Origin: Candidatus Poribacteria bacterium
Lineage (GTDB): Bacteria; Poribacteria; WGA-4E; JAJDTR01
Length of the DNA stretch: 64,000 nt
Reading direction: 5' to 3'
NCBI GenBank assembly: GCA_965204085.1
Contig: CBDBEE010000003.1
Location: forward strand, 387,240 to 451,239
Shown here: positions 1-64,000 of the stretch, one piece after another
Numbering within the stretch: position 1 is the first letter of the stretch
How the letters are laid out: every line of letters begins with the position of its first letter
Notes under the pieces: generated by a model
What the model was told of the DNA's origin: nothing
Databases searched by the model: none
The model's input: the letters and a program-made list of their open reading frames with translations, nothing else
Position numbers and translations under genes: made by a program

Positions 1-674
1 CGGAGATGGCGGAGGCACGCGGTCTGAAAATCGTTGTGACTCAACAGTGGCGCTACATGCCGGGACGACGCACGATTCGCCGCTTGATGACGGATAAGGT
101 ATACGGCGAACTCCAAACCGGGCACATGGTGACCTACAAGGCTCGCGGGGGCGAATATCCGGATTCCGAGCACTCGCAGCTTTGGCAGATGACCGTCCAC
201 GAAATTGACGCACTGGTCGCCATGGTGAACCAGAACGTCGCCGAGGTCTACGGACATTCCTACCGTCCGCCTGCGACCACGTGGCGCCGCGAATCGACCG
301 CCACAGCCGAGATTACCTTCGAGAGCGGTGCACGCTTTGTGATTGTTTCCACGTCCGATGCGCGCGCCGAGGGCAACGAGTTCCGAGCCGAATGCGAACG
401 CGGCGCTGTGGTGTTGCACTCTACCGGAGCGTTTGGTGGAGAGGAAACCTTGCTCGTTGGGACGGACCGCAGCGTTGGATTGCAGCCGCTGGAAATTGAT
501 CCCGGGCTGTCCGACGATGAACTTGACCAACACGTTGCCGTGACATTTGCCGATTGGGTGAACGGAGGCCCAGAACCGGAGACCAGTGGGCGCCAGAACT
601 TACACGTCCTGGCTATCCTGAATGCTCTCATCGATTCGGGCGCATCGGGAAGACCGGTAAAAGTGGTAGTTTAG
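1..674 (+). CDS. 3' portion of an oxidoreductase-like gene, tentatively a Gfo/Idh/MocA-family C-terminal domain; the 5' end is cut by the window edge
   Basis: The reading frame is open from position 1 and stops at 672-674. The 222-aa fragment has no obvious N-terminus. The family assignment rests only on general resemblance to the C-terminal alpha/beta domain of this family. Confidence 0.4.
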   Translation, partial: EMAEARGLKIVVTQQWRYMPGRRTIRRLMTDKVYGELQTGHMVTYKARGGEYPDSEHSQLWQMTVHEIDALVAMVNQNVAEVYGHSYRPPATTWRRESTATAEITFESGARFVIVSTSDARAEGNEFRAECERGAVVLHSTGAFGGEETLLVGTDRSVGLQPLEIDPGLSDDELDQHVAVTFADWVNGGPEPETSGRQNLHVLAILNALIDSGASGRPVKVVV

Positions 675-681
675 GTGTGGT

Positions 682-945
682 TTAGCCGTCTGCGGCCGAT
701 TTGGGGTTGGCTGCGTGCCATTCTAAATGTGTCGTAAATGTTTGACTATTTTGACGCACATCTCCAGCTAAGTCATCTACTTTCTTAGCCAAATTGTCGT
801 GTTCCCTTGTCATTTGCGAGCGCAAGTCATCAATGCGTTTATCAATGCCATCAATTCGTTTGTTTATCATGGTAGTTGTTATGGTATTTATCAACGCTAT
901 AATTGTAATTATCACGGCTGGCGGTAACCATGTTTCAATACTCAT
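682..945 (-). CDS. small protein with an N-terminal transmembrane helix and a coiled-coil tail (87 aa), hypothetical
   Basis: The ORF lies inside an AT-rich stretch (about 680-1190) that stands out from the surrounding ~55% GC. The hydrophobic segment is PPAVIITIIALINTITTTMI, followed by a charged heptad-like tail. Confidence 0.35.
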   Translation of the reverse strand: MSIETWLPPAVIITIIALINTITTTMINKRIDGIDKRIDDLRSQMTREHDNLAKKVDDLAGDVRQNSQTFTTHLEWHAANPKSAADG

Positions 946-1190
946 TTCTCAACTTCTTTCGCCACTCTGATAAGTTATAATGTCACGCTGTATTTTAGCA
1001 TATTATCCGTGCTAAACACCAGAAATTTGAACTTACATTACAGCCAACGTAGGTGGGTTAGAAAGCTGATCTACAATCAACTCACAAGCAATGATACCCC
1101 TTCTCTAAGACAATTCATACCCAAACAAAGGAGAGGCGGCGTTCCTCCCAACTATAGGAATACTCATCAGGAATCGCCGCAACTGAATCT

Positions 1191-1805
1191 ATGATTGCAA
1201 TACAGGAAGAAAAAATTTTAAGTGTGATTCACCGGTTGGAAGAGGAAGACACCGAAGATCGACGCATACGCACCGAACAGGGCAAAGATCCGAACCGAGA
1301 ACCGATGTTAACCCTTCACCCTCATTCTGCCCGGCTTTGTCACATCATGGTTCAATCCATCTGCGCCAACAAACTGGTAGAAATTGGCAGTTCATACGGT
1401 TACTCCTCCGTGTGGCTGGCTCACGCCGCGCGTATCACCGGCGGACAGTTTACCTCCCTAGAGGTGAATCCGAAGTTGGTTGAAATCGCAAAGCAAAACG
1501 TGGCGGAAGCCGGCCTAACGGATAACGTCTCCTTCATTGCGGGAGATGCACGCGAGACAATGACCTCCGTGGAAGGTCCCCTTGACTTCGTGCTGCTAGA
1601 CTGTTGGGAAGCGTTGTATGTCGAACTTCTCGACCTTATCGCTGCCAAATTACGTCCCGGCGGACTGCTAGTTGCGGACAACGTGATTCCCGGTAGAGAA
1701 GGATCGGACGAGTACATCCAGGCATTGACGGATCATCCCCTGATGGAAACTGTCAGTGTTCCAATCGGAAAAGAGATTGAAGTCAGTGTAAGAAGACTCG
1801 AATAA
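1191..1805 (+). CDS. class I SAM-dependent O-methyltransferase (family 3, caffeoyl-CoA OMT / YrrM-like)
   Basis: ATG at 1191. The SAM-binding block VEIGSSYGYSSVWLA is present, along with acidic motifs typical of O-MTase family 3 (LDFVLLD, LLVADNV). Confidence 0.8.
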   Translation: MIAIQEEKILSVIHRLEEEDTEDRRIRTEQGKDPNREPMLTLHPHSARLCHIMVQSICANKLVEIGSSYGYSSVWLAHAARITGGQFTSLEVNPKLVEIAKQNVAEAGLTDNVSFIAGDARETMTSVEGPLDFVLLDCWEALYVELLDLIAAKLRPGGLLVADNVIPGREGSDEYIQALTDHPLMETVSVPIGKEIEVSVRRLE

Positions 1806-1952
1806 GCTGAGTGGGGTTCAGACTATCTGACGAAAGCGGCTAGACTGATCGGGTTAAGTTTGCATATTCAAACGTCAGAGAGCCGTTGCAGGAGCGATCA
1901 GACCGACGAAGGGTGACTGCGATAAAATTTTCATGGAACACAATCAACCCCA

Positions 1953-2630
1953 TTATTGAGCCGATTCTACGCCCTCAAACGGGCACTCATTCCGAAGCAC
2001 ACACACCTCGCAACGCGGTGTCTTTCGACATATTCTAGAGCTGTGACGGTCAATTAGTGCATGAAATTCGTTAAACAAACGCACGTCATGAGGGAGTGCA
2101 TCCATAAAGATTCCTTGGAGCTTATTATAGTCGTACTTTCCCCCTATCCAGCCCAATCGAGAGAGCAAACGATGCGTATAAGCATCAATCACAAAGATTG
2201 GCTTCTCCGCCGCATAGAGTATAATGGAATCGGCGGTCTCATTCCCGATTCCATAAATCGACAGCAACTCCTCCCGCAACGTTAGCACGTCGGCGGCAAA
2301 CAATGAATCCAGCCGATAGCGGTGGTGTACCTTCAAATGCGTCAAGAATGCTCTTAGCTTCTTCGCTTTGACGCGGAAATAGCCGGAAGGACGCACGAGT
2401 TCCTCCAATTGCGGCTGCGGAATCGCCCCCAGCTTTGAAGGTGTTAGAAGATTCGCGTCCCTCAGATTATTGATAGCTTTGACCACATTTCGCCATGCGG
2501 TCGATTGCACCAAGATGGCTCCGACAATCACCTCGAATGGTGTTTCTGCCGGCCACCACGCCTGCGAACCATACGCCGATTTAAGCTGATCATAAAGTTT
2601 CAGCAGCTTGTCTCGCGTCAGTTCGTTCAT
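1953..2630 (-). CDS. HhH-GPD base-excision DNA glycosylase (endonuclease III-like) with a C-terminal 4Fe-4S cluster loop
   Basis: ATG at 2630 with an AGGAGTT Shine-Dalgarno sequence. The helix-hairpin-helix/Gly-Asp region is LLSIYGIGNETAD. The C-terminal spacing C-x6-C-x2-C-x5-C (CRKTPRCEVCVLRNEC) fits the FeS loop. Confidence 0.75.
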   Translation of the reverse strand: MNELTRDKLLKLYDQLKSAYGSQAWWPAETPFEVIVGAILVQSTAWRNVVKAINNLRDANLLTPSKLGAIPQPQLEELVRPSGYFRVKAKKLRAFLTHLKVHHRYRLDSLFAADVLTLREELLSIYGIGNETADSIILYAAEKPIFVIDAYTHRLLSRLGWIGGKYDYNKLQGIFMDALPHDVRLFNEFHALIDRHSSRICRKTPRCEVCVLRNECPFEGVESAQ

Positions 2631-2651
2631 TCAAACTCCTGGGTATAAACT

Positions 2652-3884
2652 TTACGAATTGTGCACCTTTTCCGCCGCACCGGTATCAACTGCAACCACT
2701 CCTTCGTACAATCCCTGCAGTTTTTCCCCAATTCGCCGCCAATCGTATTCGGCTTCGACACGCCGCCTTCCATTTTCTCCAAGTTTCCGCCGCGTCGATT
2801 TGTCTTCCATCAATTGGACAACGGTATCGGCAAATTTGGTTGGCTCGTCGGCAATCATAATCTCATCCCCCGCCGTTAAATTCAATCCCTCCGCGCCAAT
2901 GCTTGTCGAAAGCACTGCCTTGCCCATAGCCAATGCCTCCAAAATCTTCAGACGTGTGCCTCCTCCAATCCTCAACGGTACAACATAGACCGTGGCGCGT
3001 GCGATATACGGTTTAACGTCGTCAACTCGGCCGGTGACGACGACTCCGGGACGGTTGCCGTAACGTTTTAAGCGCTCGCCGGGAAACTGTCCGACAACGT
3101 AGAATTTCAGGTTCGGGCGCTTTATGTGAATCGCGGGAAGGATTTCGTCTATGAAGTAGACAGCCGCATCTTCGTTCGGAAACCAATCCATACTGCCCGT
3201 ATAAATCAGCGCTGTCTTCTCTTCAACTTCATGACTTGGCTGGTATAATTCGGTATCAACGCCGTTGGGAATTACGTCCGCGCCAATCCCCGGACAAATT
3301 CCTTCCATGAGCTCACGGTCAACCTCCGATGCACACGCGACAAGGTCAAAACGAGTATTCATAGTGCGCTCAAATTGTCTAAACGCGCACTCCTGCGTCC
3401 AATAAACGCATTTTCGAAGAGGATTTGATGTTTGTTCGCGAAGGCGGCGCCAAATGTGCGAATCAACATTCTGGAGCGACAGCAAACTCTTTGTGTTCGT
3501 TTCAAGGTGATATTGACCAGTATGGAGCATCTCATAGTGAATGAGATCAAAGCGGCTCGTTTTAAGCAATGAATGAAACATTCGCCGAAATGCGGGTACA
3601 TCATACCGTGCAACCGTCAGCGGTTTCCGCTTCAAAACTGCTTGGCTTCCGGATCGTAGGTTGGCAAGTGGTAACCTGGAGGCATGTGGAACAAGATGTG
3701 CTTCAATCCCCAGGCTCCGAAGATACTCGATCCCCTCCCCGTCCGTCGGTTGAGTCTCCAACGCTATAAACGAAACCTGGTTCCTCTGAGCGACCTGTTT
3801 CAACAGATTCAGCACCCGAAGCCGACCGCCGTCAGTCGCCGGAAAAGGAACCGTAATCGATAGGAAAAGGAGTCTCATTGGCAT
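2652..3884 (-). CDS. GT4-family glycosyltransferase (glycosyl transferase group 1)
   Basis: ATG at 3884. The C-terminal GT-B signature is EGFGLxxLEA-like (RIGGGTRLKILEALAMGKAVLSTSIGAEGL), and the N-terminal half is typical of GT4. Confidence 0.8.
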   Translation of the reverse strand: MPMRLLFLSITVPFPATDGGRLRVLNLLKQVAQRNQVSFIALETQPTDGEGIEYLRSLGIEAHLVPHASRLPLANLRSGSQAVLKRKPLTVARYDVPAFRRMFHSLLKTSRFDLIHYEMLHTGQYHLETNTKSLLSLQNVDSHIWRRLREQTSNPLRKCVYWTQECAFRQFERTMNTRFDLVACASEVDRELMEGICPGIGADVIPNGVDTELYQPSHEVEEKTALIYTGSMDWFPNEDAAVYFIDEILPAIHIKRPNLKFYVVGQFPGERLKRYGNRPGVVVTGRVDDVKPYIARATVYVVPLRIGGGTRLKILEALAMGKAVLSTSIGAEGLNLTAGDEIMIADEPTKFADTVVQLMEDKSTRRKLGENGRRRVEAEYDWRRIGEKLQGLYEGVVAVDTGAAEKVHNS

Positions 3885-4064
3885 GCTTCAAAAATTAGTT
3901 TCACATGTTGACGGTGATGTGGAAATAAGATTCAGCTTGCTCCTGCTGTATTGGCAAATTCCACACATTTTATTGCTTCCCTTCTTCCGCTCTTCTGGTC
4001 TTCCTAGTCGATGTAGAGGATAAACTATATTATTCAAGCTCTCGTAGAAACAGGGCTCAAACGA

Positions 4065-4400
4065 TCAATACAATTTGTCTGTCTTTGCCGCCGCAATGAA
4101 GTCGTTACGGTGCAATCCTCGTATTTTGTGAGTCCACCACGTCACCGTAACTCTACCCCATTCCGTCAGAAGTGCGGGGTGATGCCCCTCCGACTCCGCC
4201 AATTCTCCCACCTTGTTCGTGAACGACAGGGCTTGGGGAAAATCGTCGAATTTGAAAGCGCGCTCCAGCCTTTTGATGTTTTCGCGTTCCACAATCTCCC
4301 ATTCCGGCGTCTGTGGAAGATATTCCGCAATCTCCGCCTCCGTAACTTGGGGGGCGTCTCTCCGACATGCGACACACTTCATTTGCGATAACTCAGCCAT
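4065..4400 (-). CDS. phhB: pterin-4a-carbinolamine dehydratase (PCD/DCoH)
   Basis: ATG at 4400, 111 aa. The canonical PCD core is [38 protein letters not shown]. Confidence 0.85.
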
Positions 4401-4732
4401 TATTCTTAGCTCCTATAAATTGTTTAGCGTTTCCACTACTCACACATTTCCGCCAATCCAATTCTATTATCCTAAATCCGAGAAAATTTTTCAACAGATA
4501 TAGGATTTAACGTAGTTCGGTCTTTAGATGGGTCCTATGTGGATGTCCAATTCATGTAAGGACAACCCCCTGTGGTTGTCCTGTCGCTCTGTTTTCAATT
4601 GACTCCACAAACCTGTTGGAAGTATACTCTCTCAACACCGGAATCATCCACGCTGCACATCCAGACTTCGGGCTCGGAAATCCTACCTGGCGTCAACAAC
4701 CAATTCTTCGAAATATAAGGACAAGTTCCCAC

Positions 4733-5779
4733 ATGCCGAATCTTTCAGTACTCATGCGTCATAAACCCTTATTTCTATTTATCATGCTCCTTACCGTAAC
4801 TTACGGCTGCAACAACCAAAAATCCAAGGATGCAAAACCGCGAGAAACTCAAGCCAAGAACGAGAAAATATGGCTATCCATCCTCGGTGGAGCTACGGGC
4901 GGCACTTTTTCCCCCTTTGCTGCCGGCATAGGTAACGTGGTCTCGAAGGCGGAATCCCACATCAAAATCTCTGTCGAAGCATCCGCCGGATCCATTGAGA
5001 ACGTGCGTCGGGTCAACAGTAGTCCAGAATACCTTGGGGTAGCATTTGCTTCAGATGCTTATCTGGGCTATCATGGACAAGAGGTGTTTGCCGAAGAGGG
5101 AATGAAAGAGAACATCCGCGTGGTAACGCTGCTTTATATTGCGTACAACCAGTTTTCCACACTTGCCAACAGTGATGTCCACCAATTTGAGGATATCATC
5201 GGGAGAAAAGTCGCGATGGGTGCGGCAGGTTCCGGATCCGCGCAAACCCTTGAACGACTGGCAACATTGGCGGGAATCCAAGGCAAATATACGCCCATTT
5301 ACAAAGGCGGAATGTCGGGAGGTAACGCCCTGCGAGATGGGCAAGTATCCGGTTTTCAGTGGTTGGTTAGCGCTCCCAATGCGGCGATTCTCGAAGTCGC
5401 CACAATCAAATCCATTCGACTCATCGACTTTGATGTGCCAGCCAAGAAATACGGCTTCTATGAGAAATACCCGTTCTACCTGTCGGGAACGCTGCCGGGA
5501 GGCGTTTACAAGGGCATAGATCAACCAGTCAATACGCTCCTCATGCCAACCCTGCTAATCGCGCATAAAGACACAGATGAAGAGATCATCCACACGATGT
5601 TAAAGCGTGTATACTCAACCGAGGGACATGAAACCTTGGTCCACACCCACCACGCAGCCAAAGACATGACTATGGAAAATGCACCGACGGCATTTGTGAC
5701 TCCCCTACATCGCGGCGCATACCGCTTCTGGAATGAACAGGGGGTCGAAATCCCTGAAGCCGCCCAACCCATTGATTAA
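4733..5779 (+). CDS. TAXI-family TRAP transporter solute-binding lipoprotein
   Basis: The track ORF begins at 4616. An ATG at 4733 is preceded by AAGGA and followed by a lipobox-like signal (LLTVTYGC). The mature protein carries TAXI-type motifs (GGATGGTFSPF, SAGSIENVRRV). Confidence 0.75.
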   Translation: MPNLSVLMRHKPLFLFIMLLTVTYGCNNQKSKDAKPRETQAKNEKIWLSILGGATGGTFSPFAAGIGNVVSKAESHIKISVEASAGSIENVRRVNSSPEYLGVAFASDAYLGYHGQEVFAEEGMKENIRVVTLLYIAYNQFSTLANSDVHQFEDIIGRKVAMGAAGSGSAQTLERLATLAGIQGKYTPIYKGGMSGGNALRDGQVSGFQWLVSAPNAAILEVATIKSIRLIDFDVPAKKYGFYEKYPFYLSGTLPGGVYKGIDQPVNTLLMPTLLIAHKDTDEEIIHTMLKRVYSTEGHETLVHTHHAAKDMTMENAPTAFVTPLHRGAYRFWNEQGVEIPEAAQPID

Positions 5780-5868
5780 AAGCATGTTAACGAATCTCCA
5801 CTGTACCTAGACACCTCAAATAGTCATTGGGATAATTGATAGAACAGGATTTGTGCAGTTGAACACCC

Positions 5869-5902
5869 GGTAGGAGCGATCTCCGAATCGCGACCGCGAT
5901 TC
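5869..5902. repeat. REP-like element: GGTAGG head plus the hairpin GAGCGATCTCCGAATCGCGAC
   Basis: The same unit recurs at 32537-32562 and 49739-49766, with a partial copy at 14849-14870. Confidence 0.6.
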
Positions 5903-6148
5903 ACGTCGTTGATGCACTGTCATTTTAAAGAGGTGTTATCACAACTCATATGACCAAGGAAGGCTTTTCCTCTTAATCCTCAAACAGACTGTTAGCATTT
6001 TCTGTGCGAGTTTGATTAATCATAGTTGGGACGTTCCCCAATCTATGATAAGCCCGCTAATCCGCGACACTCAGATATTCGGCACCCTAAGATCTTCTTA
6101 TCTGCTCTTCCATCCTTCCCCTCTTCCAATCTTCCGTTCCTATGAGAT

Positions 6149-8593
6149 CTAATCACTGAATCGGATTTTTTTGGTTGTAGGCTGCAAGCAGATTTGATCG
6201 TTGCACGCTTGATAATGAAGTTCTAGTTCAAGCGGCACATCATTTTCATCAGATTTTAGCCGGAGCTTCACCGGTATTGTAAACTTCCCTTCGTACACGG
6301 ACAGAGACTCCTCGCTAAAATCGAAATGCACGATTTTCCCTTCGGGATAATCCACCGATACTACCGCTGCAGGTGCCTGCGAATCGAGCGAAACAGAGGT
6401 AGGAATAAGCATATCTTGAGAAGCTGGGTTGGCGTTGATGTGCCAACCCTCGGCAATCTCAAGATGAACCTTTACATCAATAAAACGAGAAGGAGAACCC
6501 TTCCCTCCGCTTGGTAGGATGGATGCGCTAACCTCCACGATTTCAGTTTCAGTGCCGGTAGTTGGAGGGGAAATGTAAGAAGGGATTCGTTGTTGCCTGA
6601 AAATTGGCCGAACGTCCCAATGGCGATTCGCGGCAAGGAGCATGTGCATAAACCCGCCGGAGGATTTCGACATCATGCCCGCAAAATTCTGCAAGGTTTT
6701 CTCCGCTAACTTAAAGTAGTCGAATGTATCGGTTATTTTCGCGAGCGACAAGAGGTTATTCGCGGCGACCGCGTTTCCTGACGGAATCGCTGAATCATAC
6801 GGCTGTTTTGTGCGAACTAGCAGATGTTCCGCCCCCTCCAGCGTAAAATAAAACGCACCGTCCGTGTCATCCCAAAATAGTTCGACCATTGTATCAGTCA
6901 GTGCACGTGCTTCGCTGAGCCAACGTTTATCACCTGTTGCCTGATGCAATCCCAGTATACCGCGAACAAGGAAAGCGTAGTCATCAAGATACCCGTCGTA
7001 TTTGAGCACGCCATCCCGATATGTGTGCATCAGTTGCCCCTTAGCGTTTTTCATCTCTTCAAGAATGAATGTCGCCGCCTGTTCGGCAGCATTACGATAG
7101 CGGGTGTCTTTGAGCACTTCATACCCGAGAGCAAAAGCATCAATCATTAATCCGTTCCAGTTCACAATCACCTTTGTGTCGAGTAGGGGACGCTCCCGTT
7201 TTTCTCGTGCGCGCAGCAGTTTCGTCTTGAGTGGCTCAAGTTGCGCTAAGAATTCTTCTTCGGATTTTCCTTCCGCTTTCGCCGCATTTGCAATCGGAGC
7301 AGGTAAATACAGGATATTCTTGCCTTCGAAGTTCGGTCCTTTCGTCACGCCGTACACCTTCATCAACTGTTTCGACTTCCTCCGACCGAGAACATCGCGA
7401 ATCTCTTTATCTGTCCAAACGTAGTATTTTCCCTCCTCCGCATCGGTTTCGGCGTCGATCGCGGAATAAAATCCGCCCTCTGGCGATGTCATCTCTCGGA
7501 ACGCAAATTCAAAAATTTCTTCGGCCACACGTCGATACAACGGTTTCTGAGTCCTTTGATATGCGAGTAGATAGACCTTAGCCAACTGCGCGTTGTCGTA
7601 AAGCATCTTTTCAAAATGCGGCACAAGCCACCTCGCATCGACCGAATACCGATGAAACCCGCCGCCAATCTGATCATACATCCCGCCGTACGCCATCATA
7701 TCAAGCGTGTGAGTAATCATCTCAAGCAACTGCTCATCTTCTTCGCGGTCATATTCGCTAAGTAGAAGTTCGAGATTCGTCGGCGACGGAAATTTTGGCG
7801 CTTCGCCGAAACCGCCGTATGCCGAATCATAAGTTGACCGCAAAAATTCGACGGCGGATGTGACCAACTTCCGCTCCAGAGGTATTTCCTCTGATCCAAC
7901 AAGGCCCCCGCCTGTCGCCTGTCTGATCACCTCCGTAATCTTCTTCCCATGCTCGACGACCTCTTCCCGCCGATTCGCCCAGTAATCGTGAAGAGTTTTT
8001 AGCACACGCGGAAAACCTGGTCGGTTATGGCTATCCATAGGTGGAAAGTAGGTTCCCGCGTAAAAAGGATGTAGATCCGGCGTAAGAAAGACGGAGTTGG
8101 GCCATCCTCCTCCCCTCGTCATAATCTGAGTTGCCGTCATGTAGATTTCATCAAGATCGGGGCGCTCCTCCCGATCCACCTTGATGTTGATGTACATCTC
8201 GTTCATCATCGCCGCTATATCGGGATCCGCGAACACTTTCCGCTCCATGACATGACACCAGTAGCACGTTGAATAACCCACCGATAGAAAAATTGGTTTA
8301 TTCTCCGCTTTCGCGCGTTCCAACGCGTCCGCTCCCCACGGATACCAGTCCACCGGATTGTGCGCATGGAGCAGAAGGTACGGACTTGTCTCATTGATGA
8401 GTTTATTCGTCCATTTCCATGTGCCATCGCGGTTTTTCAATGCTTGTTCCCCATGCTTATCTGAGGCGGCTGCTGAAACATCGACAATTCCGCAAAAACA
8501 TATAGCTGCGTAGAAAACGATAGGCAGTAAGATCATGCGTGAAACGAAAAGCACGAAGGGAAACTTATTTCGCCAGCCATTTTGTTCTCTCAT
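6149..8593 (-). CDS. thioredoxin-domain protein, YyaL/DUF255-type (thioredoxin-like plus six-hairpin domain), with a C-terminal DsbD-N-like extension
   Basis: ATG at 8593 with a signal/TM N-terminus. The DUF255 signature is PVDWYPWG...[17 protein letters not shown]. The protein is 814 aa, about 130 aa longer than typical YyaL proteins. The last ~130 aa resemble the DsbD N-terminal (DsbC-like) beta-sandwich; this is an inference. Confidence 0.7.
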
Positions 8594-8696
8594 TGTTCGC
8601 TTTAATACCTCACCACGAATAATTGTTGGTCAAATGAAACCGAGTTTTTTCCTCGTTCGAGTCACTGCTAACCTCGGCTAACATGGGTGTGTAGCG

Positions 8697-8894
8697 TCAA
8701 TCTTTAGGGGCTTGGTTTGGAGTCATGAGATTTTTCGATTCTCTAACTGCTTTACCCGCACTTACCTCAACAAGCCGACCGTTGAAGGATAGTTCACCAT
8801 CAACACCGGGCAAAAATTCACCGTGCAGAAGGTATCTATGCCCAGCTTTGACATCGGCGGAAAAGGTCGTCCACTCTTGATGCGTACTCGGCAT
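8697..8894 (-). CDS. small hypothetical protein (65 aa), possibly translationally coupled to the upstream lipoprotein gene
   Basis: An ATG at 8894 lies 4 nt after the lipoprotein TGA. The track ORF 8697..8993 shares this frame. A single frameshifted gene cannot be excluded. Confidence 0.3.
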   Translation of the reverse strand: MPSTHQEWTTFSADVKAGHRYLLHGEFLPGVDGELSFNGRLVEVSAGKAVRESKNLMTPNQAPKD

Positions 8895-8898
8895 TGCT

Positions 8899-9264
8899 TC
8901 AGAAAAAGATCGGTGTATTATCCCCCACCGACAAGTCATGTTGACCCGACGACACCAAGATGTCCTCGATAGGTTCATTTCTATCCGTATCAAGTTTCTT
9001 CTCCAAGGCTATTCTGCCATCGATTCGCACCGCAAATTGTTTAATCCTCTGCAGCCAACCACTCTCCGAATCTATCTGGATGGCGGCAAGTTCCGCTCTT
9101 GGGGATGTAGGGGGTTCGTACTTGCCCTTTGACAGAGCAGTGTTTACAATTTTTCCACAACCCATTAACAGCAAACATAGCAAAATGTTCGCTGACAGAA
9201 CAAGCATGCTCGGTTGTCGATTTAACACTTTCGTGACTAAAGCTCTGAAAGCGTGTTGTTTCAT
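8899..9264 (-). CDS. lipoprotein, hypothetical (121 aa)
   Basis: ATG at 9264 with a lipobox (LLLMGCG). The stop is at 8899-8901. Confidence 0.5.
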   Translation of the reverse strand: MKQHAFRALVTKVLNRQPSMLVLSANILLCLLLMGCGKIVNTALSKGKYEPPTSPRAELAAIQIDSESGWLQRIKQFAVRIDGRIALEKKLDTDRNEPIEDILVSSGQHDLSVGDNTPIFF

Positions 9265-9582
9265 TTTTTCCTCCTAATGAAAATCAATCATCCCAAATCA
9301 ACGTACTAATACCCAATTTGAAAAGCGATCTGTAGCAGAGCTGAACAGCCTAGAGCATTGACGGGAATCAACAACCGTCAAATCTGTGCAATCTGTGTAA
9401 TCCGTTTAATCCGTGATTCAGACAATTACCAAAAAGCCCACACCTGAAATCCTCAATCATCAAATCTCCGACATCCCATCTTTTCTTAGATACGATTTTG
9501 ACAGGTAGAAGCCCTGTAGGAACAATCTCCCGATAGCGACTTCATGTAGAATCTTCGATCGTCACACCCTCACTTTCTACCC

Positions 9583-9756
9583 TTATTTGTCCAACTGCAT
9601 CTGCTTCGCAAGATCCTGAACAGATTCTGCAAGCTTCTCGTGCGCATCGGCGATTCTTTCGTGTGCCCGCATCGCCCGCCACACGACGACCACAACAAAA
9701 ATATAAACGGCTATCACGATCAGTAAACAGAGAATTGTTAGTGCGAAATCGTGCAT
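9583..9756 (-). CDS. unlisted small ORF (57 aa) encoding a transmembrane helix plus an amphipathic helix
   Basis: Hand translation of the minus strand gives ATG 9756-9754 (overlapping the upstream stop as TAATTATG). The product is MHDFALTILCLLIVIAVYIFVVVVVWRAMRAHERIADAHEKLAESVQDLAKQMQLDK, ending at TAA 9585-9583. It falls below the track's 60-aa cutoff. Confidence 0.25.
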   Translation of the reverse strand: MHDFALTILCLLIVIAVYIFVVVVVWRAMRAHERIADAHEKLAESVQDLAKQMQLDK

Positions 9757-9758
9757 AA

Positions 9759-9953
9759 TTAATTCCTTTCCGGGGCGTCCGACATCATTGCAGTGCCTGG
9801 TGCAGATACTGGTTGGCGTTTACGTGGAATCGTATTGAGCAATTTTGAACGCGAAAACAGAAGATTATCCTTAAAGACCAAAACAGGTCTCTTTTTCGAT
9901 CGTTCCAAATCACTGAAATAAAACTCACATAACACAACATCGGCTACATTCAT
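9759..9953 (-). pseudogene. PemK/MazF-like toxin, N-terminal half only (64 aa); likely truncated or degenerate
   Basis: An ATG at 9953 lies 2 nt after the antitoxin stop (the track lists a TTG start at 9965). The N-terminal motif DVVLCEFYFSDLERSKKRPVLVF matches the PemK/MazF pattern G-D-[IV]-x-V-x-F-x-P-x-x-G-x-E-x-x-K-x-RP-x-[LV]-V. The C-terminal half of the ~110-aa fold is absent. Confidence 0.4.
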
Positions 9954-9955
9954 AT

Positions 9956-10168
9956 CTATTGCCAAACTTCATCCTCCGAGTCATCTAGCCATTCTTCAAC
10001 CAGATTGGCACTGTGATTTGAAAAAAGCAGTGTCTCTGCTTGATTATGTTGTGCTTTTCGCACTTGCTGTTTATGGCGTTGTTTTATAAACAGGAAAAAG
10101 TCATAAACTTCCTGTTGTGCTTGTTCGGATAAAGATTGCCATTCCTGATTATCAATGGGATCCATCAT
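9956..10168 (-). CDS. small acidic protein, putative antitoxin (resembles DUF2281-type antitoxins)
   Basis: ATG at 10168 with a GGAGG Shine-Dalgarno sequence. The 70-aa product has a QEVYDFFLFIKQRH segment reminiscent of DUF2281. Its stop nearly abuts the start of the downstream toxin-like ORF. Confidence 0.4.
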   Translation of the reverse strand: MMDPIDNQEWQSLSEQAQQEVYDFFLFIKQRHKQQVRKAQHNQAETLLFSNHSANLVEEWLDDSEDEVWQ

Positions 10169-10256
10169 AATCCTCCGTAAAATTATCTATTCAAAGCCTT
10201 CTCCTGAAGCGTCCCATGCTCATCTCATGACTGGCAGCGTGATTTTTGCGAAATTA

Positions 10257-10646
10257 CTACGCCCCCCAAGCCTCAGCCACTCGCTTCAACTCCCCCGCAG
10301 CCCATTGAACCGTTGCAATCGCTACGATTGACAACACAATCCCGCCGGCTGGTGCAAGTGTTCCTTTCCCAGGAGAGCGGCGCATTAGGACGATCAGATC
10401 AACAACCAAGGCGAAAAACCACGCGATGTTGACGAATGATACAATTTGATAAAGCGAAAGCCCCGCGTAAAAGGGACCAAGTATGTGGCTGTTGTATTCG
10501 GTCCGATCAGAAGCATGAAGAATCCAAATTACCGTAATTGAGAACAGAAAAACATAGACTGTCGTTCCGATCACACTTGCACGCCAGATCCGTATATGTC
10601 GTCGCCTCAACCTAGAACCGGCAGTTCCATTCTTGTATTTCCTCAT
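10257..10646 (-). CDS. small integral membrane protein (about 4 transmembrane helices), hypothetical
   Basis: 129 aa with several hydrophobic helices. It lies downstream of the TonB-dependent receptor on the same strand. Confidence 0.45.
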   Translation of the reverse strand: MRKYKNGTAGSRLRRRHIRIWRASVIGTTVYVFLFSITVIWILHASDRTEYNSHILGPFYAGLSLYQIVSFVNIAWFFALVVDLIVLMRRSPGKGTLAPAGGIVLSIVAIATVQWAAGELKRVAEAWGA

Positions 10647-10727
10647 GGGTGTATTGTGTAAAAAAGTTGAGGCGGGATTATACCCGCCTCAACCGATTGC
10701 TGACACAGACTGTGCGACAGATTGCGC

Positions 10728-13208
10728 CTAAAACGCATTCTCCCATCCGATATAATACAACCCGCCGTTGAAACCGAAAGGCGCCGACCGCCGCGAGTAG
10801 GTGAATACCCCCGGCGAATCAACAATAATGTTGCCCCACGCATCCACGATCTTCCCGCCGCGTGATTGACCGACACGATTCTCATCCGGCGTCACATTGA
10901 ACAAGTTATTCGCGCCAATCTTAATCCTGCCGTATTCGCCCAATCCGTAGCTGATTTGAACGTCGGTGAGGTACTTCGGCGTGAAGGTTTGCCTCTTACC
11001 GCCGTCAATCACCGTGTATTCCCCGTATCGATGGACTGCGTAGTCCACGGCGAGAGCGTCGCCTGTGTATCGGGTTGACATCGAGACGCGGTCTTTCGGT
11101 TGCCACGATTCAACGATAGAGCGGTCCTGCTCCGTGAACAGCGATTCGGGGAGATTGGCGGGCAGATTCACATCGGTGATCTCCGTTTCCGTGTAGTTCG
11201 CAGCGAAACTAAACGCGAGTGAGGCGCTATCCAACAAGGGATAGGTATACAACGCTACAAAATCAATTCCCTGTGTTTCGGTGTCTGCCGCGTTCATGAA
11301 GAATTGCGCCCCTGCCACACCTGAATCTGCGAGACTCGCTCGAATTCCTGCTGGAATCGCTTCATTGCCGCTCGACAGCCGTCCACTGATGATGATGCGG
11401 TCGCTGATCGTAGCCCGGTAAAAGTCCGTTGTAAGCGTCAACCGGGGCAGCGGGCGCAGGATGAATCCGCCGCTCAGGTTAACCGCAGTCTCCTCCGTCA
11501 ACTCGGGAATCCCGACGGCTTTCGCAATGTCGCTATCGTTTCGGAACGTGCCGATTTCTTGTGCCACTGACTGCCCGTCAACTGTATTAAATTGTGTGCT
11601 TACGTTGTTGAAATACAGTTGCTGCATGGAGGGCGCGCGAAATCCGGTGCTAGCCGAACCCCGAAGTGCGAGCGCGTCTGCCGGTTCATAGCGCAGCGCC
11701 AACTTTCCGTTTATCGTGGAACCGAAGTCGCTGTAGTTCTCGACGCGTGCCGCCGGATTGACGAACACCGATTCGATGGGATTTACCTCCACATCGGTAT
11801 AAAACGCAAAAGCGGTACGCAGTTCGTTTACCTCATTTGACGGCTGGAATCCGGGGAACACTTGAATACCGCCCGAGGCGCCTCCGGGACCGTCATAATC
11901 GTTATACGAAACCTCCTCGCCCGCGGTAATCTGATAGATGTCGTTCCGAAATCCGCCGCCGACCGCAACGTTGCCCCAGTCCATCGGCAGCGAGAAATCC
12001 AGGTCCACCGTGTTAAGGAAGAGTCGCAAATCCCCCGCATCCGCGGACGATGGACTCGAACCCTCTGCGGCGACAAGCGATGCGTTGTGCGAATTGCTGA
12101 CGTTGAACGCAAAGCTGTTGCCGCCCGTGACGACGCTCGCATCCATCCGCAAATCATTCCCGAACTTCTGCTTGACACCAACACCAATAGAGTAATCCAG
12201 TACACTTGTATTGATTAACGGAAGGAACCCGTCGGGGTAGTCCGAACCTTCAGGGTTGCGACTGAGTTGATTCGCCCTCCGGTAAAATCCCGCACTGGTG
12301 TTCTGCCGATTTGAGTAATCGAGGAAACTGTAGAAAGTGGCGCCCTCCCAAATGTTGTCAATCGGCTTGTCCAAATTCAGAACAACGGCGCCCTGACGCG
12401 ATTCCGCATCGCCGATACGGAAATTCTGGCGGTCAAAGCTATGTTCTTTGTTGCCGGCGTCGTTCGTAATCTGGACGGGAGCGCCATCCCCAACTTCAGT
12501 ATCGGGATACTGAATCACGCCCGTCATACCCGCGCGGTTGGTTGGCTGCCTATCTCGATACTCAATCGCGCCGTGAATCGTACCGTCATTGCCGAATTTG
12601 AACCCTTTATGCGCATTCAACGCGAACGTCTCGCCATCTCCCTCGTACGTCGAGCCGTAGGAGGTGCCAAACGCCCCATCGTAATCATCCTTGAGTACGA
12701 GATTTATGACCCCCGCCAGCGCATCCGAACCGTATTGAGCCGAAGCGCCATCCCGCAGAATCTCGATCCGTTTAATCGCGCTCGCGGGTATCGCGTTCAT
12801 GTCTACTCCTGCCGTGCCTCGACCGACTGAAGTATTCACGTGAATTAACGCACTCCCGTGACGCCGCTTCCCGTTGACGAGCACGAGCACCTGATCCGGA
12901 CCTAAACCCCGAAGCGTCGCGGGTCGTAGCGCATCCGTACCGTCGCTGATTGATGAACTTGAAAAATTGAACGATGGCGCCAACGTCTGTAACACACGTC
13001 CGATTTCGGTATGCCCCGTCTTTCGGATGGCGTCCTCGTTGATCACATCGACCGGCACCGGCGAATCCAATCGACTCCGCTCCGGCACACGAGTACCAAT
13101 CGTGACAATCTCCTCAAGTTCGATTGGGGTTGCCGCTTCCTCCTCCTGTGCGGTGAGTGATGAAGCAGACAATACTATTATGGTTGAAAGTAAAACGAGA
13201 ATCTTCAA
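10728..13208 (-). CDS. TonB-dependent outer-membrane receptor (plug plus 22-strand barrel)
   Basis: TTG start at 13208 with an AGGAGG Shine-Dalgarno sequence 9 nt upstream, followed by a signal peptide. Plug-domain motifs are present (IEILRDGASAQYGSDALAGVINLVLK). The protein ends in an aromatic residue (…GWENAF). Confidence 0.85.
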   Translation of the reverse strand: MKILVLLSTIIVLSASSLTAQEEEAATPIELEEIVTIGTRVPERSRLDSPVPVDVINEDAIRKTGHTEIGRVLQTLAPSFNFSSSSISDGTDALRPATLRGLGPDQVLVLVNGKRRHGSALIHVNTSVGRGTAGVDMNAIPASAIKRIEILRDGASAQYGSDALAGVINLVLKDDYDGAFGTSYGSTYEGDGETFALNAHKGFKFGNDGTIHGAIEYRDRQPTNRAGMTGVIQYPDTEVGDGAPVQITNDAGNKEHSFDRQNFRIGDAESRQGAVVLNLDKPIDNIWEGATFYSFLDYSNRQNTSAGFYRRANQLSRNPEGSDYPDGFLPLINTSVLDYSIGVGVKQKFGNDLRMDASVVTGGNSFAFNVSNSHNASLVAAEGSSPSSADAGDLRLFLNTVDLDFSLPMDWGNVAVGGGFRNDIYQITAGEEVSYNDYDGPGGASGGIQVFPGFQPSNEVNELRTAFAFYTDVEVNPIESVFVNPAARVENYSDFGSTINGKLALRYEPADALALRGSASTGFRAPSMQQLYFNNVSTQFNTVDGQSVAQEIGTFRNDSDIAKAVGIPELTEETAVNLSGGFILRPLPRLTLTTDFYRATISDRIIISGRLSSGNEAIPAGIRASLADSGVAGAQFFMNAADTETQGIDFVALYTYPLLDSASLAFSFAANYTETEITDVNLPANLPESLFTEQDRSIVESWQPKDRVSMSTRYTGDALAVDYAVHRYGEYTVIDGGKRQTFTPKYLTDVQISYGLGEYGRIKIGANNLFNVTPDENRVGQSRGGKIVDAWGNIIVDSPGVFTYSRRSAPFGFNGGLYYIGWENAF

Positions 13209-13276
13209 GGTGGTTATTCCTCCTTTGATGTTGAAGAATTAAAGAATTGAGCAGAACTGCCGCTCTGCTCGACAGG

Positions 13277-14518
13277 TTACTTCGCTTTGGACGGCGTTGC
13301 CGTGCCACCATCCTTTTCTATGATAGCCAATCTCACCATTCGCCATTCTACGCTATTGGCCCCAACGTCAGACCATTCCCCTGAAAAACCCATCATGACG
13401 AAATCTTCGTCACCCCAGTCGTCATCCTTCGGTTCATGGGGTGCCCAGTTAGTGAAGGTGAGCGGCTCGCCGCTCTCCCAAACCCATTCACCCTCTGTTG
13501 CGTAATCGGTCAATCCAATCCAATAGGGGCGATGCCCAAAGATATCTGAGAGCCACTTCTGCTCTGTGGCATCGTTAATCGTGACCAGATGTGCACTTTC
13601 GGCGACAGCTTGAATATTCGCATCGTCCCAGCTATTGCATCGAATTTTCTTGTAAGCGTTCCCGGTTTCCGGATTCACCACCCACGCTGCCTCGTCGCCG
13701 GGAACAGATGATGTCGACGCTTCTGCCGAGACTTCGATTCGACCAGTGGGGACATCAGGGGAAATTGGTTCACTATCAAACGTGAATACTAAATCCCCTT
13801 TATTTTCCCCTTCTCTTAATAGGAACGGTTCCGCTGTCGCCGAAAGCCCTTGATAATTCACCGTCACCGTGTAGATTGCCGTCTCATCCACATGGTACAT
13901 AAAGTAGCCGTCGGCGTCCGTCTCGCTAGAGGAACTTGAGCTACCACTCCCCATCCCGTCGGGCGAACGACGTCTTGCACTGATTTGAATTCTTGCACTA
14001 ACAAGGGGTGTTCCATCGGCGAACACGATTCTCCCCCGAATATGCTGACGTGACTTCACTCTGATTTCAACGTTCTCGACGTGCGTATCCGGTTTTATGA
14101 CAACCGCTACTCCCCCAAACGGCGACGGTACATGTTGATGCACTGTCAACGCTCCGACTTTCATGGATACGATTTCGTGACTAGCCGTCGACTCGTGTTC
14201 AGACAGGGTATGGGATGCTAATCGATACTTCACTGAGCGAATGTTGTGAATGGAAAAACGCCCCATTTTGTCAGTGCGCGACACAAAAATCGTAATTTCT
14301 TCTTGATGCTCCGAGTCACTAATAGTGTCAGCAGAAATATTTCCTGATTCAGACGGCATCGGTTCAAGGGTTAACCCGAATCCGGGCACCGGGTTCCCTT
14401 CCATATCGACAACACGACCGGATAAGGTAGACGTACCCTCCACAACCAACCCACGTTGCGGCGCAATGAAGAGAAGAACAATGACTGTGACTACAAGTGT
14501 GCAGCATAAACGGTTCAT
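13277..14518 (-). CDS. secreted protein with an N-terminal CarboxypepD_reg-like domain and a C-terminal C-type-lectin-like domain (CTLD)
   Basis: ATG at 14518 with a GGAGG Shine-Dalgarno sequence and a signal peptide. STLSGRVVDMEGNPVPGF matches the CarboxypepD_reg type. The C-terminus has the CTLD hallmarks WIGLTD...EGEWVW...TNWAPHEP...EDFVMM...GEWSDV (an EPN/WND-like Ca2+ and sugar site) but lacks the canonical disulfide cysteines. Confidence 0.65.
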   Translation of the reverse strand: MNRLCCTLVVTVIVLLFIAPQRGLVVEGTSTLSGRVVDMEGNPVPGFGLTLEPMPSESGNISADTISDSEHQEEITIFVSRTDKMGRFSIHNIRSVKYRLASHTLSEHESTASHEIVSMKVGALTVHQHVPSPFGGVAVVIKPDTHVENVEIRVKSRQHIRGRIVFADGTPLVSARIQISARRRSPDGMGSGSSSSSSETDADGYFMYHVDETAIYTVTVNYQGLSATAEPFLLREGENKGDLVFTFDSEPISPDVPTGRIEVSAEASTSSVPGDEAAWVVNPETGNAYKKIRCNSWDDANIQAVAESAHLVTINDATEQKWLSDIFGHRPYWIGLTDYATEGEWVWESGEPLTFTNWAPHEPKDDDWGDEDFVMMGFSGEWSDVGANSVEWRMVRLAIIEKDGGTATPSKAK

Positions 14519-14589
14519 GGTAATGTCCTCCGCTGCGTTATTGGCTTTGAGAAACTTAATCTACAACCACTGTAGGTCGGGCTTCTATA

Positions 14590-15080
14590 CTTCACGCTGC
14601 TAGAAGTTGCGTGTTTCCAAGGGATCCTATCCCGATGGCGATAGATTCCCGTACCACAATCTGTTAGATTGTGATCGCATCTGTGCGACGAAAGATTCCT
14701 CTGTCATGCTATCTGTGCCGGTAAAGCGTCCAAATCCGCTTGTAGAAGCGATCAAACGAGTGGTTAACGAGTAAGATCTTCTATCGCCTTGGGATCCCTA
14801 TCGCACTCGCTATACGCTCGCTTGATCTATTCGGTCAGTTAATCGATAGAGATCCCTCTCCGAATCGCGACCTGCTGGTGCTGGGTAAGCCCTATTACAA
14901 ACCAGTATTGCTGAGAAAACAAGCGCAATATTACGCAACGCATGGTATAGTCCGACTCTACGAGAGATACCACTTAGTCAAACCTAATCCGTGAAATCCT
15001 TTAACTGTTTAATCCGATCAAACGAACCAACAGTGAGTGCGATAGAGATCTTGATAGCTAGGACGATAGAGGTCCCATGT
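14590..15080. repeat. repeat-dense intergenic block, with more than 6 degenerate copies of a ~38-bp unit GATCAAGCGACTGAWTAAGGAGCGCGATAGAGATCC plus AATCCGT heptamer runs
   Basis: Copies of the unit also occur at 28736, 34918, 36571, 56405/56456, 58270 and 59620-59700 (reverse orientation). Confidence 0.6.
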
Positions 15081-15320
15081 AGCACTGTGAGACCCAACAC
15101 CAAGCTAATCTATTGTAGGGTGGGCACTGCCCACCAGTCTTTTCTAAGCGCCATCGTCCGTCTTTTTCCCAAAGGTCCGAAGCAGCACTGGCGCGTATTG
15201 TTCAAACTGCGCCTGGAAGTCGATAATTAACGATACATGTGACACAATCTGGAATGCTTCTCATTCTATCGCTGTAACGCTAATGCGAAATATCCCACAA
15301 CAGCACGGTGCCGTCATAAC
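15081..15320. repeat. ~240-bp block shared by the 3' ends and downstream flanks of the two WD40 genes, containing the REP palindrome TTGTAGG-GTGGGCACTGCCCACC (15113..15135)
   Basis: It is about 90% identical to 17525..17762. Confidence 0.8.
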
Positions 15321-17148
15321 TCCCGCTTCCTAACGTTTGGCCATCAGTGCTGAACGAAAGGCTGGTAACCGTCGATCCGTGTCCTTTGAGTGTCTGCCGA
15401 TGTGTGCCCGTCTCAGCATCCCAAAGATGAATGTGAGAGTCATTACTCCCACTAGCTATTGTACTGCTCTCTGGGTCAAAAGCGACTGCAGTGACGGCCG
15501 ATGTATGTCGCTCCAGAATCCAGCGGCTCTTCCCGGTGACAACACTCCAGATGCGGGCAGTACGATCACCGCTCCCGCTTACCAGCATGTCGCCGTCCGG
15601 GCTAAACGCAACACTAATGATGTCAGCCGTATGACCTTCCAAGGTTCGTTGATGCGTACCCGTCGCGACATCCCAGAGACGGATGGTAGTGTCGAGACTA
15701 CCACCTGCTAACATAGCGCCATCTGGACTGAACGCTAAGGTCGAGCGAGCTGGTCTGTACACGTTGTGGGTAATCTTTGACGCGTCCCACCGGAGGGTAC
15801 GCAGTACCACGCCTTTGTTGGCATTCCACAAATGAATGATGGCCTCGCCGTTCCAGCTTGCCAGAGTTGAGCCATCCGGGCTAAATGCAATGCTATGGTC
15901 TCGCCCATCATCGTTTTGCAGTGTTCGCAGGCGTCTCCCCGTCCTGACATTCCAAAGGTCTACACTGTGGTAATCACTTCCGGTCGCCAGAGTTCGACCA
16001 TCCGGACTATAGGCGATGCTGTTGGTCCGCGCAAACTCCAAACCTAAAGATTGTTCGTACGCACCTGACACTGTGTCCCACAGACGCACGGGGTTGCTCC
16101 GACTCCCGCTTGCCAGTGTTGCGCCATCGGGATTAAAAGCGAGAGTATGGACAGGCCTCATGTGTCCCATTACGGTTGCCAGCTGTGCGCCTGTAGCCGT
16201 TTTCCAAAAACGAATAGTAGCGTCCCAACTTGCACTTGCCAACCTTGAACCGTCCGGACTGAAGGTGATGTCGCTAACCCAACCTGTATGCCCTCGCAAT
16301 GTTCGCAGAAGTTTTCCCGTTGCCGCCGTCCATAATCGGACAGAATTATCGTTGTACCCGCACGCCAGAATGTTCCCATCCGGGCTGAATTCCACGCACT
16401 TGACCCCATGAGCCCAATCCTCCAGTTGGCGTATGTGATCGCCCGTTGCAACATTCCACAATCGAATACTATCGCCCCAGCTCCCGCTTGCCAGCGTCGT
16501 GCTGTCTGGGCTGAAGGCAACGCTAGTAACATTTTGGGTATGCCCTTCTAGCGTAAACAGTTTCGCACCCGTCACAGCATTCCACACATGAATGGTGTTG
16601 TCTCGGTTCCCAACTGCCAGCACGTCGCCCTTCGCGTTGAATGCGGCGTTGGTGACGTAAAACGTATCTCCTTCCAGCGTGCGTAAGTGCTCACTTGTCG
16701 TCGCATCCCAGAGACGAATGGTCTTGTCCGAACTCACACTTGCCAAAGTGCTTCCGTCCGGGCTAAACGCGATGCTCGTAACGTTAAATGTATGTCCTTC
16801 CAGTGTACGCATGTGTTTACCCGTTGCGGCATCCCACAGACGGATGGTACTATCCGAGCTTCCACTTGCTAGTATGCTGCCATCTCGGCTGAACGCAACG
16901 CTCGGAATGACTCCCGAATGTCCGGTGAGCAAGGCGACCTCCTGATGGGTCGTTGTGTCGTAAATCCATATCCCGATGCCACTGCCCACGGCAAGCCGAG
17001 TGCCGTCGGGAGAATACTGTATTTCGCTTGCGGCGCCTTTTCCGAGACGTACTTTGACCCCTTCGGGCAAACTCCACTGAGGGAATTCTTGTGATGTGCT
17101 AAGTGAGGAAAATGTGAGAAATGAAAGTGAGGCCAAGAGTATTCTCAT
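15280..17148 (-). CDS. secreted WD40-repeat protein (about 14 blades, two beta-propellers)
   Basis: The track ORF runs to 17259. An ATG at 17148 starts MRILLASLSFLTFSSLSTSQ (signal peptide). The body has about 14 repeats ending in LWD/VWN/LWN with GH dipeptides. Confidence 0.85.
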   Translation of the reverse strand: MRILLASLSFLTFSSLSTSQEFPQWSLPEGVKVRLGKGAASEIQYSPDGTRLAVGSGIGIWIYDTTTHQEVALLTGHSGVIPSVAFSRDGSILASGSSDSTIRLWDAATGKHMRTLEGHTFNVTSIAFSPDGSTLASVSSDKTIRLWDATTSEHLRTLEGDTFYVTNAAFNAKGDVLAVGNRDNTIHVWNAVTGAKLFTLEGHTQNVTSVAFSPDSTTLASGSWGDSIRLWNVATGDHIRQLEDWAHGVKCVEFSPDGNILACGYNDNSVRLWTAATGKLLRTLRGHTGWVSDITFSPDGSRLASASWDATIRFWKTATGAQLATVMGHMRPVHTLAFNPDGATLASGSRSNPVRLWDTVSGAYEQSLGLEFARTNSIAYSPDGRTLATGSDYHSVDLWNVRTGRRLRTLQNDDGRDHSIAFSPDGSTLASWNGEAIIHLWNANKGVVLRTLRWDASKITHNVYRPARSTLAFSPDGAMLAGGSLDTTIRLWDVATGTHQRTLEGHTADIISVAFSPDGDMLVSGSGDRTARIWSVVTGKSRWILERHTSAVTAVAFDPESSTIASGSNDSHIHLWDAETGTHRQTLKGHGSTVTSLSFSTDGQTLGSGSYDGTVLLWDISH

Positions 17149-17282
17149 GTACATACACCTGCGACGAATGTAAGCAACTTTCGATAAAAAATCTCGCATT
17201 GTAACGAAAACCACGCCGCGCCAACCACTTAGCCACTCGTTCCAGATTGACAAATTCACCTAATCTTCCTCTGACTATTCGG

Positions 17283-17350
17283 TATTCTTGCATTCGCTCC
17301 GGAGGAGCGGAATGTCTGTAGAACGCTTCAATCTTCTGCTCCAGAGGAGC
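17283..17350. repeat. two short hairpins, CGCTCCGGAGGAGCG-GAATGT and TGCTCCAGAGGAGCA-GCATGT, of the same family as the 50640 and 57850 tandem repeats
   Basis: Sequence inspection. Confidence 0.55.
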
Positions 17351-17524
17351 AGCATGTTTGTAAAACTAGCAAAACTTCAATTCCTACCCAGTTGTTAGTG
17401 AAGCTGAAACACTATCTATTGAACCTTGCTTATGGTGTTCAGACAACAAAACTGAGGTCGTTTGACATTATGAATGTTTTATTCAATTCGTGAGCACAAT
17501 GTTGAGCTCGTAGTTCGGGCCGAA

Positions 17525-17762
17525 CAGAGTGAAACCCAACACCAAGCTAATCTATTGTAGGGTGCGCACTGCGCACCAGCCTCTTCCAAGCGCCATCGTC
17601 CATCTTATTCTCAAAGGTCCGAAGTAGCACTGACGCGTATTGTTCAAACTGCGCCTGGAAGTCGATAATTAACGATTAACGTAACTTCATCCGGAATGCG
17701 TCTCATTCTATCGCTGTAACGCTAATGCGAAATATCCCAAAAAAGCACCGTACCGTCGTCGC
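17525..17762. repeat. second copy of the WD40 3' block; its palindrome reads GTGCGCACTGCGCAC (17555..17577), with compensatory G>C / C>G changes in the two arms
   Basis: Direct comparison with 15081..15320. Confidence 0.8.
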
Positions 17763-19602
17763 CTCCACTAACTAGCGTACCGCCATCCGAGCTAAAAACG
17801 AGGCTGTTGACCGACCTACCGTGCCCCCTCAGTGTTCGCCGATGTGCCCCCGTCCCAGCCTCCCACAGATGAATGTTGCCGTCACTGCACCCGCTAATCA
17901 CTGTGCTGCCATCTGGGGTGAAAACGACACTCATGGCACGCGCTCCCGGCGCTTCAAGGGTCTGGCGACTCGCGCCTGTCTTAGTGTCCCAGATCCGCAC
18001 GGTTCTGTCACCGCCAACGCTTGCCAGCATGTCGCCAGTAGGGCTAAAGGCGACGCTGACAATGTCCGACGCATGCCCTTCCAGTGTGTGCAGAGGAGCG
18101 TCAGTTGCCACATCCCAAAGGCGAATCGTATAGTCGCCGCTGCCACTCGCAAACATTCGTCCATCGGCGCTAAACGCGAGACTTGAGCGAATCGGTCGGT
18201 ATGTAATATGCTCGACTTCTGGGGTTTCCCAGTTAAAGGTGCGCAGTTTCGCACCTGTATTGGCATCCCACAGGGTGGCGGAACTGTCGCCATCCCCACT
18301 CGCAATGGTAGAACCGTCGGAACTAAATGCAAAGATAACATCATCTTCGACATCTTCCACCAAGGTACGTACTTCAGTGCCTGTCATAACATTCCAGAGA
18401 CTAATGGTATGATATTCGTCCCCGCCCACTAGTGTTTGACCTTCTGGGCTAAAGGTGAAATGTGATAGCCGCGACCAATCACTTTCCAACGACAGTTTGT
18501 AAGCACCTGTGGCGGTGTCCCACATGCGGATAGGAACTCGCGGACTCGCACTTGCCAGCATGTTGCCGTCCGGGCTAAGGGCGACGCTATGGATGGATTC
18601 CAAATGTCCACTCATGATTCCCAAGCGTGCGCCCGTAGCCGTTTTCCACAGACGGATGGTGGTAGCCGCACTTGCCAGCCTTGAGCCATCAGGATTGAAG
18701 GTTAGAGCAGCAACCCAATCCTGATGTCCTAGTAGCGTTCGCAGCAGTTCCCCCGTCGCCGCATCCCACAGTCGGGCGGAATTGTCGCTGTACCCGCACG
18801 CCAACGTGCTTCCATCCGGGCTGAATCCCATGCACGGGACTCCACTCTCCCAGTCCTCCAATTGACGCAAATGATTGCCCGTTGCAACATCCCACAAATG
18901 AACACTGTCACGCCAGCTAGCACTAGCCAGCATCGATCCGTCTGGGCTGAAAGCAACACTTGAAAGGTGCTCCGTATGTCCTTCCAATGTTCGCAGGTGT
19001 GTGCCTGTAGACGTATCCCACAGTGCAATGTTGTAGTTAGGGTAACTCCATGCCGCCAGCACCGAGCTATCCATGTTGAACGCGATGCCTCCGACGCTGA
19101 ACGCCTGATCTCCCTGGAGCCGTAATTCGAGAGATCGTTTCTGTTCCCCGGTTACGGCATCCCAAAAACGGACGCTAATGTCATGATCGACACTTGCGAG
19201 TGTGGCGCCATCTCGACTAAAGCTGACGCTTCTGATACTAGCGGTGTGCCCCTTCAGCGTGCCCAAATGCGCACCCGTTGAAGCATCCCACAGTCGAACA
19301 GTTTTGTTTGAACTCCCACTCGCTAGTACGCTCCCATCCGGGTTGTACGCTAAGCACCTGATGTCATCCGCATGCGCGGCGAACAAGGCGACATCCTGAC
19401 TGGTCATGGTGTCGTAAATCCAGATCCCGATACCCGTGCCTACCGCAAGCCGAGTGCCATCCGGGGAATACTCTATTTGGTTGATCTTGCCTTTTCCGAG
19501 ACGCATTGTGACCCCGTCAGGCAAGCCCCACTGGGGGAATTCTTGGGAAGCGTTAAGCGGCGAGAGCACGATGAGTAATAGTAAGGTCAAGAGTATTCTC
19601 AT
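17722..19602 (-). CDS. secreted WD40-repeat protein, paralog of 15280..17148
   Basis: An ATG at 19602 starts MRILLTLLLLIVLSPLNASQEFPQWGLPDG. The N-terminus and blade structure match the paralog. The last ~12 codons and ~200 bp downstream are nearly identical between the two copies. Confidence 0.85.
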   Translation of the reverse strand: MRILLTLLLLIVLSPLNASQEFPQWGLPDGVTMRLGKGKINQIEYSPDGTRLAVGTGIGIWIYDTMTSQDVALFAAHADDIRCLAYNPDGSVLASGSSNKTVRLWDASTGAHLGTLKGHTASIRSVSFSRDGATLASVDHDISVRFWDAVTGEQKRSLELRLQGDQAFSVGGIAFNMDSSVLAAWSYPNYNIALWDTSTGTHLRTLEGHTEHLSSVAFSPDGSMLASASWRDSVHLWDVATGNHLRQLEDWESGVPCMGFSPDGSTLACGYSDNSARLWDAATGELLRTLLGHQDWVAALTFNPDGSRLASAATTIRLWKTATGARLGIMSGHLESIHSVALSPDGNMLASASPRVPIRMWDTATGAYKLSLESDWSRLSHFTFSPEGQTLVGGDEYHTISLWNVMTGTEVRTLVEDVEDDVIFAFSSDGSTIASGDGDSSATLWDANTGAKLRTFNWETPEVEHITYRPIRSSLAFSADGRMFASGSGDYTIRLWDVATDAPLHTLEGHASDIVSVAFSPTGDMLASVGGDRTVRIWDTKTGASRQTLEAPGARAMSVVFTPDGSTVISGCSDGNIHLWEAGTGAHRRTLRGHGRSVNSLVFSSDGGTLVSGGDDGTVLFWDISH

Positions 19603-19776
19603 GTCTATACACCTGCGATAGTACAAAGATATTCTGAAATGCCCAAAATTGAGACTGTTTAATATCGTCAAAGATTCTTCTAGCTGCCGACACAACAATT
19701 ACGAAGACGCAAATCGCTCAGACGCGATGAATTATTCGGGGCGAACTCGCTTCCACGCGAATCCGTCAATCCCCGA

Positions 19777-29195: not shown

Positions 29196-30430
29196 GCCCC
29201 TATCATCAAGAACCCAAGTTCATGAAAACTTCGCGCAGCTTATCGAAGGTCGGGCGCGCGTTTCTTAAGCCTACCCCAAATTGTGGCTGTCTTGGAAGTA
29301 GGGGACACCGCTAGTGCTACCGGGTTAAAGTCGGGCTGGTAATCGATCCCATCATGATCATCGCTAAGTTGCTTAAGATATTTTCCATCTGCGGTCATCA
29401 AGTGAATCTTTGCGCCGAAGAGAAATTCATCAGAGCTCGCATATGCGATCGCCTCTCCATCGGGAGACCATGCGGGCCCCCGATGATTCTCTTGATTGTG
29501 TGTAAGCTTCTTGAGATTTTTTCCATCCACCCCCACCACATAGATGTGAAAGAATCCCGCCTCCTCGCCCCAGTATGCAATCCGTCCTCCGTCGGGAGAA
29601 AACGATGGGTGCCATTTAGGCACTAAATCGTGCGTTACCCGTTCAAGCCCCTGTCCGTCAGCGTCCATCACGTAAATTTCGTTGCCCCCATCTTTCCAAG
29701 ATACGAATGCAATCTGTCCCCCATCCGGAGACCATGATGGCTGCCTCGTTCGGTCTTCATACCTTACACGATTTCCTCCATCTGCGTCCATTACCTCGAT
29801 ATGATTTATCCCATCTTGGACGGTGAACGCAATCTTACCCCCATCTGGAGACCAGTCTGGATCCGCCTTTCTTTCCGGCCCATCTGTCAGTTTAATCAGG
29901 TTCGTACCATCGGCGTCCATGACGTAGATTTGATATTCGCCGGTTCGACGGGAAACGAATGCAATCTTCGTCCCGTCGGGAGACCAATCCGGATCCTCGT
30001 CATCCACTGGATTGTTTGACAAGTTTTCCCGGTTTCCGCCATCGGAATCCATTACATAGATTTCAAAGTTGTCAAATCCCTGGTGTGAAAAAACAATCCG
30101 TGGCCCCTGCGCGGCGAGTCCTCCTATAAACCACAACTCCGCACTTAACAGCATCACGGTTAACCCAATAAACGACACAAGTGTGCGCCTGAATCGCATT
30201 TTTTCCTCCTTGGCCGTGCCTAATATGAACAGTAAGGTAACCGGTTTTGAATGCGTGCTCAGGTACCGTTTGTACGCGCTCCTAATCCTTGCGCAATGTT
30301 CTCGGCACTGGCGATATTTTCAATGGCCCGTCCCAGTCTTCTAGCCCCATTGACATCATCACGGCTTCCCGGTGCGTTTGAGATCTCCCCAAGATATCGG
30401 CAACTTTCCGTTTGGGTTGACTGCCAATGC
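29196..30430. repeat. segmental duplication, copy 1 (about 1.23 kb; PD40 type-A gene, its upstream region, and the 3' end of the next type-B gene)
   Basis: It is about 98% identical to 32676..33910. The identity breaks down on both sides, as seen by direct comparison of the two stretches. Confidence 0.85.
29240..30199 (-). CDS. secreted TolB-like PD40 beta-propeller protein (type A, 319 aa)
   Basis: ATG at 30199 with an AGGAGG Shine-Dalgarno sequence and a signal peptide. Repeated PD40 blades follow the D-W-SPDG-x-IAF pattern. The C-terminal tail is …AVSPTSKTATIWGRLKKRAPDLR. Confidence 0.8.
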   Translation of the reverse strand: MRFRRTLVSFIGLTVMLLSAELWFIGGLAAQGPRIVFSHQGFDNFEIYVMDSDGGNRENLSNNPVDDEDPDWSPDGTKIAFVSRRTGEYQIYVMDADGTNLIKLTDGPERKADPDWSPDGGKIAFTVQDGINHIEVMDADGGNRVRYEDRTRQPSWSPDGGQIAFVSWKDGGNEIYVMDADGQGLERVTHDLVPKWHPSFSPDGGRIAYWGEEAGFFHIYVVGVDGKNLKKLTHNQENHRGPAWSPDGEAIAYASSDEFLFGAKIHLMTADGKYLKQLSDDHDGIDYQPDFNPVALAVSPTSKTATIWGRLKKRAPDLR

Positions 30431-31348
30431 ACCTTGCGGCCAAGAGGGATCTTTGTTATCAATACCGGGAGGAGTCTTCGTGAGTTTGACGGCGTTCCTC
30501 CCGTTGGTGTCCATCAAATAAATATTAGAATCTCCGCCGCGGTGCGACACATAGGCGATTTTCTTCCCATCCAGAACATAGACTGGTGACGTGCTGCGAC
30601 CGTCTTCCGTAAGCTGCTCTAACTCTTTCCCGTCAGTGGTAATCGCGAAAATGTCATCACGCGTGCGATCAGGGAAGCGGCGCCGCGAGTGGAAAACAAT
30701 CTTCTTGCCATCTGGCGACCAAGTAGGAAAGAAACTGTCCGTGAGGTCGCTGTCGCCGGTGAGATTACGCCTTCCCGTTCCATCTGCATTCATCACGAAG
30801 ATGTGAGCGGGATCAAAGTCGTCGAAAGGGGCGCCGACAAACGCAATCTTACTTCCATCTGGTGACCAACTCGGTACAACATCGTCCATCTTGTGTTCTG
30901 TCAAATTTATCTCATTTTCTCCATTGGCGTCCATCACGTAGATTTCCGAGTTGCGGACGTGAAAACGGGAAGATGAAAAGGCAATCCTCGTGCCATCCGG
31001 CGACCAAGTAGCGCGGCTGTCAAAAAAATTGTCATGGGTGAGTCTTACCACGTTATTGCCATCACTGTCCATCACATACAAGTCCTGTGTAACGCCGCGC
31101 TCTGATGTGAACGCAATCCTTCTCCCATCCGGCGAGCAAGCGGGATATTCATCGGATGCAGGGTGGTCGGTGAGTTGGAGGAGATTGTCTCCATTTACGT
31201 CCATGGAGTAAATGTCCCAGTCGCCGTCACGATTCGATGCAAAGACGATTCTCGGTTCGAACGTCTGCGCGGTGCTGTTAGAAGTAACTATTAACGCCAA
31301 TAGCAGTAGAAACAGGCATTTTCTCAAAAATGGGCTGATTTTAATCAC
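30359..31348 (-). CDS. secreted TolB-like PD40 beta-propeller protein (type B, 329 aa)
   Basis: GTG start at 31348 with a GGAGAA Shine-Dalgarno sequence and a signal peptide (CLFLLLLALIVTSNSTAQ). PD40 blades are present. The C-terminal tail is …AVNPNGKLPISWGDLKRTGKP. Confidence 0.75.
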   Translation of the reverse strand: MIKISPFLRKCLFLLLLALIVTSNSTAQTFEPRIVFASNRDGDWDIYSMDVNGDNLLQLTDHPASDEYPACSPDGRRIAFTSERGVTQDLYVMDSDGNNVVRLTHDNFFDSRATWSPDGTRIAFSSSRFHVRNSEIYVMDANGENEINLTEHKMDDVVPSWSPDGSKIAFVGAPFDDFDPAHIFVMNADGTGRRNLTGDSDLTDSFFPTWSPDGKKIVFHSRRRFPDRTRDDIFAITTDGKELEQLTEDGRSTSPVYVLDGKKIAYVSHRGGDSNIYLMDTNGRNAVKLTKTPPGIDNKDPSWPQGALAVNPNGKLPISWGDLKRTGKP

Positions 31349-31443
31349 CGGTCATATTCTCCTTTTTCGGGTTCTACGCTTTTAGACTATTCTCTAAATC
31401 CCGGCAATGCTGTGTTTGGGTGTCGCCACCGAGTTCATTGACA

Positions 31444-32457
31444 TTACCGCGGGTTGCCGGTGCGTTTGATATCTCCCCAAGATGTCGGCAACTTTCCGTT
31501 TGGGCTGACTGCAAACGCACCAGCAGCAAACAACCAGGAAGGAAGTATGTTATCAACACTGGGAGGAGTTCTCGTGAGTTTGACCGCGTTCCTTCCGTTG
31601 GTGCCCATCAAATAAATATTGTAATCTCCGTCTCTTGTTGACGCAAAGGCGATTTTTGTCCCATCCGGCGAATAGGCTGGAAACCTGTTGCTACCCTCCT
31701 CCGTAAGCCTTTCTAAGTTTTCCCCTTCAGCGGTAATCGCGTAAATGTGATAATGCAGGTCTGGATCAAAGAGGTGCTGCGAGTGGAAAGCGATCATGCG
31801 TCCATCTGGCGACCAAGCAGGGGACCGATTTTTCGTTAGGTCAGTATCGCCGGTGAGATTGCGCCTTTCCTTTCCATCCGCATTCATCACGAAAATATGC
31901 TCTGGACTAAACCAGTCGCCGTCACGGGCGGATACAAACGCAATCTTGCTTCCATCTGGCGACCAACTCGGCGAATTATCTTGCCATTTGTGTTTTGTCA
32001 AATTTATCGGGTTATTTCCATTCACGTCCATCGCGTAGATTTCCTGGTTGCCAACGACCGCACGGAAAGATGAAAAGGCAATCCTCTTGCCATCCGGCGT
32101 CCAACTAGGGTCGATTTCAACAAAATTGTCATGGGTGAGTCTTACCACGTTATTGCCATCGCTGTCCATCACATAAAGGTCATGTGTAACGCCGCGTTCT
32201 GATGTGAACACAATCCTTCTCCCATCCGGCGAGCAAGCGGGAGAGTAATCGTATGCCGGGTGGTCGGTGAGTTGGAGGAGATTGTTTCCGTTTTGGTCCA
32301 TGGAGTAGATGTCCCAGTTGCCAATCCAGTTGCCATCGTGGTTTGATTGAAAGACGATTCTCGGTTCGAAGCTCTGTGCTGTACTGTCCGAAGTAACCAT
32401 TAACGCCAATAGCAGTAGAAACAGGCATTTTCTCAAAAATGGGCTGATTTTATTCAT
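31444..32457 (-). CDS. secreted TolB-like PD40 beta-propeller protein (type B, 337 aa)
   Basis: ATG at 32457 with a signal peptide and PD40 blades. The tail is …AVSPNGKLPTSWGDIKRTGNPR. Confidence 0.8.
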   Translation of the reverse strand: MNKISPFLRKCLFLLLLALMVTSDSTAQSFEPRIVFQSNHDGNWIGNWDIYSMDQNGNNLLQLTDHPAYDYSPACSPDGRRIVFTSERGVTHDLYVMDSDGNNVVRLTHDNFVEIDPSWTPDGKRIAFSSFRAVVGNQEIYAMDVNGNNPINLTKHKWQDNSPSWSPDGSKIAFVSARDGDWFSPEHIFVMNADGKERRNLTGDTDLTKNRSPAWSPDGRMIAFHSQHLFDPDLHYHIYAITAEGENLERLTEEGSNRFPAYSPDGTKIAFASTRDGDYNIYLMGTNGRNAVKLTRTPPSVDNILPSWLFAAGAFAVSPNGKLPTSWGDIKRTGNPR

Positions 32458-32675
32458 CGGTCATGTCCTCCTTATTCCGGTATTTCAATTCTATAGTCAA
32501 TGCAACTGAAAAATTCACATTCGGGGAATTTAGCAGTTCAGTTTGCAGGAGCGATCTCCGAATCGCGAAGGAGCAACTCAATACTCGCTCCGATAGAGGT
32601 TGCGTTATGAATCGTGCTACTACGAGCCGAACCCAGTAAATCCTAAATGTGAAATCCTTGATTGATGCGATAATA

Positions 32676-33910
32676 GTCCCTATCATCAAGATTCACAGTT
32701 CAAAAGACAATCTCACAAGCTATCGAAGGTCGGGCGCGCGTTTCTTAAGCCTACCCCAAATTGCGGCTGTCTTGGAAATGGGTGACACAGCTAGGCCTAC
32801 CGGGCTAAAGTCGGGCTGGTAATCGATTCCATCATGATCATCGCTAAGTTGCTTAAGATATTTTCCGTCTGCGGTCATCAAGTGAATCTTTGCGCCGAAG
32901 AGAACTGCATCAGAACTCGCATATGCGATCGCCCCTCCATCGGGAGACCATGCGGGCCCCCGATGATTCTTTTCATTGGGCGTAAGCCTCTTGAGGTTTT
33001 TTCCATCCACACCCACCACATAGATGTGAAAGAATCCCGCCTCCTCGCCCCAGTATGCAATCCGTCCTCCGTCGGGAGAAAACGATGGGTGCCATTTAGG
33101 CACTAAATCGTGCGTTACCCGTTCAAGCCCCTGTCCGTCAGCGTCCATCACGTAAATTTCGTTGCCCCCATCTTTCCAAGATACGAATGCAATCTGTCCC
33201 CCATCCGGAGACCATGATGGCTGCCTCGTTCGGTCTTCATACCTTACACGATTTCCTCCATCTGCGTCCATTACCTCGATATGATTTATCCCATCTTGGA
33301 CGGTGAACGCAATCTTACCCCCATCTGGAGACCAGTCTGGATCCGCCTTTCTTTCCGGCCCATCTGTCAGTTTAATCAGGTTCGTACCATCGGCGTCCAT
33401 GACGTAGATTTGATATTCGCCGGTTCGACGGGAAACGAATGCAATCTTCGTCCCGTCGGGAGACCAATCCGGATCCTCGTCATCCACTGGATTGTTTGAC
33501 AAGTTTTCCCGGTTTCCGCCATCGGAATCCATTACATAGATTTCAAAGTTGTCAAATCCCTGGTGTGAAAAAACAATCCGTGGCCCCTGCGCGGCGAGTC
33601 CTCCTATAAACCACAACTCCGCACTTAACAGCATCACGGTTAACCCAATAAACGACACAAGTGTGCGCCTGAATCGCATTTTTTCCTCCTTGGCCGTGCC
33701 TAATATGAACAGTAAGGTAACCGGTTTTGAATGCGTGCTCAGGTACCGTTTGTACGCGCTCCTAATCCTTGCGCAATGTTCTCGGCACTGGCGATATTTT
33801 CAATGGCCCGTCCCAGTCTTCTAGCCCCATTGACATCATCACGGCTTCCCGGTGCGTTTGATATCTCCCCAAGATGTCGGCAACTTTCCGTTTGGGTTGA
33901 CTGCAAATGC
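32676..33910. repeat. segmental duplication, copy 2
   Basis: See copy 1. Confidence 0.85.
32720..33679 (-). CDS. secreted TolB-like PD40 beta-propeller protein (type A), a near-identical duplicate of 29240..30199
   Basis: It is about 98% identical to the copy at 29240..30199 at the nucleotide level, including flanks. The tail is …AVSPISKTAAIWGRLKKRAPDLR. Confidence 0.8.
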   Translation of the reverse strand: MRFRRTLVSFIGLTVMLLSAELWFIGGLAAQGPRIVFSHQGFDNFEIYVMDSDGGNRENLSNNPVDDEDPDWSPDGTKIAFVSRRTGEYQIYVMDADGTNLIKLTDGPERKADPDWSPDGGKIAFTVQDGINHIEVMDADGGNRVRYEDRTRQPSWSPDGGQIAFVSWKDGGNEIYVMDADGQGLERVTHDLVPKWHPSFSPDGGRIAYWGEEAGFFHIYVVGVDGKNLKRLTPNEKNHRGPAWSPDGGAIAYASSDAVLFGAKIHLMTADGKYLKQLSDDHDGIDYQPDFSPVGLAVSPISKTAAIWGRLKKRAPDLR

Positions 33911-34846
33911 ACCAAGAGTCAGCCAAGAAGGATATATGTTATGTACACCGCGCGGAGTGTTCGTGAGTTTGACAGCGTTCATCCCGTCGGTATCCATCAG
34001 ATAAATATTTGAATCACCGTTACGGTGTGACACATAGGCGATTTTTGCCCCATCCGGCGAATAGGCTGGCATCCTGTTGCTGCCCTCCTCCGTAAGCTTC
34101 TCTAACTCTTCTCCTTCAGCGGTAATCGCGTAAATTTGATAACGCGGGCCTGGAGCGAAGATGTGCTGCGACTGGAACGCAATCTTGCTTCCATCTGGCG
34201 ACCAAGTAGGGGACAGATTATTCGTTAGGTCGGTATCGCCAGTGAGATTGCGCCTTTCCTTTCCATCCGCATTCATCACGAAAATATGCTGGGGAGTATC
34301 CAAGCGGCCATCACGGGTGGATGCAAACGCAATCTTGCTTCCGTCCGGCGACCAACTCGGCGTTAAATCGTGCCACTTATGTTTTGTCAAATTTATCTCA
34401 TTTGCTCCATTGGCGTCCATCACGTAGATTTCCGAGTTGCGGACGTCAAAACGCACAGATTCAAAGGCAATCCTCGTGCCATCCGGCGACCAACTAGGTC
34501 TACCTTCAATAAAATTGTCACGGGTGAGTCTTACCACGTTGTTGCCATCGCTGTCCATCACATACAGGTCATGTGTGACGCCGCGCTCTGATGTGAACGC
34601 AATCCTTCTACCGTCCGGCGAGCAAGCGAGTAACCAATCAGATCCCGGATGGTCGGTGAGATGGGCCACATTGTCTCCGTTTACGTCCATGGAGTAGATG
34701 TCCCAGTTGCCAAGCCAGTTGCCATCGTGGTTTGATGCAAAGACGATTCTCGGTTCGAAGATCTGCGCTGTGCTGTCTGAAGCAACCATTAACGCTAGTA
34801 ACAATAGAAACAGGCATCTTCTAAAAAATGGGCTGATTTTATTCAT
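33839..34846 (-). CDS. secreted TolB-like PD40 beta-propeller protein (type B, 335 aa)
   Basis: ATG at 34846 with a signal peptide and PD40 blades. The tail is …AVNPNGKLPTSWGDIKRTGKP. The last ~30 codons fall within the duplicated block. Confidence 0.8.
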   Translation of the reverse strand: MNKISPFFRRCLFLLLLALMVASDSTAQIFEPRIVFASNHDGNWLGNWDIYSMDVNGDNVAHLTDHPGSDWLLACSPDGRRIAFTSERGVTHDLYVMDSDGNNVVRLTRDNFIEGRPSWSPDGTRIAFESVRFDVRNSEIYVMDANGANEINLTKHKWHDLTPSWSPDGSKIAFASTRDGRLDTPQHIFVMNADGKERRNLTGDTDLTNNLSPTWSPDGSKIAFQSQHIFAPGPRYQIYAITAEGEELEKLTEEGSNRMPAYSPDGAKIAYVSHRNGDSNIYLMDTDGMNAVKLTNTPRGVHNIYPSWLTLGAFAVNPNGKLPTSWGDIKRTGKP

Positions 34847-35091
34847 CTGTCATTCTCTCCTTATTCGGGTTCTTTTCTTCTAGAGAATTGTCTAACCTAA
34901 GTTGCCGACATTGTAGCACGATCAAGCGACTGATTAGGGAGCGCGATAGAAATCCCATAGCGAAGGCGATAGTAAATCCCACAGGTAGCAGCAGCTCAAA
35001 TATACAAAATTGCTATGTCACCTCTTTTTCAAACAGGCTCTTATGCACTTGTCTATGGCTTGTCGTCGAACTTCAACAAAGCGGGCGTAGA

Positions 35092-36075
35092 TTATCGGAG
35101 GTTGGACGCGCGTTTCTTCACCCTGCCCCAAATTGTAGTTGTTTTGGAGATGGGGGACACAGCTAATCCGAACGAGCGAATGTCGGGCTGAGAATCATTC
35201 GCACCATCGACATTGCTAAGTTGCTTAAGATATTGTCCATCGGCCGTCATCAAGTGAATCGATGAAGGACCATCATTGTCCCAGACATAATATGCGATCC
35301 TCCGTCCGGAGACAGACCATGCAGGGCCTCCATGATTCTGTTGATTCTGTGTAAGTCTCACCCGATTTTTCCCATCTGCCCCTACCACAAATATTTGAGG
35401 GTATAATCTGTCGATGGCCACGTATGCAATCCGTTTTCCGTCAGGAGAAAACGCCGGACTGTGTCCACCCCATAATTCCCGTAATTCATGCGTTACCCTT
35501 CTAAGCCCCTGTCCGTCAGCGCCTATCACGTAGATATCAGACCACCACTCCCCAGCTCTAAAGGATGAGAATGAAATCTCACGTCCATCAGGAGACCATG
35601 ACGGATCCCTCGCGTGGTTTTTAAACCTCACCCGATTATTTCCATCGGCATCCATCACGGCGATGTGAGATTCCCTTATTGCAGCCGGTTGGACCGTGAA
35701 GGCAATTTTACCCGCATCGGGAGACCAGTCTGGTGCCCACTTGCTCCGCGGTCCATCTGTCAATCTAATCGGGTTCTTTCCATCGGCGTCCATGACGTAG
35801 ATCTGATTTCCGCCGTTTCTGTCGGAAACGAATGCAATCTTCGTCCTGTCAGGAGACCAATCCGGATCGCTGTCATACGCTGGATGGTTTGTCAAGTTTT
35901 CTCGGTTTCCTCCATCAGCGTCCATTACATAGATATCAGTGTTGTCAGGTTTCGCGTAGAATGTAAAAACAATTCGATTTGTGCTGAAGGCGAACCCGCT
36001 TCTCAACCACAACTCCCCACTCAACAGCAACACCGTTAGCCCGATAAACGACACAAGCGTGCGTCCGAATCGCAT
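35092..36075 (-). CDS. secreted TolB-like PD40 beta-propeller protein (type A, about 327 aa)
   Basis: An ATG at 36075 (MRFGRTLVSFIGLTVLLLSG…) has an AGGAGG Shine-Dalgarno sequence 6 nt upstream. The track start at 36093 lacks one. The tail is …AVSPISKTTTIWGRVKKRASNLR. Confidence 0.8.
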   Translation of the reverse strand: MRFGRTLVSFIGLTVLLLSGELWLRSGFAFSTNRIVFTFYAKPDNTDIYVMDADGGNRENLTNHPAYDSDPDWSPDRTKIAFVSDRNGGNQIYVMDADGKNPIRLTDGPRSKWAPDWSPDAGKIAFTVQPAAIRESHIAVMDADGNNRVRFKNHARDPSWSPDGREISFSSFRAGEWWSDIYVIGADGQGLRRVTHELRELWGGHSPAFSPDGKRIAYVAIDRLYPQIFVVGADGKNRVRLTQNQQNHGGPAWSVSGRRIAYYVWDNDGPSSIHLMTADGQYLKQLSNVDGANDSQPDIRSFGLAVSPISKTTTIWGRVKKRASNLR

Positions 36076-36320
36076 TTTCTCCTCCTTAGTCATGGGTGTA
36101 ATGCGCAGCCCGTAGGTTGGGTTGAGCGGAGACCCTGAAAATATCCAAGAAGTCAGATTGCTTTAGAGCCTGTTTGAGAAGTACATTTGTAGGGGACGCA
36201 GATCTGCGTCCCCATACGGATCAAGTTAAGGGAGTTCGTCTAGTATTGGTGAGTTCTTCGCCGCAAAACCCTTAACTTAGTCCCCATTGGGCGAGGAGTA
36301 AATCTCAATCTCACCCCATA

Positions 36321-36478
36321 CGGTAGGTGCGGTTTCCAACCGCACCGGTCCCCACGGAAACCAGCGTCATGAGTCATCTTCTGTGGTGCACCCATCAACG
36401 AATGGGTTGGTATTCCATCGTCCATGTCTACATGGAGATTAACAGTTTAAGACATTAGAAACCGCGTGACTTGCGACT
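36321..36478. repeat. ~160-bp dispersed repeat (a REP plus ~130 bp), present in inverted orientation at 59455..59615 (about 95% identity)
   Basis: Reverse-complement comparison. It contains the short track ORFs 36240..36425 (minus strand) and their counterpart. Confidence 0.75.
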
Positions 36479-36791
36479 CAAAACGCTTAACTTGATTCCT
36501 ATGGGGTGGGCACTGCCCACCAGCCTCTAAAAGCCCCAGCGTGGGATCAAATGAGCGGATAGCGAACGATCAAATGACTGATTAAGGAAGGCGCGATAGA
36601 GATCCCATAGAGATCCACTAATCACTAGCCAGCAACGGAGCGGATAGCGACGGCGGTAGAAATCCACTAAGCACTTATCTTTAGGGTTTCCGTTTCGCTT
36701 GAAATCTCCAAATCCGAGCGAAACCCAACCCGCATTTTCCCGCTTTCTTCTTTCAACTAGCCACTGAACACTAGTCACTGGCCACTGCCTT

Positions 36792-39700
36792 TCAATCCGC
36801 CGGCTGCGGCGCCAGTTCAGGGCTTGCGGTTTCCTCCGACTCGTCGTCCTCTTGACGTCCGCGCTCATGGAATTCGCCTCGAACATCCGGGCTAAGCGTC
36901 CGCCAGATCAGCAACTGCTTCCGAATCAAGTTCAAGAACCGACGATTCACACGCTTCCACGACGCTATTTCGCCGCTCTCGCGGGTAATATCAAGTTTAA
37001 TCTGGTACAGTTCCTCCTCCTCGCCGCCAACCGGCGACGTCACGAACCGAATGGCTTGGCTCACGCCCAAATCGTACGGCGCCAACCAAACCATCATACT
37101 GACGGCGTACGACTCCTGTTCCCTATCTCCTGATTCCTCCATAAACCTGGCGAAGGCAACTTGGTTCGTATAAAAATCACTCGCCGACTCGTCCGCGTGC
37201 GCATCAAAGTAATCGCGCATAAATATGTTCAGACCGAGAGCTTCCTCGGACAGCACCGTGAACGGTAGGTTGAAGTGCCATTCATCGCCTGTAGGTTCCG
37301 GCAACTTCCACTTTCGTTCCAAATCGGGAACCGCCATCCGGCTCGCTTTAATCGCCGGGTACAGTGTGCTGCCCACCACTACTATCATCACGATAATCGT
37401 CGCTACGACCGTGGACATGGACGAGTAATTTAGGGTCAGACCGGAAAGCCAACCGAAATTCACCAGCAGCGTCGCCACGACTTGACCCAACAGGTAACCG
37501 AGCACCGCGCCGACAATCGCATAAACACACGCCTCCGCGAGGAACAGAAACGCGATATGCACCGGCGCCAATCCGACAGAGCTGTAGATGCTAATCTCTC
37601 GAATCCTCTCGTAGACCGCGCCAAGCATGGTGTTTAACACAATCAGCGATGCGATGAGAATCGGAATGAACAGGTTCCCCATGCCGGAGAACGAGGTCAT
37701 CCCGATTGAGCTGTACAGATACGTGTTCTTGTCCCGAGCCACGAAAAAATCGAGCGCAATTCGGCTCATCAGCGGCGCCATGATGAGATCCAGTTTGTCG
37801 ACCGCACCCGGTACCGGCGGATCTTCGGGTTGAGGCTCCATATTGACAGCCACCGAGCGCAGCGTGCCGCCTTGGTTGATAATCACCTGATACGGCAGTA
37901 TGGCAACGCTGTCCGGCGTCAGGTGGATATATTTCTGCAATTCGCTGGTGCTGCTCTGGTTCCCTTGCGCTCCCCGCGAGCTTTGCTGTTTCATCAATTG
38001 GTGATCGATGGGCGTCAGCTCCTCGCCATCGTTGTCGGTCAAATCCTTGAAACCGATTCCGAGCACCCCGGTCACGGTAAAGTCCGCGCCGTAAACCGAA
38101 ACAGTGGCTTTGCCCATATCGGCTTCGACAATTCCCAGCAGATCTGCAACTCCTTTCGGCAGCACACATGCATAGGGCCATCGCGTGGGCCATTCCTCCT
38201 CATCCGCGGGATCGAACCACTTACCGTAATACAGATAGCGGTTTATGCCGGTGATTCGCGGCTCGGCGGCGCTCATCCCGACCAGCATGTTGGCGGAGAA
38301 GGTGTAGGGTTGACCGGTCAAGGCGTCCTCGGGGGGCACGGGATCCTTGACGTTGGAGGTGCGTCTCAATTCGATAAACGACTGATCTCCCGTGCCTGAT
38401 GATTGGTACCACGCTCGGGGACCTACCGCGTTGTGAACCGTCAACATCGAAGAGGGCTGGTAAACCTTCAATTCATCCCCGTCTTTCCTCACCGTGTATG
38501 TGCTCCTGTTGCCGGTGATTTCCCATCTTTCTTCGTCCGTGACCGGCTGAATAGATGTCTGAGGCGCAAGAAGGAATCCGCGTCTGTCAAATTCATGGTT
38601 TAAACTTGCGGAAATTTCGCCCTTCGCAAACTCATCCTGAAGTTCTGAATCCATGCTGAACAGGAATGTCGGTTCGGCGCTGACGCTGGCGAGCGTCCCC
38701 GCCTCGCTTAGCTGAGCAATGGTATCCTCAATCTCCTCCGAGGGCGTGCCTCGCCTTTTCAACATCATCCGAAAATCAGGTTCGGGAAGCTGTGTCTTCC
38801 TCAGATCATTCATAATCGAGCTGATGACCGGCGCTTCAAGCGGACGCCAATACTGATCTCGAATCAACATCCCGGTGTAGCGCGGTGTCACGGCGGGCAG
38901 GTTGGTCTTGTTGGGGTGCATGAAGGTGCGCACGGAGGTGAACGAGATAACGGTGAAGGTCAATATCACCAGCGTGGCGCATGTCAGAATGGTGCGGCCC
39001 TTCCGTTTTCGCATATTCGACACGCCGAGACTGAAAGCCGCGGCGGAAGCCGCCAGGCGGCCCACGTCCGCTTTATACACCTTCGAACTTTCCTGTCTGA
39101 TTTTCTCGAGTTGCTCCTCGAATTTTCGCAAGATGATGGCGATTACGAACACCGTTAGCACCAGCACCACGAAGGCGATAAGAATGATGACGGGCGTGGT
39201 CGTAATTTGGAACGCGGGATGCACCTGCGCCAAAAAGAAGAACACCAGGATGAAAATCCCAGCCGCGCCGCCAATCCGTTTGTGCACGTCGGGAGAGGCA
39301 AAGATCAGACGTTCCATAAAGTAGGAGAACGGCAGGAGTAAGGCGAGGTAGAACATGACCCCGTTGACGACATCGTTACCCGTTTTCTTGACATCGGGAT
39401 AGGCGCGCGATTCGTATCCCCACGCCGCTCGCGCCAGTTTCATTGCCGTGGAGTATTCTTTCTTGGCGAGCGCCGTTTCCGCTTGATCCAGGTGCTCGTG
39501 CGCATAGAAATGGAGTTGATCGAGCCGATCGCTGCTGATGCCGAACCGTTTGTATAAGCTCGTGCGGTTTTCGTCGAGCCACCACATATCTCGGACGACA
39601 ACGTAGGGCGTGACGCGGATGGAACCGTTCTCGCGGACGACAAACCCCGATCCGGTGTATAGTGCCGGATTCTTCGCGCCGCTCTTGCCCGCTTTGATAA

Positions 39701-42700
39701 GCAGCAACCGCTTGCCGATCTGCCCGTATGCCATGCCAATCTTTATACGTGTATCCGGTTCGGAATAGACAAGCGCGATCGGCTCGGTGGCGGACACGCC
39801 CTGCTGCTGCCACGGTTTGGACATCCCGTATTTTTCCGGCGGGCTATCGCTTAAACCGTCAAACACTTGCAACTCGCGCAGCGTGCGCAGGTACCGCTGA
39901 TCGACGAGGTCGTAAATGGTAGTGGACACACACGGGAAAACGATGACGCGGCAGCCTCGTCGCCGGTTTTGGATCCGAAGTTTATTGGATGTGAGTTTGG
40001 CGCCGAAGTTGCCCAAATCCGGGGCATACACGATGTCGCCGGAGTCGGAGTCAAGGAGGTAGGCATCAACCTCTTGCAACCCGCCAATGCGGTGAGTTGC
40101 TCGTCCCTCCATCGCCAGACCCGGCACATCAAACTGAGCTTTGTTGTTGCCCATGGCGATGAGGTCGCCGCGAACACCCATCATGGTCTTGTGCTTGCGT
40201 CGTATAGCGACGATAGGATAGGGCACCGGCGTGTTAGGTAGCGCGCTCTCCCGGGCGTCGTATTCGACGACATCGCCGAACAAATTGCAGTAGAAGTTAC
40301 TCACCTTGGCGCCGGTGGGCATTTTCGGATCGAGCATGGCTTGGATGAGGATGCCGGTCAGCGATTTTACCTGCCTGTGAAGATTGCCGTCATACGTGAG
40401 ATCCATTCTGTCAATCGTGTCCAACGGTGTGTCAGTCAGCAGCCGCCCGTCTTCGATCGTGGCGAACGTAACGCCGGTCTTACCTATCAACGTGGCAACC
40501 TCGCTGTCAAAAGCAATCTTTCCCGGGATGTAGGTTCGCCACGTTTTGGCGCCGGTGGCACCGATAGCGTTGACGAAGTTCGTTTCGCCTCCCAGCCCGA
40601 CGATGTCGATTAACGTTTGGATATCTTCAATCTCGTCCGGGCTTAGTTGAGAAGGATCCTCATGACGCAGGGCAAGCATCATCGGCAGCCGATTGAGGAG
40701 TCGAATCGTGTTCTTGCGGGTTCGCTGCGCCTCGCGTAGGTCGTCTTGGATAAACCGTTCCACTTCGTTGCGGATGTATTCCATGTCTTTCAGCATCTCT
40801 TCCGAGGGCTCGCCGCGCGTCTGCATCTGCTCAAACTGCATCTTCATCAGGCGGGAGACATCGGTCAGCGCAACCAACGATTCGTAGTGGTCGGAAATCA
40901 GGGTCTCCAGAGACTTTCCTTCAATTTCTTTCTTCGTCTCTATCTCGAAAGCGGCTTCCCATTGGCTGTTCATGACCGCCTGACGAATTTGGTCATCGGT
41001 AAAACTCCAGAGCTTGCCGATGCGCACGCCGAAGTCGACGTCGTTGGCGTACTGCATGAGCTTGTTGCCAATGGGGGCAAACTCTCGCCGCAGCACAAAC
41101 TCGGGTTGCTGGTCGTAGAACCAGCCCTTGTTGAACACGGCGAATTTGTCGCTCTGCGTGGAGAGGTCAACCGAGATAAATAGGGAGGTGTAGTAGCGGT
41201 TGAAAAGGTCTTGAAGGGAGATGGCTTGCTCAACGGCGGCGATATTACGGTCATATTCCGATTTGCTGAATCGGGCGAGAATTGCAACGCGGGATTGGAT
41301 GTTGCGAATACGCGAGTTTCGGAGAGTAAGCATGTTGTCGCGGAGAAGGATTTTTATGTCGTCCGGAAAGTCGCGGTCAAAGTTGTCCAGTCCGTTCCTC
41401 AAGTTCTGAAGCTCGACAATATCCTCGCGCGCTTTCTGTTTGACAAACCGGAGCAGCCTGCGTTCTTCAAGGTGGGCAGCTATCTGTTCGCGCGCTTCGA
41501 TTGCGGCTTCCGCTTCGTCATTCTCAAGGTAGTGACGCAACACGAGTATCTCTTCTTCAAAGTACGGACGATTCAGCGAAGCGTGCCAATCATCCTCCAG
41601 CAGGGATTCCAGCCGCTTGCGCTCAAGCCGCGCGTTCCGCATGGCAATCTCAAAGATTCCCTGCTTGTCCTTCGTCAACTCCTCAATAAGGACGGCATGG
41701 GATTCCTTTATCACCCCGCCGCCGGCTGTTTCGTGAACATTCGCCACCTTCTGGCGCAGTTGCGTCTGGATCCCCTTCAACCGACTCATTATGGCTCTAC
41801 TCAGAAAAGGTGCGAATATCCCGTCGACATCATCAGGCATGTAGTCGCGTTGGGTGCGCAACCGGCTTATGCTCGTCTTGATGGGTGACTCAAAATCCGC
41901 ATCCGAAGAAATTCTTTGAAGCGCGTTCTCAAGCTGAAGTTTTTCTTGAGCAATATAGTCGTCCAAACTCCTGTTCGCCTGCCTGGCGCGATCCACAACC
42001 TTGCGCGCGTCCTTCATCGCCTTCAGACCGTGGAAATCCAAGTGTCGATCTAGCACGCGCTCTTGGGCGTATTGGAGCGCAAATTTACGAGAATCGGAAA
42101 ACTCCCAATCCGCCAAATAGTCGGACAGTAGTTTCAAATCCGAGGCTACAGATGTTCCAATGAGATTAGACGGAATTGGGAGATGATAGGCGTCATCTTC
42201 ACCTTTTTCCGGAATGAGGTATGAATCACCCGGCTGCCGTCCGTAGCTTCCACCGACGCGCCCGGCATTCAAATCGGCTTCCAACTGTTCCAACACCCAC
42301 GCGTCCAACCGTGCCATGGGTAGCGCAACGTTTTCAATTAGTTCCAATTGCGCTTCTCGGCACGCCGTCAACGCCATGATCTGGAGGTCATGCATGCGGT
42401 CAACGACCATGCGCAAGAATTGGGTTGTCTGCAGCGCATCTTTCTTGAATTTTGCGAGATTGGTCTCAAGCGTGGATTTTTCCTCCAGCGTATAGCCCTG
42501 CTTCTCGCGTTTTTTCACGACGCGGCGGCGTCTTTTCTGCTTCTCTTTGAAATCTCGTTGTTTGTTGCGCAGCGAGTTGATTCGGTTGTACGTTTTCCCG
42601 ACATCGGATACAGTGGATTTCAGTGACAGAATGGCATCGTCAAGCTGGTGGATTTCGTAGAAGAATTCGGGAGGCAGATCGACGAGCACACTACGGTCAA

Positions 42701-44468
42701 TCGAGAGCAGCAGTTTACGACTCAATTCCTTGAACGGACGGAGATCCAGTCCCAGCCCTTTTGCCATCCCTCCCATGGTTGGAATCCCGGGCGCTTCGCC
42801 CGAGTTGATGTTGAAGTCCGCCCTCGCGATTATATCTTGTCCAATTCCGAACATAAAGAATCGCATACCGGCAAGCCCCTGGAAGTGCCCGTCCGTCGCG
42901 ACAAAAAGCATGGAGCGTCCGGGACGGTATTCCTCTTTGCTGAGGATTCGCGCCACCTCCAAAAGCGCCGCGATTCCGCTTGTAGGATCGGCGCCGGGGG
43001 CAAGTGACGGGACGACCGACATGGAGTCGTAGTAGGCGGTAACGACAACCATCTCGTCTTTCAGAATCGGGTCGCTGCCTTCAAGGAATCCGCGGATGTT
43101 TTGGCCAATTCGGCGTTCCCACGTCATGGTAGAATTCAACCGAACCATTAACGGCTCTGATTTGGAATTCCGATCTGCGTTTCCTGCCTCGGATTCGCCT
43201 AGAAGATTAAGTAACAGATCCGCATCCGTCCTTGAAATCCAGAATCGAGGGATGTTCGCAGGCACCGTCAAGAATTTGTTTTCGGCTTCACCGCGAATAG
43301 TGGTTTCGGGTTCAATAAACACCACAGCTTTCGCGCCAAGCATGGCAGCATTTATCCATTGCGTGCTGGAATTGAAATCTACCAGCAGAACGCTTCCGCG
43401 CGGAATGAAGAGACTGGACTCCGATGCGGCAATAAACTCACCGTCCTCATCAATTAGACCGTCGTTGTTGTTGTCAACGCCATCGTAGGCATTGCCGGGC
43501 GTTTCGTCAACATACCCGTCAGCATCGTTATCAATACCGTCACTGTCCCAATAGACGATGTCGGCAAGCAACGGGATTTCGCCGTATTCGTCAATTTCGC
43601 CGTCTTCGTTGTTGTCAATGCCGTCTTCGGTTTTCTGTAGGTGGCTATTGAGCACATCGTCGGTGATACTCCCCACGGTAACACGATGCCTGTGAGCGAT
43701 GTCTTCAAGCGTATCGCCCCTCTGAACGGCGTACCAGAATCCGCCGATATCTTTGCCGTTGAAGTCCTCCAGATTGGCGTCACCCCCGTAAAAGAGTGGG
43801 GCGCGAAGACCACCGGTGGGAACGAATACCGTGCTGCTCGTCGTTAACGCCACCTCGCCGGGTTCGTCGATTTCGCCATCCCTGTCGTTATCCTGTCCAT
43901 CAGCGGCTTGATTTTGCAGATATTGATTATGGGAATCCTCAAGAATGGATCGAGGCTCTACCTGATATGACTTGGCAATGGATTCGACGGTTTCGCCATC
44001 TTGCACGAGGTGCTTGATCCCGGTGGGCAGCAGTGAGGTACGAATGAGGTTGGGCCACACGGGCCATATCTTTATGGTTCTGAGCACCTCATCGTTTGAG
44101 GAAAGCACCTCCAGTCTTCCGTCGCCGTGGTCAACGGGAACGGCGATCCGAAATTCGCGGCTCTCGACGTTCTGTAAGCCGGTCTCGACGAACCGATCGA
44201 AGACGTACTTACTTGCGGCAGTCGCTTCGGGATAGCCTGTGACCCGACTCTCCAGACTGGAGAGCCGCGCGATATCCTTTCGCATTCTACCGACATCAAC
44301 CTCATCCCGAATCTTGACCGCGATTTCAGAGAGACCGACGGTTGTATCCCTTTCCGCAGTCAGAGGCGTGGATGTCATGATCAGTGCGATGAGACAAACC
44401 CATAGAATATGGAGACTCCTATTCTTGATTGCAATTCGACATTTATCTTTGTTTTTGAGATTGTTCAT
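36792..44468 (-). CDS. giant (2558 aa) membrane protein: N-terminal signal anchor, LysM-like repeats with Asp-rich Ca-binding-like repeats, an M28-peptidase-like domain, about 1000 aa of coiled coil, and FtsX/MacB-type permease modules at the C-terminus
   Basis: One uninterrupted ORF starting at ATG 44468. The tandem segments VQDGETVESIAKSY…/VQRGDTLEDIAHRH… are each followed by D-x-D-x-DG-x-ID-E repeats. VVVTAYYDSMSVVPSLAPGADPTSGIAALLEVARIL resembles the M28 signature HxDS…APGAxDxxSG. The C-terminal block (RKRKGRTILTCATLVILTFTVISF, a ~500-aa periplasmic insert, then GAVYERIREISIYSSVGLAPVHIAFLFLAEACVYAIVGAVLGYLLG) is a clear FtsX-like permease domain. No Walker A motif occurs anywhere in the protein. 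Confidence 0.8.
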   Translation of the reverse strand: MNNLKNKDKCRIAIKNRSLHILWVCLIALIMTSTPLTAERDTTVGLSEIAVKIRDEVDVGRMRKDIARLSSLESRVTGYPEATAASKYVFDRFVETGLQNVESREFRIAVPVDHGDGRLEVLSSNDEVLRTIKIWPVWPNLIRTSLLPTGIKHLVQDGETVESIAKSYQVEPRSILEDSHNQYLQNQAADGQDNDRDGEIDEPGEVALTTSSTVFVPTGGLRAPLFYGGDANLEDFNGKDIGGFWYAVQRGDTLEDIAHRHRVTVGSITDDVLNSHLQKTEDGIDNNEDGEIDEYGEIPLLADIVYWDSDGIDNDADGYVDETPGNAYDGVDNNNDGLIDEDGEFIAASESSLFIPRGSVLLVDFNSSTQWINAAMLGAKAVVFIEPETTIRGEAENKFLTVPANIPRFWISRTDADLLLNLLGESEAGNADRNSKSEPLMVRLNSTMTWERRIGQNIRGFLEGSDPILKDEMVVVTAYYDSMSVVPSLAPGADPTSGIAALLEVARILSKEEYRPGRSMLFVATDGHFQGLAGMRFFMFGIGQDIIARADFNINSGEAPGIPTMGGMAKGLGLDLRPFKELSRKLLLSIDRSVLVDLPPEFFYEIHQLDDAILSLKSTVSDVGKTYNRINSLRNKQRDFKEKQKRRRRVVKKREKQGYTLEEKSTLETNLAKFKKDALQTTQFLRMVVDRMHDLQIMALTACREAQLELIENVALPMARLDAWVLEQLEADLNAGRVGGSYGRQPGDSYLIPEKGEDDAYHLPIPSNLIGTSVASDLKLLSDYLADWEFSDSRKFALQYAQERVLDRHLDFHGLKAMKDARKVVDRARQANRSLDDYIAQEKLQLENALQRISSDADFESPIKTSISRLRTQRDYMPDDVDGIFAPFLSRAIMSRLKGIQTQLRQKVANVHETAGGGVIKESHAVLIEELTKDKQGIFEIAMRNARLERKRLESLLEDDWHASLNRPYFEEEILVLRHYLENDEAEAAIEAREQIAAHLEERRLLRFVKQKAREDIVELQNLRNGLDNFDRDFPDDIKILLRDNMLTLRNSRIRNIQSRVAILARFSKSEYDRNIAAVEQAISLQDLFNRYYTSLFISVDLSTQSDKFAVFNKGWFYDQQPEFVLRREFAPIGNKLMQYANDVDFGVRIGKLWSFTDDQIRQAVMNSQWEAAFEIETKKEIEGKSLETLISDHYESLVALTDVSRLMKMQFEQMQTRGEPSEEMLKDMEYIRNEVERFIQDDLREAQRTRKNTIRLLNRLPMMLALRHEDPSQLSPDEIEDIQTLIDIVGLGGETNFVNAIGATGAKTWRTYIPGKIAFDSEVATLIGKTGVTFATIEDGRLLTDTPLDTIDRMDLTYDGNLHRQVKSLTGILIQAMLDPKMPTGAKVSNFYCNLFGDVVEYDARESALPNTPVPYPIVAIRRKHKTMMGVRGDLIAMGNNKAQFDVPGLAMEGRATHRIGGLQEVDAYLLDSDSGDIVYAPDLGNFGAKLTSNKLRIQNRRRGCRVIVFPCVSTTIYDLVDQRYLRTLRELQVFDGLSDSPPEKYGMSKPWQQQGVSATEPIALVYSEPDTRIKIGMAYGQIGKRLLLIKAGKSGAKNPALYTGSGFVVRENGSIRVTPYVVVRDMWWLDENRTSLYKRFGISSDRLDQLHFYAHEHLDQAETALAKKEYSTAMKLARAAWGYESRAYPDVKKTGNDVVNGVMFYLALLLPFSYFMERLIFASPDVHKRIGGAAGIFILVFFFLAQVHPAFQITTTPVIILIAFVVLVLTVFVIAIILRKFEEQLEKIRQESSKVYKADVGRLAASAAAFSLGVSNMRKRKGRTILTCATLVILTFTVISFTSVRTFMHPNKTNLPAVTPRYTGMLIRDQYWRPLEAPVISSIMNDLRKTQLPEPDFRMMLKRRGTPSEEIEDTIAQLSEAGTLASVSAEPTFLFSMDSELQDEFAKGEISASLNHEFDRRGFLLAPQTSIQPVTDEERWEITGNRSTYTVRKDGDELKVYQPSSMLTVHNAVGPRAWYQSSGTGDQSFIELRRTSNVKDPVPPEDALTGQPYTFSANMLVGMSAAEPRITGINRYLYYGKWFDPADEEEWPTRWPYACVLPKGVADLLGIVEADMGKATVSVYGADFTVTGVLGIGFKDLTDNDGEELTPIDHQLMKQQSSRGAQGNQSSTSELQKYIHLTPDSVAILPYQVIINQGGTLRSVAVNMEPQPEDPPVPGAVDKLDLIMAPLMSRIALDFFVARDKNTYLYSSIGMTSFSGMGNLFIPILIASLIVLNTMLGAVYERIREISIYSSVGLAPVHIAFLFLAEACVYAIVGAVLGYLLGQVVATLLVNFGWLSGLTLNYSSMSTVVATIIVMIVVVGSTLYPAIKASRMAVPDLERKWKLPEPTGDEWHFNLPFTVLSEEALGLNIFMRDYFDAHADESASDFYTNQVAFARFMEESGDREQESYAVSMMVWLAPYDLGVSQAIRFVTSPVGGEEEELYQIKLDITRESGEIASWKRVNRRFLNLIRKQLLIWRTLSPDVRGEFHERGRQEDDESEETASPELAPQPAD

Positions 44469-44780
44469 AGTGTTTTATTTCGATTTTGATTCGCCTTTCG
44501 GGATATCCCGCAAACCTCTGTGTACGCATGATACAAAGCCTGCTCTTTTCAGGCACTTAACAATCTGCTACTCTTTGCAAGGAGGGAAATCGGTGGTTTG
44601 ATCCGCGAACGGTTATTTTATCATCTTCTTCCAATAGATGTCTCCCTAAATTGCCAACCTGTATTGTAGCGCGGCGTTTGCGATCATAAAGTCGCGGAGG
44701 TTCCATCTTACTTCTCACCCACCATTCAAGATGTTCTACCGCTTGGCGGAATTCTCACTTCCGTGGAAAGCATTGTTAGG

Positions 44781-45194
44781 TCAGAGTTGGTCTTCAACCC
44801 AGTCATCGTCATGGTCTGGATTATAAATCAACCCCTTCCTCATATCAAGACATAGGTCAAGTAGTTCCAGTATCATATGTCCAACAAGCACAGGGGCATT
44901 GTCAGGCAAGTCTGTCACCCGGATGGTCTCTTTCCGCTCCAAGAGTGTGAATTCAACCTCCGAATAGACGGTACGGTCAACCATCCCGTTTGCGGTCATC
45001 GCTCTAGCTGTTCCGACGGGAGTCAATCCGAGTTGAGCAATTAGCGATTTGGGCAGGGACAATCTCGTCGCACCGGTGTCTACGAGTGCGTCTTCGACGA
45101 TTAGGCGTCGCACCGCCTCAGGATCAATAACGCCTTCTTCCGCCAAAACTTGATCTCTTCGATTAGCGATTACAATTCTCGTCGTATGTTTCAT
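44781..45194 (-). CDS. retropepsin-like (clan AA) aspartic peptidase, 137 aa
   Basis: ATG at 45194 with an AGGAGA Shine-Dalgarno sequence. The catalytic motif VDTGATRLSLP (D-T/S-G-A) sits in a size and context typical of bacterial and archaeal retropepsin-like proteins (TIGR02281 / AF_0612-type). Confidence 0.7.
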   Translation of the reverse strand: MKHTTRIVIANRRDQVLAEEGVIDPEAVRRLIVEDALVDTGATRLSLPKSLIAQLGLTPVGTARAMTANGMVDRTVYSEVEFTLLERKETIRVTDLPDNAPVLVGHMILELLDLCLDMRKGLIYNPDHDDDWVEDQL

Positions 45195-45284
45195 TTGTCA
45201 TCTCCTGCCGATTATAGATTGTAGTGAGCAACCATGAGGATTTGCTGCGTTTTTCCGGATAAACCAAGATCCGCTAGCCAAATT

Positions 45285-45470
45285 TCACCGGGGTAAGGGT
45301 TCATCGATTAGATTCAGAACCTCCTGCTCTACGGAACGTGCTTGCATTATATCTAGGATACCTTGGTCCGCCAAGTCAATGATTTCTGCAATCTGTTTTC
45401 TGACCTCCGCCGCGGTATTTGGTTCCCATTCGCGTAATTTGGTGTCTAATTTTTCAACTATCGCGTCCAT
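45285..45470 (-). CDS. small acidic helical protein (61 aa) encoded just upstream of the retropepsin-like gene
   Basis: ATG at 45470 with a strong AGGAGGAAAA Shine-Dalgarno sequence. A 91-nt gap separates it from the next gene on the same strand. Confidence 0.45.
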   Translation of the reverse strand: MDAIVEKLDTKLREWEPNTAAEVRKQIAEIIDLADQGILDIMQARSVEQEVLNLIDEPLPR

Positions 45471-45543
45471 AATGTTTTCCTCCTACAATATCAAATCCTA
45501 CGGCTCTTGAAAAAACTTGGTTTCTCCAACCTACCTCCTGGTG

Positions 45544-48500
45544 CTATTTGACAACTACCATCCGGCGCATTTGCGAATAATCTCCCGCGCGGAATTGATA
45601 GAAATAAACACCGCTTGCTGCTGATTCTCCGTTCTCGTTACAACCGTCCCAATATGCGGCGCGTGCCCTATTCGTGTAAAATCCCGCCGGTTGGCGCCTC
45701 AAATCTAGCAGCCGAACCAATGCTCCTTTTGCGTCGTAAATCGAAATTTGGACATCGGAATCGCTAGCGAGGTGATACGGTATCCAAGTCTCCGGATTAA
45801 ACGGATTCGGGTAGTTGGGGTACAGCGCCGTCTCTTGTGGAATCAGCGAGGCTAACAGATTTTGAAGATTTGCAATGCCCTGCCGATAAGCAATCGAACC
45901 GTCGTCTTCAAGCCGCGCCTTGGCAATCCAGGCTTCTATTGTTGCAGCATCCACGTTTTCCGTCGCAATCGCAGGTGCGGCGGACTCGGTGGTATCTCCA
46001 ATTCTTTGTGCCGTGAAGGTGAGATCGAGGATGTTAACCACGCCGTCGCGGTTGACATCCGCCGGCGAGTTGGGAGACACGCTTTGCCCCAACTGCTGAG
46101 CAACGAGAATCAGATCGAGAATGCTGACAACCCCATCGCGGTTCACATCTCCGGTCGCCAATCGTCCCTTCACAGTGAAGCGGATTTCATGCGGTCCTGC
46201 AGCGATATTTTCCCCGATGCTAGATCCGAACTGGAAATTATCAAGCGCCAATACCGTTTCACCGCTGGTTTTCGCTTTGAGCTTCACCTGAAGCAGCGAG
46301 CCGGTGCCAGTGACTCCCCGGTTGCCCAGTAGTGCAGCACCGAGACCCGCGATCTTACCCGCAGCATTGTCAATGCTCCCAGTCCGAAAGAAGGTCGCTC
46401 CGCCATCCGACTCCAAGAAATCGCCTTCACTCACGTCAATCGCTTCGAATATGGCAGGGTCGAAGACAATGTCGAGCTGCCACCCCGCCAGATCGGAGAC
46501 ATTCTCCGCCCGGATATTGAAAGTAAAGGTATCGCCGTTGTGAATTGGCATCTTAGAAAAGGCATAGCTAACGCCAGTTACCACCGTATATTCGGTGCTC
46601 GGTTCAAACCCAAACAAGGCACCGGTTTCAGATCCGGGCGAGAAAACGGCGACTAATAACACATTCCTGCCTTGCTGCAGCGTGACCGGGAAAAAATCGT
46701 TGTACTCAAGTTCCATCGCTCTGTCACCCAACGCCTCGTAGACCAGTTCCCCGTTGAGCCAAACCTTTAGTCCTTCATCGTTGCCGACATACATGGTTGT
46801 TTTCTGTTCGCGCGGCGAATAGAGGGAGACAAACCCGTAAGTAACACCATGTTCACGTACAGCGCCCTTTAACATATTTCCGATATTGTGTCGATCCGTA
46901 GACGGGAGTTGGTCGAATCTCCACACGTTATCCCCGATAGGTTTTCCCACTGTCGCGCCATTGGTAGCAATTTTCTTCTCCGTCTCCTTGCCTTCAGTGG
47001 CTTCCGAGAGTAAATCAATGTCACGCTCCAGTCTTACGTCCGGCAACACGACCCATAACCAGGGACCCTCTATTTTCGTACCCCCTTTCGGGAACCCCGG
47101 ATTGATGTGCCAAACGAGTTTTGTATTCTTGAGAAGGCCGCCCAAAGGCGAAAAGTCGGAGATTTCGTTCTGGTTTACCGCCAGCCATTTCAGGTTGGTT
47201 AAGCCTGCAAGCGGCGATATATCGGATATGTCGTTGTGTTCAAGACTCAGACGATTTAGCCCGGTCAACCCCGCAAGAGGTGATATGTCCGAGATCCCGT
47301 TCCCTCTAAGATACAACTCTTTTAGGCTGGTCAGACTCGCCAAAGGCGAAAGGTCTGATAGCTTTGCGCCGCAAATGTCTAACCTATCCAGTTTTGGTAA
47401 CCCCGTTAGAGGTGATAAATCGGAGAAAGGGTTGCCCCACGTGTGGATGAATGTCAGGTTGCTTAGTCCTGCAAGCCCCGATATGTCGGATATGGTATCA
47501 TTGGAAAAAGCTAAGAACTCCAAACTAATTAGTCCGGCAACCGGCGATAGGTCGGATACGTTAGTATCGGCAATAACTAATTCTTTCAAATTGGTTAACC
47601 CTTCAAGGGTCGACAGGTCGGATATGTTGGTACCGGCAATATCCAAACGCCTCAGATTGATTGATCCCGCAAGCGGCGACAGGTCGGATAAATCGCCGTG
47701 AACCTCCACAAAATCCAGGTTCGTTAAGCCTGTCAAGGGTGATAAATCGGATACCCGGCTGTTATCAAGTTCTAAACGGGTAAGGCTTGTTGCAAATTGC
47801 AATCCTGTCAAATCGTAGACACGTCTATCATGCGAAAGTAGCCGTCTCACCCTCGCCAGTTCCTCCACGGTAATTGGGGCATTGGAGCTTTTGCCAAGTT
47901 CCTCCGCAATCATTGTGCGCAGAATCGGATCCGGGACATGGACATGTCTACCCGGTACTACATCGGGCTGTGTTTCAACAGAAGGCTCTTCTACGAGCTG
48001 CGGGTAATCCAGCGCAGAAATTACGTCTCGGAAACTTGATGTCCAAGTGTCGCGTTTCACACTCCCGTTCTCATTATCTAACGCCAGCAATCCTACGTTC
48101 TGAAGTCCCGTATTTTCACGAATCTTTTTGAGGAAGGTTTCGGTTTCTAACCCAACCACCGCAGCTGCGTATGCTGCGTCCACCGGTCCCTGAAACGCCT
48201 CATGGAAACGTGAAACCGGTTCAACTCCGCCAAACACACCGCCGGTGGCTGCAAGCGCTTTTCTATAGCGTTCCATGTCATCGCCCACAAGAGCGTCCAT
48301 CTCGGATTTCTCAACGTAGAGTCGCAGCGCCTGCGCTTTGTTGTAGGGTGGATTGGGATTGCTCTCAATCACGGAACGCACCTCGTCTTCAAAGGTTTTC
48401 ATGCCTTCCGTGTGGCAGCCGATACAGGAGATTCCGTTGCGCACCGTCGGGTCGCTGGCAGCAGGGTTGGAAACGATGTTAATCGGGGCATCATTCAATC

Positions 48501-49674
48501 GGAAACCGGAGGCATTGACAAGGTAGTATCCCTGCAACCCGTTCGGCAGATGGAAGATAACCTCTCCCCCATCATGCGTAAAATTTAGCGGGTGAGTGAG
48601 GATGTTCTGTGTCCCCACACTCCCGGAAAAGTCGTAGCTTTTCCAATACCCCCCATAGCGAGAGGTATGTCGTTCCACCACTCGGTTGTTCGTGGAGACG
48701 CCCGAATTGTTGAACCCCGCCCGCCACACACGAACCCCTGGCGCATTCACCAGATTGCGGGTGACATCGACCTCCAGTCGAGTCTCTAACTCCCTATCAG
48801 TGAATGGCAGCGAAAGTAGGTCGTGATATAGTGGCGGAGTAGATGCGGTTGCAATAAACCAGTCGACATGGACTGACGGTATTTCGGTCTTCATCTGTGA
48901 CTGTAACCGACCGAGTTGTTCCCGCAGGGCGGTCTGTTCGGGTGCATCAAATGCGATATGGTAGGGATATTCCGCTTCTATTTTCGTCCAGCCGTCGTTG
49001 ACGTCCCATTCGTAGTGCCGTAGGTCGATATGGAAGACAGTGGCTTGGGGGTCGATGGGCTGCGGGTTGGTAATCCCACTTCCCCATGAAAGGCTGTTGA
49101 CCAGTTTGTTGAGCGCTTTGCGGTACTCGGCAAGTATCGCGGGTGTCTCGCCCGCGTTATAGAGATGGGTTAGAGTGAAGTAGCGTGCAAAGGCGCGGTC
49201 AAACGGTTCGAGTGAGGTGAGATGTTCCTCAATGGTATCGAGTAATTCTTCGGGAGGGATGAACCGGCTATCGGTGATGCGCGCTGTCGACCATTCGGGG
49301 GCACCGGCTAATATCCAACGTCGAATCGTGTCAATCGACTGGTCGGACAGGGGGAGTTGTCCGAGTGGCATTCGTGCGCCGCCGTTTTCAGCGGTTCCGA
49401 GCAAGCGCCTGTACAACTCGGATTCATCGGGACTTCCCGGAACCACCGTGCCCTTCTCAATGAGCGTGGAATGCTCTATGAGGAGTGTCTCTCGATACGA
49501 GCCATCGGGGCCATGGCAGTTAAAGCAACTTCGCTCAAAGATGGCGTAAGCATCCTGAGCTAGCTGCTGTTGAGCAGAGACATTTTGAACACCTGCGGAG
49601 AGTGTCCATAAACCAATGAAGACGATACAATGTCGAGCAAAAATCAAATCGATTATGAAGAGACGTTTTAACAT
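45544..49674 (-). CDS. large secreted multidomain protein: PSCyt1 (CxxCH) and PSCyt2/DUF1549-like (CxxCH) heme-motif domains, internalin-like LRR, beta-sandwich, cohesin-like domain, two dockerin repeats, and a T9SS C-terminal sorting domain
   Basis: An ATG at 49674 gives MLKRLFIIDLIFARHCIVFIGLWTLSAGVQNVSAQ (signal peptide); the track ORF begins earlier at 49722. SCFNCHGPDG matches PSCyt1. RNGISCIGCHTEGMK matches the DUF1549/PSCyt2 type. There are about 14 22-residue repeats LxxLxxLxxLxLxxNxISDISPL. AGWQLDIVFDPAIFEAIDVSEGDF is cohesin-like. GDVNRDGVVSILDL appears twice (dockerin). The last ~90 aa, YPNYPNPFNPETWIPYHL…ISIYDAKGALVRLLDL…AYWDGCNENGE…SGVYFYQF…MVVVK, match the T9SS CTD (TIGR04183-type). 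Confidence 0.8.
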   Translation of the reverse strand: MLKRLFIIDLIFARHCIVFIGLWTLSAGVQNVSAQQQLAQDAYAIFERSCFNCHGPDGSYRETLLIEHSTLIEKGTVVPGSPDESELYRRLLGTAENGGARMPLGQLPLSDQSIDTIRRWILAGAPEWSTARITDSRFIPPEELLDTIEEHLTSLEPFDRAFARYFTLTHLYNAGETPAILAEYRKALNKLVNSLSWGSGITNPQPIDPQATVFHIDLRHYEWDVNDGWTKIEAEYPYHIAFDAPEQTALREQLGRLQSQMKTEIPSVHVDWFIATASTPPLYHDLLSLPFTDRELETRLEVDVTRNLVNAPGVRVWRAGFNNSGVSTNNRVVERHTSRYGGYWKSYDFSGSVGTQNILTHPLNFTHDGGEVIFHLPNGLQGYYLVNASGFRLNDAPINIVSNPAASDPTVRNGISCIGCHTEGMKTFEDEVRSVIESNPNPPYNKAQALRLYVEKSEMDALVGDDMERYRKALAATGGVFGGVEPVSRFHEAFQGPVDAAYAAAVVGLETETFLKKIRENTGLQNVGLLALDNENGSVKRDTWTSSFRDVISALDYPQLVEEPSVETQPDVVPGRHVHVPDPILRTMIAEELGKSSNAPITVEELARVRRLLSHDRRVYDLTGLQFATSLTRLELDNSRVSDLSPLTGLTNLDFVEVHGDLSDLSPLAGSINLRRLDIAGTNISDLSTLEGLTNLKELVIADTNVSDLSPVAGLISLEFLAFSNDTISDISGLAGLSNLTFIHTWGNPFSDLSPLTGLPKLDRLDICGAKLSDLSPLASLTSLKELYLRGNGISDISPLAGLTGLNRLSLEHNDISDISPLAGLTNLKWLAVNQNEISDFSPLGGLLKNTKLVWHINPGFPKGGTKIEGPWLWVVLPDVRLERDIDLLSEATEGKETEKKIATNGATVGKPIGDNVWRFDQLPSTDRHNIGNMLKGAVREHGVTYGFVSLYSPREQKTTMYVGNDEGLKVWLNGELVYEALGDRAMELEYNDFFPVTLQQGRNVLLVAVFSPGSETGALFGFEPSTEYTVVTGVSYAFSKMPIHNGDTFTFNIRAENVSDLAGWQLDIVFDPAIFEAIDVSEGDFLESDGGATFFRTGSIDNAAGKIAGLGAALLGNRGVTGTGSLLQVKLKAKTSGETVLALDNFQFGSSIGENIAAGPHEIRFTVKGRLATGDVNRDGVVSILDLILVAQQLGQSVSPNSPADVNRDGVVNILDLTFTAQRIGDTTESAAPAIATENVDAATIEAWIAKARLEDDGSIAYRQGIANLQNLLASLIPQETALYPNYPNPFNPETWIPYHLASDSDVQISIYDAKGALVRLLDLRRQPAGFYTNRARAAYWDGCNENGESAASGVYFYQFRAGDYSQMRRMVVVK

Positions 49675-49867
49675 GGGAAATATCTCCCAATTACAATCTT
49701 CCGGAAACACCCGGCCCAGCAACCGCTTCGCCTCTACTCTTGTAGGAGCGATCCCCAGGTCGCGACATCAAGGCGAATCGCATCAAAATTCCGTCAATTG
49801 CGTGCGAGTTTTCGTCCCGAATTCCGTTATTGCACGCATTCCAAAAAGCAAATTCTAGGTCACACTA

Positions 49868-50500
49868 TCAGACATCCTCTCTTTCGGACGTTGGCTCTCG
49901 CTCATCGGATTTGACGCTAGCGAGCATAACCGGTTTCGTCTCGGGAACCCTTTCCCTTTCTGTCCCGCCGAATTCCGCCACCAATATCGCTTTGGTAAGT
50001 TGTTCGAGTGCTTCATTTGTAATCTGCAGGCTGTTCTCCGAGCTATTTGCCTCAACGGGCTCGGGAGCTACTGCCTCCGATGCGCGCTGCAGTAATCTTT
50101 CATGAGCCGTCCCAACCTCCTGCGTTAGCTTCGATAACTTGAACACATGCTCCATCGTATCCGACAACTTGGTATATTCCGCCCCGTCGCTTTCCTGGAT
50201 AGAATCCGTCAGTTTACTCACATAGTTGCGCATTATCCCAGCCACTTTGGTTTCGATATCCAACCAGTTGTCGTTCGCGATGCGCGCTTTGTCAAGTCTT
50301 TCCTGCGCGAGTTCATCCTCCGTCGGCTGATGCCAATCGTATTGCTTCGCCCAACGGCGGATGGTGTTTGCATTTACCTGAACGGGGAGTTGGCGGCTGA
50401 TTTCGGTAGCGGGCACTCCTTGCAGCCACAGCTTCTTCGCTTCAGCTATCACTTTTTCGGGTGTTTTCGGTTTTCTTCGCGGCGCGATGGCGTTTTTCAT
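49868..50500 (-). CDS. helix-turn-helix DNA-binding protein; the N-terminus resembles phage terminase small subunits or transposase helix-turn-helix domains
   Basis: PKTPEKVIAEAKKLWLQGVPATEISRQLPVQVNANTIRRW has an HTH-like pattern, followed by an acidic coiled-coil C-terminus. No other phage or IS genes are nearby. Confidence 0.35.
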   Translation of the reverse strand: MKNAIAPRRKPKTPEKVIAEAKKLWLQGVPATEISRQLPVQVNANTIRRWAKQYDWHQPTEDELAQERLDKARIANDNWLDIETKVAGIMRNYVSKLTDSIQESDGAEYTKLSDTMEHVFKLSKLTQEVGTAHERLLQRASEAVAPEPVEANSSENSLQITNEALEQLTKAILVAEFGGTERERVPETKPVMLASVKSDEREPTSEREDV

Positions 50501-50639
50501 GTGATATGTGCCTCATTAGACATCATCGGGCTGGACGCTAAACTACATGCACTAGGTACTACAGAAGAGTGTAGGTTGATAGCACCCCATTATCCTGTCG
50601 GAATAATTCTTTCAGCAAGCAACACGTTTTAGTCGGAGT

Positions 50640-50965
50640 CCCTTTCCTCGATCCAGAGGATCGAAATGTCAATAGAATACGATGTGTCCAGATTTCCGCG
50701 CTCCAGAGGAGCGCAATGTGTCATGCATCATAAATTGACCCTCGTTTTTCGCTCTATGACTGGCTTCGATCGAGTGTTACTTGCTGAATGACTAGCCGTG
50801 AAAAGCGTTCCTTCGTGGTCTGGTTTTCACTCCAGCGGAGTGCTATGTCAATAGAATCGCGATGCGTCTAATCTCCGCGCTCCAGCGGAGCGCAATGTGT
50901 ATAGCGCATCATCAAATGACACTGATTCTGCTCTATAGCTGGCTTTGAAAAAGTGTTGCTTGATA
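50640..50965. repeat. two tandem copies of a ~180-bp unit, each carrying paired short hairpins (GATCCAGAGGATC…CGCTCCAGAGGAGCG-CAATGTG)
   Basis: The period is about 179 bp (50651 vs 50830). An inverted copy lies at 57850..58090. Confidence 0.75.
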
Positions 50966-50967
50966 GG

Positions 50968-51000
50968 GAAAACCGAGTATTCGACGGAATACTCGGTTTC
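50968..51000. terminator. 14-bp hairpin, GAAAACCGAGTATTC-GACG-GAATACTCGGTTTC, about 100 nt downstream of the LamG-like gene stop
   Basis: The palindrome is visible in the sequence. It belongs to the same AACCGAG/CTCGGTT stem family as 26413 and 57692. There is no U-tract. Confidence 0.3.
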
Positions 51001-51097
51001 TACACAAACGATGGTGGGCAATATGAGGGCAATCGACGATTTCATAATCACCGATTGTACCCTACAAGAATAGATGGAGCGAGCACGGCTTCAACAA

Positions 51098-51970
51098 TTA
51101 GAATCCACGTTTCAGTTTTCCCCACGTGGTGGACACTTTGCCCGATGGATCGACCGCGAACGAGCCGCGCACATTCTGGTTAATCTCATCTTCACTGAAA
51201 GCCCGGTCGTAGACGCGGTAGATGGCGATTGAGCAGTTGCAGGTGCGCACCTCTTCGGCGCGGCTATGAGAGAAGATAGCGTGCAGCGACATATCATGCT
51301 TCTTATTCCATTTTACACTTGGCCCCGTTCTTCCGACTTTTTCGCCGTCAACATAGGATGTGAAATTCTTCCCGCTCTCAAACACCATGTGTACCCAGTG
51401 CCACTCCTGTTCGCCGACCCTCAATCCGTGAGTTCCTTTGGGCCAGTCGTCGCGCAAGCCTAGCGCGCCTTGAGCAATGCTTATGTTCGCAAAATCTCCG
51501 TTCCCGCCGGCATCCAGCCAAATCCGAAAGTTCTGAACCGTTTCCCTTGGTTGCGCCTGTATTCCGACGAGATGATGTTCCTGCGCAAGCATGGGTCCAT
51601 TTATCCTCATAAGCAGCCCCATGGTGAAGTCTTCAAGGTTCACGACGGGTGTTTTGGCTCCCGGCGCTGCGTTGCTGAAGGTCATACCCGATGCGTCGGC
51701 GGTGTACCACTTCGTGTCTTCCTTGAAACCGATACCTTTAATCGAGATGACGCCCTCTTCGAGTTTAGGCTTGAGCTTACTATGCTCCAATTCTCCGCCC
51801 GCCTCGCCGGCGTTTCGCCAGACTTTATCCCTGTCGGTTTGATCGGTTTCGGCAGGGTTAAAGTATAGCACCGCTCCGGGGATCGGCTGAGCGAGTGCCG
51901 TTGAAAGTGTCATCGCCATACCAACCAATACAATAAAAATGGCGATGGGATAAATTGTGTTTCTTGTCAT
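51098..51970 (-). CDS. secreted concanavalin-A-like (LamG-type) lectin/glucanase-fold protein carrying the same C-terminal tail as the PD40 family
   Basis: ATG at 51970 with a signal peptide (IAIFIVLVGMAMTLSTALAQ). WHWVHMVFESGKNFTSYVDGEKVG is LamG-like. The C-terminus is …FAVDPSGKVSTTWGKLKRGF. Confidence 0.55.
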   Translation of the reverse strand: MTRNTIYPIAIFIVLVGMAMTLSTALAQPIPGAVLYFNPAETDQTDRDKVWRNAGEAGGELEHSKLKPKLEEGVISIKGIGFKEDTKWYTADASGMTFSNAAPGAKTPVVNLEDFTMGLLMRINGPMLAQEHHLVGIQAQPRETVQNFRIWLDAGGNGDFANISIAQGALGLRDDWPKGTHGLRVGEQEWHWVHMVFESGKNFTSYVDGEKVGRTGPSVKWNKKHDMSLHAIFSHSRAEEVRTCNCSIAIYRVYDRAFSEDEINQNVRGSFAVDPSGKVSTTWGKLKRGF

Positions 51971-52174
51971 GCTTCTGTCCTCCGTATCAATCTAATTGGT
52001 CTTGCAAAAGAAACTAATGGCCAAATTGGCGATTTCCATAATCCTAAAATTTTACAACATAACGCTACGAAATACAAGGTTTAAGCGCAAAGCAGTGACT
52101 TGTGGCCTTTGGCTATACTATGCGTTGGGTATTATTGCGCTTTCTTTCCCGGTAATTACTGTTTGTAATAGTGA

Positions 52175-52281
52175 TTGTAGGGTGGGCACTGCCCACCATC
52201 AACGCGGTCACGTTGCGCGCCCGGGGGAGCCAGCCATTTATCCCAAACTGATCGGAATGGTGGGCAGTGCCCACCCTACAA
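52175..52281. repeat. REPIN-like inverted doublet: TTGTAGGGTGGGCACTGCCCACC…(61-bp spacer)…GGTGGGCAGTGCCCACCCTACAA
   Basis: The two REPs lie in opposite orientation within the divergent intergenic region between 51970 and 52537. A third degenerate copy is at 52341-52358. Confidence 0.7.
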
Positions 52282-52536
52282 CTACTTTTAAAGGTTGGTG
52301 CGCAGGGGATTTCTATCGCCCGCGCTATCCGCTTGGTTGATCGCACCCTACAAATGTACTTTTCAAACAGGTTCTGAGGGGCTCAATAATGCGGAAGACA
52401 AGTTTGAATTTCGCATTTATTTGACGCGAACCCTGTTTTCTGTTATGCTAACCCTTGTCATTTTTCCAGCGTAATTTCCAATTATATGTACCGCAGCATG
52501 AACGAATCGCATCACCCAAAGGAGGGTATATTCCCG

Positions 52537-53799
52537 ATGTCTCTAGATGAGCGCGCGGATCTCTTTAACCGAACAGTGTTGGACGATGCAATGGATGAAT
52601 ACGGTCTGATACGCCACACCCTAACCTATCCCGATCGAAAACCGATACCCGACGAACTACTGGAAGATGTCCGAGAAAACACCGAACAACGCAAGCGATT
52701 AGGTCAGAAGTGGCATCCCCATGCCGGTACGCCGGCGTATGCCATGTACGAAGACGCCAACTATGTCGGCAACCGTTACCTGTTGTCTCAGGCGTGGCGC
52801 TGGTTGGCGACGAAGAACGAAACCGCCCGGAGCGACGCCGAGAAGGCGTATAACGCCACGATGTATCCCTATCACGAAGGACGAAAGATGGATCCCGGTT
52901 ATTGGCCCAAACCTTACGGTGCGCTGAAGGGAGACTACACCATCGATAAGGTGTACACCGAGACCAGTTTGGATCAGGCATACTCTCCCGTCATCGCGCT
53001 CTGGCGGTACTACCAGCATTTGGCAAGCGACGATGAGAAACTGGCAATCGCCAAAGCCGTGCAGGAGCATGGGCACTGGTGGATTCGGCACGAATACACC
53101 TACGACTACTTGGGCGAGGTGTGGAAGGTGTTCGAAGGTCGGATTGGCAGTCCCAGCAGCGCTTTGAAAATCCCTATCGGCATGCACATCGCCTATCGGA
53201 TCACCGGCGACACGGCGTTGTTGGACGAGTGTATGCGCATCATTAGGCAGGCTGTAAACGAAGGCGCGTTGTCGATGCACCGGGGACCACGCGGCGAGAT
53301 TAAGGAACTGTATCACTGGGCGGAAATGTACGACTATTTCATGCGCGAAACCGATTTGCAGGACGAAGCCGAATGGGAGCGTCTCATCCGCGAGTGCTGG
53401 CGCGCCGGAAAGAGCGCCGTTCAGGAGGATGGGCTGTGTATCGGTCAGGGGTTCTTCACCGACGATGGGCTGCTGGAGAAGTACGAACCCGGTCCCGCGG
53501 ACGACGTGCACCACGGCTACTGGAAGACCGACGCCGGACACCCCGCCTCCACCGCGCAAATTGCCGGTTTGGCGATGCTCATCCACGAATTGGGTTACGA
53601 CGATGACGCCGCGGATGTCGGGGTGAAGTTACTGGAGAACGTCACCGAAGCCCACACCGGGAAAAATTATCTCTACACCAGCGCCGAACAGATGCCCCCC
53701 GAATCACGCGAAAAGCCGCCGCAGGAATTCTTCCACACCCGCACCGTCGTGTTCTGGCTGGATGCCTACTGGCGCGGCAAGCTGCACGGCGTATTGTAA
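52537..53799 (+). CDS. hypothetical protein (about 420 aa), possibly an (alpha/alpha)6-barrel glycoside-hydrolase-like fold
   Basis: An ATG at 52537 lies 10 nt after an AGGAGGG Shine-Dalgarno sequence; the track begins at 52486. The protein is rich in W and Y with no clear motifs. Confidence 0.45.
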   Translation: MSLDERADLFNRTVLDDAMDEYGLIRHTLTYPDRKPIPDELLEDVRENTEQRKRLGQKWHPHAGTPAYAMYEDANYVGNRYLLSQAWRWLATKNETARSDAEKAYNATMYPYHEGRKMDPGYWPKPYGALKGDYTIDKVYTETSLDQAYSPVIALWRYYQHLASDDEKLAIAKAVQEHGHWWIRHEYTYDYLGEVWKVFEGRIGSPSSALKIPIGMHIAYRITGDTALLDECMRIIRQAVNEGALSMHRGPRGEIKELYHWAEMYDYFMRETDLQDEAEWERLIRECWRAGKSAVQEDGLCIGQGFFTDDGLLEKYEPGPADDVHHGYWKTDAGHPASTAQIAGLAMLIHELGYDDDAADVGVKLLENVTEAHTGKNYLYTSAEQMPPESREKPPQEFFHTRTVVFWLDAYWRGKLHGVL

Positions 53800-53909
53800 G
53801 GACGGCTACGAACCCGATTTCACACAGGGCGAATGGGGTGATTTTGGGAAGATGCGACGATTACGCATACCTGTACTGGGGAGACACCCATGATTAAAGG
53901 GAAAAATCA

Positions 53910-55937
53910 GTGAATTTCCTACAGAAAATCACACTCAGTCTTTTGCTCTATATCATTTTGGGCAGCGCTACGTTTGCCCAAGTCGTTGAGATACCCGACC
54001 CCAACTTGCGTGCCACCATCCGCAGTACTCTCAACCTCTCCGATGGTGTTCCTATCACACAAGCGGACATGCGGAAATTGACAGGGTTAGACGCACCTGA
54101 AAGCCGGATAACAAATCTCGCCGATATGGAATACGCCGTAAATTTGAAATCGCTAATCCTTTCCCACAACCACATCCGAGACATCACCCCCTTAGCCGGG
54201 TTGACAAAGTTGGTGGTATTGGCGGTCCATGATAATCCTATCCGAGACCTCACTCCAATTTCTGATATGACGCGATTGGACTATTTGGGTGTTAACGCTT
54301 GTCCCGTCTCCGATCTTCGTCCTTTGGCGACGCTTACGAGTTTGAGGCGATTCGACGCCATATACTGTGAGATAACCGACATCTCGCCAATTGCCAACCT
54401 CACACACCTCCACACGTTGCACTTAGAACACAATCAGATTGAAGATATAACCCCTCTCGCCGGTTTAACGGAGCTCCAGAAGTTGTATCTTGAGAATAAC
54501 CGTATTAAAGATTTAAGTCCACTCGTCGGGTTGATTAATCTTGAAATACTCCGGATCCACAATAACCTGTACACCGATACGTCTCCGCTTTCGGGGTTGA
54601 CCGTACCAGATTTGCAAATGGACGAAGAGTGCGACATGCCGAGATTGTCGGTTCGGGACAGACTGGCAAATCGCAACCTACCCTCTATCCCTCTCACTTG
54701 GCATGACGGCATATTCAACAGAGGCGGTGATTGGTGGGACCTTTCGATACCCTATCGGGAGCGCGTCGCATATCATGATATATGGTGGCATATTAACCTA
54801 TTCGACACAGAGTTCAAGTTGACACCGCAAGGGTACCGAATAACGGGTAACTTGCAGAATTCGATGAACCTGCGCGAGGAATTCCTCGCCCACAATCCCA
54901 ACATGCTATTTATCGCCGATGTTCGACAGTATTATGCACCCTTAGGAGGGCGTTTCCCGGAAGATTGGATAGGTTGGCTTCGCGACGAAAACGGCGATCA
55001 TATCTTTTTTGAATATCAGTATGAGGGTTTGATGATAGAACAGGCGATAATCGATTATGCCTCACCCGAAGTTCAAGATATCATCGTTCAACGGGCATTA
55101 GCTGTTTCACAATGCGGCTTGTTTGACGGCATCATATACGACCATTGGGGCGGCAACGACTACTCCATTCTCCGTAGGATACGCGAAAACGTGCCGGACG
55201 ATTTCCTTATCGTGGTCAATACCAACGAAAGAGTTATTCCGGGGTTAATCCCTTACATCAACGGCGCGTTCATGGAAACCTTCCCAATCGATCGGAAGAA
55301 AGGTTATACTCGCGATCGGATCATCGAGATAGAGGAAGTCCTCGTCTGGTACGAATCAAACGCATTGGAACCGAAAATCAACTGTTTGAGAGGACTCGGC
55401 ATTGGGACTGAGCCGCCGGACAGTCCCGCCAACCAACGATGGATGCGGCTCTTTACGACCATGAGTTTAACCTTGTCCGACGGGTATACTCTGTATAGCA
55501 TTGGCGATGTTGGAGGACAAGAGCACTTCCACAAACACATCTGGCACCCGTTCTGGGATGCCGATCTGGGGCAAGCCGTTGGTCCGATGGCTCAAAGTTA
55601 TCGAGGTATCGAGGGTGTGTATATCCGCGAGTTTACCAACGGATGGGCAGTCTACAACCGTAGCGGCGAGCCGCAGGTCATTACGCTGCCGGAGAAAGCG
55701 CAAGGCGTCGCCAGCGGCTTGGTGAACACGGAGCACGCCTTGCCGAATCTCGACGGGGAAATGTACTTGCGGGTTAAACAGAAGAATCCGGCGGACGTGA
55801 ATGGGGACGGGGTTGTGAACATTCTCGACTTGACAATTGTTGCGCAGGGGTTTGGCACGGATAGCAAGAAGGGGGATGTAAATGGCGATGGGCTTGTAAA
55901 CATTCTAGATTTGGTGTTTGTGGCGAATCAATTCTGA
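53910..55937 (+). CDS. secreted LRR protein with an uncharacterised central domain (~330 aa) and a C-terminal dockerin repeat pair
   Basis: GTG start at 53910 with a signal peptide. There are about 9 internalin-like LRRs (…IRDITPLAGLTKLVVL…). The C-terminus is DVNGDGVVNILDLTIVAQGF…GDVNGDGLVNILDLVFVANQF. Confidence 0.7.
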   Translation: MNFLQKITLSLLLYIILGSATFAQVVEIPDPNLRATIRSTLNLSDGVPITQADMRKLTGLDAPESRITNLADMEYAVNLKSLILSHNHIRDITPLAGLTKLVVLAVHDNPIRDLTPISDMTRLDYLGVNACPVSDLRPLATLTSLRRFDAIYCEITDISPIANLTHLHTLHLEHNQIEDITPLAGLTELQKLYLENNRIKDLSPLVGLINLEILRIHNNLYTDTSPLSGLTVPDLQMDEECDMPRLSVRDRLANRNLPSIPLTWHDGIFNRGGDWWDLSIPYRERVAYHDIWWHINLFDTEFKLTPQGYRITGNLQNSMNLREEFLAHNPNMLFIADVRQYYAPLGGRFPEDWIGWLRDENGDHIFFEYQYEGLMIEQAIIDYASPEVQDIIVQRALAVSQCGLFDGIIYDHWGGNDYSILRRIRENVPDDFLIVVNTNERVIPGLIPYINGAFMETFPIDRKKGYTRDRIIEIEEVLVWYESNALEPKINCLRGLGIGTEPPDSPANQRWMRLFTTMSLTLSDGYTLYSIGDVGGQEHFHKHIWHPFWDADLGQAVGPMAQSYRGIEGVYIREFTNGWAVYNRSGEPQVITLPEKAQGVASGLVNTEHALPNLDGEMYLRVKQKNPADVNGDGVVNILDLTIVAQGFGTDSKKGDVNGDGLVNILDLVFVANQF

Positions 55938-56390
55938 ATCACGGATTAACTGGATTACACAGATTTCGCGGATTAAAGGCGGACATTCTTTTAATCCACG
56001 ACAGTTTGGGAATCCTGAAGCCAACACATACGGGTAAATAGTCAACTGACACCAGTTGCGCCAAAACGTTGCAGATTGGTCGAATCTAATCCGTGAAATC
56101 CGTTAAATCCGTGATAATCAGTGATTCAGACAATTGCGCGAAGGTTCGGGACGGATAGTCTGGAAGGGGACGTAAACGGGGATGGGGTTGTCAATGTGTT
56201 TGACCTCGTGTTCGTGGCCAACGCATTCTGAATCGCGGATTAACCGGATTACACAGACTTCGCGGATTAAAGGCGGGTATTCTTTTAATCCACCACAGTT
56301 TGAGAATCCTGAAGCCAACACATACGGATAAATTGTCAACTGACACCAGTTGCGCCGAAAACGCCGCAGATTGGTCGAATCTAATCCGTG
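55850..56390. repeat. tandem direct duplication (about 290-bp period, two copies) spanning the 3' end of the LRR-dockerin gene and its downstream flank
   Basis: 55850-56095 is about 88% identical to 56143-56390, joined by AATCCGT-type heptamer runs. Confidence 0.75.
56143..56231 (+). pseudogene. gene fragment encoding a single dockerin repeat (…GTDSLEGDVNGDGVVNVFDLVFVANAF*), a tandem duplicate of the 3' end of 53910..55937
   Basis: It lies inside a ~290-bp tandem direct repeat (55850-56095 vs 56143-56390, about 88% identical). No start codon is present. Confidence 0.5.
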
Positions 56391-56529
56391 TAAATCCGAT
56401 CAACCGAACGATCAACTGAGTGAATAACGAAGGCGATAGCAATCTTCTACTGAGAGATCAAGCGAATGGATAATGAGCGCGATAGCGTTTCCATAGAGAT
56501 CCCATTCAGACAATTTTCAGAGGAATCAC

Positions 56530-57687
56530 ATGAAGATTACAGGCGTTAAACCCATCCCGGTCTGGGTGGGCGGCAGAAACCAACTCGTGGTCAAGGTGGA
56601 GACCGACGACGGCATTCACGGCTGGGGCGAATCCGGTTTATCCGGCAGGGAACTGGCGGTAGCCGGGGCGGTTAAGCACTACCGCGAGTTTCTCATCGGT
56701 CGAGACCCCATGTGTATCGGCGCGCTGTGGCAAGACATGTACCGCGGTCAGTATTTCGAGGGCGGACGGGTGCTCACCGGCGCCATTTCCGCGGTTGACA
56801 TCGCGCTGCACGATATCGCTGGCAAAGCATTGGGCGTGCCGGTGTACCAACTCCTCGGCGGCAAGCAGCGGGACCTCGTGCCGTGTTTCGCGACGACCGG
56901 TGCGGCGCCCGGTCCCGGACTCATCGACGAAGTGAAACTCTTGATGGAACAGGGATGGAACGTCATCCGCACCGTGCCGGGTCACCCGCCCGTAGAGGAT
57001 GCATCCATTTTCGAGCCGCGCGAATCGCTTGCCTTAACCGCGTCGTGGCTGACCAAGGTGCGAGAAGAGGTGGGACCGGAGCCCGTGCTCGGCATCGACT
57101 ACCATTGCCGTTTAAGCGTGGCGGAGGCGGCTTCGTTCTGTCAACGCATGCCGTCAGGCACGTTGGACTTCATTGAGGAACCCATTCGTGACGAAACGCC
57201 AGAGGCATACGAATCCCTGCGGAGTATGGTCGATGTCCCCTTCGCCATCGGCGAGGAGTTCTCCAGCAAATGGGCGTTTCTGCCCTACATCGAACGCGGC
57301 ATCACCAACTTCGCACGTATTGATGTTTGCAACGTGGGAGGGTTGACGGAATCCATGAAGGTCGCGGGCATGGCGGAGGCTCACTATATCGACTTAATGC
57401 CGCACAACCCGTTGGGGCCCATCTGCACCGCCGCAACTGCCCACTTGGCGGCGGCAATCCCCAACTTCGCGTGGCTAGAGGTGCGAAATTCGCCGACAGA
57501 ACCGACCGGCCGCCAGGATGCCGATCTATTTCCGGTGCAACTCACACAGGAGGGACCGAACATCGTCGTGCCCGACCAGCCAGGGCTTGGTGTCGAGTTC
57601 AACGAAGAGTTGGCGATGGAGCAGACCTTTGAATTCTGGGAGGCGCCTCGGCTGCGCCGCCGCGACGGCTCCTACACCAATTGGTGA
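56530..57687 (+). CDS. enolase-superfamily dehydratase (D-galactonate / D-mannonate dehydratase family)
   Basis: ATG at 56530 with a Shine-Dalgarno sequence. MKITGVKPIPVWVGGRNQLVVKVETDDGIHGWGE…AISAVDIALHDIAGKALGVPVYQLLGG matches the MR/MLE N-terminal and barrel-domain pattern of DgoD/ManD-like enzymes. Confidence 0.8.
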   Translation: MKITGVKPIPVWVGGRNQLVVKVETDDGIHGWGESGLSGRELAVAGAVKHYREFLIGRDPMCIGALWQDMYRGQYFEGGRVLTGAISAVDIALHDIAGKALGVPVYQLLGGKQRDLVPCFATTGAAPGPGLIDEVKLLMEQGWNVIRTVPGHPPVEDASIFEPRESLALTASWLTKVREEVGPEPVLGIDYHCRLSVAEAASFCQRMPSGTLDFIEEPIRDETPEAYESLRSMVDVPFAIGEEFSSKWAFLPYIERGITNFARIDVCNVGGLTESMKVAGMAEAHYIDLMPHNPLGPICTAATAHLAAAIPNFAWLEVRNSPTEPTGRQDADLFPVQLTQEGPNIVVPDQPGLGVEFNEELAMEQTFEFWEAPRLRRRDGSYTNW

Positions 57688-57691
57688 ACCG

Positions 57692-57785
57692 GAAACCGAG
57701 TTTTTCGCGGCGGAAAGGCGCAAGTTGGCAAAATCCGATTCATTCTGCTTACGATTTGAAACACGCGAAACAAAAACTCGGTTTC
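57692..57785 (+). other. long-range hairpin: GAAACCGAGTTTTT (57692-57705) pairs with AAAAACTCGGTTTC (57772-57785) around a 66-nt interior that begins and ends with CGCG
   Basis: It sits 5 nt after the dehydratase stop. It could be a terminator or a small structured RNA. Confidence 0.3.
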
Positions 57786-57849
57786 TCTGGAATCTGAAGG
57801 CATAGCTATACAACGACTCACCCTGGTCACTGGCAACTAACCACTGGCC

Positions 57850-58090
57850 ACTGCTTCTATCAAGTAACACTTTTTCAAAGCCAGCCACAGAGCGAAAAAT
57901 GACGTCATTTGATGATGCGTTATACACATTGCGCTCCGCTGGAGCGCGGGTATCTGGACATGTCGCGTTCTATTAACATTTCGATCCGCTGGATCGAGGA
58001 AAGGGACTCCGACTAGAACGTGTTACTTGCTGAATGAATTATTCCGACAGGGATAATGGGGTGCTCTAATGTGTCAACAATGGGTTGGGA
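57850..58090. repeat. inverted copy (about 90% identity over ~210 bp) of the 50640..50965 hairpin-repeat unit
   Basis: Reverse-complement alignment. Confidence 0.75.
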
Positions 58091-58324
58091 GACCCAACCC
58101 CTACGAAAGGGAGGTGTTCGCTCACCGCTCTTGATTGTCGGGTTGCGATGAAATTTCAACAGAACCTAGGGAATTTAACTTTCCATGTCCTACAAAGAAG
58201 GAATTACCCATGTGGTGTTGAGCATGAGTCGTTTTTGCACTGACCACTAGCCACTGGTCACTGACCAGCAACTGAGTGAATAGCGAAGGCGGTAGAAATC
58301 CGCTGCATTTCTAAAGGAACCAAT

Positions 58325-59404
58325 ATGAACAAAGGGAGACGTGCTTGGAGCGAATCCAATTTATCCAAACCCGCAGCGGAAATCGACATCCGTTACGGAC
58401 ACAACCTCTTGAGACAGGAGAGCGAAGACTGGCCCTCATACGCCGTTGTGACGACACCGAGCGCCATCAAAGCGGCCAAACCTCACTTGGGGAAACAACC
58501 CGCCGGTGTGGGTTACGCCACTCATCTTGATCACGGTCATCTGCAGGAAATCACTGACGGGCTTCCGGAGGGGGTAGATCTCATTGTCGGCGTTGGCGGG
58601 GGCACGGCGCTGGATGCGTCAAAATACGCCGCGCTCAAGCGAGATTTGCCGCTGATTTTGGTACCCACAGTTTTATCGACCGGCGCCATTATTCACGGCG
58701 TCCTTGCGATATGGGACGGGCGGACTATCGTTGGCGGCGGAAACAGTTGGCCCTGGATCGATTGCGAGCACGTTCTCATCGACTATGAAGTCGTTCTTCG
58801 TGCGCCCGCTCACCTGCACACCGCCGGGCTGGGTGATATTCTCTGCAACTACGCCAAAATCGCCGAATGGCAGCGAAACCATAGACACGGCATTGAACCG
58901 CCCTATGACGAAAAGATCGTTTCCGCCGTGGAGCAGTTCCACCAAGATTTCACCGATCGCTTCCACGCCTCCCTCGACGCCGAGGGGGAGTTAACGCCGG
59001 AAAGTGTCCGCGTCATCGGCAAAGCGCTCCAAGAACGCGACAGCCGGGAGCGAGCCTTGGCGAGCACAGTACCGAGCGGCGACCACGACTTCGCTTTTGC
59101 GCTCGAGCTTATGTGCGACAGGGGTTGGATCCACGGCGAGTTGGTCGCCATGGGCGCGGTCATCATCGCATGGTACTGCGACGCCAATCCCCAGCGTCTG
59201 CTTTCAAGGCTTGACAAATGTTTGGTGCGGTACCGCCCCTCGCAAATGGATATTTCGCGCGACACCCTGTGCCAAGTGCTAGAGTACGTCCCGGAATACA
59301 TGGTCGACCCGATTCGAGGGAAGGGCACCTCGTCGATTCTCCGTCATGAACCCATTGTGGGCGCAAAATTTGATGAATTGTGGACGTTCTTGGAGGGATG
59401 TTAA
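58325..59404 (+). CDS. DHQS-like / iron-containing alcohol dehydrogenase superfamily enzyme (glycerol-1-phosphate dehydrogenase-like)
   Basis: ATG at 58325 with an AAGGA Shine-Dalgarno sequence. The Gly-rich nucleotide loop is LIVGVGGGTALDASKYAA, followed by LILVPTVLSTGA. Confidence 0.6.
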   Translation: MNKGRRAWSESNLSKPAAEIDIRYGHNLLRQESEDWPSYAVVTTPSAIKAAKPHLGKQPAGVGYATHLDHGHLQEITDGLPEGVDLIVGVGGGTALDASKYAALKRDLPLILVPTVLSTGAIIHGVLAIWDGRTIVGGGNSWPWIDCEHVLIDYEVVLRAPAHLHTAGLGDILCNYAKIAEWQRNHRHGIEPPYDEKIVSAVEQFHQDFTDRFHASLDAEGELTPESVRVIGKALQERDSRERALASTVPSGDHDFAFALELMCDRGWIHGELVAMGAVIIAWYCDANPQRLLSRLDKCLVRYRPSQMDISRDTLCQVLEYVPEYMVDPIRGKGTSSILRHEPIVGAKFDELWTFLEGC

Positions 59405-59454
59405 TTAAAATGATACTATCGCATTTGTAGGGCATAGGGATCAAGTTAAGCGTC

Positions 59455-59615
59455 ATGGATCGCAGTCACGCAGTTTCTAATGTCTTAAACTGTTAATCTC
59501 CATGTAGACATGGGCGATGGAATACCAACCCATTCGTTGATGGGTGCACCACAGAAGATGACTCATGACGCTGGTTTCCGAAGGTACCGGTGCGGTTGGA
59601 AAGGGATCTCTATCA
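59455..59615. repeat. inverted copy of the 36321..36478 repeat
   Basis: See above. Confidence 0.75.
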
Positions 59616-59968
59616 GAATCTACTATCGCCTTCACTATTCGTTCAGTTGATCACTCATTATCCATTCGCTTGATCGATAGAGATTCCGCAGGTTTGTAGA
59701 AACGTGAACACACTAAATTCGAAAGCCCCAGCGGGGCGACAAGTGTAGGTGTTAAATTCGCACAAAACTATACGATATTGCCCTAAAAATGACAACAAAT
59801 GAGTTAGCGACCTTCTGTTTCAAGAGGATGCGATAGATTCAATTACTCGGCAAGTTCAACATGAGAATTGCTGTCAAATTGGGCTGATTTTCGTCCATTT
59901 CGTGTTTCCACGTCGGAAAAAACTCGGTTTCTGCGCCTCGTCAGACAAAGAGAGATAAAAGAGAAAAA

Positions 59969-61639
59969 ATGAGATATTTCGGCACCCAAGGAACTGTGCG
60001 CCCCAATCAACATTATGTTGTCCCGCGCACTGAGGAAATCAACAACTTCATCGACCGCGTCAAAGCCGGCAAGTTCATTGTGCTTTTCGCGCCGCGTCAG
60101 ACCGGCAAGACTACCTTTTTTCGATTTGCGCTGAAGGCGCTCGCCGCCGCGGATCCGACCTATTTCCCTATCCAGTTGGATTTCCAAACGATGCGGAACG
60201 TCACGCCCGCCGTTTTTTACGAGCATCTCTACTACATGATTCAAATGCAAATTGAGAGCGTCTTCCAAAGACGCGGCGGCATTCCATCCGAGGCTTTAAC
60301 GAAATTTTTAAAAGAGACAACACTGACCAATCATCTTTCTATGGTAAGGTTCTTTGAGAATCTTGAAGGTTTCCTGGACAGCGATTCTCACAAGGAGGTC
60401 CCCGCTTTCAAGAAGGTAGTGCTCCTTATTGACGAGTTTGACGGCATCCCCAAGACGGTCCTAAGCGATTTTTTGTATTCATTTCGCCAGGTCTATCTCT
60501 CCGATGAGATGAATTGTCCCCATAGCGTCGGCATTGTAGGCGTCAAGAGTATCGCCCAACTCGATTACGATCGGTCGGTCTCGCCGTTCAACATTCAAGA
60601 TGAATTCAAACTGCCGAACTTCACGCTTGAACAAGTTAAAGAGCTCTTTCAAGAGTATACGGACGAGGTCGGACAAACCTTTGCCCCGGAGGTGATTGAA
60701 TCCATTCACAAACAGACCGCGGGGCAACCGTTCCTCGTCAATCGGTTCGGCCAGATTCTCACCGAGGAAATGAGAATTCCGAAAACCGAGCCGATTGGCG
60801 CGGCGCACTGGACAACGGCGCATGCGCAACTTCTTGAAGAGGACAATGTCAATCTCACGCATCTAATTACCAATATCCGCAGAAGTCCTCGCTTTGAAAG
60901 TATGCTGATGCGGATTATGGCGCGTGATGAAAGTGTGGAATTCAATCTGCGCGACGACATCATTGGTGAACTTGCTTCGTATGGGGTGATAGCAAAAGGG
61001 ACCGACGGCATGTGTGAAATTGTCAATCCCATTTATCTATTCTGCATCCTGAAAGCGTTCAAGCCGTTGGTAAATGGATTGGAGGATGACTATTTTCCAG
61101 AGGACGCCGAGGACCCGTTTTCGGAGTACCTCACGTCTACCGGAGAGATCGCGTTAGAAGCGTTACTGGATAACTTCCGAGATTTCATCGCGCGAGTGGG
61201 GTTCAGGATTCTACAGGTGCCGGGCACACCGCGAGAGTCCGTGGGCAGGCATCTGCTGTTTGCCTACCTTGAACAGTTTGTTAAACTCGTCGGCGGCCTG
61301 ATGCACATCGAGGTGCAAACGGGACGCGGCAGGATGGATCTCATCATTAACCACAATCGGCGAAAATATATTGTTGAAACGAAAATCTGGAGAGGAGACC
61401 GCCGCTATCAGATAGGCAAAAAGCAACTCGCCGCATATCTCCAGTTGGAAAACGCGATGGAAGGGTATTATGTCGTATTCGATCATCGGAGGCAGCCGGA
61501 GCCGCGGGTGGAGACAGAAACGGTCGATGGCGTGAAAATTCGGAGTTATGTGATACCTGTGGTACAAGAACGACCCTCGATTCTCTCAGAGAAAGGTGAA
61601 CATTTTCTCTACAGTCGCCCGCGTTTACGCGGAGATTGA
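59969..61639 (+). CDS. AAA-ATPase-like domain plus C-terminal PD-(D/E)xK nuclease-fold domain protein (the 'predicted AAA-ATPase' / DUF1703 architecture)
   Basis: Walker A is FAPRQTGKTT and Walker B is VLLIDEFD. The C-terminal RGRMDLIINH…YIVETKIW gives a D…E-x-K nuclease motif. Confidence 0.7.
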   Translation: MRYFGTQGTVRPNQHYVVPRTEEINNFIDRVKAGKFIVLFAPRQTGKTTFFRFALKALAAADPTYFPIQLDFQTMRNVTPAVFYEHLYYMIQMQIESVFQRRGGIPSEALTKFLKETTLTNHLSMVRFFENLEGFLDSDSHKEVPAFKKVVLLIDEFDGIPKTVLSDFLYSFRQVYLSDEMNCPHSVGIVGVKSIAQLDYDRSVSPFNIQDEFKLPNFTLEQVKELFQEYTDEVGQTFAPEVIESIHKQTAGQPFLVNRFGQILTEEMRIPKTEPIGAAHWTTAHAQLLEEDNVNLTHLITNIRRSPRFESMLMRIMARDESVEFNLRDDIIGELASYGVIAKGTDGMCEIVNPIYLFCILKAFKPLVNGLEDDYFPEDAEDPFSEYLTSTGEIALEALLDNFRDFIARVGFRILQVPGTPRESVGRHLLFAYLEQFVKLVGGLMHIEVQTGRGRMDLIINHNRRKYIVETKIWRGDRRYQIGKKQLAAYLQLENAMEGYYVVFDHRRQPEPRVETETVDGVKIRSYVIPVVQERPSILSEKGEHFLYSRPRLRGD

Positions 61640-61771
61640 AAGTTTGAGACAAGGTGATGCTAATTTCTAATCAATGAGTACGCGCATGGCGGTCGTGATC
61701 GCGAAATCGATCCTACAGCGAATTTCTGGGAGCTTGATTGCGTAAATCAAATTATTTCGGAAGGAGCATTC

Positions 61772-64000
61772 ATGAAAGATTATCAACCTCTTGATGTGTC
61801 CGCGTTGTGTAACGCTGGTCTTGATATACTGAATGTTGACGCGGATGTTTCAATCGGAGAGCAGACGCTTCGCGGCTTGCCGTTTGTCGTAGGCTCATCG
61901 GAACACGACGGAAACTGCCTCATTGCTTTCGATGCCAAGCGCGAGAGCGCGACTATCCCCATCAACCAGTCAGCCCGCCGCGTGATTATCGCGCACGGCT
62001 TGCTTGAGTCGGAACTCACGAAGGGAGGGGCGTTGGCGAAGCCGATTGCCGACTACTTCTTCCGTATATCCGGCGGTGATGAGATTTGCGTCCCCATCCG
62101 TGAGAGATTTGAAATCGCCATTCCCGCTTTTGGCGGTTTGCCGTTCCGCGCACTACCGGACGAACCGAACTCACTCTACCCGCGCGATGCAGGGAGATGG
62201 GAGGACCTGGGACGTCGACAGACCGAGGCGGCACAGGGCAGATCGCGAGGGTTGTTTCTCTGGTCATGGGAGAATCCGCATCCCGATTCCGTCATCGAAT
62301 CACTGGAGATCATCCCCGGCGGAACACGTTTCGTCATCGGTGCAATCACACTCGGACACGCGGACGAACACCCCTTTGTCCGGCAGGGGCGCCGGGAAAC
62401 GCGCATTACCCTCACCAACCAGGAGGACGCGGAAAAACCGTTCGACCTCGACGTTGAGGTAGATCGAGGGCTCGCGACCTATGTGCACGCCCTGCCGGAA
62501 GCCTCCGCGGAAGAATTTGCCGAAGATTCTTTCAAAGGCTGGGGAGAAACCCAGAACCCGAAATCGAGTCCCGCCTACACCGAGATAGCGGCGCTCCCCT
62601 CTGCCACCGTGACGGTCAAGCAGGGCGAGGAGGAGGTCGGTCAAGTCAACTGGGGTGATGTCCAAGAAAAGGGCGCTGTCGACGTGCCACGGATGCGCGT
62701 CGAACTGCTTGATCGCGGCAGAAATTGGGTGCATGTCAATGTGCTTGATGAGGATACCGGCAAACCCGTGCCGTGCCGAGTTCATTTTCGATCACCGGAA
62801 GGAGTCCCTTACCAGCCGCACGGTCACCACAATCAGGTCAACTCGAATCTGGGCAGTTGGCACATTGATGTCGGCGGCGATGTTCGCATGGGGCAGATTA
62901 CCTACGCCTATATAGACGGCACTTGCCAAGGTTGGCTGCCGCGCGGCGAAGTCATCGTCGACATCGCGCGAGGTTTTGAATACGAGCCGCTTCGGACGCG
63001 CGTGAACATCGAACCCGGGCAGCGCGAACTAACACTCCGCCTCAAACGCTGGATTGACATGAACGAGAATGGGTGGTTTAGCGGAGATTCGCATGTCCAC
63101 TTCCTTTCGACCCAAGGCAGCCACACGGAGTCGCAGGGAGAAGACCTCAACGTGGTCAACTTGTTGCAATCGCAGTGGGGTAGCCTCTTCACGAACACCG
63201 AAGAGTTTACGGGCAAGGCAAGCGTTCTGCAGGAAGGCAACAACATTGTCTATATCACGCAGGAGAACCGTCAGCACTTTTTGGGGCATCTAATCCTATT
63301 GGGACTTAAAGAACCGGTAATGCCGTGGTGCAGCGATGGCCCCGGAGAAGCCGAACCCGGCGGAACGTTGGAAGTCACCATGAGCGACTGGGCGGACCAG
63401 TGCCACGCGCAAGGCGGCACCGTGATTATCCCGCATCTCCCGAACCCGAACGGCGAACCGGCGGCGCTAATTGCCACCGGCAGAGTGGATGGCGTCGAAA
63501 TGTTGCGGCACGAGCCGTTCAACCATCTTGAGTACTACCGTTACCTCAACTGCGGCTACCGTCTGCCGTTGGTCGGCGGCACGGACAAGATGTCGAGCGA
63601 TGTACCCGTCGGCATTTATCGAACCTATGCTCGCCTGTCTGAGGATGAGGAATTCAACTACGACAACTGGTGCAAAAATGTCTCACGCGGGCGAACATTC
63701 CACAGCGGCGGTCCCATCATCAACCTGACCGTGGAAGGCAATCAGATTGGCGACACGCTTCAGATGTCCGGTCCCGGCACGGTCGAAGTCGAAGCGTGGG
63801 CGGAGAGCATCTTTCCGATTCACACGCTCGAGCTCGTTCAAGCTGGACGCGTGGTGGCTTCGACTGAGGACGCAAAGGGCACACGCCGGTTGGAATTAAA
63901 GGCGAAAGTGAAAGCCGACGGACATACGTGGGTGGCGGCACGGTGCGGCGGTCCCAACTATACGAGCGTCAAGCATCACGACGGTTGGCAGCGCGGCATC
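61772..64000 (+). CDS. long ORF not listed in the track (at least 743 aa, runs off the window end); hypothetical, with a PHP/CehA-McbA-like metal-dependent phosphoesterase region
   Basis: An ATG at 61772 lies 5 nt after an AAGGAG Shine-Dalgarno sequence. Hand translation finds no in-frame stop through 64000. His-rich motifs include WFSGDSHVHFLST and TVIIPHLPNPNG. The track lists only short antisense ORFs across this stretch. Confidence 0.6.
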   Translation, partial: MKDYQPLDVSALCNAGLDILNVDADVSIGEQTLRGLPFVVGSSEHDGNCLIAFDAKRESATIPINQSARRVIIAHGLLESELTKGGALAKPIADYFFRISGGDEICVPIRERFEIAIPAFGGLPFRALPDEPNSLYPRDAGRWEDLGRRQTEAAQGRSRGLFLWSWENPHPDSVIESLEIIPGGTRFVIGAITLGHADEHPFVRQGRRETRITLTNQEDAEKPFDLDVEVDRGLATYVHALPEASAEEFAEDSFKGWGETQNPKSSPAYTEIAALPSATVTVKQGEEEVGQVNWGDVQEKGAVDVPRMRVELLDRGRNWVHVNVLDEDTGKPVPCRVHFRSPEGVPYQPHGHHNQVNSNLGSWHIDVGGDVRMGQITYAYIDGTCQGWLPRGEVIVDIARGFEYEPLRTRVNIEPGQRELTLRLKRWIDMNENGWFSGDSHVHFLSTQGSHTESQGEDLNVVNLLQSQWGSLFTNTEEFTGKASVLQEGNNIVYITQENRQHFLGHLILLGLKEPVMPWCSDGPGEAEPGGTLEVTMSDWADQCHAQGGTVIIPHLPNPNGEPAALIATGRVDGVEMLRHEPFNHLEYYRYLNCGYRLPLVGGTDKMSSDVPVGIYRTYARLSEDEEFNYDNWCKNVSRGRTFHSGGPIINLTVEGNQIGDTLQMSGPGTVEVEAWAESIFPIHTLELVQAGRVVASTEDAKGTRRLELKAKVKADGHTWVAARCGGPNYTSVKHHDGWQRGI

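Follow-up and report, generated by a model that had tools for sequence, protein, structure and literature searches.

A GTAG-tagged REP in the probably recombined 3' flanks of two tandem WD40 genes in Poribacteria, and a likely switch of one copy between standing stem variants

The 64-kb window, by which we mean the whole stretch of poribacterial DNA that was analysed, carries two tandem genes on the minus strand, WD40-1 and WD40-2, both of which encode beta-propeller proteins. Each of them ends in a shared block that, read on the minus strand, starts in the last codons (W-D-I-S-H-stop) and stops about 30 nt beyond a short palindrome. The features on which the following analysis is based are listed here.

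15280 to 17148, minus strand: WD40-1 gene, 622 aa from the ATG at 17148, with a signal-peptide-like N-terminus
17722 to 19602, minus strand: WD40-2 gene, 626 aa from the ATG at 19602
15087 to 15297, minus strand: block copy 1, made up of the five final WD40-1 codons with the stop, a non-coding 3' flank of about 145 nt, REP 1 and a further 28 nt
17529 to 17739, minus strand: block copy 2, the equivalent unit behind WD40-2, with 91% identity to copy 1
15115 to 15135, plus strand: REP copy 1, GTAG tag and hairpin GGTGGGCACTGCCCACC, of the G-C subfamily, 145 nt downstream of the WD40-1 stop and on the strand opposite to the gene
17557 to 17577, plus strand: REP copy 2, GTAG tag and hairpin GGTGCGCACTGCGCACC, of the C-G subfamily, which is the derived state
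36501 to 36521, plus strand: REP copy 3, the same hairpin, its tag having decayed to ATGG, with the poribacterial extension AGCCTCTAAAAGCCCC after it, 271 nt downstream of a 2558-aa ORF
52177 to 52279, both strands: REPIN-like head-to-head doublet of a REP at 52177-52197 (plus) and a REP at 52259-52279 (minus), with a 61-nt spacer and a 25-bp hairpin

The two WD40 proteins are 58% identical and the DNA of their gene bodies 50-80% (in 60-nt windows), whereas the two block copies, lying at an offset of 2442, agree at 191 of 211 nt, which bears out the first-pass annotation in describing the 3' blocks as about 90% identical and well above the gene bodies. It had also drawn the last ~12 codons into the region of high identity. 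In fact 32 of these 36 nt are identical, but they encode a generic DGTVxLWD repeat motif, and the sharp rise comes only at TGGGAT, five codons before the stop, with 17 fixed differences in the 42 nt upstream. Apart from its REP, the block is an ordinary non-coding 3' flank which also exists at single-copy orthologous loci; namely L100, L121 and L123 each have a single WD40 gene followed by the same flank, the REP and 56 extra nt, while the near-identical sister strain L122 has two WD40 genes as in the window. Between the window and L122, the WD40-2 ORF differs at 5 of 1883 sites (0.3%) and block 2 by 7.8%, and such a fast divergence means that the high identity of the paralogous blocks is not a sign of constraint. 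Moreover, each of the four block copies in these two strains bears 6-8 private changes, which are clustered.

The palindrome reads GGTGGGCA-C-TGCCCACC at 15119-15135 and GGTGCGCA-C-TGCGCACC at 17561-17577, exactly as first reported together with the paired G/C swap, and the sole difference between the two is at the fifth stem pair, G-C in copy 1 versus C-G in copy 2. The hairpins of REP 1 and REP 2 have a 7-bp stem and a 3-nt loop, with DNA folding energies of -8.0 and -8.8 kcal/mol and z from -2.6 to -3.4. When 20 independent substitutions over 211 nt were simulated, 0.7% of trials gave one compensated pair without a broken pair, and 2% gave any compensated pair. Besides the WD40 flanks, the palindrome occurs at 36505, 52181 and 52259, which the first-pass annotation had missed, giving five copies of the 17-mer in the window versus 0.01 expected, all of them between long ORFs; the GTAG tag is present at four of the five, and the fifth has ATGG. 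In the doublet the tags are on the outside, and the fold of its 25-bp hairpin has a z of -7.65.

REPs (repetitive extragenic palindromes) act as single-stranded DNA hairpins that are recognised and spread by RAYTs (REP-associated tyrosine transposases), which are HUH/Y1 enzymes. With the search pattern GTAGGGTGNGCANTGCNCACC, the 21-mer of tag and hairpin was found at at least 120 loci, the matches listed being a lower bound, in Cyanobacteria, Planctomycetota, Poribacteria, Proteobacteria and others, often as inverted pairs. Pair 5 in the exact-pattern matches is G-C in 109, C-G in 35 and T-A in 4, with 6 wobbles and 5 mismatches. From a looser hairpin search (up to three substitutions, tag ignored), for which about 70 chance matches were estimated and which is mostly noise, only the subset keeping the tag was counted. 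Among 199 tagged copies, 133 keep an unchanged G-C at pair 5 and 50 have a compensated change, against 8 wobbles and 8 mismatches, while the other seven stem pairs are almost invariant with 0-1 compensated changes. This covariation across ~200 copies implies that pairing is constrained in the REP family; the larger sample, which had been proposed at first as the place where mismatches might turn out to be as common as paired changes, thus speaks for the pairing. Both pair-5 subfamilies are present in all four sampled Poribacteria genomes. These genomes hold further REP copies, several of them inside a longer composite repeat, and such copies may accordingly move as part of a larger unit.

In several respects these copies are like the GTAG-tagged REPs, BIMEs and REPINs with their RAYT (TnpA-REP) of Nunvar 2010 (PMC2817692), Bertels & Rainey 2011 (PMC3116915) and Di Nocera et al. 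2013 (PMC3733652), with an unpaired GTAG beside a short GC-rich stem-loop. The last paper gives GTAG-tagged REPs in Cyanobacteria and Planctomycetes, REPs paired head-to-head at distances of 20-100 bp, and sub-families whose stems carry alternative complementary residues. Here as well, the copies are dispersed and extragenic, one doublet is head-to-head at 61 nt, the sub-families differ by complementary stem changes, and a RAYT is bracketed by the REP in other genomes. For example in L044 (Isosphaeraceae), a PF01797 (Y1_Tnp) gene lies between inverted copies of the 21-mer, and further PF01797 genes lie next to the REP in L061 (Nostoc) and L083, altogether three of the at least 120 loci. Homologs of the L044 protein are named 'REP-associated tyrosine transposase' by NCBI, and one of them belongs to Crocosphaera XPORK-15E, which is also the source of the REP loci L028 and L049. 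There are also differences from the known systems. Classic REPs are lineage-specific whereas an identical 21-mer is here common to many phyla, the Poribacteria loci sampled, the 64-kb window included, gave no RAYT gene by tblastn with the L044 ORF as query, and several poribacterial copies sit within the composite repeat. A tblastn with an E. coli YafM query, taken as a lead only, likewise had no match in the window or the Poribacteria loci. The Poribacteria REPs would have been spread by a RAYT as elsewhere; they may be relics, and an active cognate RAYT in the genome is putative.

From its copy number, tag, doublet, cross-phylum copies and RAYT adjacency, the palindrome is a GTAG-tagged REP, a known and widespread repeat. 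A REP was among the options offered in the first-pass annotation, and it is the right one, so that what was taken as a compensatory palindrome now belongs to a known class of mobile hairpin. No paper on REPs in Poribacteria turned up in a search that was not dedicated to the question, and Poribacteria is a candidate addition to the phyla reported with GTAG REPs.

The history of the flanks is not the same as that of the genes. Flank identity is 91% between copy 1 and copy 2 and 73-81% with the single-copy loci, and the 56-nt segment of the single-copy loci is absent from both block copies. WD40-1, however, is 68-70% identical to the single-copy ortholog proteins and 58% to WD40-2. By these identity matrices the proteins place WD40-1 with the single-copy orthologs, while the flanks place copy 1 with copy 2. 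As judged from such sequence comparison, the conflict speaks for a conversion or recombination in the past and against the insertion of a mobile block, and the earlier proposal of gene conversion gains support from it as well as from the missing 56 nt. The two strains have the same seven fixed differences between their block copies, and identity is higher between orthologs (93-94%) than between paralogs (90-91%). Homogenisation therefore does not continue today, and a single old event is indicated. This is like concerted evolution, or gene conversion between tandem paralogs, in that flanks group paralogs and genes group orthologs with a derived 56-nt deletion common to the paralog flanks, but it is unlike it in being one old event. 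The high identity of the paralogous flanks would accordingly reflect a shared recombination history and not function.

As to the switch in copy 2, pair 5 is G-C in six of the seven copies at the WD40 locus, so the C-G of copy 2 is the derived state. The generic C-G element of L023, L114 and L118 matches window positions 17557-17584 at all 28 nt, and thus one conversion patch, or one hairpin template switch, could yield the paired change; the 31-mer of copy 2, GTAGGGTGCGCACTGCGCACCAGCCTCTTCC, is the sequence expected in the donor of such a patch. Position 17587, one of two changes beside the copy 2 hairpin, does not match the generic C-G element, and therefore the idea of a patch is only partly supported. 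Meanwhile the L122 ortholog of the hairpin no longer folds and bears three arm changes that are not compensated. Over the 41 nt centred on REP 2 the window and L122 show 8 differences, four per strain; those of one strain are paired and those of the other are not. Given this broken hairpin and the coexisting subfamilies, patch conversion could explain the switch without selection at the WD40 locus. The paired change is a switch between two standing REP variants, a real but ordinary observation. To call it direct evidence of selection on the stem is sound for the family, where compensated changes outnumber mismatched ones 50 to 8, and overstated for the WD40 locus, in view of the L122 hairpin and of C-G being a standing subfamily. 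In other words, the covariation is real for the REP family and is no proof of selection at the WD40 gene.

Our preferred explanation as a whole, to which we give a probability of about 0.78, is that a GTAG-tagged REP lies in recombined WD40 3' flanks and that copy 2 switched between standing subfamilies. In an ancestral Poribacteria genome, one REP would have been acquired ~145 nt downstream of a WD40 gene with a lectin gene on either side. The lineage of the window has two tandem WD40 paralogs, whose 3' flanks including the REP would be younger in their common ancestry than the gene bodies, presumably by one past gene-conversion or recombination event with its breakpoint at the stop codon, or alternatively by a duplication whose coding part was overwritten later; the direction and the mechanism of the conversion are presumptive. 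Afterwards copy 2 would have changed its stem pair 5 from the ancestral G-C to C-G, with a short conversion patch from another C-G REP or hairpin template switching as the most likely source and two selected point mutations as a less likely one.

The REP might be more than a passive passenger, that is, a local hot spot of change whose subfamilies are made by mechanism and not by selection, though we consider this unlikely. If the cause is hairpin-driven template switching, nicking by a RAYT or patch conversion between REPs, REPs would drive a rapid turnover of 3' flanks. It is rather improbable that the paired change consists of two point mutations made in place and selected on an RNA hairpin in the WD40 3' UTR, where it would block exonucleases or mark the end of the transcript. 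Such selection could account for a hairpin that follows three minus-strand genes, always in one orientation, and for a clean compensated pair that is expected in 0.7-2% of cases under independent neutral substitution; G-T wobbles also occur in the REP family, and Di Nocera et al. 2013 (PMC3733652) read them as a hint of RNA function. However, the L122 hairpin has three uncompensated changes and a lost fold beside an ORF that is 99.7% identical, the tag is mutated in the L121 copy, C-G existed as an allele beforehand, and the stem sequence is fixed across phyla beyond what pairing demands, which is better fitted by protein recognition of DNA than by a generic RNA barrier. Moreover the transcribed strand has no U-tract after the stem. 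A Rho-independent terminator would likewise have a GC-rich hairpin downstream of the gene, but no U-run follows here on the transcribed strand, the minus strand after the stem being CCCUACAAUAG; a promoter and terminator scan flagged the plus strand only, and copy 1 only. The hairpin may affect the 3' end of the WD40 mRNA.

That the identity of the block comes from function, with purifying selection acting on a structured non-coding RNA, a regulatory 3' UTR or a small ORF, seems quite improbable. One candidate structure is found around the 56-nt indel site.

15148 to 15194, minus strand: candidate 14-bp helix, 15180-15194 pairing with 15148-15164 (in copy 2, 17622-17636 with 17590-17606)

This helix is paired in 99% of cells over 7 sequences with one double change, but these seven come from no more than about three lineages. 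In RNAalifold the seven orthologs and paralogs gave a covariation term of -1.64, and we keep the helix as a weak candidate and a lead only. The folds of the whole block, with z of -0.68 and -0.63, are no better than shuffled, and between the sister strains the block diverges by 7.8% against 0.3% in the neighbouring ORF. Rfam gave no match at 14500-20000 with E <= 1, nor in the whole window at gathering scores. One minus-strand frame is open through part of the block. A small ORF or coding remnant (…IDFQAQFEQYA…DDGAWKRLVRSAHPTID, by six-frame translation) was considered and rejected, as copy 1 has an in-frame stop and the orthologs have 1-nt and 56-nt indels.

To our knowledge HetR is confined to filamentous cyanobacteria. 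A reported low-affinity HetR consensus in Anabaena contains GGTGGGCAATGCCCACC (PMC7476756, citing Videau et al. 2014), and it was the only match of a literature search for the exact palindrome sequence; still, the palindrome is very improbable as a dyad operator for a transcription factor, because the 21-mer exists in many phyla and unrelated intergenic contexts, often as doublets and near RAYT genes. The low-affinity palindrome of Anabaena PCC 7120 has the same 17 nt inside but different flanks, and the behaviour here is that of a dispersed repeat. Finally, there is hardly any chance that the whole ~200-nt block is a MITE-like mobile element inserted independently after each WD40 gene, for although a REP stands at its end and the WD40 locus is rich in insertions, the block has only two copies in the 64-kb window, starts inside an ORF, shows no terminal inverted repeats by eye, follows the single WD40 gene of L100, L121 and L123 at an unchanged position, and among the at least 120 REP loci only L100, a syntenic ortholog, carries more of it than the REP. 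The earlier suggestion of a common inserted element therefore fails for the block as a whole, which is found at the WD40 locus and nowhere else (the non-REP core had 0 matches in a scan of JGI metagenome contigs); the mobile-type repeat is only its distal ~21-45 nt.

Returning to the REP family itself, the 191-aa RAYT is 59% identical between the planctomycete and Nostoc, with an unchanged REP. By description only, it can be likened to the Group 4 RAYTs, which are common in Cyanobacteria, occur in 17 classes and evolve slowly (Bertels et al. 2017, PMC5581495). We thus have a concrete cross-phylum pair of REP and RAYT with one variable stem position. A 21-mer kept together with a slowly evolving RAYT clade over at least six phyla, in which only pair 5 varies, could point to a frozen DNA-recognition code where pair 5 is not contacted, a reading linked to the hot-spot idea and, like it, unlikely.

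The palindrome and the highly identical 3' block are both real features of the two tandem minus-strand WD40 genes, and the palindrome is a member of an already known repeat class, the GTAG-tagged REPs; selection on its stem holds for this repeat family and not for the WD40 locus, where the claim is weaker. The two genes and the palindromes in their 3' blocks (copy 1 and copy 2) are as follows.

15280..17148, minus strand: WD40-1 ORF from its ATG start, Pfam WD40
17722..19602, minus strand: WD40-2 ORF from its ATG start, Pfam WD40
15119-15135: palindrome of copy 1, GGTGGGCA-C-TGCCCACC
17561-17577: palindrome of copy 2, GGTGCGCA-C-TGCGCACC

With Pfam WD40 matches at E = 1e-123 and 6e-98, both ORFs encode multi-blade beta-propeller proteins, and the pair is flanked on both sides by paralogous genes for lectin-like proteins that have CarboxypepD_reg and Lectin_C domains. 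Several homologs of one of the lectin genes carry the label Candidatus Poribacteria at NCBI, which assigns the window to a Poribacteria genome. The first-pass annotation had claimed a highly identical 3' block with a palindrome whose stem change is compensated between the copies, and the alignment of both 3' ends and the exact palindromes bear this out: between TGGGAT, which lies five codons ahead of the stop, and a point about 30 nt past the palindrome, 191 of 211 positions are identical (91%), while the gene bodies have 50-80% DNA identity in 60-nt windows and the proteins are 58% identical. Each palindrome folds as a 7-bp stem with a 3-nt loop, the two differing at one stem pair (pair 5, G-C in copy 1 and C-G in copy 2), and when substitutions are simulated independently at the divergence seen here, a single clean compensated pair arises in 0.7% of trials. 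A pair of small palindromes that resemble each other, GCTCCGGAGGAGC and CTGCTCCAGAGGAGCAG, is present upstream of WD40-1 (17290-17360) and also in L122, the locus of a near-identical strain; the second was flagged on the plus strand by a terminator scan.

The 17-mer has five copies in the window against 0.01 expected, the further ones at 36505, 52181 and, inverted, 52259, and GTAG directly precedes four of the five. When one genome per species was searched for the pattern GTAGGGTGNGCANTGCNCACC, at least 120 loci were matched, among which Cyanobacteria, Planctomycetota, Poribacteria, several Proteobacteria classes, Thermodesulfobacteriota and others are listed and many matches are inverted doublets. 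The identical 21-nt REP, namely tag and hairpin, is common to at least six phyla, and in three loci among the matches listed it adjoins a Y1 transposase gene (REP-associated tyrosine transposase, RAYT).

52177-52279: inverted REP doublet in the window, 61-nt spacer, folds as a 25-bp hairpin (z = -7.65)
L044:3263-3838, minus strand: RAYT gene (Isosphaeraceae), 191-aa PF01797 protein, inverted REP copies on both sides
L061:7594-7998, minus strand: RAYT gene (Nostoc), product 59% identical to the L044 protein, directly beside the REP
L083: RAYT gene, partial copy, beside the REP

Proteins in the databases that are homologous to the one of L044 bear the NCBI name 'REP-associated tyrosine transposase', one of them in Crocosphaera XPORK-15E, whose genome also contributes REP loci; no RAYT gene was seen in the window or in the Poribacteria sequence available. 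Among the identities proposed for the palindrome, REP is thus the right one, given the dispersed tagged copies, the inverted doublets and the RAYT adjacency in other genomes. The family shows the hallmarks of GTAG-tagged REPs as the survey by Di Nocera et al. 2013 (PMC3733652) describes them, with Cyanobacteria and Planctomycetes among the carriers, and the RAYTs beside the REP would fit a slowly evolving RAYT group that Bertels et al. 2017 (PMC5581495) describe as frequent in Cyanobacteria and represented in many classes. The REP palindrome is also contained in GCTTATGGTGGGCAATGCCCACCATAATA, reported in PMC7476756 as the Anabaena consensus for low-affinity binding of HetR, and some 'HetR sites' may be REP copies. 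A 114-aa TTG-start ORF (51996-52340, plus strand) crosses the whole doublet of the window, and we take it to be spurious.

Counted as copies and not as independent events, the 159 exact-pattern matches have G-C (109), C-G (35), T-A (4), a wobble (6) or a mismatch (5) at pair 5, and the 199 copies that keep the tag, with at most three substitutions allowed, have there an unchanged pair (133), a compensated one (50), a wobble (8) or a mismatch (8). This larger sample, for which arm mismatches were to be weighed against paired changes, therefore indicates by its 50 compensated versus 8 mismatched copies that pairing at pair 5 is constrained across the family. Compensated changes number 0-1 at the remaining seven stem pairs of the 199 copies; outside pair 5 the stem sequence itself is fixed across phyla, a pattern more in keeping with recognition of the hairpin by a sequence-specific protein than with a generic RNA stem.

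Orthologous loci, fetched via the neighbouring lectin gene, reveal a structurally variable lectin-WD40-lectin locus, with no WD40 gene in L124, L125 and L126, one in L100, L121, L123 and L128, and two in the window and L122. The WD40-2 ORF of L122 differs from that of the window at 5 of 1883 sites, block 2 at 15 of 193 and the 41 nt around its REP at 8, and the orthologous hairpin of L122, GATGGTCAGTACCCACC, carries three changes in its arms without compensation and does not fold stably; in L121 the tag is mutated. Since G-C is found at pair 5 in six of the seven copies at the WD40 locus, C-G is derived in copy 2 of the window. The G-C and C-G subfamilies are both present in all four Poribacteria genomes sampled and 17557-17584 is identical to the generic poribacterial C-G element of L023, L114 and L118, so that the paired change may have arisen in one step. 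This step could be the conversion of a short patch by another REP, or alternatively hairpin template switching, which is known from quasi-palindrome mutagenesis; because 17587, the site of a private change close by, departs from the generic element, a one-step origin is proposed tentatively. The 'direct evidence of selection on the stem' seen in the two copies hence stands for the repeat family by the pair 5 counts, but not for the locus, in view of the decayed L122 hairpin and the standing C-G subfamily.

As for the block outside the REP, a coding sequence is rejected by in-frame stops, a 1-nt indel and a 56-nt indel. Rfam gave no match to the block, which folds no better than shuffled sequence, and no terminator was found on its transcribed strand. 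In the single-copy loci L100, L121 and L123, flank and REP have the same position as in the window, and the flanks, 73-81% identical to the window copies, carry an extra 56-nt segment absent from both window and both L122 copies. Sought in the rest of the window, in the other REP loci and in JGI metagenomes, the block was not found and is therefore a locus-specific 3' flank with the REP near its distal end; the suggested insertion of a common element fails for the block as a whole. A candidate 14-bp helix, only a lead at present, brackets the 56-nt indel site; its pairing is kept in 99% of cells, and one double change is seen (seven sequences, about three lineages).

Gene conversion, the other origin suggested for the block, proved right. 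By its WD40 protein, copy 1 belongs with the orthologs of the single-copy loci (68-70% identity), from which copy 2 stands apart (56-58%), whereas by their flanks copy 1 groups with copy 2 (91%), the 56-nt deletion being common to both, and this conflict implies that the breakpoint of a recombination or conversion event lies at the stop codon. The flanks are not being homogenised at present: both strains share seven fixed differences that tell copy 1 from copy 2, and flank identity is 93-94% for orthologs versus 90-91% for paralogs. Divergence between the sister strains is far more rapid in the flanks than in the ORFs, and the high paralog identity of the flanks does not mean constraint. Between the near-identical strains of the window and L122, 13200-21700 forms a mosaic in which stretches have 99-100% and patches 64-90% identity; 15600-16309, within WD40-1, belongs to the patches, as do portions of the two lectin genes.

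Several other repeats are observed. A second GTAG-type palindrome, GTAGAGTCGGGCT…AGCCCGACCTAC (14572-14961), uninterrupted in L121 and L122, has in its loop an insertion of about 355 nt (14591-14945) with short CTATAC/GTATAG ends and CGATAGRGATC-like motifs inside. The motif CGATAGRRATC occurs at 14793, 14844, 15040, 28761, 34944, 36594 and 52308, on both strands, intergenic and often near REPs, and also beside REPs in other Poribacteria loci, for example L005. The poribacterial REP is often inside a longer composite repeat, …TTAGAGCCTGTTTGAAAAGTACATTT-REP-AGCCTCTAAAAGCCCCAG.GGGGCG.AAGGTGT… (L005, L015, L023, L114, L118; window 36501-36620), and a third GTAG-type palindrome family of Poribacteria, GTAGGAGCGACCTCCCGGTCGCGA (L017, L126:5960-6000, L128:5400-5480), presumably resembles Pseudomonas-type REPs. 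Finally, 29193-36094 holds six tandem minus-strand ORFs; one of them, 35092..36093, was checked and encodes a PD40-type beta-propeller. Segments 3480 nt apart in this array, such as 29816-30074 and 33296-33554, are 100% identical and suggest that the duplication is very recent.

Follow-up and report, generated by a model that had tools for sequence, protein, structure and literature searches.

A portable C-terminal tail motif on unrelated, putatively secreted proteins of the sponge-associated phylum Poribacteria

Results

We analyzed a 64,000-nucleotide stretch of a Candidatus Poribacteria contig (hereafter the window) and found that six tandem genes encoding PD40 (TolB-type propeller) proteins and one gene encoding a LamG-type lectin shared a C-terminal tail (Table 1). 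The seven ORFs and their C-terminal sequences were as a preliminary description of this DNA had given them. The regular expression that it proposed failed at one position in the protein encoded at 30359-31348, which had an I where [ST] was required. The form found in all seven proteins was [LF]AVxPxxKxxxxWGx[LIV]K, followed by 2-7 residues to the stop. A six-frame regular-expression scan of the window returned exactly seven matches, each encoded on the minus strand and followed by a stop codon after 2-7 residues, and the back-translated pattern A-V-x-P-x-x-K-x4-W-G-x-h-K also matched seven times, against 0.00 matches expected from 100 dinucleotide-preserving shuffles. All seven proteins had signal-peptide-like N-termini. 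The tails represented three independent lineages: PD40 type A, PD40 type B and LamG. The two PD40 types were interleaved, in an array of six in the window and of at least 14 in locus L120, and every copy carried the tail. The array in the window was flanked by the genes for a 2558-aa M28/LysM/FtsX protein and a DUF6785 protein. An exact look-up found no sequence on record identical to the LamG protein of the window.

Table 1. Tail-bearing genes, tail cores and the neighboring DUF6785/DUF6784 gene, in window coordinates
Feature	Position	Strand	Basis or remark
PD40 type A, 319 aa, signal peptide, tail ...LAVSPTSKTATIWGRLKKRAPDLR	29240..30199	(-)	ORF/translation; Pfam PD40 1.2e-38
17-residue tail core of the PD40 type A protein at 29240..30199, LAVSPTSKTATIWGRLK	29264..29314	(-)	Regex and DNA pattern
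PD40 type B, 329 aa, tail ...LAVNPNGKLPISWGDLKRTGKP; tail core 30377-30427	30359..31348	(-)	ORF, Pfam, regex
PD40 type B, 337 aa, tail ...FAVSPNGKLPTSWGDIKRTGNPR; tail core 31465-31515	31444..32457	(-)	ORF, Pfam, regex
PD40 type A, 319 aa, tail ...LAVSPISKTAAIWGRLKKRAPDLR; tail core 32744-32794	32720..33679	(-)	ORF, regex
PD40 type B, 335 aa, tail ...FAVNPNGKLPTSWGDIKRTGKP; tail core 33857-33907	33839..34846	(-)	ORF, regex
PD40 diverged type A, 333 aa, tail ...LAVSPISKTTTIWGRVKKRASNLR; tail core 35116-35166	35092..36093	(-)	ORF, Pfam, regex
LamG/ConA-like lectin, 290 aa, signal peptide, tail ...FAVDPSGKVSTTWGKLKRGF	51098..51970	(-)	ORF; Pfam Laminin_G_3
Tail core of the LamG protein, FAVDPSGKVSTTWGKLK	51110..51160	(-)	Regex and DNA pattern
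DUF6785/DUF6784 polytopic membrane protein	26652..28595	(-)	Pfam 1.7e-139; directly downstream of the PD40 array, co-stranded

At 50% identity, the proteins retrieved by a tail-only HMM formed 143 clusters, nearly all of which had the match at their very C-terminus. The consensus was [LF]-A-V-[ESDN]-P-x-[GD]-K-L-x-T-T-W-G-x-[ILVM]-K, then 1-5 mostly basic residues and the C-terminus, and the V, P, K, W, G and K positions were essentially invariant. The last K of the motif was K 137 times and R once, though the search pattern permitted both. In 87% of 297 tails the motif ended 1-5 residues from the C-terminus; the net charge of most of these tails was positive (mode +2 to +3) and R was the commonest final residue (101). 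When 906 kb of Poribacteria DNA was scanned, 157 of the 165 motif matches lay 1-8 residues before a stop. We noted that three proteins of locus L035 had ~30 extra residues beyond the motif. In one protein the motif was at the N-terminus of the mature chain, an occurrence that suits a binding epitope.

The motif extended well beyond PD40 paralogues, so the first condition that the preliminary description had named as refuting its idea did not apply. Among 53 long matches, the bodies belonged to the Pfam families Laminin_G_3 (24), PD40 (12), 3keto-disac_hyd (5), Kelch (4) and PKD (1); further tails were borne by CBM9, NPCBM and several bodies without a Pfam match, and the carriers spanned at least eight Pfam body types. 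In the 906 kb of Poribacteria DNA, the tail-bearing ORFs represented about 20 unrelated body clusters. This distribution bore out the earlier suggestion that the tail behaves as a portable C-terminal module. Signal-peptide-like N-termini were present in 42 of the 53 long representatives. No Pfam or NCBIfam model corresponded to the motif, even when isolated tail peptides were searched at E<=10, and a literature search with the motif strings found no published description. One strict back-translated pattern matched at least 119 loci among 185,579 species genomes, and the matches listed were all from Poribacteria or unnamed MAGs; the phylum restriction applies to this pattern and to the matches listed. 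Judged from these sequence data, the tail is a previously undescribed, portable tag that many unrelated, putatively secreted proteins across the phylum carry at the C-terminus.

The tail lies outside the folds of the bodies that carry it. In the AF2 model of the LamG protein, body residues ~30-270 had a pLDDT around or above 90 and the tail (273-290) a pLDDT <50, and in that of the PD40 type A protein (29240..30199) the propeller (34-291) had a pLDDT of ~90+ and the tail (296-319) of 33; N-terminal helices were predicted in both. The Pfam Laminin_G_3 match stopped at residue 264 of 290 in the LamG protein, 26 residues short of the C-terminus. Structure comparison indicated that the PD40 body resembled the TolB propeller (TM 0.76), and the LamG body had lectin jelly-roll matches in the PDB. 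The AF2 models thus ruled out, for the LamG and PD40 folds, that the tail is simply the final beta-strand, an objection raised in advance by the preliminary description. The tail is also under constraint: its core was no less conserved than the body in both LamG (0.81 vs 0.69) and PD40 (0.82 vs 0.77) proteins, and the LamG tail was kept in orthologues down to 48% identity. Disorder beside folded domains (pLDDT <50 next to bodies >90), extra conservation for a disordered sequence and portability are features of a short linear motif. Between lineages the tail DNA was only ~50% identical and the codons of identical residues mostly differed (the same in 0-4 of 6-9), indicating conservation at the peptide level and no repeated DNA element.

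We compared the tail with known C-terminal signals, which the preliminary description had held it not to resemble. That assessment held, since in addition to the absence of Pfam and NCBIfam matches, hhalign of the tail against the T9SS-like CTD encoded in the window (protein at 45544-49722) gave a probability of 0.1%, leaving no support for a derived or truncated T9SS CTD. The same description had called the CTD genuine; this domain exceeded the Pfam cutoff for FlgD_ig (33.8 bits; cutoff 27) but not for Por_Secre_tail (22.2 bits; cutoff 27). T9SS CTDs (Por_Secre_tail TIGR04183/PF18962; FlgD_ig-type) are a known sorting signal and, like the tail, are C-terminal, occur on many unrelated Sec-exported folds, have a basic end and are phylum-biased. 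However, the type A CTD is a folded beta-sandwich of 70-100 residues that matches its HMM, whereas the tail has 17-25 residues, is disordered and has no sequence or profile similarity to it; weak whole-protein matches of the TIGR04183/PF18962 class (E 0.03-0.07) fell within the propeller and not in the tail. Kamke et al. (2014) found TIGR04183-like CTDs but no Por/T9SS structural genes in Poribacteria single-cell genomes, and did not mention the tail (PMC3909097).

LPXTG, PEP-CTERM, GlyGly-CTERM, MYXO-CTERM and PGF-CTERM are likewise short lineage-specific C-terminal tags on unrelated secreted proteins, and the sortase-type signals, like the tail, were discovered through a recurring C-terminal sequence. 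These signals combine a motif with a hydrophobic transmembrane helix (~20 residues in PEP-CTERM, LPXTG and GlyGly-CTERM) and a basic cluster, whereas the tail has no hydrophobic segment, the stretch after its motif being limited to 1-12 residues, mostly polar or basic. The dockerin-cohesin pair resembles the role proposed below for the tail, in that interchangeable modules, carbohydrate-binding or enzymatic, are attached through a C-terminal module to a shared scaffold. Dockerins (PF00404), however, are duplicated Ca-binding folds of ~60-70 residues; as a linear peptide with candidate receptors only, the tail has an incompatible length and no Pfam match. Dockerins and cohesins were also encoded in the window. 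An OMP beta-signal places a terminal F, Y or W on a beta-barrel; the tail ended in F or Y in 54 of 297 cases (~18%), on soluble lectin or propeller bodies. PTS1/PEX5, the BamD-read OMP beta-signal and the TolB-box are short disordered terminal peptides bound by repeat-domain receptors. They share no sequence similarity with the tail and are alike by functional analogy alone, TPR and FG-GAP propeller genes being recurrent neighbors of tail genes.

Genomic context ties the tail to CRTAC1-like (FG-GAP/UnbV-ASPIC) genes, which, often together with TPR genes, adjoined tail genes. At loci selected by the tail, CRTAC1-like genes of eight paralogue subgroups lay beside tail genes of differing body families, co-oriented and with gaps of 39-311 bp. 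In the reverse test, with loci picked regardless of tails, an adjacent co-oriented tail gene was present in 8 of 8 CRTAC1-like loci, which belonged to four locus types and of which several were orthologous to one another. These loci contained 12 intact and one decayed tail genes, with no other tail ORF in the 123 kb. Both the ASPIC/VCBS and the TPR families are multi-copy in Poribacteria, and at least one of the TPR proteins encoded beside tail genes was a predicted lipoprotein. We found no CRTAC1-like gene beside the tail genes of the window itself. The LamG gene stood alone, and neither it nor its orthologue had a conserved partner alongside; only one flank was syntenic, and the genes in that flank were metabolic. 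Of the other neighbors, the 2558-aa M28/LysM/FtsX protein was dropped as a partner, since none of the other tail loci encoded a homologue, and PhyH neighbors were judged to be background because the PhyH family is expanded in Poribacteria. DUF6785 paralogues occurred in 9 of the 119 tail-selected loci listed and adjoined a co-oriented tail gene in three of those and in the window; we regard the DUF6785/DUF6784 protein as context and a possible associate of the tail system. Going by gene neighborhood, the CRTAC1-like FG-GAP/VCBS plus UnbV-ASPIC propellers and the TPR proteins appear to be the best partner candidates for the tail. The adjacency could instead mean that secreted proteins with a joint function are co-regulated, with no tail-receptor pair involved. 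A literature search returned no functional information on bacterial ASPIC/UnbV proteins.

Discussion

We favor, with moderate confidence, the interpretation that the tail is a phylum-specific docking or sorting peptide for secreted binding proteins that is read by a common partner. The tail would be joined by a flexible linker to small Sec-exported proteins, most of them probably non-catalytic glycan- or protein-binding modules (LamG, DUF1080, CBM9, NPCBM, PD40, Kelch, PKD). When free it would be unstructured, and the common partner would recognize the peptide, probably by strand addition or groove binding; in this way many exchangeable binding modules would be held at, or directed to, one place in the cell envelope. 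We infer the docking or sorting role, the retention of the tail on the mature protein and the identity of the reader alike. A more specific proposal, which we make tentatively, is that Poribacteria may have an unrecognized docking or sorting system in which an anchor-free 'TTWG tail' of ~17 residues and a dedicated receptor, possibly the multi-copy CRTAC1-like propellers with TPR proteins, assemble modules on the envelope.

An export or cleavage signal would equally well account for how close the motif lies to the C-terminus and for the basic residues that follow it. The tail might serve export across the outer membrane as a pared-down functional counterpart of the T9SS CTD, read in the periplasm by a Poribacteria-specific translocon and later cleaved or exchanged for an anchor. 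The Sec signal peptides of the tail proteins are in agreement with such a role, as is a body domain akin to one tail family that sits in a large protein ending in a T9SS-like CTD, and the occurrence of T9SS-type CTDs in genomes where no Por/T9SS structural genes were found (PMC3909097) makes unknown export routes plausible in this phylum. Yet no similarity to T9SS CTDs was detected in the tail, which is too short for the beta-sandwich that the T9SS recognizes, the search yielded no candidate translocon or protease, and both the N-terminal motif and the extended C-termini of the L035 proteins are at odds with an export signal, which we therefore consider unlikely.

The positive charge of most tails, the invariant Trp and the two lysines that are almost never replaced by R hint at chemistry beyond charge, and led us to consider a direct envelope anchor, either a cationic Trp peptide binding LPS or an anionic polymer, or a Lys cross-linked to peptidoglycan or protein in an Lpp- or isopeptide-like manner. 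We regard this as quite unlikely, since the non-charged positions (A-V-x-P, L, T-T, G) are strictly conserved too, which argues for a specific protein reader and not for generic electrostatics; moreover, the conserved Lys is not the terminal residue, unlike in Lpp, and no transpeptidase or catcher domain was linked to the tail genes. Alternatively, the tails could act among the tail proteins themselves, for oligomerization or autoregulation, for example by inserting into the channel of a neighboring propeller as the TolB-box does, with hetero-oligomers formed from the A/B arrays. Homologues of the TolB-type propellers that form the PD40 bodies bind short peptides containing Trp (PDB 2ivz, 3iax), and the interleaved, fully tailed arrays would fit this arrangement. 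Nevertheless it is improbable, since LamG, CBM9, NPCBM, DUF1080, Kelch and PKD proteins, often encoded by single genes with no propeller nearby, bear the same tail, and self-binding specific to one fold fails to explain a single consensus over ~20 body families. Finally, it is hardly credible that the tail lacks a function or is no protein feature at all, whether as a repeated DNA or mobile element, an in-frame terminator or a chance resemblance of paralogues. Even though six of the seven window copies are paralogous and some flanking DNA is duplicated, this reading is refuted by the divergence of DNA and codons between lineages, the shuffles, the retention of the tail in distant orthologues and the 143 independent clusters.

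Poribacteria are dominant uncultivated sponge symbionts that bring 'eukaryote-like' and glycan-binding proteins to the host interface and keep them there, and the tail marks a large and diverse set of their putatively secreted lectin-like and propeller proteins. Lineage-specific C-terminal tags make it possible to predict surface proteomes from sequence, and LPXTG, PEP-CTERM and the T9SS CTD repeatedly opened the way to new sorting machines. The lack of a membrane anchor and a length far below that of known folded sorting domains make a new type of reader likely for the tail. A tail HMM would bring hundreds of Poribacteria proteins now labeled 'hypothetical' together in one functional class, and the pairing with CRTAC1-like/ASPIC genes provides a concrete partner candidate and a first functional handle on a widespread, uncharacterized bacterial family. 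If the proposed docking system is correct, the envelope of Poribacteria would display lectins and propellers as a cellulosome-like modular set that captures host or matrix glycans, and bacterial CRTAC1/ASPIC proteins would gain their first function.

Results

Tail genes in the window

The ~17-residue C-terminal core motif, hereafter the tail (for example, LAVEPAGKLATTWGEIKRR), was found seven times by a six-frame regular-expression scan and nowhere else in the window, with a stop codon 2-7 residues after each occurrence. The back-translated DNA pattern likewise gave 7 matches against 0.00 expected (100 shuffles). Translation of the ORFs showed that the C-termini quoted in the preliminary description were exact for all seven. 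The PD40 (TolB-type propeller) proteins comprise two subfamilies, type A ending in ...ISKTAxIWGRLKKRAPDLR and type B in ...PNGKLPTSWGDIKRTGKP. Judged from their sequences, the independent tail lineages within the window are three, not seven. The tail-coding DNA was only ~50% identical between these lineages and identical residues mostly used different codons, indicating that the likeness is kept at the peptide level and not as a repeated DNA element.

Tail genes in the window
Feature	Position	Strand	Basis
PD40 gene (tandem array)	29240-30199	minus	ORF + Pfam
PD40 gene (tandem array)	30359-31348	minus	
PD40 gene (tandem array)	31444-32457	minus	
PD40 gene (tandem array)	32720-33679	minus	
PD40 gene (tandem array)	33839-34846	minus	
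PD40 gene (tandem array)	35092-36093	minus	
Laminin_G_3 gene (LamG protein)	51098-51970	minus	Pfam

The PD40 array (29240-36093; cf. L120:2086-20960, a Poribacteria locus outside the window) is evolving, with duplication or gene conversion as a recent event: the two type A copies of 319 aa match exactly over most of the sequence, and 80 bp of downstream flank are identical between two of the type B copies. The related genome (L120) carries at least 14 PD40 genes in tandem, with types A and B interleaved and every one tailed. Immediately upstream of the window's array, a gene at 36792-44468 (minus) encodes a 2558-aa protein with an M28 peptidase-like domain, LysM, repeated D-x-D-N-D-type acidic motifs, a long charged coiled-coil-like region and a C-terminal FtsX-like permease; no homologue of it was found in the other tail loci examined. 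The LamG gene is adjoined by a gene whose small product weakly matches Terminase_5 (gpP-like) (49868-50500; cf. L121:19326-19985), and in related genomes the flank on this side is variable, with TIR and Type ISP restriction genes and transposases. A duplicated gene pair at 13277-21177 (minus) encodes CarboxypepD_reg plus C-type lectin proteins (413 and 466 aa), with a ~658-aa WD40 double-propeller protein encoded after each. Such lectin and WD40 pairs are typical 'eukaryote-like' Poribacteria content.

Anatomy, carriers and taxonomic range of the tail

HMMER was used to compare a tail-only profile of 24 positions with 1.84 billion representatives (50% identity clusters) at E<=0.001. The profile matched 143 clusters, in almost all of which the match lay at the extreme C-terminus. 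The consensus was [LF]-A-V-[ESDN]-P-x-[GD]-K-L-x-T-T-W-G-x-[ILVM]-K, with V, P, K, W, G and K essentially invariant; of the residues at the last position, 137 were K and one was R, though the extraction pattern permitted both. Among the 53 matches of at least 150 aa, 42 had signal-peptide-like N-termini, and the bodies included Laminin_G_3 (24), PD40 (12), 3-keto-disaccharide hydrolase/DUF1080 (5), Kelch (4) and PKD (1). Genome loci added CBM9-like, NPCBM/NEW2 and weakly discoidin-matching bodies and several without a Pfam match, and the tail-bearing ORFs in 906 kb of Poribacteria DNA (median 259 aa) fell into ~20 unrelated body clusters. In 297 tails, the C-terminus lay 1-5 residues past the motif end in 87%, the net charge was usually +1 to +4 and the final residue was R (101), Q, Y, K or F. 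With a relaxed motif, 157 of 165 matches in Poribacteria loci lay 1-8 residues before the stop. Overall, the carriers appear to be small, exported, mostly non-catalytic binding modules with the same terminal peptide.

Two departures from the terminal position were noted. P0219 (273 aa), a matrixin-like (HEFGH) secreted protein from the representative search, has SPNGKLPTTWGRIK immediately past the signal peptide, N-terminal in the mature chain, and is the only clear non-C-terminal case. At L035:3608-6165, three tandem paralogues have ~30 residues between the motif and the stop, in which an extension (...YPNGH+GTRFE+G...) is conserved; they may be a variant with an internal tag.

We also scanned 185,579 species, one genome each, with back-translated A-V-x-P-x-x-K-L-x-T-x-W-G-x-h-K, a pattern carrying ~41 bits of information, so that less than one chance match was expected. 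At least 119 loci carried the pattern, and those listed were all titled Candidatus or uncultured Poribacteria, bar a few 'uncultured bacterium' MAGs. Judged from the matches listed, the tail appears to be restricted to, and spread across, the phylum Poribacteria. In the databases, proteins with the tail go by generic names ('LamG domain-containing protein [Candidatus Poribacteria bacterium]', 'PKD repeat protein', 'hypothetical protein').

The tail lies outside the folded bodies

AlphaFold2 models were built for the LamG protein (44 homologues as input) and a type A PD40 protein (47 sequences). The LamG body (residues ~30-270) had pLDDT mostly >90 and matched ConA-like lectin jelly-rolls, while residues 273-290 were <50. 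The PD40 propeller spanned residues 34-291 and superposed on a TolB beta-propeller with a TM of 0.76 and an rmsd of ~2.1 Å; its final strand was 285-291 and the tail (296-319) had a pLDDT of ~33. The two bodies are thus modelled as unrelated folds, with the tail in a disordered end outside both. The 17-residue core had a major-residue frequency of 0.81 in LamG orthologues (body, 0.69) and 0.82 in PD40 homologues (body, 0.77); by this measure, the core, though predicted to be disordered, is conserved no less than the folded body. It was kept in LamG orthologues down to 48% overall identity, and 101 of 120 type A PD40 homologues had the near-strict pattern, with mild variants in the remainder. 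The proposal in the preliminary description that the tail is a sorting or partner-recognition peptide therefore survived the two refutations named there, since the motif also ends unrelated Pfam bodies and is not confined to PD40 paralogues, and since it is not the last strand of either fold.

Relation to known C-terminal signals

The earlier statement that the tail matches no known sorting signal holds, as it lacks the defining features of each class considered. NCBIfam (June 2026) and Pfam gave no tail match with whole proteins, nor with isolated peptides at E<=10, and no occurrence of the motif strings was found in the published literature searched. Sortase-, exosortase- and rhombosortase-type signals were ruled out because the hydrophobic segment is absent. 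Dockerin and OMP beta-signal identities were rejected, and relative to a T9SS CTD the tail is far too short and has no similarity (0.1% probability by hhalign with the 45544-49722 protein's CTD). That protein is a large secreted LRR protein with cellulosome-type modules (cohesin, dockerin and a FlgD_ig/T9SS-like CTD), and a second one at 53910-55937 has GHL15 and a C-terminal dockerin; with the tail, the organism therefore has three different C-terminal modules. Poribacteria have been described as having T9SS-type CTDs but no Por machinery, and ASPIC/VCBS domains in multiple copies, with no mention of the tail (Kamke et al. 2014; PMC3909097). The tail is a new, phylum-wide C-terminal tag without an existing model and belongs with C-terminal sorting/docking signals as a class.

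Genes neighbouring the tail genes

CRTAC1-like genes, which encode FG-GAP/VCBS plus UnbV_ASPIC propeller proteins, were among the most recurrent non-tail neighbours in the tail-selected loci (20 genes in 8 paralogue subgroups), together with TPR proteins, DUF6785/6784 membrane proteins and PhyH enzymes, the last probably background. For at least five CRTAC1-like subgroups, co-oriented tail genes were the immediate neighbours, 39-311 bp away, and the tail genes concerned came from different body families. Because these loci had been picked for having tails, we ran the reverse test, in which a CRTAC1-like profile search was followed by taking eight neighbourhoods irrespective of tails (123 kb in total). 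All eight loci, of four locus types, had 1-3 tail genes immediately beside the CRTAC1-like gene and co-oriented with it (12 intact genes and one decayed remnant), and no tail ORFs were found elsewhere in the 123 kb. Three of the eight had an extra gene between or beside the two. In two cases it is a TPR gene, one starting with a lipoprotein-like signal (...LIIGC); for the remaining one (L128, 412 aa) no Pfam match is on record and the N-terminus resembles the L126 TPR protein. The pairing, often with a TPR gene, recurred at L124-L130, L051, L057, L072, L093 and others, in at least seven paralogous cassette types. The association is real but is no proof of tail reading, for which the CRTAC1-like propeller and the TPR protein are candidates.

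No CRTAC1-like gene was found adjoining the window's own tail genes. A gene for a DUF6785/DUF6784 polytopic membrane protein (26652-28595) lies directly downstream of its PD40 array, and divergent paralogues (29-58% identity) were near tail genes in 9 of the 119 listed Poribacteria loci, all tail-selected; the family was noted in the window and at L074, L096, L100, L107 and L117.

Discussion

The best-supported reading, in which we place about even confidence, sees the tail as a C-terminal peptide for docking or sorting that is specific to the phylum. That it is instead a cleaved outer-membrane export signal seems unlikely; against a strictly terminal signal stand the mature N-terminal motif of P0219 and the extensions past the motif in the three L035 proteins, few cases that favour a binding epitope. 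Direct anchoring to the envelope, cationic or covalent, through the invariant lysines is a less likely alternative again, and insertion of the tail into a propeller, giving self-assembly among tail proteins, we regard as slightly less likely still. A non-functional or DNA-repeat artefact is refuted.

For the docking or sorting peptide, we infer a mechanism in which a flexible linker would carry the tail as a short linear motif and one shared reader would recognise it, so that many interchangeable lectin and propeller modules would be tethered or routed to one envelope site. The mechanism is still one that we infer, and a concrete candidate partner is in hand.

Follow-up and report, generated by a model that had tools for sequence, protein, structure and literature searches.

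A tandem array of PD40 genes in Candidatus Poribacteria with a mosaic repeat suggestive of gene conversion

In a 64,000-nt stretch of DNA from Candidatus Poribacteria, a sponge symbiont, six PD40 genes lie head-to-tail on the minus strand. Two of them, A1 and A4, form together with the sequence preceding them a direct repeat of mosaic identity, perfect over 850 bp and diverged in the last third of the gene. We call the whole stretch the window; it contains no N. Our preferred reading, to which we assign a probability of roughly 0.6, is that of a recombination-driven multigene array in which recent gene conversion has evened out part of an older A1/A4 duplication. The combination of tandem expansion and gene conversion is textbook multigene-family evolution, and the behaviour of the array is therefore mechanistically unsurprising: the locus shows ordinary multigene-family dynamics, clearly documented.

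Layout of the array and its orthologous loci

A reading of the window made from the sequence only had described six paralogs of two subtypes in the order A1-B2-B3-A4-B5-A6, and this description is confirmed. All six are intact ORFs matching PD40 (PF07676) with E-values of 1e-31 to 5e-51 (108-170 bits against a Pfam gathering cut-off of 20.9; 3-5 repeats detected). The two subtypes are evident from protein identities of 97% between A1 and A4, 63% between these A proteins and A6, and 37-40% between A and B. First in the direction of transcription is A6 (35092..36093, minus strand; 333 aa), a divergent A-type propeller. It is followed on the same strand by B5 (33839..34846; 335 aa), A4 (32720..33679; 319 aa), B3 (31444..32457; 337 aa), B2 (30359..31348; 329 aa, with a GTG start) and the terminal A1 (29240..30199; 319 aa), each a propeller of the type its letter denotes. 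B5 lies upstream of A4 in a dyad of the form B-159 nt-A. The array is bordered downstream by a conserved gene for a membrane protein with DUF6785 and DUF6784 (26652..28595, minus strand) and upstream by a conserved gene for a protein of 2558 aa with M28 peptidase, LysM and FtsX-like permease domains (36792..44468, minus strand).

These two flanking genes served as anchors to define orthologous loci in Candidatus Poribacteria (n = 11, window included). The locus is a hot spot of copy number: it holds 0, 0, 0, 0, 1, 1, 4, 4, 5, 6 (the window) and at least 8 PD40 genes, complete chromosomes being among those compared. Mapping of the flanks to the two single-gene loci, L006 and L011, places the window array in the footprint of what was ancestrally a single A-type gene. 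A6 is orthologous by position to the lone gene of either locus (91% amino acid identity to that of L011, and 89% to L012_1) and retains the ancestral 5´ flank. At the other end, A1 resembles A4 through to the stop codon, immediately after which the ancestral 3´ flank begins (28596..29239, minus strand; orthologous, at 91-99% identity, to what flanks the lone PD40 gene of L006 and L011). That the end copies keep the flanks of one ancestral gene is a signature of expansion by misaligned homologous recombination, and flanks and copy number both indicate that the tandem array expanded in this manner. The ~44 nt after the A4 stop codon (32676..32719, minus strand) are left over from the 3´ flank of the ancestral A gene and mark the old junction between array units. 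B5 has L012_2 as its orthologue (86% amino acid identity) and A4 has positional orthologues in L012 and L009; for A1, none was found in the relatives compared. Truncated PD40 copies are sporadic in the relatives (L005, L010).

Mosaic identity of the A1/A4 repeat

The direct repeat has an offset of 3480 bp. Aligned without gaps, 29196..30430 and 32676..33910 are identical at 1195 of 1235 positions; the repeat thus lies where it had been noted, at 96.8% rather than ~98% identity, and measured from 29240 to 30433 it is 97.9% identical. These averages conceal a strongly non-uniform distribution, with levels of 100%, 92.5% and 66% in successive parts. A tract of 850 bp without a single mismatch (29532..30381 and 33012..33861, both minus strand) comprises the last 23 nt of B2 or B5, the 159-nt spacer and codons 1-222 of A1 or A4, and dS is 0 for the spacer and these codons. 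Codons 223-319 and the stop codon of A1 (29240..29531, minus strand; 292 bp) carry 22 differences from their counterpart in A4 (32720..33011, minus strand), corresponding to 92.5% identity, dS 0.166 and dN 0.051. The degraded flank of ~44 nt beyond them (29196..29239) is 66% identical to the second copy. When the 25 mismatches were permuted 200,000 times, no run of 850 arose (maximum 545; p < 5e-6; analytic bound p ≤ 8e-13), and a GENECONV-style test conditioned on polymorphic sites found 170 consecutive matching polymorphic sites between A1 and A4 (permutation p < 5e-5). A significantly long stretch of identity within diverged paralogues is the mark of a gene-conversion tract, and the 850 bp are such a stretch.

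The differences between A1 and A4 look like genuine evolution. A comparison of dN/dS across the paralogs, which had been suggested as a check, gave 0.31 for this pair, with 10 synonymous and 11 non-synonymous differences; indels are absent and neither ORF is disrupted. With six outgroups to polarise the 25 differing sites, A1 and A4 have roughly equal shares of the derived states (14 vs 10 against L001), the pattern that two lineages diverging in the ordinary way would produce. The two copies are mutually closest in the 3´ third (92.8%), where neither exceeds 86.6% identity to anything else compared; their dS of 0.166 over codons 223-319 comes to about half of the dS that separates the window from its nearest genomes (0.26-0.39). 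The older divergence in this third would imply that two A copies predate the homogenisation of the 850 bp.

At the B end, each copy of the block had been thought to reach ~30 codons into the end of the neighbouring B gene, which is an overstatement. Identity specific to B2 and B5 is limited to the last 23 nt of the gene, and the remainder is the tail of all B genes. Over 30382..30433, B2 and B5 are identical at 49 of 52 positions, no more than B3 and B5 (50 of 52), so this stretch represents a tail conserved in all three. B2 forms a deep, isolated branch with at most 73% amino acid identity to any other copy, and its dS of 0.37 from B5 indicates that the B-A dyads are not recent co-duplicates and that B2 is no recent copy of B5. 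Signals of conversion among B2, B3 and B5 are weak (best uncorrected p = 0.0015), and gene conversion is not pervasive across the window array, in which one strong tract only stands out.

The spacer between B2 and A1 (30200..30358, minus strand; 159 nt, identical to 33680..33838) had been taken for a promoter region. A scan for sigma-70-type promoters and terminators found no minus-strand promoter in any array spacer, and total counts did not exceed those in shuffled sequence. What the two window dyads do share is the 159-nt spacer itself, with a perfect AAGGAGG ribosome-binding site in both; the spacer sequence is conserved in dyads of other genomes and loci, where this site is invariant. No Rfam family matched anywhere in the window at gathering thresholds, and RNAalifold folded nine B-to-A spacers at -9.5 kcal/mol, the covariation term being -0.38, which does not support a structured spacer RNA.

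Comparable tracts occur in independent arrays of relatives (L001, L003, L005, L015), among Mb-scale and circular assemblies. These are partial-gene tracts of 200-780 bp and 95-99% identity that join non-adjacent paralogues, and one of them covers the 3´ end of a B gene, the 159-nt spacer and the 5´ end of an A gene, as in the window.

Origin of the mosaic

We propose that the array grew between the two conserved genes, inside the space once occupied by a single A-type gene. A1 and A4 would derive from an older lineage-specific duplication or whole-gene conversion, the age of which is kept in the 3´ third with its 7.5% divergence. A much later non-reciprocal exchange, which we infer to have been gene conversion, would have copied up to 850 bp between the dyads, starting in the tail-coding sequence common to the B genes, passing across the 159-nt spacer and ending at A codon 222. 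The direction was probably from B5-A4 to B2-A1 with A4 as the probable donor, judged only from the presence of positional orthologues for A4 and their lack for A1. Conversion of this kind would even out the copies and leave their number unchanged, and the changes in copy number among relatives would result from separate unequal-recombination events among many homologous segments. The earlier view of a family expanding by unequal recombination is thereby upheld for the history of the locus, from the range of 0 to at least 8 genes and the single-gene footprint, but not for the recent event, which appears to be a homogenisation.

That same sequence-only reading explained the block as one very recent segmental duplication of ~1.2 kb by unequal recombination, with all differences accrued since. 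The overall identity of 97-98%, the joint presence of gene, spacer and B tail in the block, and the variation of copy number at the locus would agree with this, yet we regard it as highly improbable. Had the block been copied once and recently, its identity would be even along its length, but the differences are unevenly spread (p < 1e-12), and neither selection nor chance can yield a contrast between dS 0.166 and dS 0 across 850 bp. In addition, the B-tail part is not specific to the pair, and unequal crossing-over between the two repeats predicts a tandem duplication or deletion of the full 3480-bp unit, which is not seen; only 1.2 kb of the period is repeated. More probable, though still unlikely, is a recent copy of the whole ~1.15-kb unit (B tail, spacer and A), after which a third paralogue of ~92% similarity from elsewhere in the genome overwrote one 3´ third, or during which the copying polymerase changed template. 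The PD40 family is large enough to offer such paralogues (>7,500 database relatives, several paralogues per genome) and segments seem to pass between loci, the 5´ part of A1/A4 being 93.1% identical to a gene at another locus (L002) and the 3´ third only 84.9%; the lack of a positional orthologue for A1 would also fit. The even distribution of derived states over A1 and A4 speaks against a second exchange, as does the search for its source: no sequenced relative exceeds 86.6% identity to either 3´ third, and no donor was seen within the window, where A6 was rejected with ~67-73% identity to both.

The repeat could also be an artefact of assembly or consensus, through mis-resolution of the repeat, a strain chimera or polishing with cross-mapped reads; the assembly hazard pointed out in the earlier reading is a reasonable concern. 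An exact repeat of 850 bp exceeds short reads and assembler k-mers, the organism is uncultured and its genome hence probably metagenome-assembled, and a look-up of the exact A1 and A4 proteins in the public gene index was empty (87% identity for the best relative in the databases), so that no independent assembly confirms them. We nevertheless consider an artefact very unlikely. The flanks of the two A copies differ on both sides, the 22 clustered differences have a coding signature without frameshifts, and 2.3 kb of unique B3/B2 sequence separates the copies in a window free of N. Tracts like this one recur in the independent assemblies of relatives, and a collapse would lose a copy rather than make one. 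The indirect evidence favours two real A copies. For annotation, it should be kept in mind that such arrays hold exact repeats exceeding the length of short reads, and PD40 arrays may be under-counted or scrambled in Poribacteria MAGs built from such reads.

Protein products and related systems

The array proteins evolve about ten times faster than those of neighbouring genes, dN/dS being 0.24-0.51 for PD40 orthologues and 0.02-0.05 for the flanking genes (0.02-0.03 for the DUF6785 gene). An AlphaFold2 model has a pLDDT of 84.5 overall, with residues 31-290 above 90, and a pTM of 0.79, and its alignment to the six-bladed propeller of TolB gives a TM of 0.76 and an rmsd of 2.4 Å. By this model the array products are six-bladed TolB-type propellers; they bear predicted signal peptides and are putatively exported. 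The C-terminal propeller of TolB (PDB 1c5k, 2hqs, 4r40) has the same PD40 repeat type and fold (Foldseek TM 0.74-0.76, rmsd 2.2-3.0 Å, ~270 columns, 25-26% identity; phmmer E ~1e-27), and TolB likewise carries an N-terminal export signal. Unlike TolB, the array proteins have no N-terminal alpha/beta domain and possess an extra conserved C-terminal tail, and their genes lie outside a tol-pal operon in multiple tandem copies. An assignment as TolB itself was rejected. Scores against the equivalog model (TIGR02800) are 192-216 bits with a cut-off of 343.15, which calls for the N-terminal TolB domain in addition to the propeller, and cover only profile positions ~245-410, the proteins have ~320 aa compared with ~430 aa in TolB, and instead of a single-copy gene in a tolQRA-tolB-pal neighbourhood there are six tandem copies with M28/LysM/FtsX-type and DUF6785 neighbours. 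The propeller-only architecture recurs in other PD40 proteins, among them the stand-alone Atu1656 (PDB 2ojh; TMt 0.76) and a highly repetitive Nostoc "WD-40 repeat protein" (2ymu), which is the best PDB sequence match (E 1e-42). We know of no array context, hot-spot behaviour or C-terminal tail motif for either of these proteins.

In Poribacteria, WD40-type proteins are abundant and often carry a signal peptide along with a putative sorting domain at the C-terminus (PMC3909097), and PD40 is among the classes of eukaryote-like proteins (ELPs) enriched in sponge microbiomes (PMC9531527). The array proteins share the PD40 class with the ELPs of sponge symbionts, Poribacteria included (ANK, LRR, TPR, WD40, NHL, PD40). 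The two papers provide domain counts and are silent on tandem arrays, copy-number hot spots and conversion; a literature search on Poribacteria PD40, gene conversion and tandem arrays returned domain-enrichment statements only, with no description of arrays. From our data, this "eukaryote-like" class is not merely abundant: it forms tandem arrays, located at hot spots that vary between closely related genomes. Its copies appear to trade segments, and rapid evolution combined with exchange is what one would expect of proteins whose partner keeps changing, be it host, phage or substrate. The array products may function as variable binding proteins within the ELP class of sponge symbionts. A role in host interaction is presumed for ELPs, and to our knowledge it has not been demonstrated for PD40 proteins.

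Concerted evolution and gene conversion between bacterial paralogues are known from tufA/tufB and the rRNA operons, and cassette-based variation from Neisseria pilE/pilS, Borrelia vlsE and Anaplasma msp2. The putative conversion in the window is reminiscent of all of these in being a non-reciprocal, sub-genic homogenisation between paralogues with ends in conserved sequence, and the family is, as in conversion and cassette systems, clustered, fast-evolving and surface-directed or secreted (here by prediction). Unlike the Neisseria, Borrelia and Anaplasma systems, the array has no expression site with silent cassettes, and each of its six full-length copies has both a start codon and a ribosome-binding site. 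Nothing points to programmed or high-frequency switching, with a single strong tract in the window. Cassette-type antigenic or phase variation was rejected, all six window copies being full-length ORFs. Anti-phage defence cargo was likewise rejected: PADLOC gave no match for A1, B2 or the anchor gene and matched the large flanking protein only through its LolE/FtsX membrane part.

A further, quite unlikely, extension is that the PD40 arrays of Poribacteria serve to diversify exported binding proteins by recombination. Dozens of B-A dyads scattered in hot spots would share homology anchors, namely the conserved 5´ sequence for the signal peptide, the 159-nt spacer and the tail-coding sequence at the 3´ end, and these would support segmental gene conversion within and between arrays. 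If true, the system would supply shuffled surface or secreted propellers for dealing with the sponge host or phages, and the C-terminal tail would act in sorting or anchoring as a signal not described before. Irrespective of this, the array is a defined family for testing, with a candidate C-terminal sorting tail. Whole proteins did not match the T9SS/Por C-terminal sorting domain (TIGR04183, PF18962), which is ~70-100 aa long, and the tails alone gave no match to NCBIfam sorting-signal models at E ≤ 10. The tail has ~25 aa, is predicted to be disordered and follows the conserved pattern [LF]AV-x-P-x2-K-x3-[TIS]-W-G-x-[LIV]-K, which is found on the array proteins and also on Laminin-G proteins.

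A two-layered repeat in a tandem PD40 array

Six intact ORFs lie head-to-tail on the minus strand in the order A1 (29240..30199, 319 aa), B2 (30359..31348, 329 aa), B3 (31444..32457, 337 aa), A4 (32720..33679, 319 aa), B5 (33839..34846, 335 aa) and A6 (35092..36093, 333 aa). PD40 (PF07676) repeats are found in all six proteins by profile search (E 1e-31 to 5e-51). Protein identity is 97% between A1 and A4, 63% between A1 and A6, and 37-40% between A and B, confirming the order and the two subtypes proposed in a sequence-only reading. That reading further described a very recent segmental duplication of ~1.2 kb, with 29196..30430 about 98% identical to 32676..33910. A direct repeat with an offset of 3480 is indeed present at these coordinates, but its identity is that of a mosaic. 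The exact block is 96.8% identical without gaps (1195/1235), rising to 97.9% over 29240..30433. There are 0 mismatches in the 850 bp of 29532..30381 against 33012..33861, 22 mismatches between 29240..29531 and the A4 copy (92.5% identity), and only 66% identity between 29196..29239 and the second copy. To the right of the perfect tract, 3 mismatches occur up to 30433, where register is lost to a B2/B5 indel. A perfect run of 850 was seen in none of 200,000 permutations of 25 mismatches over 1194 sites (longest run 545), and the analytic bound on such a run is p <= 8e-13.

The perfect tract, read as transcribed, runs from the final 23 nt of B across a 159-nt spacer into A, of which it covers codons 1-222. 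The repeat had been taken to include the last ~30 codons of the B gene. Of this, the last 23 nt alone are specific to the pair (23/23 for B2/B5 vs 19/23 for B3), and the remainder is mostly background conservation. Identities in 30382..30433 are 49/52 for B2-B5, 47/52 for B2-B3 and 50/52 for B3-B5; since B2 and B5 are no closer here than B3 and B5, this stretch is tail-coding sequence conserved in all B genes. Elsewhere along the two genes, B2 and B5 differ as ordinary paralogues do (~70-90% identity in 60-nt bins, dS 0.37). Nor does the block's left end mark a new breakpoint. A1 resembles A4 up to the stop codon and thereafter follows, nearly base for base, the 3' flanking sequence of the lone PD40 gene that occupies the orthologous site in locus L011. 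A4 keeps ~45 nt of this ancestral flank before the sequence upstream of B3 begins.

A single fresh 1.2-kb duplication is not borne out by the substitutions. A1 and A4 have dS = 0 and dN = 0 in codons 1-222, whereas codons 223-319 show dS = 0.166 and dN = 0.051, with 10 synonymous and 11 non-synonymous differences (Nei-Gojobori). Because selection cannot clear synonymous differences regionally, and one recent copying event would leave uniform identity, the pair consists of two layers. Even when the 3' third is taken by itself, A1 and A4 remain each other's nearest relatives (92.8% identity, vs <=86.6% to any other gene examined), and derived states at differing sites are shared about equally between them, e.g. 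14 vs 10 against the related database locus L001; this even split is the pattern of two copies that have diverged in the ordinary way since an older duplication. That older layer is confined to the window lineage. In a neighbour-joining tree of 29 PD40 genes at this site, A1 is sister to A4 within that lineage only. Single-copy flanking genes have a dS of 0.26-0.39 against the nearest other genomes, and the older event is therefore about half the age of these species-level splits, not 'very recent'.

The striking identity thus reflects a recent 850-bp gene-conversion-like homogenisation over an older duplication. Both tract boundaries fall within homology, one in the B tail that the B genes share and the other inside the A gene, and no duplication of the intervening 2.3 kb accompanies the tract, as expected of gene conversion. 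Had the repeats undergone unequal crossing-over, a whole 3480-bp unit would have been gained or lost; self-comparison revealed no such unit. A GENECONV-style fragment test conditioned on polymorphic sites was decisive for A1-A4 (170 consecutive matching sites) and its signals among the B genes were weak at most (best uncorrected p = 0.0015). The sequence of events would be a lineage-specific A duplication giving A1 and A4, and later, on top of it, conversion of 850 bp between the two pre-existing copies. The more likely donor is the B5-A4 dyad (a B gene, spacer and A gene), since A4 and the B5-A4 junction have positional orthologues in locus L012 and A1 has none. The array is a tandem multigene family showing concerted evolution, a known kind. 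An assembly artefact, producing either the repeat or its perfect identity, is improbable. Collapse would delete a copy, not make one; the window is without N, the flanks of the two copies differ on both sides, and unique B3 and B2 sequence separates them. The 22 clustered differences carry a coding signature with no frameshift, and comparable tracts occur in independent assemblies of relatives. The route left to an artefact is that consensus building homogenised the 850 bp.

Copy number between conserved flanks

The array is bounded downstream by a gene with DUF6785 and DUF6784 domains (26652..28595), used here as an anchor to retrieve related loci, and upstream by a minus-strand gene (36792..44468) for a 2558-aa protein with M28 peptidase, LysM and FtsX-like permease domains. 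The membrane part at the C-terminus of the latter matches PADLOC 'CARF_LolE_TM' models (E 1e-47), presumably owing solely to its LolE/FtsX membrane domain. The anchor retrieved 12 loci, all from Candidatus Poribacteria MAGs or relatives (anchor identity 78-99%), four of them in records whose titles say complete chromosome. Between the flanks, PD40 genes number 0 in L007, L008, L013 and L017, 1 in L006 and L011, 4 in L009 and L010, 5 in L012, 6 in the window and at least 8 in L015. States 0, 1, 4 and 5 are each represented in a complete-chromosome-titled record (L008, L006, L009 and L012, respectively), which we infer to be long-read assemblies; short-read collapse therefore does not explain the variation.

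Mapping of the window array onto the orthologous loci in 150-nt pieces showed that the single gene of L011 and L006 matches A6 and its 5' flank, with 94-99% identity over most of the gene in L011. The 3' flank of this single gene matches the window from 29250 down to 28600, right after the A1 stop codon, at 91-99%. As A6 keeps the 5' flank and A1 the 3' flank, the array lies within the footprint of one ancestral A-type gene, the outcome expected from expansion by misaligned homologous recombination. With this footprint and a range of 0 to at least 8 genes between conserved flanks, the earlier suggestion of a family expanding through recombination is borne out in part: at this site the family both grows and shrinks in that way. 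In the neighbour-joining tree, A6 has positional orthologues in L011_1, L012_1, L010_2 and L009_1, B5 in L012_2, A4 in L012_3 and L009_2, and B3 in L009_3 and L009_4; B2 forms a deep, isolated branch.

Divergence is unequal along the locus. Against the L006 genome, dS is 0.088 for the large flanking gene (36792..39191, the C-terminal 800 codons) and 0.26 for the anchor (26652..28565), 8 kb apart; against L011, it is 0.114 for A6 and 0.34 for the anchor. The two sides of the hot spot have thus had separate histories, and inter-strain homologous recombination near the array is indicated.

Related arrays and the B-A dyad

The closest database relatives of A1 are 84-87% identical and reside in other, larger arrays on Mb-scale contigs. 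The L001 array, on a circular contig of 6.15 Mb, packs at least 16 PD40 genes into 21 kb. The arrays of L002-L005 sit between TauD and MR_MLE genes, and these assemblies differ in copy content, truncated copies and one IS insertion. Chunked self-comparison of related loci revealed partial-gene tracts of 200-780 bp and 95-99% identity between non-adjacent paralogues in L001 (four), L003, L005 (three) and L015, with ends that fall inside genes. The L003 tract comprises the last 260 nt of B, the 159-nt spacer and the first 181 nt of A, the architecture seen in the window. A DDE transposase is inserted in a PD40 gene of L004 (17908..19526), and truncated PD40 fragments in L005 (9332..10417) and L010 (5962..6264) retain the C-terminal tail; arrays therefore lose copies as well as gain them.

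The dyad of B, 159 nt and A occurs twice in the window and also in L001 to L005, and looks like the basic unit of the family. Its spacer is found at 30200..30358 and 33680..33838 in the window, at 9842..10000 and 14972..15130 in L001, and at 9842..10000 in L002, 6661..6819 in L003 and ~5591..5745 in L012, and has a length of exactly 159 nt in many dyads of diverse genomes and loci. Mean column identity is 85% across nine dyads, with an invariant AAGGAGG ribosome-binding site ahead of the ATG. Between the window and L001/L002 the spacer is ~95% identical, about as conserved as coding sequence or more. RNA structure in the spacer was not supported across the nine dyads, and no sigma-70-type promoter was detected in it. 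The 5' two thirds of A1/A4 (29532..30199) are 93.1% identical to L002 10001..10668, a gene in a different (TauD/MR_MLE) array of another genome, and the 3' third 84.9%. This contrast suggests exchange of segments between arrays at different loci, or between strains.

The encoded proteins and their neighbours

Each array protein begins with a hydrophobic helix, consistent with a signal peptide or anchor. It is followed by a core of ~260 residues modelled by AlphaFold as a closed propeller (mean pLDDT 84.5, core >90, pTM 0.79), and a C-terminal tail of ~25 residues for which disorder is predicted. In superposition, the core aligns with TolB's six-bladed C-terminal propeller (TM 0.76, rmsd 2.4 A, 26% identity), and the best PDB sequence matches are a Nostoc repeat propeller (2ymu) and TolB. 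None of the proteins is TolB itself: scores of 192-216 bits lie below the cut-off of 343, and both the N-terminal TolB domain and a tol-pal context are lacking. dN/dS is 0.24-0.51 between PD40 orthologues, vs 0.02-0.05 for the two flanking genes, and, in the window, 0.31-0.66 for pairs of the same subtype. Alignment positions of greatest variability are concentrated in loops on either side of the conserved 'SPDG-x-x-IAF' strands.

All of the ~80 PD40 array genes examined end in a motif of roughly [LF]AV-x-P-x2-K-x3-[TIS]-W-G-x-[LIV]-K, with 3-8 further residues after it. The array genes of the window encode it at 29240..29320, 30359..30440, 31444..31525, 32720..32800, 33839..33920 and 35092..35170. 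The same tail is present on non-PD40 Laminin_G_3 proteins (window 51098..51970, minus strand; L002 16877..17857; L003 16988..17917; L004 16877..17857) and on an uncharacterised ORF (L014 1190..2011). It has no match among curated sorting-signal models and is a candidate signal for sorting or anchoring, one not described so far. Sponge microbiomes are enriched in several classes of 'eukaryote-like protein', and PD40 is listed as one of them (PMC9531527). In Poribacteria, WD40-type proteins are reported to be abundant; they frequently carry a signal peptide together with a putative C-terminal sorting domain, and no secretion machinery for this domain was identified (PMC3909097). Our literature search found no paper describing PD40 arrays, the hot spot or conversion within arrays. 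The locus would gain importance if the arrays served as a system to diversify exported proteins, or if the common tail turned out to be a new sorting signal.

An element of ~171 bp occurs twice in the window in inverted orientation with 93.6% identity. One copy (36333..36503) sits in the ~700-bp gap (36094..36791) between the 2558-aa gene and A6, most of which is without counterpart at orthologous loci; the other (59433..59602) lies between ORFs 58325..59404 and 59969..61639. It has no match in Rfam and is possibly a small intergenic element of a mobile or repeated kind. Another 'eukaryote-like' surface protein, of 1392 aa, is encoded on the minus strand (45544..49722) at a distance of a few kb from the PD40 array. 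Its N-terminus is cytochrome-c-like, it contains leucine-rich repeats as well as cohesin and dockerin domains, and its C-terminus matches FlgD-Ig and, weakly, Por_Secre_tail.

Follow-up and report, generated by a model that had tools for sequence, protein, structure and literature searches.

The 64-kb stretch of DNA analysed here, in the following called the window, derives from a sponge-associated Poribacterium and encodes an envelope protein of 2558 amino acids in one open reading frame with an ATG start (Table 1). Is a fusion of this size genuine or a product of sequence assembly? More than 120 full-length homologue clusters of 2420–2568 residues and 61–98% identity are found on independent contigs, including complete Poribacteria chromosomes of 5–6.9 Mb, showing that the fusion is conserved and no assembly join and ruling out an in-frame chimera of two genes. 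In the loci seen, the gene is single-copy, chromosomal and syntenic across the phylum; five independent assemblies of the clade to which the window belongs all show an unbroken reading frame, and the whole gene has a dN/dS of 0.06 (compared with loci L005 and L008). Pfam and a motif scan bear out the inventory of LysM-like repeats, Ca-type loops, M28-like peptidase and FtsX permease given in the original prediction, and the architecture it had called unusual is also conserved. Promoter-like and terminator-like sites between 26.4 and 45.4 kb are within the range of shuffled sequences (19 vs. 15.7 ± 4.4 and 27 vs. 20.3 ± 4.3, respectively).

Table 1. Features of the giant permease gene and its downstream neighbours (positions in the window; aa, residues of the 2558-aa protein).
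Feature	Position	Strand	Basis
Complete giant gene, 2558-aa pseudo-M28/FtsX-type permease	36792..44468	-	ORF list, translation, homologues, dN/dS
aa 1-38, basic N-terminus and hydrophobic segment (aa 19-37)	44355..44468	-	Hydropathy scan, homologue consensus ..AAE
aa 52-150, M28/PA-like ectodomain segment 1	44019..44315	-	blastp onto 150 distant representatives
aa 151-357, LysM/Ca-loop insertion	43398..44018	-	Pfam LysM, motif scan
aa 358-540, PA-like region and N-terminal half of M28-like domain	42849..43397	-	Pfam, 1amp/6w6l alignment
aa 564-1289, all-alpha insertion splitting the M28-like domain	40602..42779	-	AF2, linker comparison
aa 1290-1699, C-terminal half of M28-like domain, then family-conserved ectodomain	39372..40601	-	Mapping of relative P0136
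aa 1700-1779, three extra TM helices before the FtsX module	39132..39371	-	Hydropathy scan; PADLOC PDLC01991 in typical members
aa 1780-1844, basic cytoplasmic linker (elbow-helix position), then TM1 (aa 1826-1844)	38937..39131	-	Hydropathy scan
aa 1845-2266, MacB_PCD-like periplasmic domain between TM1 and TM2	37671..38936	-	Pfam, relatives
aa 2267-2380, FtsX TM2-TM4 and major coupling helix (aa 2286-2300)	37329..37670	-	Pfam, LolC/MacB alignment
aa 2381-2558, cytoplasmic C-terminal alpha/beta domain (~2381-2540) and acidic tail	36795..37328	-	Cross-phylum alignment
Six tandem PD40/TolB-like beta-propeller genes between giant and DUF6785 genes	29240..36093	-	Pfam PD40
DUF6785+DUF6784 polytopic membrane protein, 647 aa, downstream gene	26652..28595	-	Pfam, synteny

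The protein belongs to a widespread but so far unstudied family of FtsX-type permeases and is much larger than its typical members of about 1500 residues. The family comprises no fewer than 1317 clusters (50% identity, E ≤ 1e-30) in at least 585 species genomes of about ten phyla. Its core begins with a signal sequence, then has an M28/PA-like domain outside the cytoplasm that lacks the canonical di-zinc site, a conserved ectodomain and three extra transmembrane helices; these are followed by a four-helix FtsX module, which includes a MacB-like periplasmic domain and the predicted coupling helix for a nucleotide binding domain, and by a conserved cytoplasmic C-terminal domain. Almost always, the gene lies beside that of an OPT-like polytopic protein of about 650 residues, of either the p663 or the DUF6785 type, and often also with genes for a LolD-class ATPase, a PqqD-like, predicted peptide-binding protein and a 309-residue protein (p309). 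The literature searched contained no mention of this family, of DUF6785 or of any combination of an FtsX-like permease with M28, and brought Poribacteria and FtsX together only in an unrelated Verrucomicrobia genome paper.

The first 38 residues probably act as a signal peptide or signal anchor, with a putative cleavage site at ..PLTA/E, and would place the next ~1660 residues outside the cytoplasm. This ectodomain starts with a segment common to the ~1500-residue family members (aa 52–150). Pfam Peptidase_M28 matches residues 457–539 (E 3.9e-9, 36.9 bits, cut-off 21.3), albeit with profile positions 1–77 of 193 only; matches to Nicalin (6w6l) and Pfam Nicastrin were also found. In the relative P0136 the M28 match extends to profile position 180, over residues that map to aa 1290–1358 of the giant, where the motif LLTDTPLDTID (aa 1343) is located, while a PDB sequence search for this second half yielded only non-significant carboxypeptidase B matches. 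Alignment to 1amp and 6w6l and column counts over 120 relatives agree with the original prediction that the metal-ligand motif is degenerate: in 1amp numbering, His97 is replaced by Tyr479, Glu151 by His528 and Glu152 by Phe529, consistently throughout the family, and the equivalent of Asp117 is Asp494, with Glu or Asp in 101 of the 120 relatives. This comparison covers the zinc ligands His97, Asp117 and Glu152 and the general base Glu151. Since Asp481 is retained and invariant and His528 is near-invariant, non-canonical catalysis remains conceivable. Within the protein, constraint is strongest in the region of aa 1290–1699 (dN/dS 0.014–0.019). The M28-like domain is the ancestral ectodomain of the family and not a recruited peptidoglycan hydrolase.

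Two blocks interrupt this ectodomain. The first contains two LysM-like units (aa ~154–220 and 246–305; Pfam LysM 29.7 bits in total, cut-off 20.9, in two stretches each covering positions 1–24 of 43), each broken by an acidic Ca-type loop ahead of a plausible last strand, and beyond these two further DGxDNxxDGxxDE loops, so that four D.[DN].[DN]G..DE motifs begin at aa 193, 285, 313 and 332. Mapping onto 150 distant representatives showed that this block is absent from typical family members. The second block, of ~725 residues, forms helices of up to 75 residues in AlphaFold2 models (pLDDT 80–93), which probably make up a stalk or bundle; in typical members the linker at this place has a median length of 86 residues. 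It should be noted that these models were based on a shallow alignment of 24 sequences and are poor outside the helical region, with mean pLDDT values of 49 and 60 for the globular and membrane parts. Foldseek against the PDB gave no significant fold match for the helices. Of the ~1000 residues of coiled coil proposed originally, the long helices stand, but they occupy only the ~725 residues, and a crude heptad scan did not bear out an unbroken canonical coiled coil. Both blocks are, by these comparisons, Poribacteria-specific insertions into the family core.

That the C-terminal hydrophobic region is FtsX-like was confirmed by Pfam (aa 2267–2378, E 2.7e-12, 47.2 bits, cut-off 25.5), which detects a single module, and by PDB sequence matches to LolC, MacB, YtrF and LolF across TM2–TM4 (aa 2267–2369 in the hydropathy scan). 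For the elbow-helix position, TM1 and the defining features of type VII systems the topology of MacB served as reference (PMC5985334); the segment of aa 1780–1844 is nearly invariant in the homologue alignment. Between TM1 and TM2, MacB_PCD scores below its cut-off of 27 in the giant (17.5 bits, E 0.005) and above it in the relatives P0142 (29.6 bits) and P0157 (28.3 bits), and a Poribacteria-specific alpha/beta insertion of ~125 residues is located at aa ~1890–2015 (pLDDT ~80). The segment YERIREISIYSSVGL between TM2 and TM3 aligns with VMEKQGEVAILQTQGL of LolC, is invariant in 24 homologues and lies in a region with a dN/dS of ~0.04 in the window clade; it is the predicted coupling helix for a nucleotide binding domain. 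The cytoplasmic C-terminal domain is conserved across phyla (pLDDT 65–84) and tentatively resembles START/Bet v1-like folds in weak Foldseek matches (E ~5e-3). Homology of this domain to p309 was rejected (hhalign probability 0.6%).

The original prediction did not mention the conserved OPT-like partner. In the window this is the 647-residue protein with Pfam DUF6785 (E 1.7e-139) and DUF6784 (E 1.6e-28). In L005, L008, L043 and L089 its gene is the next one after that of the giant, and in the window six PD40/TolB-like genes lie between the two; the neighbourhood is kept in all five window-clade loci and down to ~78% protein identity. The intervening array consists of direct repeats with a 3480-nt period, is missing at this position in the other four loci and is therefore a window-specific insertion and no conserved part of the system. 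In some loci an XRE/M78 gene pair is found upstream of the giant. Of 29 loci outside Poribacteria, 26 have p663 as a neighbour and seven have DUF6785, and in Latescibacterota P0235 the DUF6785 protein is naturally fused to the permease. An hhalign comparison matched p663 to DUF6785 with E 7e-5. The poribacterial DUF6785 orthologues P0526, P0533 and P0543 (58–59% identity) match Pfam OPT colinearly with 26.8–28.8 bits (cut-off 25.8), and one p663 protein matches OPT with E 1.5e-7; the other 27 of 28 p663 proteins remain below significance, the window's own protein has no OPT match at E ≤ 0.01, and PDB profile searches with p663 and DUF6785 found nothing. The constant partner of the family is an OPT-like membrane protein, of the DUF6785 type in the window clade.

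Where is the ATPase? No ORF of at least 150 residues in the window matches ABC_tran, no plausible ORF contains a Walker-A motif (G....GK[ST]), no frame an LSGGQ-type motif, and tblastn with the cognate operon ATPase of the family gave no match, so that an ATPase hidden in the window is rejected. The absence, proposed earlier for ~8 kb on either side, thus extends over ~36 kb downstream and 19 kb upstream. Moreover, no ATPase gene is present within 10 kb in the four other window-clade loci, and of the 29 loci outside Poribacteria 18 have none nearby. A search with the L006 ATPase and cluster and contig look-ups for a window-clade copy returned only genomes with the full operon. In Poribacteria this operon has the order giant, small transmembrane protein, 660-residue membrane protein, 309-residue protein, PqqD-like protein and LolD/MacB-class ATPase, and is headed by the ortholog in 40 of 45 other Poribacteria loci, which contain p663 in 44, the ATPase in 40, p309 in 45 and PqqD in 44 cases. 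The orthologues in these operons are 62–73% identical to the giant. The ATPase scores as LolD (6e-69), MacB, DevA and FtsE, and, since the operons encode no other FtsX permease, the giant is its only candidate partner. Taken together with the invariant coupling helix and the dN/dS of 0.02–0.05 of the transmembrane, FtsX and C-terminal parts between window-clade members, the operon ATPase of the orthologues indicates that the missing gene is a local rearrangement of this clade, after which the DUF6785-type partner alone remained beside the giant, and no family trait.

We consider it probable that the giant is the permease of a type VII, MacB/LolC/FtsX-like mechanotransducer, whose ATPase is encoded elsewhere and whose pseudo-peptidase receptor serves the OPT-like partner. 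A LolD-like ATPase dimer from elsewhere in the genome would bind to the coupling helices, and the ATP cycle would set the TM1/TM2 stalk in motion together with the periplasmic domain and thereby reposition the large ectodomain. The pseudo-peptidase/PA head could act as a binding receptor like nicastrin, nicalin or the transferrin receptor, its ligand being perhaps a peptide, a protein N-terminus or another envelope ligand. This ligand would be held near the wall by the LysM-like units and handed over to the OPT-like transporter, or might gate it. ATP-driven capture of a peptide or other ligand that is passed to the OPT-like partner is thus our best guess for the function, peptide capture and hand-over being deduced from the domain families alone. 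A bolder version, a new type VII machine in which motion of the nicastrin-like pseudo-peptidase, driven by ATP or, in DUF6785-paired variants with unlinked ATPase such as the giant, by the partner, is mechanically coupled to an OPT-like secondary transporter for capture and import or for gating, is a long shot. In this version the FtsX module of the window clade could have lost its coupling to the ATPase altogether and would then work with the proton-motive-force-dependent partner alone.

Does the protein work without any ATPase? The original prediction envisaged a self-contained mechanotransducing or envelope-remodelling machine, in which a peptidase and coiled-coil effector is fused to the permease. 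The lack of an ABC ATPase in the window and within 10 kb in its four relatives would fit, as would the recurrence of ATPase-less pairs of giant and DUF6785 genes in Armatimonadota (L073) and Latescibacteria (L082). However, orthologues of 62–73% identity carry the operon ATPase, the coupling helix shows no variation and is under strong constraint even inside the ATPase-less clade, and the coiled-coil and LysM parts lie outside the family core, so that the proposal is unsupported and we regard it as unlikely. FtsX-family permeases with unlinked ATPases are known, as the name 'orphan permease' of NCBIfam ADOP implies. Slightly less likely again is a regulator of the FtsEX-EnvC/PcsB kind, in which LysM would bind the wall and the M28-like head would cleave peptidoglycan peptides or control their cleavage. 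The LysM-like units, the type VII module, the long helices adjoining a peptidase-like domain and a possible non-canonical site of Asp481 and His528 are consistent with it, but LysM and helices are missing from the ~1500-residue core in other phyla, the di-zinc ligands are lost family-wide, the FtsX models of NCBIfam reach only 10–22 bits against cut-offs of 225–255, and the context contains no ftsE or division genes; what is conserved next to the gene are OPT-like, PqqD-like and p309 proteins and no wall enzymes. The analogy to EnvC and PcsB in the original prediction therefore does not hold, as both the LysM/Ca block and the helices belong to this lineage alone and the M28-like domain precedes the membrane core instead of sitting on the FtsX periplasmic domain.

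It is very improbable that the giant is a CARF_m8-class membrane effector with a role in defence. Its best profile matches are PADLOC PDLC01991 ('CARF_m8--CARF_LolE_TM', E 1e-47) and PDLC01990 (E 9e-26), and the XRE/M78 pair could be counted in favour, but the matches stop at position ~690 of 810, where the proteins end, presumably leaving out the CARF part, the C-terminal domain alone matches nothing, and the gene is a syntenic chromosomal single copy, with neither CRISPR nor cyclase genes beside it in the loci seen. As the matches are limited to the membrane core, the defence-system reading was rejected. Equally hard to credit is a decaying remnant in the window clade, or a mere surface or adhesion protein after loss of the operon: the operon partners are no longer found nearby and the flanks on either side are very variable, but the five intact frames, the low dN/dS overall and in the membrane and cytoplasmic parts, and the retained adjacency to DUF6785 argue against it.

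Type VII ABC systems such as MacB, LolCDE, FtsEX and YbbAP provide ATP-powered mechanotransmission across the bacterial inner membrane, and to our knowledge few functional classes of them are on record. The family presented here defines another widespread class, in about ten mostly uncultivated phyla, with a gene set of pseudo-M28 permease and OPT-like protein, often joined by the LolD-like ATPase, the PqqD-like and the 309-residue protein. DUF6785 and DUF6784 are thereby placed for the first time in a functional context, that of the OPT-like partner to an ABC mechanotransducer, which the natural fusion supports. In the Poribacteria version the probable 725-residue stalk and the predicted wall-binding modules are inserted inside an existing domain, presumably to span a thick envelope, and in these sponge symbionts the giant may bear on the capture of nutrients or signals at the cell surface.

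How does the giant compare with known systems? With MacB and LolC-LolE of MacAB-TolC and LolCDE it has in common the four-helix FtsX module, the periplasmic domain between TM1 and TM2 and the coupling helix between TM2 and TM3; LolC and MacB are its best PDB sequence matches, and the operon ATPase is of the LolD/MacB class. In contrast to these, it carries an N-terminal ectodomain of ~1660 residues, three transmembrane helices before and a cytoplasmic domain after the module, its loci encode an OPT-like partner instead of a membrane-fusion protein, TolC or LolA/B-type partner, and the NCBIfam LolC, MacB and LolCE models score only 16–26 bits against cut-offs of 362–966. ADOP (TIGR03434) contains two FtsX stretches, the giant one (23.6 bits, cut-off 622). 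FtsEX with EnvC, PcsB, RipC or CwlO likewise combines a type VII permease with long extracytoplasmic helices, a peptidase-like domain and wall-binding modules, for which the LysM-like units are the candidates in the giant. Yet the peptidase-like domain of the giant is present in cis, N-terminal to the membrane core and undocked from the FtsX periplasmic domain, and is M28/PA-like without metal site instead of LytM, CHAP or NlpC/P60; the helices and LysM units are found in Poribacteria only, there is neither an ftsE neighbour nor a division context, and FtsX_actino, FtsX_Gpos and FtsX_Gneg give 22.4, 11.4 and 10.7 bits (cut-offs 250, 225 and 255).

Nicastrin, Nicalin and the transferrin receptor/GCPII also possess a membrane-anchored M28/PA-like ectodomain with degenerate zinc ligands, which serves as binding or receptor module in this eukaryotic group. 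The giant differs in being bacterial, in its fusion to an ABC-type permease and in the splitting of M28 by 725 residues of helices, and its receptor role would be by analogy. The profiles closest to the membrane core are PDLC01991 and PDLC01990 ('CARF_m8--CARF_Beta-galactosidase_LolE_TM'), which in typical members match with E 1e-50 to 1e-57 across the extra transmembrane helices, the FtsX module and the domain behind it, and one of these architectures likewise has a large hydrolase-like ectodomain. The family covers at most positions 33–690 of the 810 of PDLC01991, and the giant 416–682; the last ~120 positions are unmatched, and neither a CARF-like part nor a defence context was detected. 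With the OPT family, DUF6785 and p663 share the polytopic nature and a length of about 640–660 residues; where the sequences match, about one third of the OPT profile is covered. Finally, in YbbAP-TesA of E. coli the ATP-driven motion of a type VII ABC transporter is linked to a partner of hydrolase fold outside the cytoplasm (PMC12646458), YbbP having a duplicated FtsX arrangement and TesA being a separate, active lipase. The giant, in comparison, has a single FtsX module, a probably inactive ectodomain in cis and an OPT-like protein as partner.

The giant is encoded by an open reading frame on the minus strand of the window (36792-44468) that starts with ATG and yields 2558 residues according to the ORF listing and its translation, and Pfam, hydropathy and motif scans agree with the original prediction on this frame and its domains (table). 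The FtsX-like nature of the hydrophobic C-terminal region, whose number of modules had been left to be counted, was confirmed in that Pfam recognizes one FtsX module, the TM2-TM4 of which can be aligned to LolC and MacB including the coupling helix between TM2 and TM3, YERIREISIYSSVGL, which is invariant across 24 homologues (defining features of the MacB fold from PMC5985334). The MacB periplasmic core domain is matched below the Pfam threshold in the giant and above the cut-off in two of its relatives, and NCBIfam models indicate weak similarity of the C-terminal part to LolC, MacB, ADOP and FtsX with scores far under the family cut-offs. The cytoplasmic C-terminal domain of ~160 residues is conserved across phyla, and structural hints for it consist of weak START/Bet v1-like matches obtained from a mediocre model.

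Features of the giant (residue numbers) and neighbouring genes (window positions)
Feature	Position	Strand	Evidence or description
N-terminal hydrophobic segment	aa 19-37		hydropathy scan
Four acidic D.[DN].[DN]G..DE loops	starts aa 193, 285, 313, 332		motif scan
LysM, two truncated stretches			Pfam, 29.7 bits (cut-off 20.9)
Peptidase_M28	aa 457-539		Pfam, E 3.9e-9; profile positions 1-77 of 193 only
Three TM helices	aa 1700-1779		hydropathy scan
FtsX-module TM1	aa 1826-1844		hydropathy scan
FtsX-module TM2-4	aa 2267-2369		hydropathy scan
FtsX, single module	aa 2267-2378		Pfam, E 2.7e-12
Two consecutive gene pairs	13277-21177	-	CarboxypepD_reg + C-type lectin protein (413 or 466 aa), then ~659-aa WD40 protein
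Lhr-type large helicase	21856-26397	+	1513 aa; DEAD, DEAD_assoc, WH_Lhr; convergent with DUF6785 gene
Six PD40/TolB-like beta-propeller genes	29240-36093	-	319-337 aa
Retropepsin-like (clan AA) aspartic protease gene	44781-45194	-	137 aa; directly upstream of giant
Multidomain protein	45544-49722	-	1392 aa; cytochrome c-like N-terminus, LRRs, cohesin, dockerin, T9SS C-terminal sorting domain

Could such a fusion be an in-frame join of two genes created during assembly? Among 5.8 billion proteins searched, more than 120 clusters of full-length giants were found (2420-2568 aa, 61-98% identity), of which those with a name belong to Candidatus Poribacteria and many lie on contigs of 4-7 Mb, and the same gene is present on complete Poribacteria chromosomes. 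The fusion is thus conserved among orthologues and a chimera is ruled out. When the window is compared with its close relatives L005 and L008, dN/dS is 0.06 over the whole gene, and the conserved ectodomain, TM region, FtsX helices and C-terminal domain have still lower values of 0.014-0.05. The gene is functional.

An exhaustive HMMER search with residues 1359-2558 retrieved 1317 clusters at E <= 1e-30 with a typical length of ~1500 residues, and relatives occur in at least 585 of the species genomes scanned, including, besides Poribacteria, Armatimonadota, Latescibacterota, Zipacnadia, WS1, Nitrospirota, Omnitrophota, Planctomycetota, Gemmatimonadaceae and Ratteibacteria. The ~1500-residue members contain the equivalents of residues 52-150, 357-540, 1290-1890 and 2015-2539 of the giant. 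Since the LysM/Ca block (151-357), residues 540-1290 and part of the periplasmic domain (1890-2015) are missing from the mapped members, these three are Poribacteria-specific insertions. The second splits the M28-like domain, as in the homologue P0136 the M28 profile extends to position 180 of 193 and the matched residues map to both sides of the insertion (359-539 and 1290-1358). In an AlphaFold2 prediction residues ~564-1289 form long helices of up to 75 residues (pLDDT 80-93), where the equivalent linker elsewhere in the family has a median length of 86 residues. Foldseek found no specific structural relative of this helical region, and a crude heptad scan revealed no canonical coiled coil running continuously through it.

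The M28-like domain, which also matches Nicalin, differs from the Vibrio aminopeptidase (1amp) in that His97, Glu151 and Glu152 are replaced by Tyr479, His528 and Phe529, while Asp99 is retained as Asp481. Among 120 distant relatives position 479 is Tyr or Phe and position 529 Phe, Tyr, His or Cys, whereas the equivalent of Asp481 is Asp in all 120 and that of His528 is His in 116. These replacements of the ligand columns indicate, at the level of sequence, that the canonical di-zinc site is lost family-wide, leaving a conserved Asp/His pair.

How is such a permease energized? The original prediction noted that no ABC ATPase is encoded within some 8 kb of the giant and proposed a self-contained machine. 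The absence holds well beyond this distance, as Pfam detects no ABC_tran match among the ORFs of at least 150 residues in the 64-kb window and motif scans found neither a Walker-A match in a plausible ORF nor an LSGGQ-type motif. At 45 other Poribacteria loci, however, the giant is usually followed on the same strand by a 55-75-residue two-TM protein, a ~662-residue polytopic membrane protein (p663; directly downstream in 44), a ~309-residue protein (p309; 45), a PqqD-domain protein (44) and an ABC ATPase (40), p663 and p309 having no Pfam match. NCBIfam classes this ATPase with LolD (6e-69), MacB, DevA and FtsE. No second FtsX permease occurs in the Poribacteria operons examined, so the giant is the sole candidate partner of the ATPase there. 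In the window and in L005, L008, L043 and L089, together the window clade, neither p663, p309, PqqD nor the ATPase is found within reach of the giant, and when the nearest operon ATPase was used as a query, the genomes recovered all had the complete operon. The coupling helix is invariant and dN/dS in the membrane and cytoplasmic parts is very low within the clade, which speaks for continued engagement of an NBD by the giant. Taken with the operon ATPase of the other Poribacteria, the constrained coupling helix leaves an ATPase-free mechanism unsupported.

The operon tolerates insertions, with a restriction-modification/HATPase cassette between the PqqD and ATPase genes in L092, L096 and L097 and a small bAvd/23S_rRNA_IVP-type gene between p663 and p309 in L098, L100 and L101; p663 is tandemly duplicated in L011, L012, L025, L052, L090 and L091. 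The 29 loci taken from other phyla have p663 after the permease in 26 cases, a DUF6785 protein in eight (adjoining the permease in seven) and a LolD-like ATPase in 11. Each of these ATPase genes adjoins a minimal FtsX permease of 214-276 residues, suggesting that this protein and the large permease form a LolC/LolE-like heterodimer there. The minimal permease, which is lacking in Poribacteria, has four TM helices and a loop of just ~40-60 residues (L053-L087; for example L058:8479-9123 and L054:4652-5389).

Throughout the window clade a gene for a DUF6785+DUF6784 protein comes after the giant; the L005 giant is 92% identical to that of the window and L008 is the Poribacteria chromosome OZ240209.1. 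In a genome with the full operon (L088:6217-11929) the DUF6785 orthologue stands alone, ~1 kb downstream from the gene of a TonB-dependent receptor and separated from it by two small genes on the opposite strand, so that the arrangement of the window clade is derived; an uptake role for DUF6785 would fit the receptor neighbour. The pairing recurs in other phyla, and Latescibacterota from several sources encode a natural permease-DUF6785 fusion of 2083-2120 residues in the same order. Moreover, p663 is apparently a distant relative of DUF6785 (hhalign E 7e-5, 201 colinear columns, probability 62%; colinear BLASTP match, E 0.005). Taken together, these findings speak for a functional adjacency. 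As poribacterial DUF6785 orthologues match Pfam OPT colinearly with 26.8-28.8 bits (cut-off 25.8) and one p663 member matches OPT with E 1.5e-7, the conserved partner is, by profile similarity, an OPT-superfamily-like membrane protein.

The flanks of the giant are highly plastic, the gene for the 1392-residue protein being replaced in L005 by a 195-residue ORF with the T9SS tail only. Between the giant and the DUF6785 gene, the window alone contains the six recently duplicated PD40 genes, a tandem array of two sub-types with direct repeats 74-100% identical at a 3480-nt period that is missing from this position in L005, L008, L043 and L089. The lectin and WD40 gene pairs look like a duplicated two-gene unit. 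The retropepsin-like gene, not conserved at other loci, contains a sigma-70-like promoter match (11/12, 44848-44820, minus strand). The Lhr-type helicase is unrelated to the finding on the giant.

The giant belongs to a large uncharacterised family of type VII ABC-type permeases that have an M28/PA ectodomain deficient in the metal site, and Poribacteria have lengthened the protein by insertions. Genes of the family are coupled to that for an OPT-like membrane protein and, in the majority of Poribacteria, also to those for a LolD-class ATPase, p309 and a PqqD-like protein. In the favoured reading the ectodomain, moved by ATP-driven mechanotransmission, would serve as a binding head in analogy to nicastrin, nicalin and the transferrin receptor, and LysM and the helical stalk would place it at the wall. 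The ligand of this head might be peptide-like or some other envelope ligand, and it would be passed to, or gate, the OPT-like partner. That three families associated with peptides (M28-like, OPT-like and PqqD-like) come together here is suggestive but does not amount to evidence of function.

The literature search found no mention of DUF6785 and nothing joining 'FtsX-like permease' with M28. The proposed likeness to EnvC- or PcsB-type effectors is weak, since the LysM/Ca block and the helices are Poribacteria-specific insertions. The best profile match to the membrane core is the PADLOC model 'CARF_m8--CARF_LolE_TM' (E 1e-47), of which typical family members span positions 33-690 of 810; none covers the last ~120 positions, the C-terminal domain alone does not match the PADLOC models, and no defence context was seen at the loci examined. 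A second PADLOC model, 'CARF_m8--CARF_Beta-galactosidase_LolE_TM', is also matched by the membrane core, an architecture that points to a modular ectodomain. We read the CARF_m8 LolE_TM proteins as a sister group that shares the membrane core and has an extra, presumably CARF, part. The giant is a striking lineage-specific elaboration within a family that is itself a widespread and undescribed form of a known type of machine.

Follow-up and report, generated by a model that had tools for sequence, protein, structure and literature searches.

Do two LRR proteins encoded close together in a poribacterial genome form the two halves of a cell-surface scaffold? The question arises from a 64-kb window (the whole stretch of DNA analysed) of Candidatus Poribacteria, in which a preliminary description noted two LRR proteins, here called ProtA and ProtB, whose ORFs and translations are present as it described them. 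It proposed that a C-terminal domain (CTD) fixes ProtA to the outer membrane and that the ProtA cohesin captures the ProtB dockerin. Our analysis points to a different arrangement, to which we assign a probability of about 0.6, in which the two proteins belong to two Poribacteria families, the ProtA cohesin and dockerin are matched to each other, and the ProtB dockerin would more plausibly bind free cohesins. The FCB-group-like flavour suggested for the organism does not fit its source lineage, a candidate phylum placed outside the FCB group in NCBI.

Table 1. Positions in the window of the ProtA and ProtB genes and their modules.
Feature	Residues	Position	Strand	Basis or remarks
ProtA ORF		45544..49722	−	family-consensus ATG at 49674
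ProtA gene, complete	1376 aa	45544..49674	−	dihaem-LRR-cohesin-dockerin-CTD family
Sec signal peptide (…NVSA/QQQ)	1-34	49573..49674	−	read from sequence
Dihaem c-type cytochrome module	35-560	47995..49572	−	entropy, Pfam, AF2
Haem-binding motif 1 (CFNCH; C50, C53, H54)	50-54	49513..49527	−	invariant
Haem-binding motif 2 (CIGCH; C417, C420, H421)	417-421	48412..48426	−	invariant
Internalin-like LRR array	~590-860	47095..47907	−	LRR_4/LRR_8, Foldseek
Variable β-sandwich, family unassigned	865-1035	46570..47082	−	all-β in AF2
Cohesin, nine β-strands	1036-1168	46171..46569	−	Pfam, PDB, hhalign, AF2
Dockerin, two F-hand repeats	1172-1228	45991..46161	−	Pfam, PDB, AF2
Conserved helical spacer	1238-1282	45829..45963	−	family HMM census
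T9SS type-A-like CTD	1283-1376	45547..45828	−	TIGR04183, FlgD_ig
ProtB gene	675 aa	53910..55937	+	signal peptide, LRR, GH114/GHL15-like TIM barrel, C-terminal dockerin
ProtB LRR domain	25-240	53982..54629	+	LRR_4 103 bits (Pfam)
ProtB glycoside-hydrolase-like TIM barrel	~241-620	54630..55769	+	GHL15, GH114 structures
ProtB dockerin, short-linker subclass	627-675	55788..55934	+	Dockerin_1, subclass comparison

Each of the two proteins is one member of its own expanded family of secreted LRR proteins, and both families are restricted to Poribacteria, here sponge symbionts. ProtA has one 99%-identical counterpart and more than 120 full-length homologues of identical architecture (62-77% identity), and all cluster members that bear names are Candidatus Poribacteria. 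Species-representative genomes held 288 ProtA-family loci, the best 77 of which are all poribacterial by record title except one (L066, 'uncultured bacterium'). One chromosome carries at least nine dispersed copies, and tandem arrays also occur, so that the union of cytochrome-like and cohesin modules in one exported protein, previously considered rare, exists in hundreds of copies inside this phylum. The N-terminus of ProtA is kept in the family consensus, and the AF2 model of the protein (pLDDT 91.2) contains the LRR, the nine-strand cohesin and a two-helix dockerin.

The entropy minimum of the whole protein in the family alignment is the dihaem module (~520 aa; AF2 pLDDT >90), a PSCyt1-type head followed by an uncharacterised α/β domain. 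PSCyt1 scored 23.3 bits on the full-length protein and 25.6 on the isolated N-terminus (Pfam, GA 22), Cytochrome_CBB3 also matched, and the cytochrome-c head matched the FoxE structure 5mab at 3.8e-8. Of the PSCyt1 and PSCyt2 motifs originally read here only the first stands: PSCyt2 (PF07583) gave no Pfam match at any threshold, and the second CxxCH lies inside a conserved region outside every Pfam family. Beyond the head, profile and structure-database searches returned no Pfam or PDB relative of the module. The haem-binding residues themselves held up well, with exactly two CxxCH motifs in 134/134 full-length homologues and M102, part of an invariant M-P pair, as the candidate distal ligand of motif 1; the alignment columns C20/C23/H24/M72/P73 were invariant in two alignments. 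Relatives as distant as ~40% identity keep the two motifs and the M-P pair unchanged, and the spacing between motifs in those checked is ~355-387 residues, mostly ~360-365. Homologues of the module (6831 cluster representatives at E<=1e-3) extend to Armatimonadota, Planctomycetota and Acidobacteriota, the fusion to LRR, cohesin, dockerin and CTD being seen only in Poribacteria. In kinase-fused relatives the module stands behind a transmembrane helix, on the non-cytoplasmic side. It is likely an extracytoplasmic redox enzyme or sensor, to which haem would be attached at the two motifs. PSCyt1/WD40 and PSCyt1/PSCyt2/PSD1 proteins are known from Planctomycetota and Verrucomicrobiota (Kamneva 2012, PMC3542564). 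Such PSCyt1-headed proteins share with ProtA the fusion of head to protein-interaction repeats and, as does FoxE, a cytochrome-c head with CxxCH…MP, but ProtA lacks PSCyt2 and PSD1 and has instead a ~430-residue unannotated domain with the second invariant CxxCH.

The LRR array of ProtA, an N-cap and ~12 repeats of 22 residues (LRR_4, 107.8 bits, Pfam), resembles the horseshoe of the Listeria internalins InlA, InlF and InlH, including its variable concave face. Foldseek aligned it with InlA and InlF at 33-37% identity (E 1e-22 to 1e-20), and with internalins at target-normalised TM 0.5-0.77 (E ~1e-22). However, NCBIfam internalin models fall far under their cut-offs (159 vs 1600), and ProtA has neither an LPXTG/GW anchor nor an Ig-like inter-repeat domain. 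The concave face is hypervariable across the family, the x positions of LxxLxLxxN averaging ~2.1 bits of entropy vs ~1.0 at scaffold positions, and the horseshoe may present a ligand-binding face diversified among paralogues. The β-sandwich that follows also has high entropy in the family and no Pfam or PDB relative; a faint BetaGal_ABD2 similarity was seen in a ProtA paralogue.

Both the cohesin-like module and the dockerin pair of ProtA are genuine. The cohesin scored 40.9 bits (Pfam, GA 24.1), matched the solved cohesin 3l8q at 3.5e-5, and gave an hhalign value of 97.1% (E 6e-11) against the cohesins of bona fide multi-cohesin proteins of Poribacteria. The dockerin, with repeats DVNRDGVVSILD… and DVNRDGVVNILD…, scored 41.9 bits (Dockerin_1, Pfam, GA 22.9) and matched the solved dockerin 2y3n_B at 6.4e-8. 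Between the two modules lies a linker of ~7 residues, constant in length across the family, and the helical spacer beyond the dockerin was limited to ProtA-type proteins in a family HMM census.

The main new result on ProtA is that its cohesin covaries with its own dockerin. Among ~220,000 residue pairs the three highest MI-APC values belong to 1148-1184 (1.30), 1154-1190 (1.10) and 1148-1182 (1.07), whereas the best of the remaining pairs reached 0.92 and the best other inter-module pair 0.49. The coupled sites are Q1148 (β8) and G1154 (8-9 loop) of the cohesin and V1182, S1184 and L1190 of dockerin repeat 1 (repeat positions 7, 9 and 15). The contingency table for 1148/1184 has no exceptions and that for 1154/1190 only two singletons (D-R and G-R), and the charge swaps K-D and E-R appear in both. 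Could phylogeny or block linkage have produced this pattern? Neither accounts for it: the coupled residues switch jointly ~40 times on a tree of the remaining sequence of the protein, and the variable columns between the coupled sites are uncorrelated. A second set, of 73 proteins encoded at 59 genomic loci, gave the same covariation, although it shares source genomes with the first alignment and is not fully separate from it. At least four classes of cohesin/dockerin pair can be told apart, matched in charge or polarity. A single genome can hold more than one of them, and both chromosomes that were checked carry two.

Judged by these couplings, strand 8 with the 8-9 loop and dockerin repeat 1 appear to be a co-evolved cognate pair, in which Q1148 and G1154 would set the specificity class of the ProtA cohesin. 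As the two are co-evolved and class-matched, the cohesin is predicted to engage a dockerin of its own class, and the most likely outcome is that ProtA forms a clasp or a chain with itself and does not dock ProtB. Covariation reports coupling, not binding geometry; from strand order and textbook knowledge, we take the canonical 8-3-6-5 face of the cohesin to be the contact site. Regarding binding in cis or in trans, we infer that an intramolecular clasp, giving a rigid CohDoc stalk, is slightly favoured over class-specific head-to-tail chains because the linker length never varies. In either case, the second dockerin repeat, which is almost invariant, would be left free for a common partner.

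What, then, is the partner of ProtB? Its LRRs and dockerin pair were correctly recognized: the LRR N-cap motif (IPDPNLR…) is that of ProtA, and the dockerin repeats (DVNGDGVVNILDLTIVAQGFG…DVNGDGLVNILDLVFVANQF) scored 37.3 bits (Dockerin_1, Pfam). The central domain, formerly listed as unknown, is a GH114/GHL15-like TIM barrel, with GHL15 at 29.0 bits (Pfam, GA 27), matches of the family profile to the GH114 structures 8rg5 and 8rg3 (E 6e-6 to 8e-6), and DG(I/V)xxD and NGxFxE motifs invariant in the family. ProtB has at least 120 homologues, and among the matches listed ~17/120 carry a CTD; ProtB itself has none. Capture of this protein by the ProtA cohesin is favoured by the short distance between the genes (4.2 kb) and by the ProtB-type genes found within 10 kb of ProtA paralogues at four further loci (L042, L069, L072 and L076), and the modules it calls for are real. 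However, occasional proximity is expected by chance of two multi-copy families, and the two genes are divergent with three unrelated ORFs between them. The ProtA cohesin already has its match in its own dockerin, and that of ProtB, which has a short linker and a VANAF helix, falls in another subclass. Furthermore, ProtB has N at dockerin position 9, which in the ProtA family pairs with L/V at cohesin 1148 and never with Gln1148 (0/20 in the first alignment, 0/30 in the genomic-loci set). Together with the missing CTD of ProtB, this makes a two-protein scaffold very improbable. ProtB would more plausibly be a dockerin-tagged GH114-like enzyme with an LRR of its own, received by the free cohesin scaffoldins of related genomes, some of which bear a CTD.

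The T9SS C-terminal sorting domain reported on ProtA (…YPNPFNPETW…GVYFYQF…MVVVK) is confirmed as type-A-like, at 27.6 bits against TIGR04183, the T9SS type A sorting domain (NCBIfam, cut-off 23). As in Bacteroidota type-A cargo, it is a C-terminal β-sandwich of ~90 residues that contains the YPNPF… motif and ends in K/R-x-hydrophobic-K, but it scores higher with FlgD_ig (33.8 bits, Pfam, GA 27) than with Por_Secre_tail (22.3 bits, under GA 27), and the machinery in Poribacteria is putative. Neither the window nor 1.8 Mb of related loci yielded a T9SS core gene, although such a sample cannot exclude them, and we found no literature report of a T9SS in Poribacteria. It might be argued from this that the T9SS is absent, the CTD structural and ProtA a periplasmic redox protein with an intramolecular cohesin-dockerin interface, which would suit both the periplasmic attachment of c-type haem and the fixed linker. 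We consider this doubtful. All CTDs tested in Poribacteria proteins pass TIGR04183 (25-37 bits), and the domain, which without exception ends the protein, recurs in other Poribacteria on FG-GAP, Big_1, WD40 and LRR proteins; such placement on unrelated repeat proteins is the hallmark of a sorting signal. The hypervariable LRR faces also make most sense on an exposed protein. In the self-matched reading, ProtA would be exported in a CTD-dependent way, and such proteins would display their haem domain, along with LRR faces that vary, on the symbiont surface.

Related Poribacteria genomes encode free cohesins, two or three to a protein, as well as cohesin+CTD proteins and Big_1, WD40 and LRR proteins with dockerin+CTD; there are two cohesin classes, ~21% identical to each other, and two or three dockerin subclasses. 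By its domain content this toolkit fits a surface-assembly system. Lacking a CTD, ProtB would have no part in a surface complex if it is periplasmic. It is possible, albeit tentatively, that free multi-cohesin scaffoldins, some CTD-anchored, gather dockerin enzymes such as the GH114-like ProtB into a cellulosome-like polysaccharide-degrading complex with ProtA as an adaptor or substrate-targeting subunit. Multi-cohesin and cohesin+CTD proteins do adjoin ProtA paralogues, the ProtB barrel conserves DGxxxD/NGxFxE, and a CTD-bearing cohesin scaffoldin has been proposed for surface attachment in Ca. Stygibacter (Cloacimonadota; PMC8542988). However, the dockerin carriers seen are mostly non-catalytic repeats (LRR, WD40, Big_1), the single enzyme-like domain found is GHL15/GH114-like and near threshold, the family HMM census found no scaffoldin gene in the window, and the dihaem module is left unaccounted for.

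ProtA and ProtB belong among the known cohesin-dockerin/CTD surface-assembly systems, in altered form. Ca. Stygibacter likewise combines cohesin/dockerin with a T9SS-type CTD in an uncultivated Gram-negative lineage, but it belongs to an FCB phylum, with Poribacteria outside the recognised group, and has a classical scaffoldin with dockerin-enzymes (PMC8542988), whereas the dominant Poribacteria proteins carry cohesin and dockerin together with LRR and haem. Cellulosomes (C. thermocellum CipA/SdbA, A. cellulolyticus ScaB) share homologous modules, the dockerin Ca2+-loop residues D1/N3/D5/D12 and, in types I/II, several cohesin classes and dockerin subclasses per organism. In contrast, Poribacteria are a Gram-negative candidate phylum whose cargo does not consist mainly of cellulases but of LRR, WD40, Big_1 and haem modules. 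For anchoring or export ProtA has a T9SS-like CTD in place of SLH/sortase, and its cohesin and dockerin sit next to each other on the same polypeptide and co-evolve. Among non-cellulosomal proteins, Archaeoglobus fulgidus AF2375, like ProtA, bears both modules on a single chain, and self-association has been suggested for such proteins. A 2009 survey of non-cellulosomal cohesin/dockerin proteins by Peer and colleagues is cited in PMC8542988. Compared with AF2375-type proteins, the ProtA family is massively expanded, with charge-swapped classes and a haem-LRR-CTD setting.

ProtA and ProtB, the two LRR genes of the window, are divergently oriented, and between them are encoded an HTH protein, a LamG protein and an unannotated 437-aa protein. 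Both genes were delimited by ORF listing and translation and, in ProtA, the start ATG at 49674 agrees with the N-terminus of the family, giving a protein of 1376 aa. The 437-aa ORF, which adjoins ProtB upstream on the same strand, has no signal peptide and no match in Pfam or NCBIfam. A 271-aa ORF on the strand opposite the LRR stretch of ProtA most likely reflects the repetitive codons there, and not a gene. In a six-frame motif scan of the window, dockerin repeats and the motif of the C-terminal sorting-type domain (CTD) were confined to the ProtA and ProtB genes.

Positions of the features discussed, with the measurements attached to them (ProtA numbering for residues; entropy per column over 111 members)
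Feature	Position	Strand	Measurement or remark
ProtA ORF	45544..49722	−	
ProtB gene	53910..55937	+	675 aa
437-aa ORF	52486..53799	+	
271-aa ORF	46886..47701	+	
Six PD40/TolB-like paralogues	29240..36093	−	
PD40 copies compared	29240-30199, 32720-33679		96.6% identical
Lectin/WD40 cluster	13277..21177	−	
LysM/M28/FtsX-like protein	36792..44468	−	2558 aa
DsbH/thioredoxin protein	6149..8593	−	814 aa
Scaffoldin-like proteins of related loci	L007:14142-15770, L019:18689-20272, L057:2030-4099, L007:3641-5401		
ProtA cytochrome-c/PSCyt1 head	residues 39-121		Pfam/NCBIfam
ProtA N-terminal module	residues 35-560		0.2-0.8 bits, most conserved
ProtA LRR_4/LRR_8	residues ~600-860		Pfam
ProtA LRRs and β-sandwich	β-sandwich, residues 865-1035		1.0-1.5 bits, most variable
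ProtA cohesin, dockerin, spacer, CTD			intermediate entropy
ProtA cohesin, PF00963	residues 1046-1147		
ProtA cohesin region, AF2	residues 1033-1169		pLDDT ~85-95
Cohesin strand β8	residues 1138-1151		
ProtA dockerin, PF00404	residues 1175-1223		
ProtA G-x-AAAP motif (diverged) and helical spacer	residues 1226-1282 (45829..45999)		
Coupled pair	1148-1184		MI-APC 1.30
Coupled pair	1154-1190		MI-APC 1.10
Coupled pair	1148-1182		MI-APC 1.07
Top remaining pair	two positions apart		MI-APC 0.92
99.9th percentile	similar separation		MI-APC 0.68
Other inter-module pairs, maximum			MI-APC 0.49

The preliminary description had proposed a cohesin-like module in ProtA and dockerin pairs in both proteins, and all of these are genuine. 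The cohesin scores 40.9 bits (GA 24.1), and the dockerins score 41.9 bits in ProtA and 37.3 bits at the C-terminus of ProtB (GA 22.9). Furthermore, the ProtA-family cohesin profile matches the PDB entries 3l8q (9e-7) and 5g5d (1.9e-6), the ProtA dockerin matches 2y3n_B (6.4e-8), and hhalign gave 97.1% for the ProtA cohesin against Poribacteria multi-cohesin proteins, which themselves score E 1e-29 to 1e-39. The whole-model fold search was dominated by the LRR; the strand count of the cohesin, about nine β-strands (ten DSSP segments), was read from the AF2 model. The F-hand repeats, read off the sequence, are DVNRDGVVSILD/DVNRDGVVNILD and DVNGDGVVNILD/DVNGDGLVNILD, of ~22 residues with D/N at loop positions 1, 3, 5 and 12. 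The ProtA type of dockerin has a 10-residue inter-repeat linker and …VAQQLG/…VAQGIG, then G-x-AAAP; the ProtB type has a linker of 3-6 residues and …VANAF. G-x-AAAP stands straight after dockerin repeat 2 in the CTD-bearing dockerin proteins examined (equivalents at the related loci L020, L021, L030 and L060) and has diverged to …ESAAPA in the ProtA of the window. The helical spacer of ~45 residues is restricted to ProtA-type proteins and may be a stalk or a processing element.

The cohesin and the adjacent dockerin of ProtA have co-evolved and are strongly coupled. When 664 variable columns (about 220,000 pairs) were compared by MI-APC, the three top-scoring pairs of the whole protein all joined these two modules. 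At 1148/1184 the residues combine as L-N (42), E-S (30), Q-S (18), K-D (16), V-N (3) and Q-T (2), with zero exceptions; R1182 accompanies E1148 in 30/30 cases, and D1182 accompanies K1148 in 12/16. At 1154/1190 the combinations are G-L (74), E-R (18) and K-S (17), with D-R and G-R as singletons. Judged from the residues, several of these class pairs are charge-compensating. No exception to the code occurs among 73 proteins encoded at 59 genomic loci, whose source genomes overlap the first set, and two classes occur together on each of two chromosomes checked.

Such a pattern could in principle arise from subfamily phylogeny or from a recombining cassette. We reject both because the classes are not mirrored in the other modules (nearest neighbours there share a class in ~50%), because there were ~40 joint switches (40 changes at 1148, 34 at 1184 and 41 of the joint state, when mapped on a neighbour-joining tree built from the remaining sequence of the protein), and because the nine variable columns between the coupled sites (1158-1174) show essentially zero association with 1148; the coupling is therefore not that of a co-inherited block. 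In the AF2 strand order, 1148 falls within β8, the penultimate strand, and 1154 within the 8-9 loop. In established structures, β8 is part of the dockerin-binding 8-3-6-5 sheet. The coupled dockerin sites are positions 7, 9 and 15 of F-hand repeat 1; repeat 2 is near-invariant and uncoupled. Covariation of this kind, linking β8 and the 8-9 loop to the adjacent dockerin, argues for a predicted contact between them. As the cohesin-dockerin linker is constant in length (no gaps over 1161-1200), an intramolecular clasp would be mildly favoured over head-to-tail chains.

The preliminary description had also paired the ProtA cohesin with the ProtB dockerin, and here the code points the other way. 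Repeat 1 of the ProtB dockerin carries V7/N9/I15; in the ProtA code, N9 occurs with L/V at 1148 only and never with the Gln of this ProtA. Provided that the code transfers between the two dockerin subclasses, the proposed pairing is thus unlikely. The centre of ProtB, which follows a signal peptide and LRRs, matches PF14885 GHL15 (29.0 bits, GA 27), and the ProtB family profile matches the GH114 TIM-barrel structures 8rg5 and 8rg3 (E about 6e-6; 6.4e-6). As a single sequence the centre had chance matches only in the PDB, so that the GH114 match required the family profile. DG(I/V)xxD and NGxFxE are invariant; among 7 aligned members, so are D171/D176 and E221. From the profile match and these motifs, ProtB may be regarded as a dockerin-tagged putative glycoside hydrolase. 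ProtB-type genes lie near ProtA paralogues at four other loci; an enrichment was considered, and at 5/78 loci it is too weak to claim without genome-wide counts.

A wider toolkit of cohesins, dockerins and CTDs became apparent when 1.8 Mb of related loci were screened with family HMMs and then Pfam. These loci encode proteins with 2-3 free cohesins (that is, cohesins of separate scaffoldin-like proteins) and cohesin+CTD proteins; dockerin+CTD occurs on Big_1×10, WD40 and LRR+Big_1 proteins, and CTD on FG-GAP and HAF-repeat proteins. The free cohesins are ~21% identical to that of ProtA. The scaffoldin-like proteins in the table, with 2-3 free cohesins or cohesin+CTD, directly adjoin ProtA paralogues. 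Of the parts that a cellulosome-type complex would need, multi-cohesin proteins and ProtB-type enzymes both occur in related Poribacteria genomes, as sampled at these loci; the window holds no scaffoldin-type gene. Cohesins and dockerins occur outside cellulosomes, and Peer and colleagues reportedly described, in 2009, single proteins bearing both. For Cloacimonadota, a scaffoldin anchored by a CTD has been put forward (PMC8542988). In the literature searched, we found no paper joining Poribacteria to cohesin, dockerin or T9SS.

The CTD of ProtA comprises its last 94 residues and scores 27.6 bits against TIGR04183, 'T9SS type A sorting domain' (cut-off 23). In Pfam it is below GA for Por_Secre_tail PF18962 (22.3 bits, GA 27) and above it for FlgD_ig (33.8 bits, GA 27). 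The T9SS itself was sought through the literature, NCBIfam searches of CTD-only proteins (PorU/PorZ), SprA-size ORFs, the GldK-type FGE motif and a filter for β-barrel-like ORFs. The matches in the window and the sampled related loci were CTD portions alone; neither the window nor 1.8 Mb of related loci contained a SprA-sized ORF, a GldK-like ORF or a PorU/PorZ body, in a sample too small for exclusion. An FCB-group-like flavour, suggested earlier from the CTD, did not hold up: NCBI puts Poribacteria among candidate phyla incertae sedis, outside the FCB group.

At the other end of ProtA, only one of two proposed cytochrome-type domains was recovered. PSCyt1 (PF07635) scores 23.3 bits, or 25.6 on the isolated N-terminus (GA 22), and matches 47/51 distant homologues of the module (best 2.9e-17); PSCyt2 (PF07583) gave zero matches even at E<=5 when the isolated N-terminal 570 residues were searched. 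The proposed haem-binding motifs are borne out, in that two CxxCH motifs are invariant (exactly two in 134/134 full-length ProtA homologues) and a signal peptide is present, and the invariant M102-P103 is a candidate distal ligand for haem 1. Class I cytochromes c usually have an M-P pair as their distal-Met motif. With CxxCH, an export signal and a distal ligand for haem 1, ProtA has the sequence features of a c-type cytochrome. A search with the module returned 6831 cluster representatives at E<=1e-3 (1575 at E<=1e-30), and both CxxCH, M102-P103 and a polar residue set around motif 2 are still invariant at ~40% identity. Distant relatives occur in Armatimonadota, Planctomycetota and Acidobacteriota, joined to FGE-sulfatase, TPR, WD40, β-helix or TonB_C domains. 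In other phyla, the module lies downstream of the kinase domain and forms the extracytoplasmic part of Ser/Thr kinases (homologues P0244-P0246, P0270, P0290 and others), with a TM helix ~35-85 residues before the first CxxCH. Its position behind a TM helix and its varied fusions therefore mark it as extracytoplasmic and combined with many partners. The first ~100 residues resemble FoxE (3.8e-8), cytochrome c552, c6, CcoP and the CTI cytochrome-c head; the remaining ~430 have no relative in Pfam or the PDB. Fatty-acid cis/trans isomerase (PF06934) was dismissed as a relative, since the similarity is restricted to the cytochrome-c head and below GA. PSCyt1/WD40-type proteins have been recorded in the PVC superphylum (PMC3542564). 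This dihaem module, of ~520 residues and thousands of clusters without family annotation, is flagged for protein annotation.

An AF2 model made with close paralogues only was discarded (pLDDT 41.7 in the N-terminal module). When rerun with distant homologues, residues 31-1230 had a mean pLDDT of 91.2 and were predicted to form an α/β dihaem module, an LRR solenoid, an all-β domain, the ~nine-strand cohesin and a two-helix dockerin. Foldseek of this model against the PDB returned InlA, InlF and InlH (E ~1e-22, 33-37% identity). However, ProtA shares the LRR fold alone with class 1 internalins, and scores 159 bits against the InlA NCBIfam model, with its cut-off of 1600. By 22-residue register, entropy is ~2.1 bits at the x positions of LxxLxLxxN and ~1.0 in the scaffold, so that the peaks form a hypervariable concave, ligand-binding face. 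The β-sandwich has no PDB relative, profile search included.

The ProtA architecture is expanded in, and restricted to, one phylum. Full-length homologues with the same architecture number >120 at 62-77% identity, with one at 99%, and the named members of their clusters are Candidatus Poribacteria. With each GTDB species represented by one genome, the scan yielded 288 ProtA relatives; the best 77 loci are all Candidatus or uncultured Poribacteria by title, except L066 ('uncultured bacterium'), and many sit on closed chromosomes of 4.7-6.9 Mb. Loci are dispersed (9 on chromosome OZ242335.1, 8 on OZ242036.1), and tandem arrays occur too. The ProtB family has at least 120 full-length members among the matches listed (41-87% identity), the three named ones being Candidatus Poribacteria; in ~17/120 of these listed homologues a CTD follows the dockerin.

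We can sketch how ProtA might operate. The protein would be exported by Sec, acquire haem in the periplasm and be taken through the outer membrane by its CTD. Its cohesin would touch a dockerin repeat 1 of matching class, either in cis, as a clasp that yields a rigid stalk, or between molecules, in class-specific chains, and the invariant repeat 2 might bind a common cohesin, such as that of free or CTD-bearing scaffoldins. The LRR face and haem module would point outwards. ProtB would find its partner among the free cohesins, not in ProtA. In the boldest reading, to which we give roughly one chance in eight, ProtA-type proteins would build up, by self-assembly, a diversified receptor coat on a sponge symbiont. 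Orthogonal classes of cohesin and dockerin, told apart by a charge code, would sort at least nine paralogues in each cell, so that chains or lattices form within a class. Every unit would show a hypervariable internalin-like LRR face (a logic comparable to variable lymphocyte receptors and internalin repertoires) and, distally, a domain with covalent haem that carries out redox chemistry outside the cell, or senses compounds such as host ROS/NO, where symbiont and host meet; export would be T9SS-like, in a phylum outside the FCB group.

What is new here is that a dihaem module, hypervariable LRR, cohesin, dockerin and CTD are combined in one protein, that this combination has multiplied in a phylum of sponge symbionts outside the FCB group, and that an adjacent cohesin and dockerin show charge-coded co-evolution. 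Eukaryote-like repeat proteins are leading candidates for host recognition and for the sparing of sponge symbionts, and the study of sponge symbiosis gains a concrete display architecture that can be tested, a CTD together with cohesin/dockerin, and a hypervariable LRR repertoire in a signature sponge phylum. For the cohesin-dockerin field, the K-D, E-R, Q-S and L-N pairs are a natural co-evolved, charge-swapped series that points to specificity-determining residues, and designer assemblies could draw on them as orthogonal parts. Students of secretion may note that a putative T9SS-type sorting domain is in wide use in Poribacteria, which are not counted among the FCB phyla.

The remainder of the window encodes WD40, C-type lectin, PD40 and LamG proteins, which fits a sponge symbiont with many eukaryote-like proteins. 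One eukaryote-like cluster alternates two CarboxypepD_reg + C-type-lectin proteins with two WD40-repeat proteins of ~660 aa. Directly downstream of the ProtA region lies a protein with LysM, M28 peptidase and FtsX-like permease domains. A further protein joins DsbH/thioredoxin, (α/α)6 glycoside-hydrolase-like and DsbD_N domains; it contains the sole further CxxCH (CYWCH, 8266), which we rejected as a haem site, as it is a thioredoxin CxxC instead. Finally, the six tandem PD40/TolB-like β-propeller paralogues carry signal peptides and fall into two interleaved subfamilies, and the near-identity of two copies suggests a recent duplication or gene conversion.
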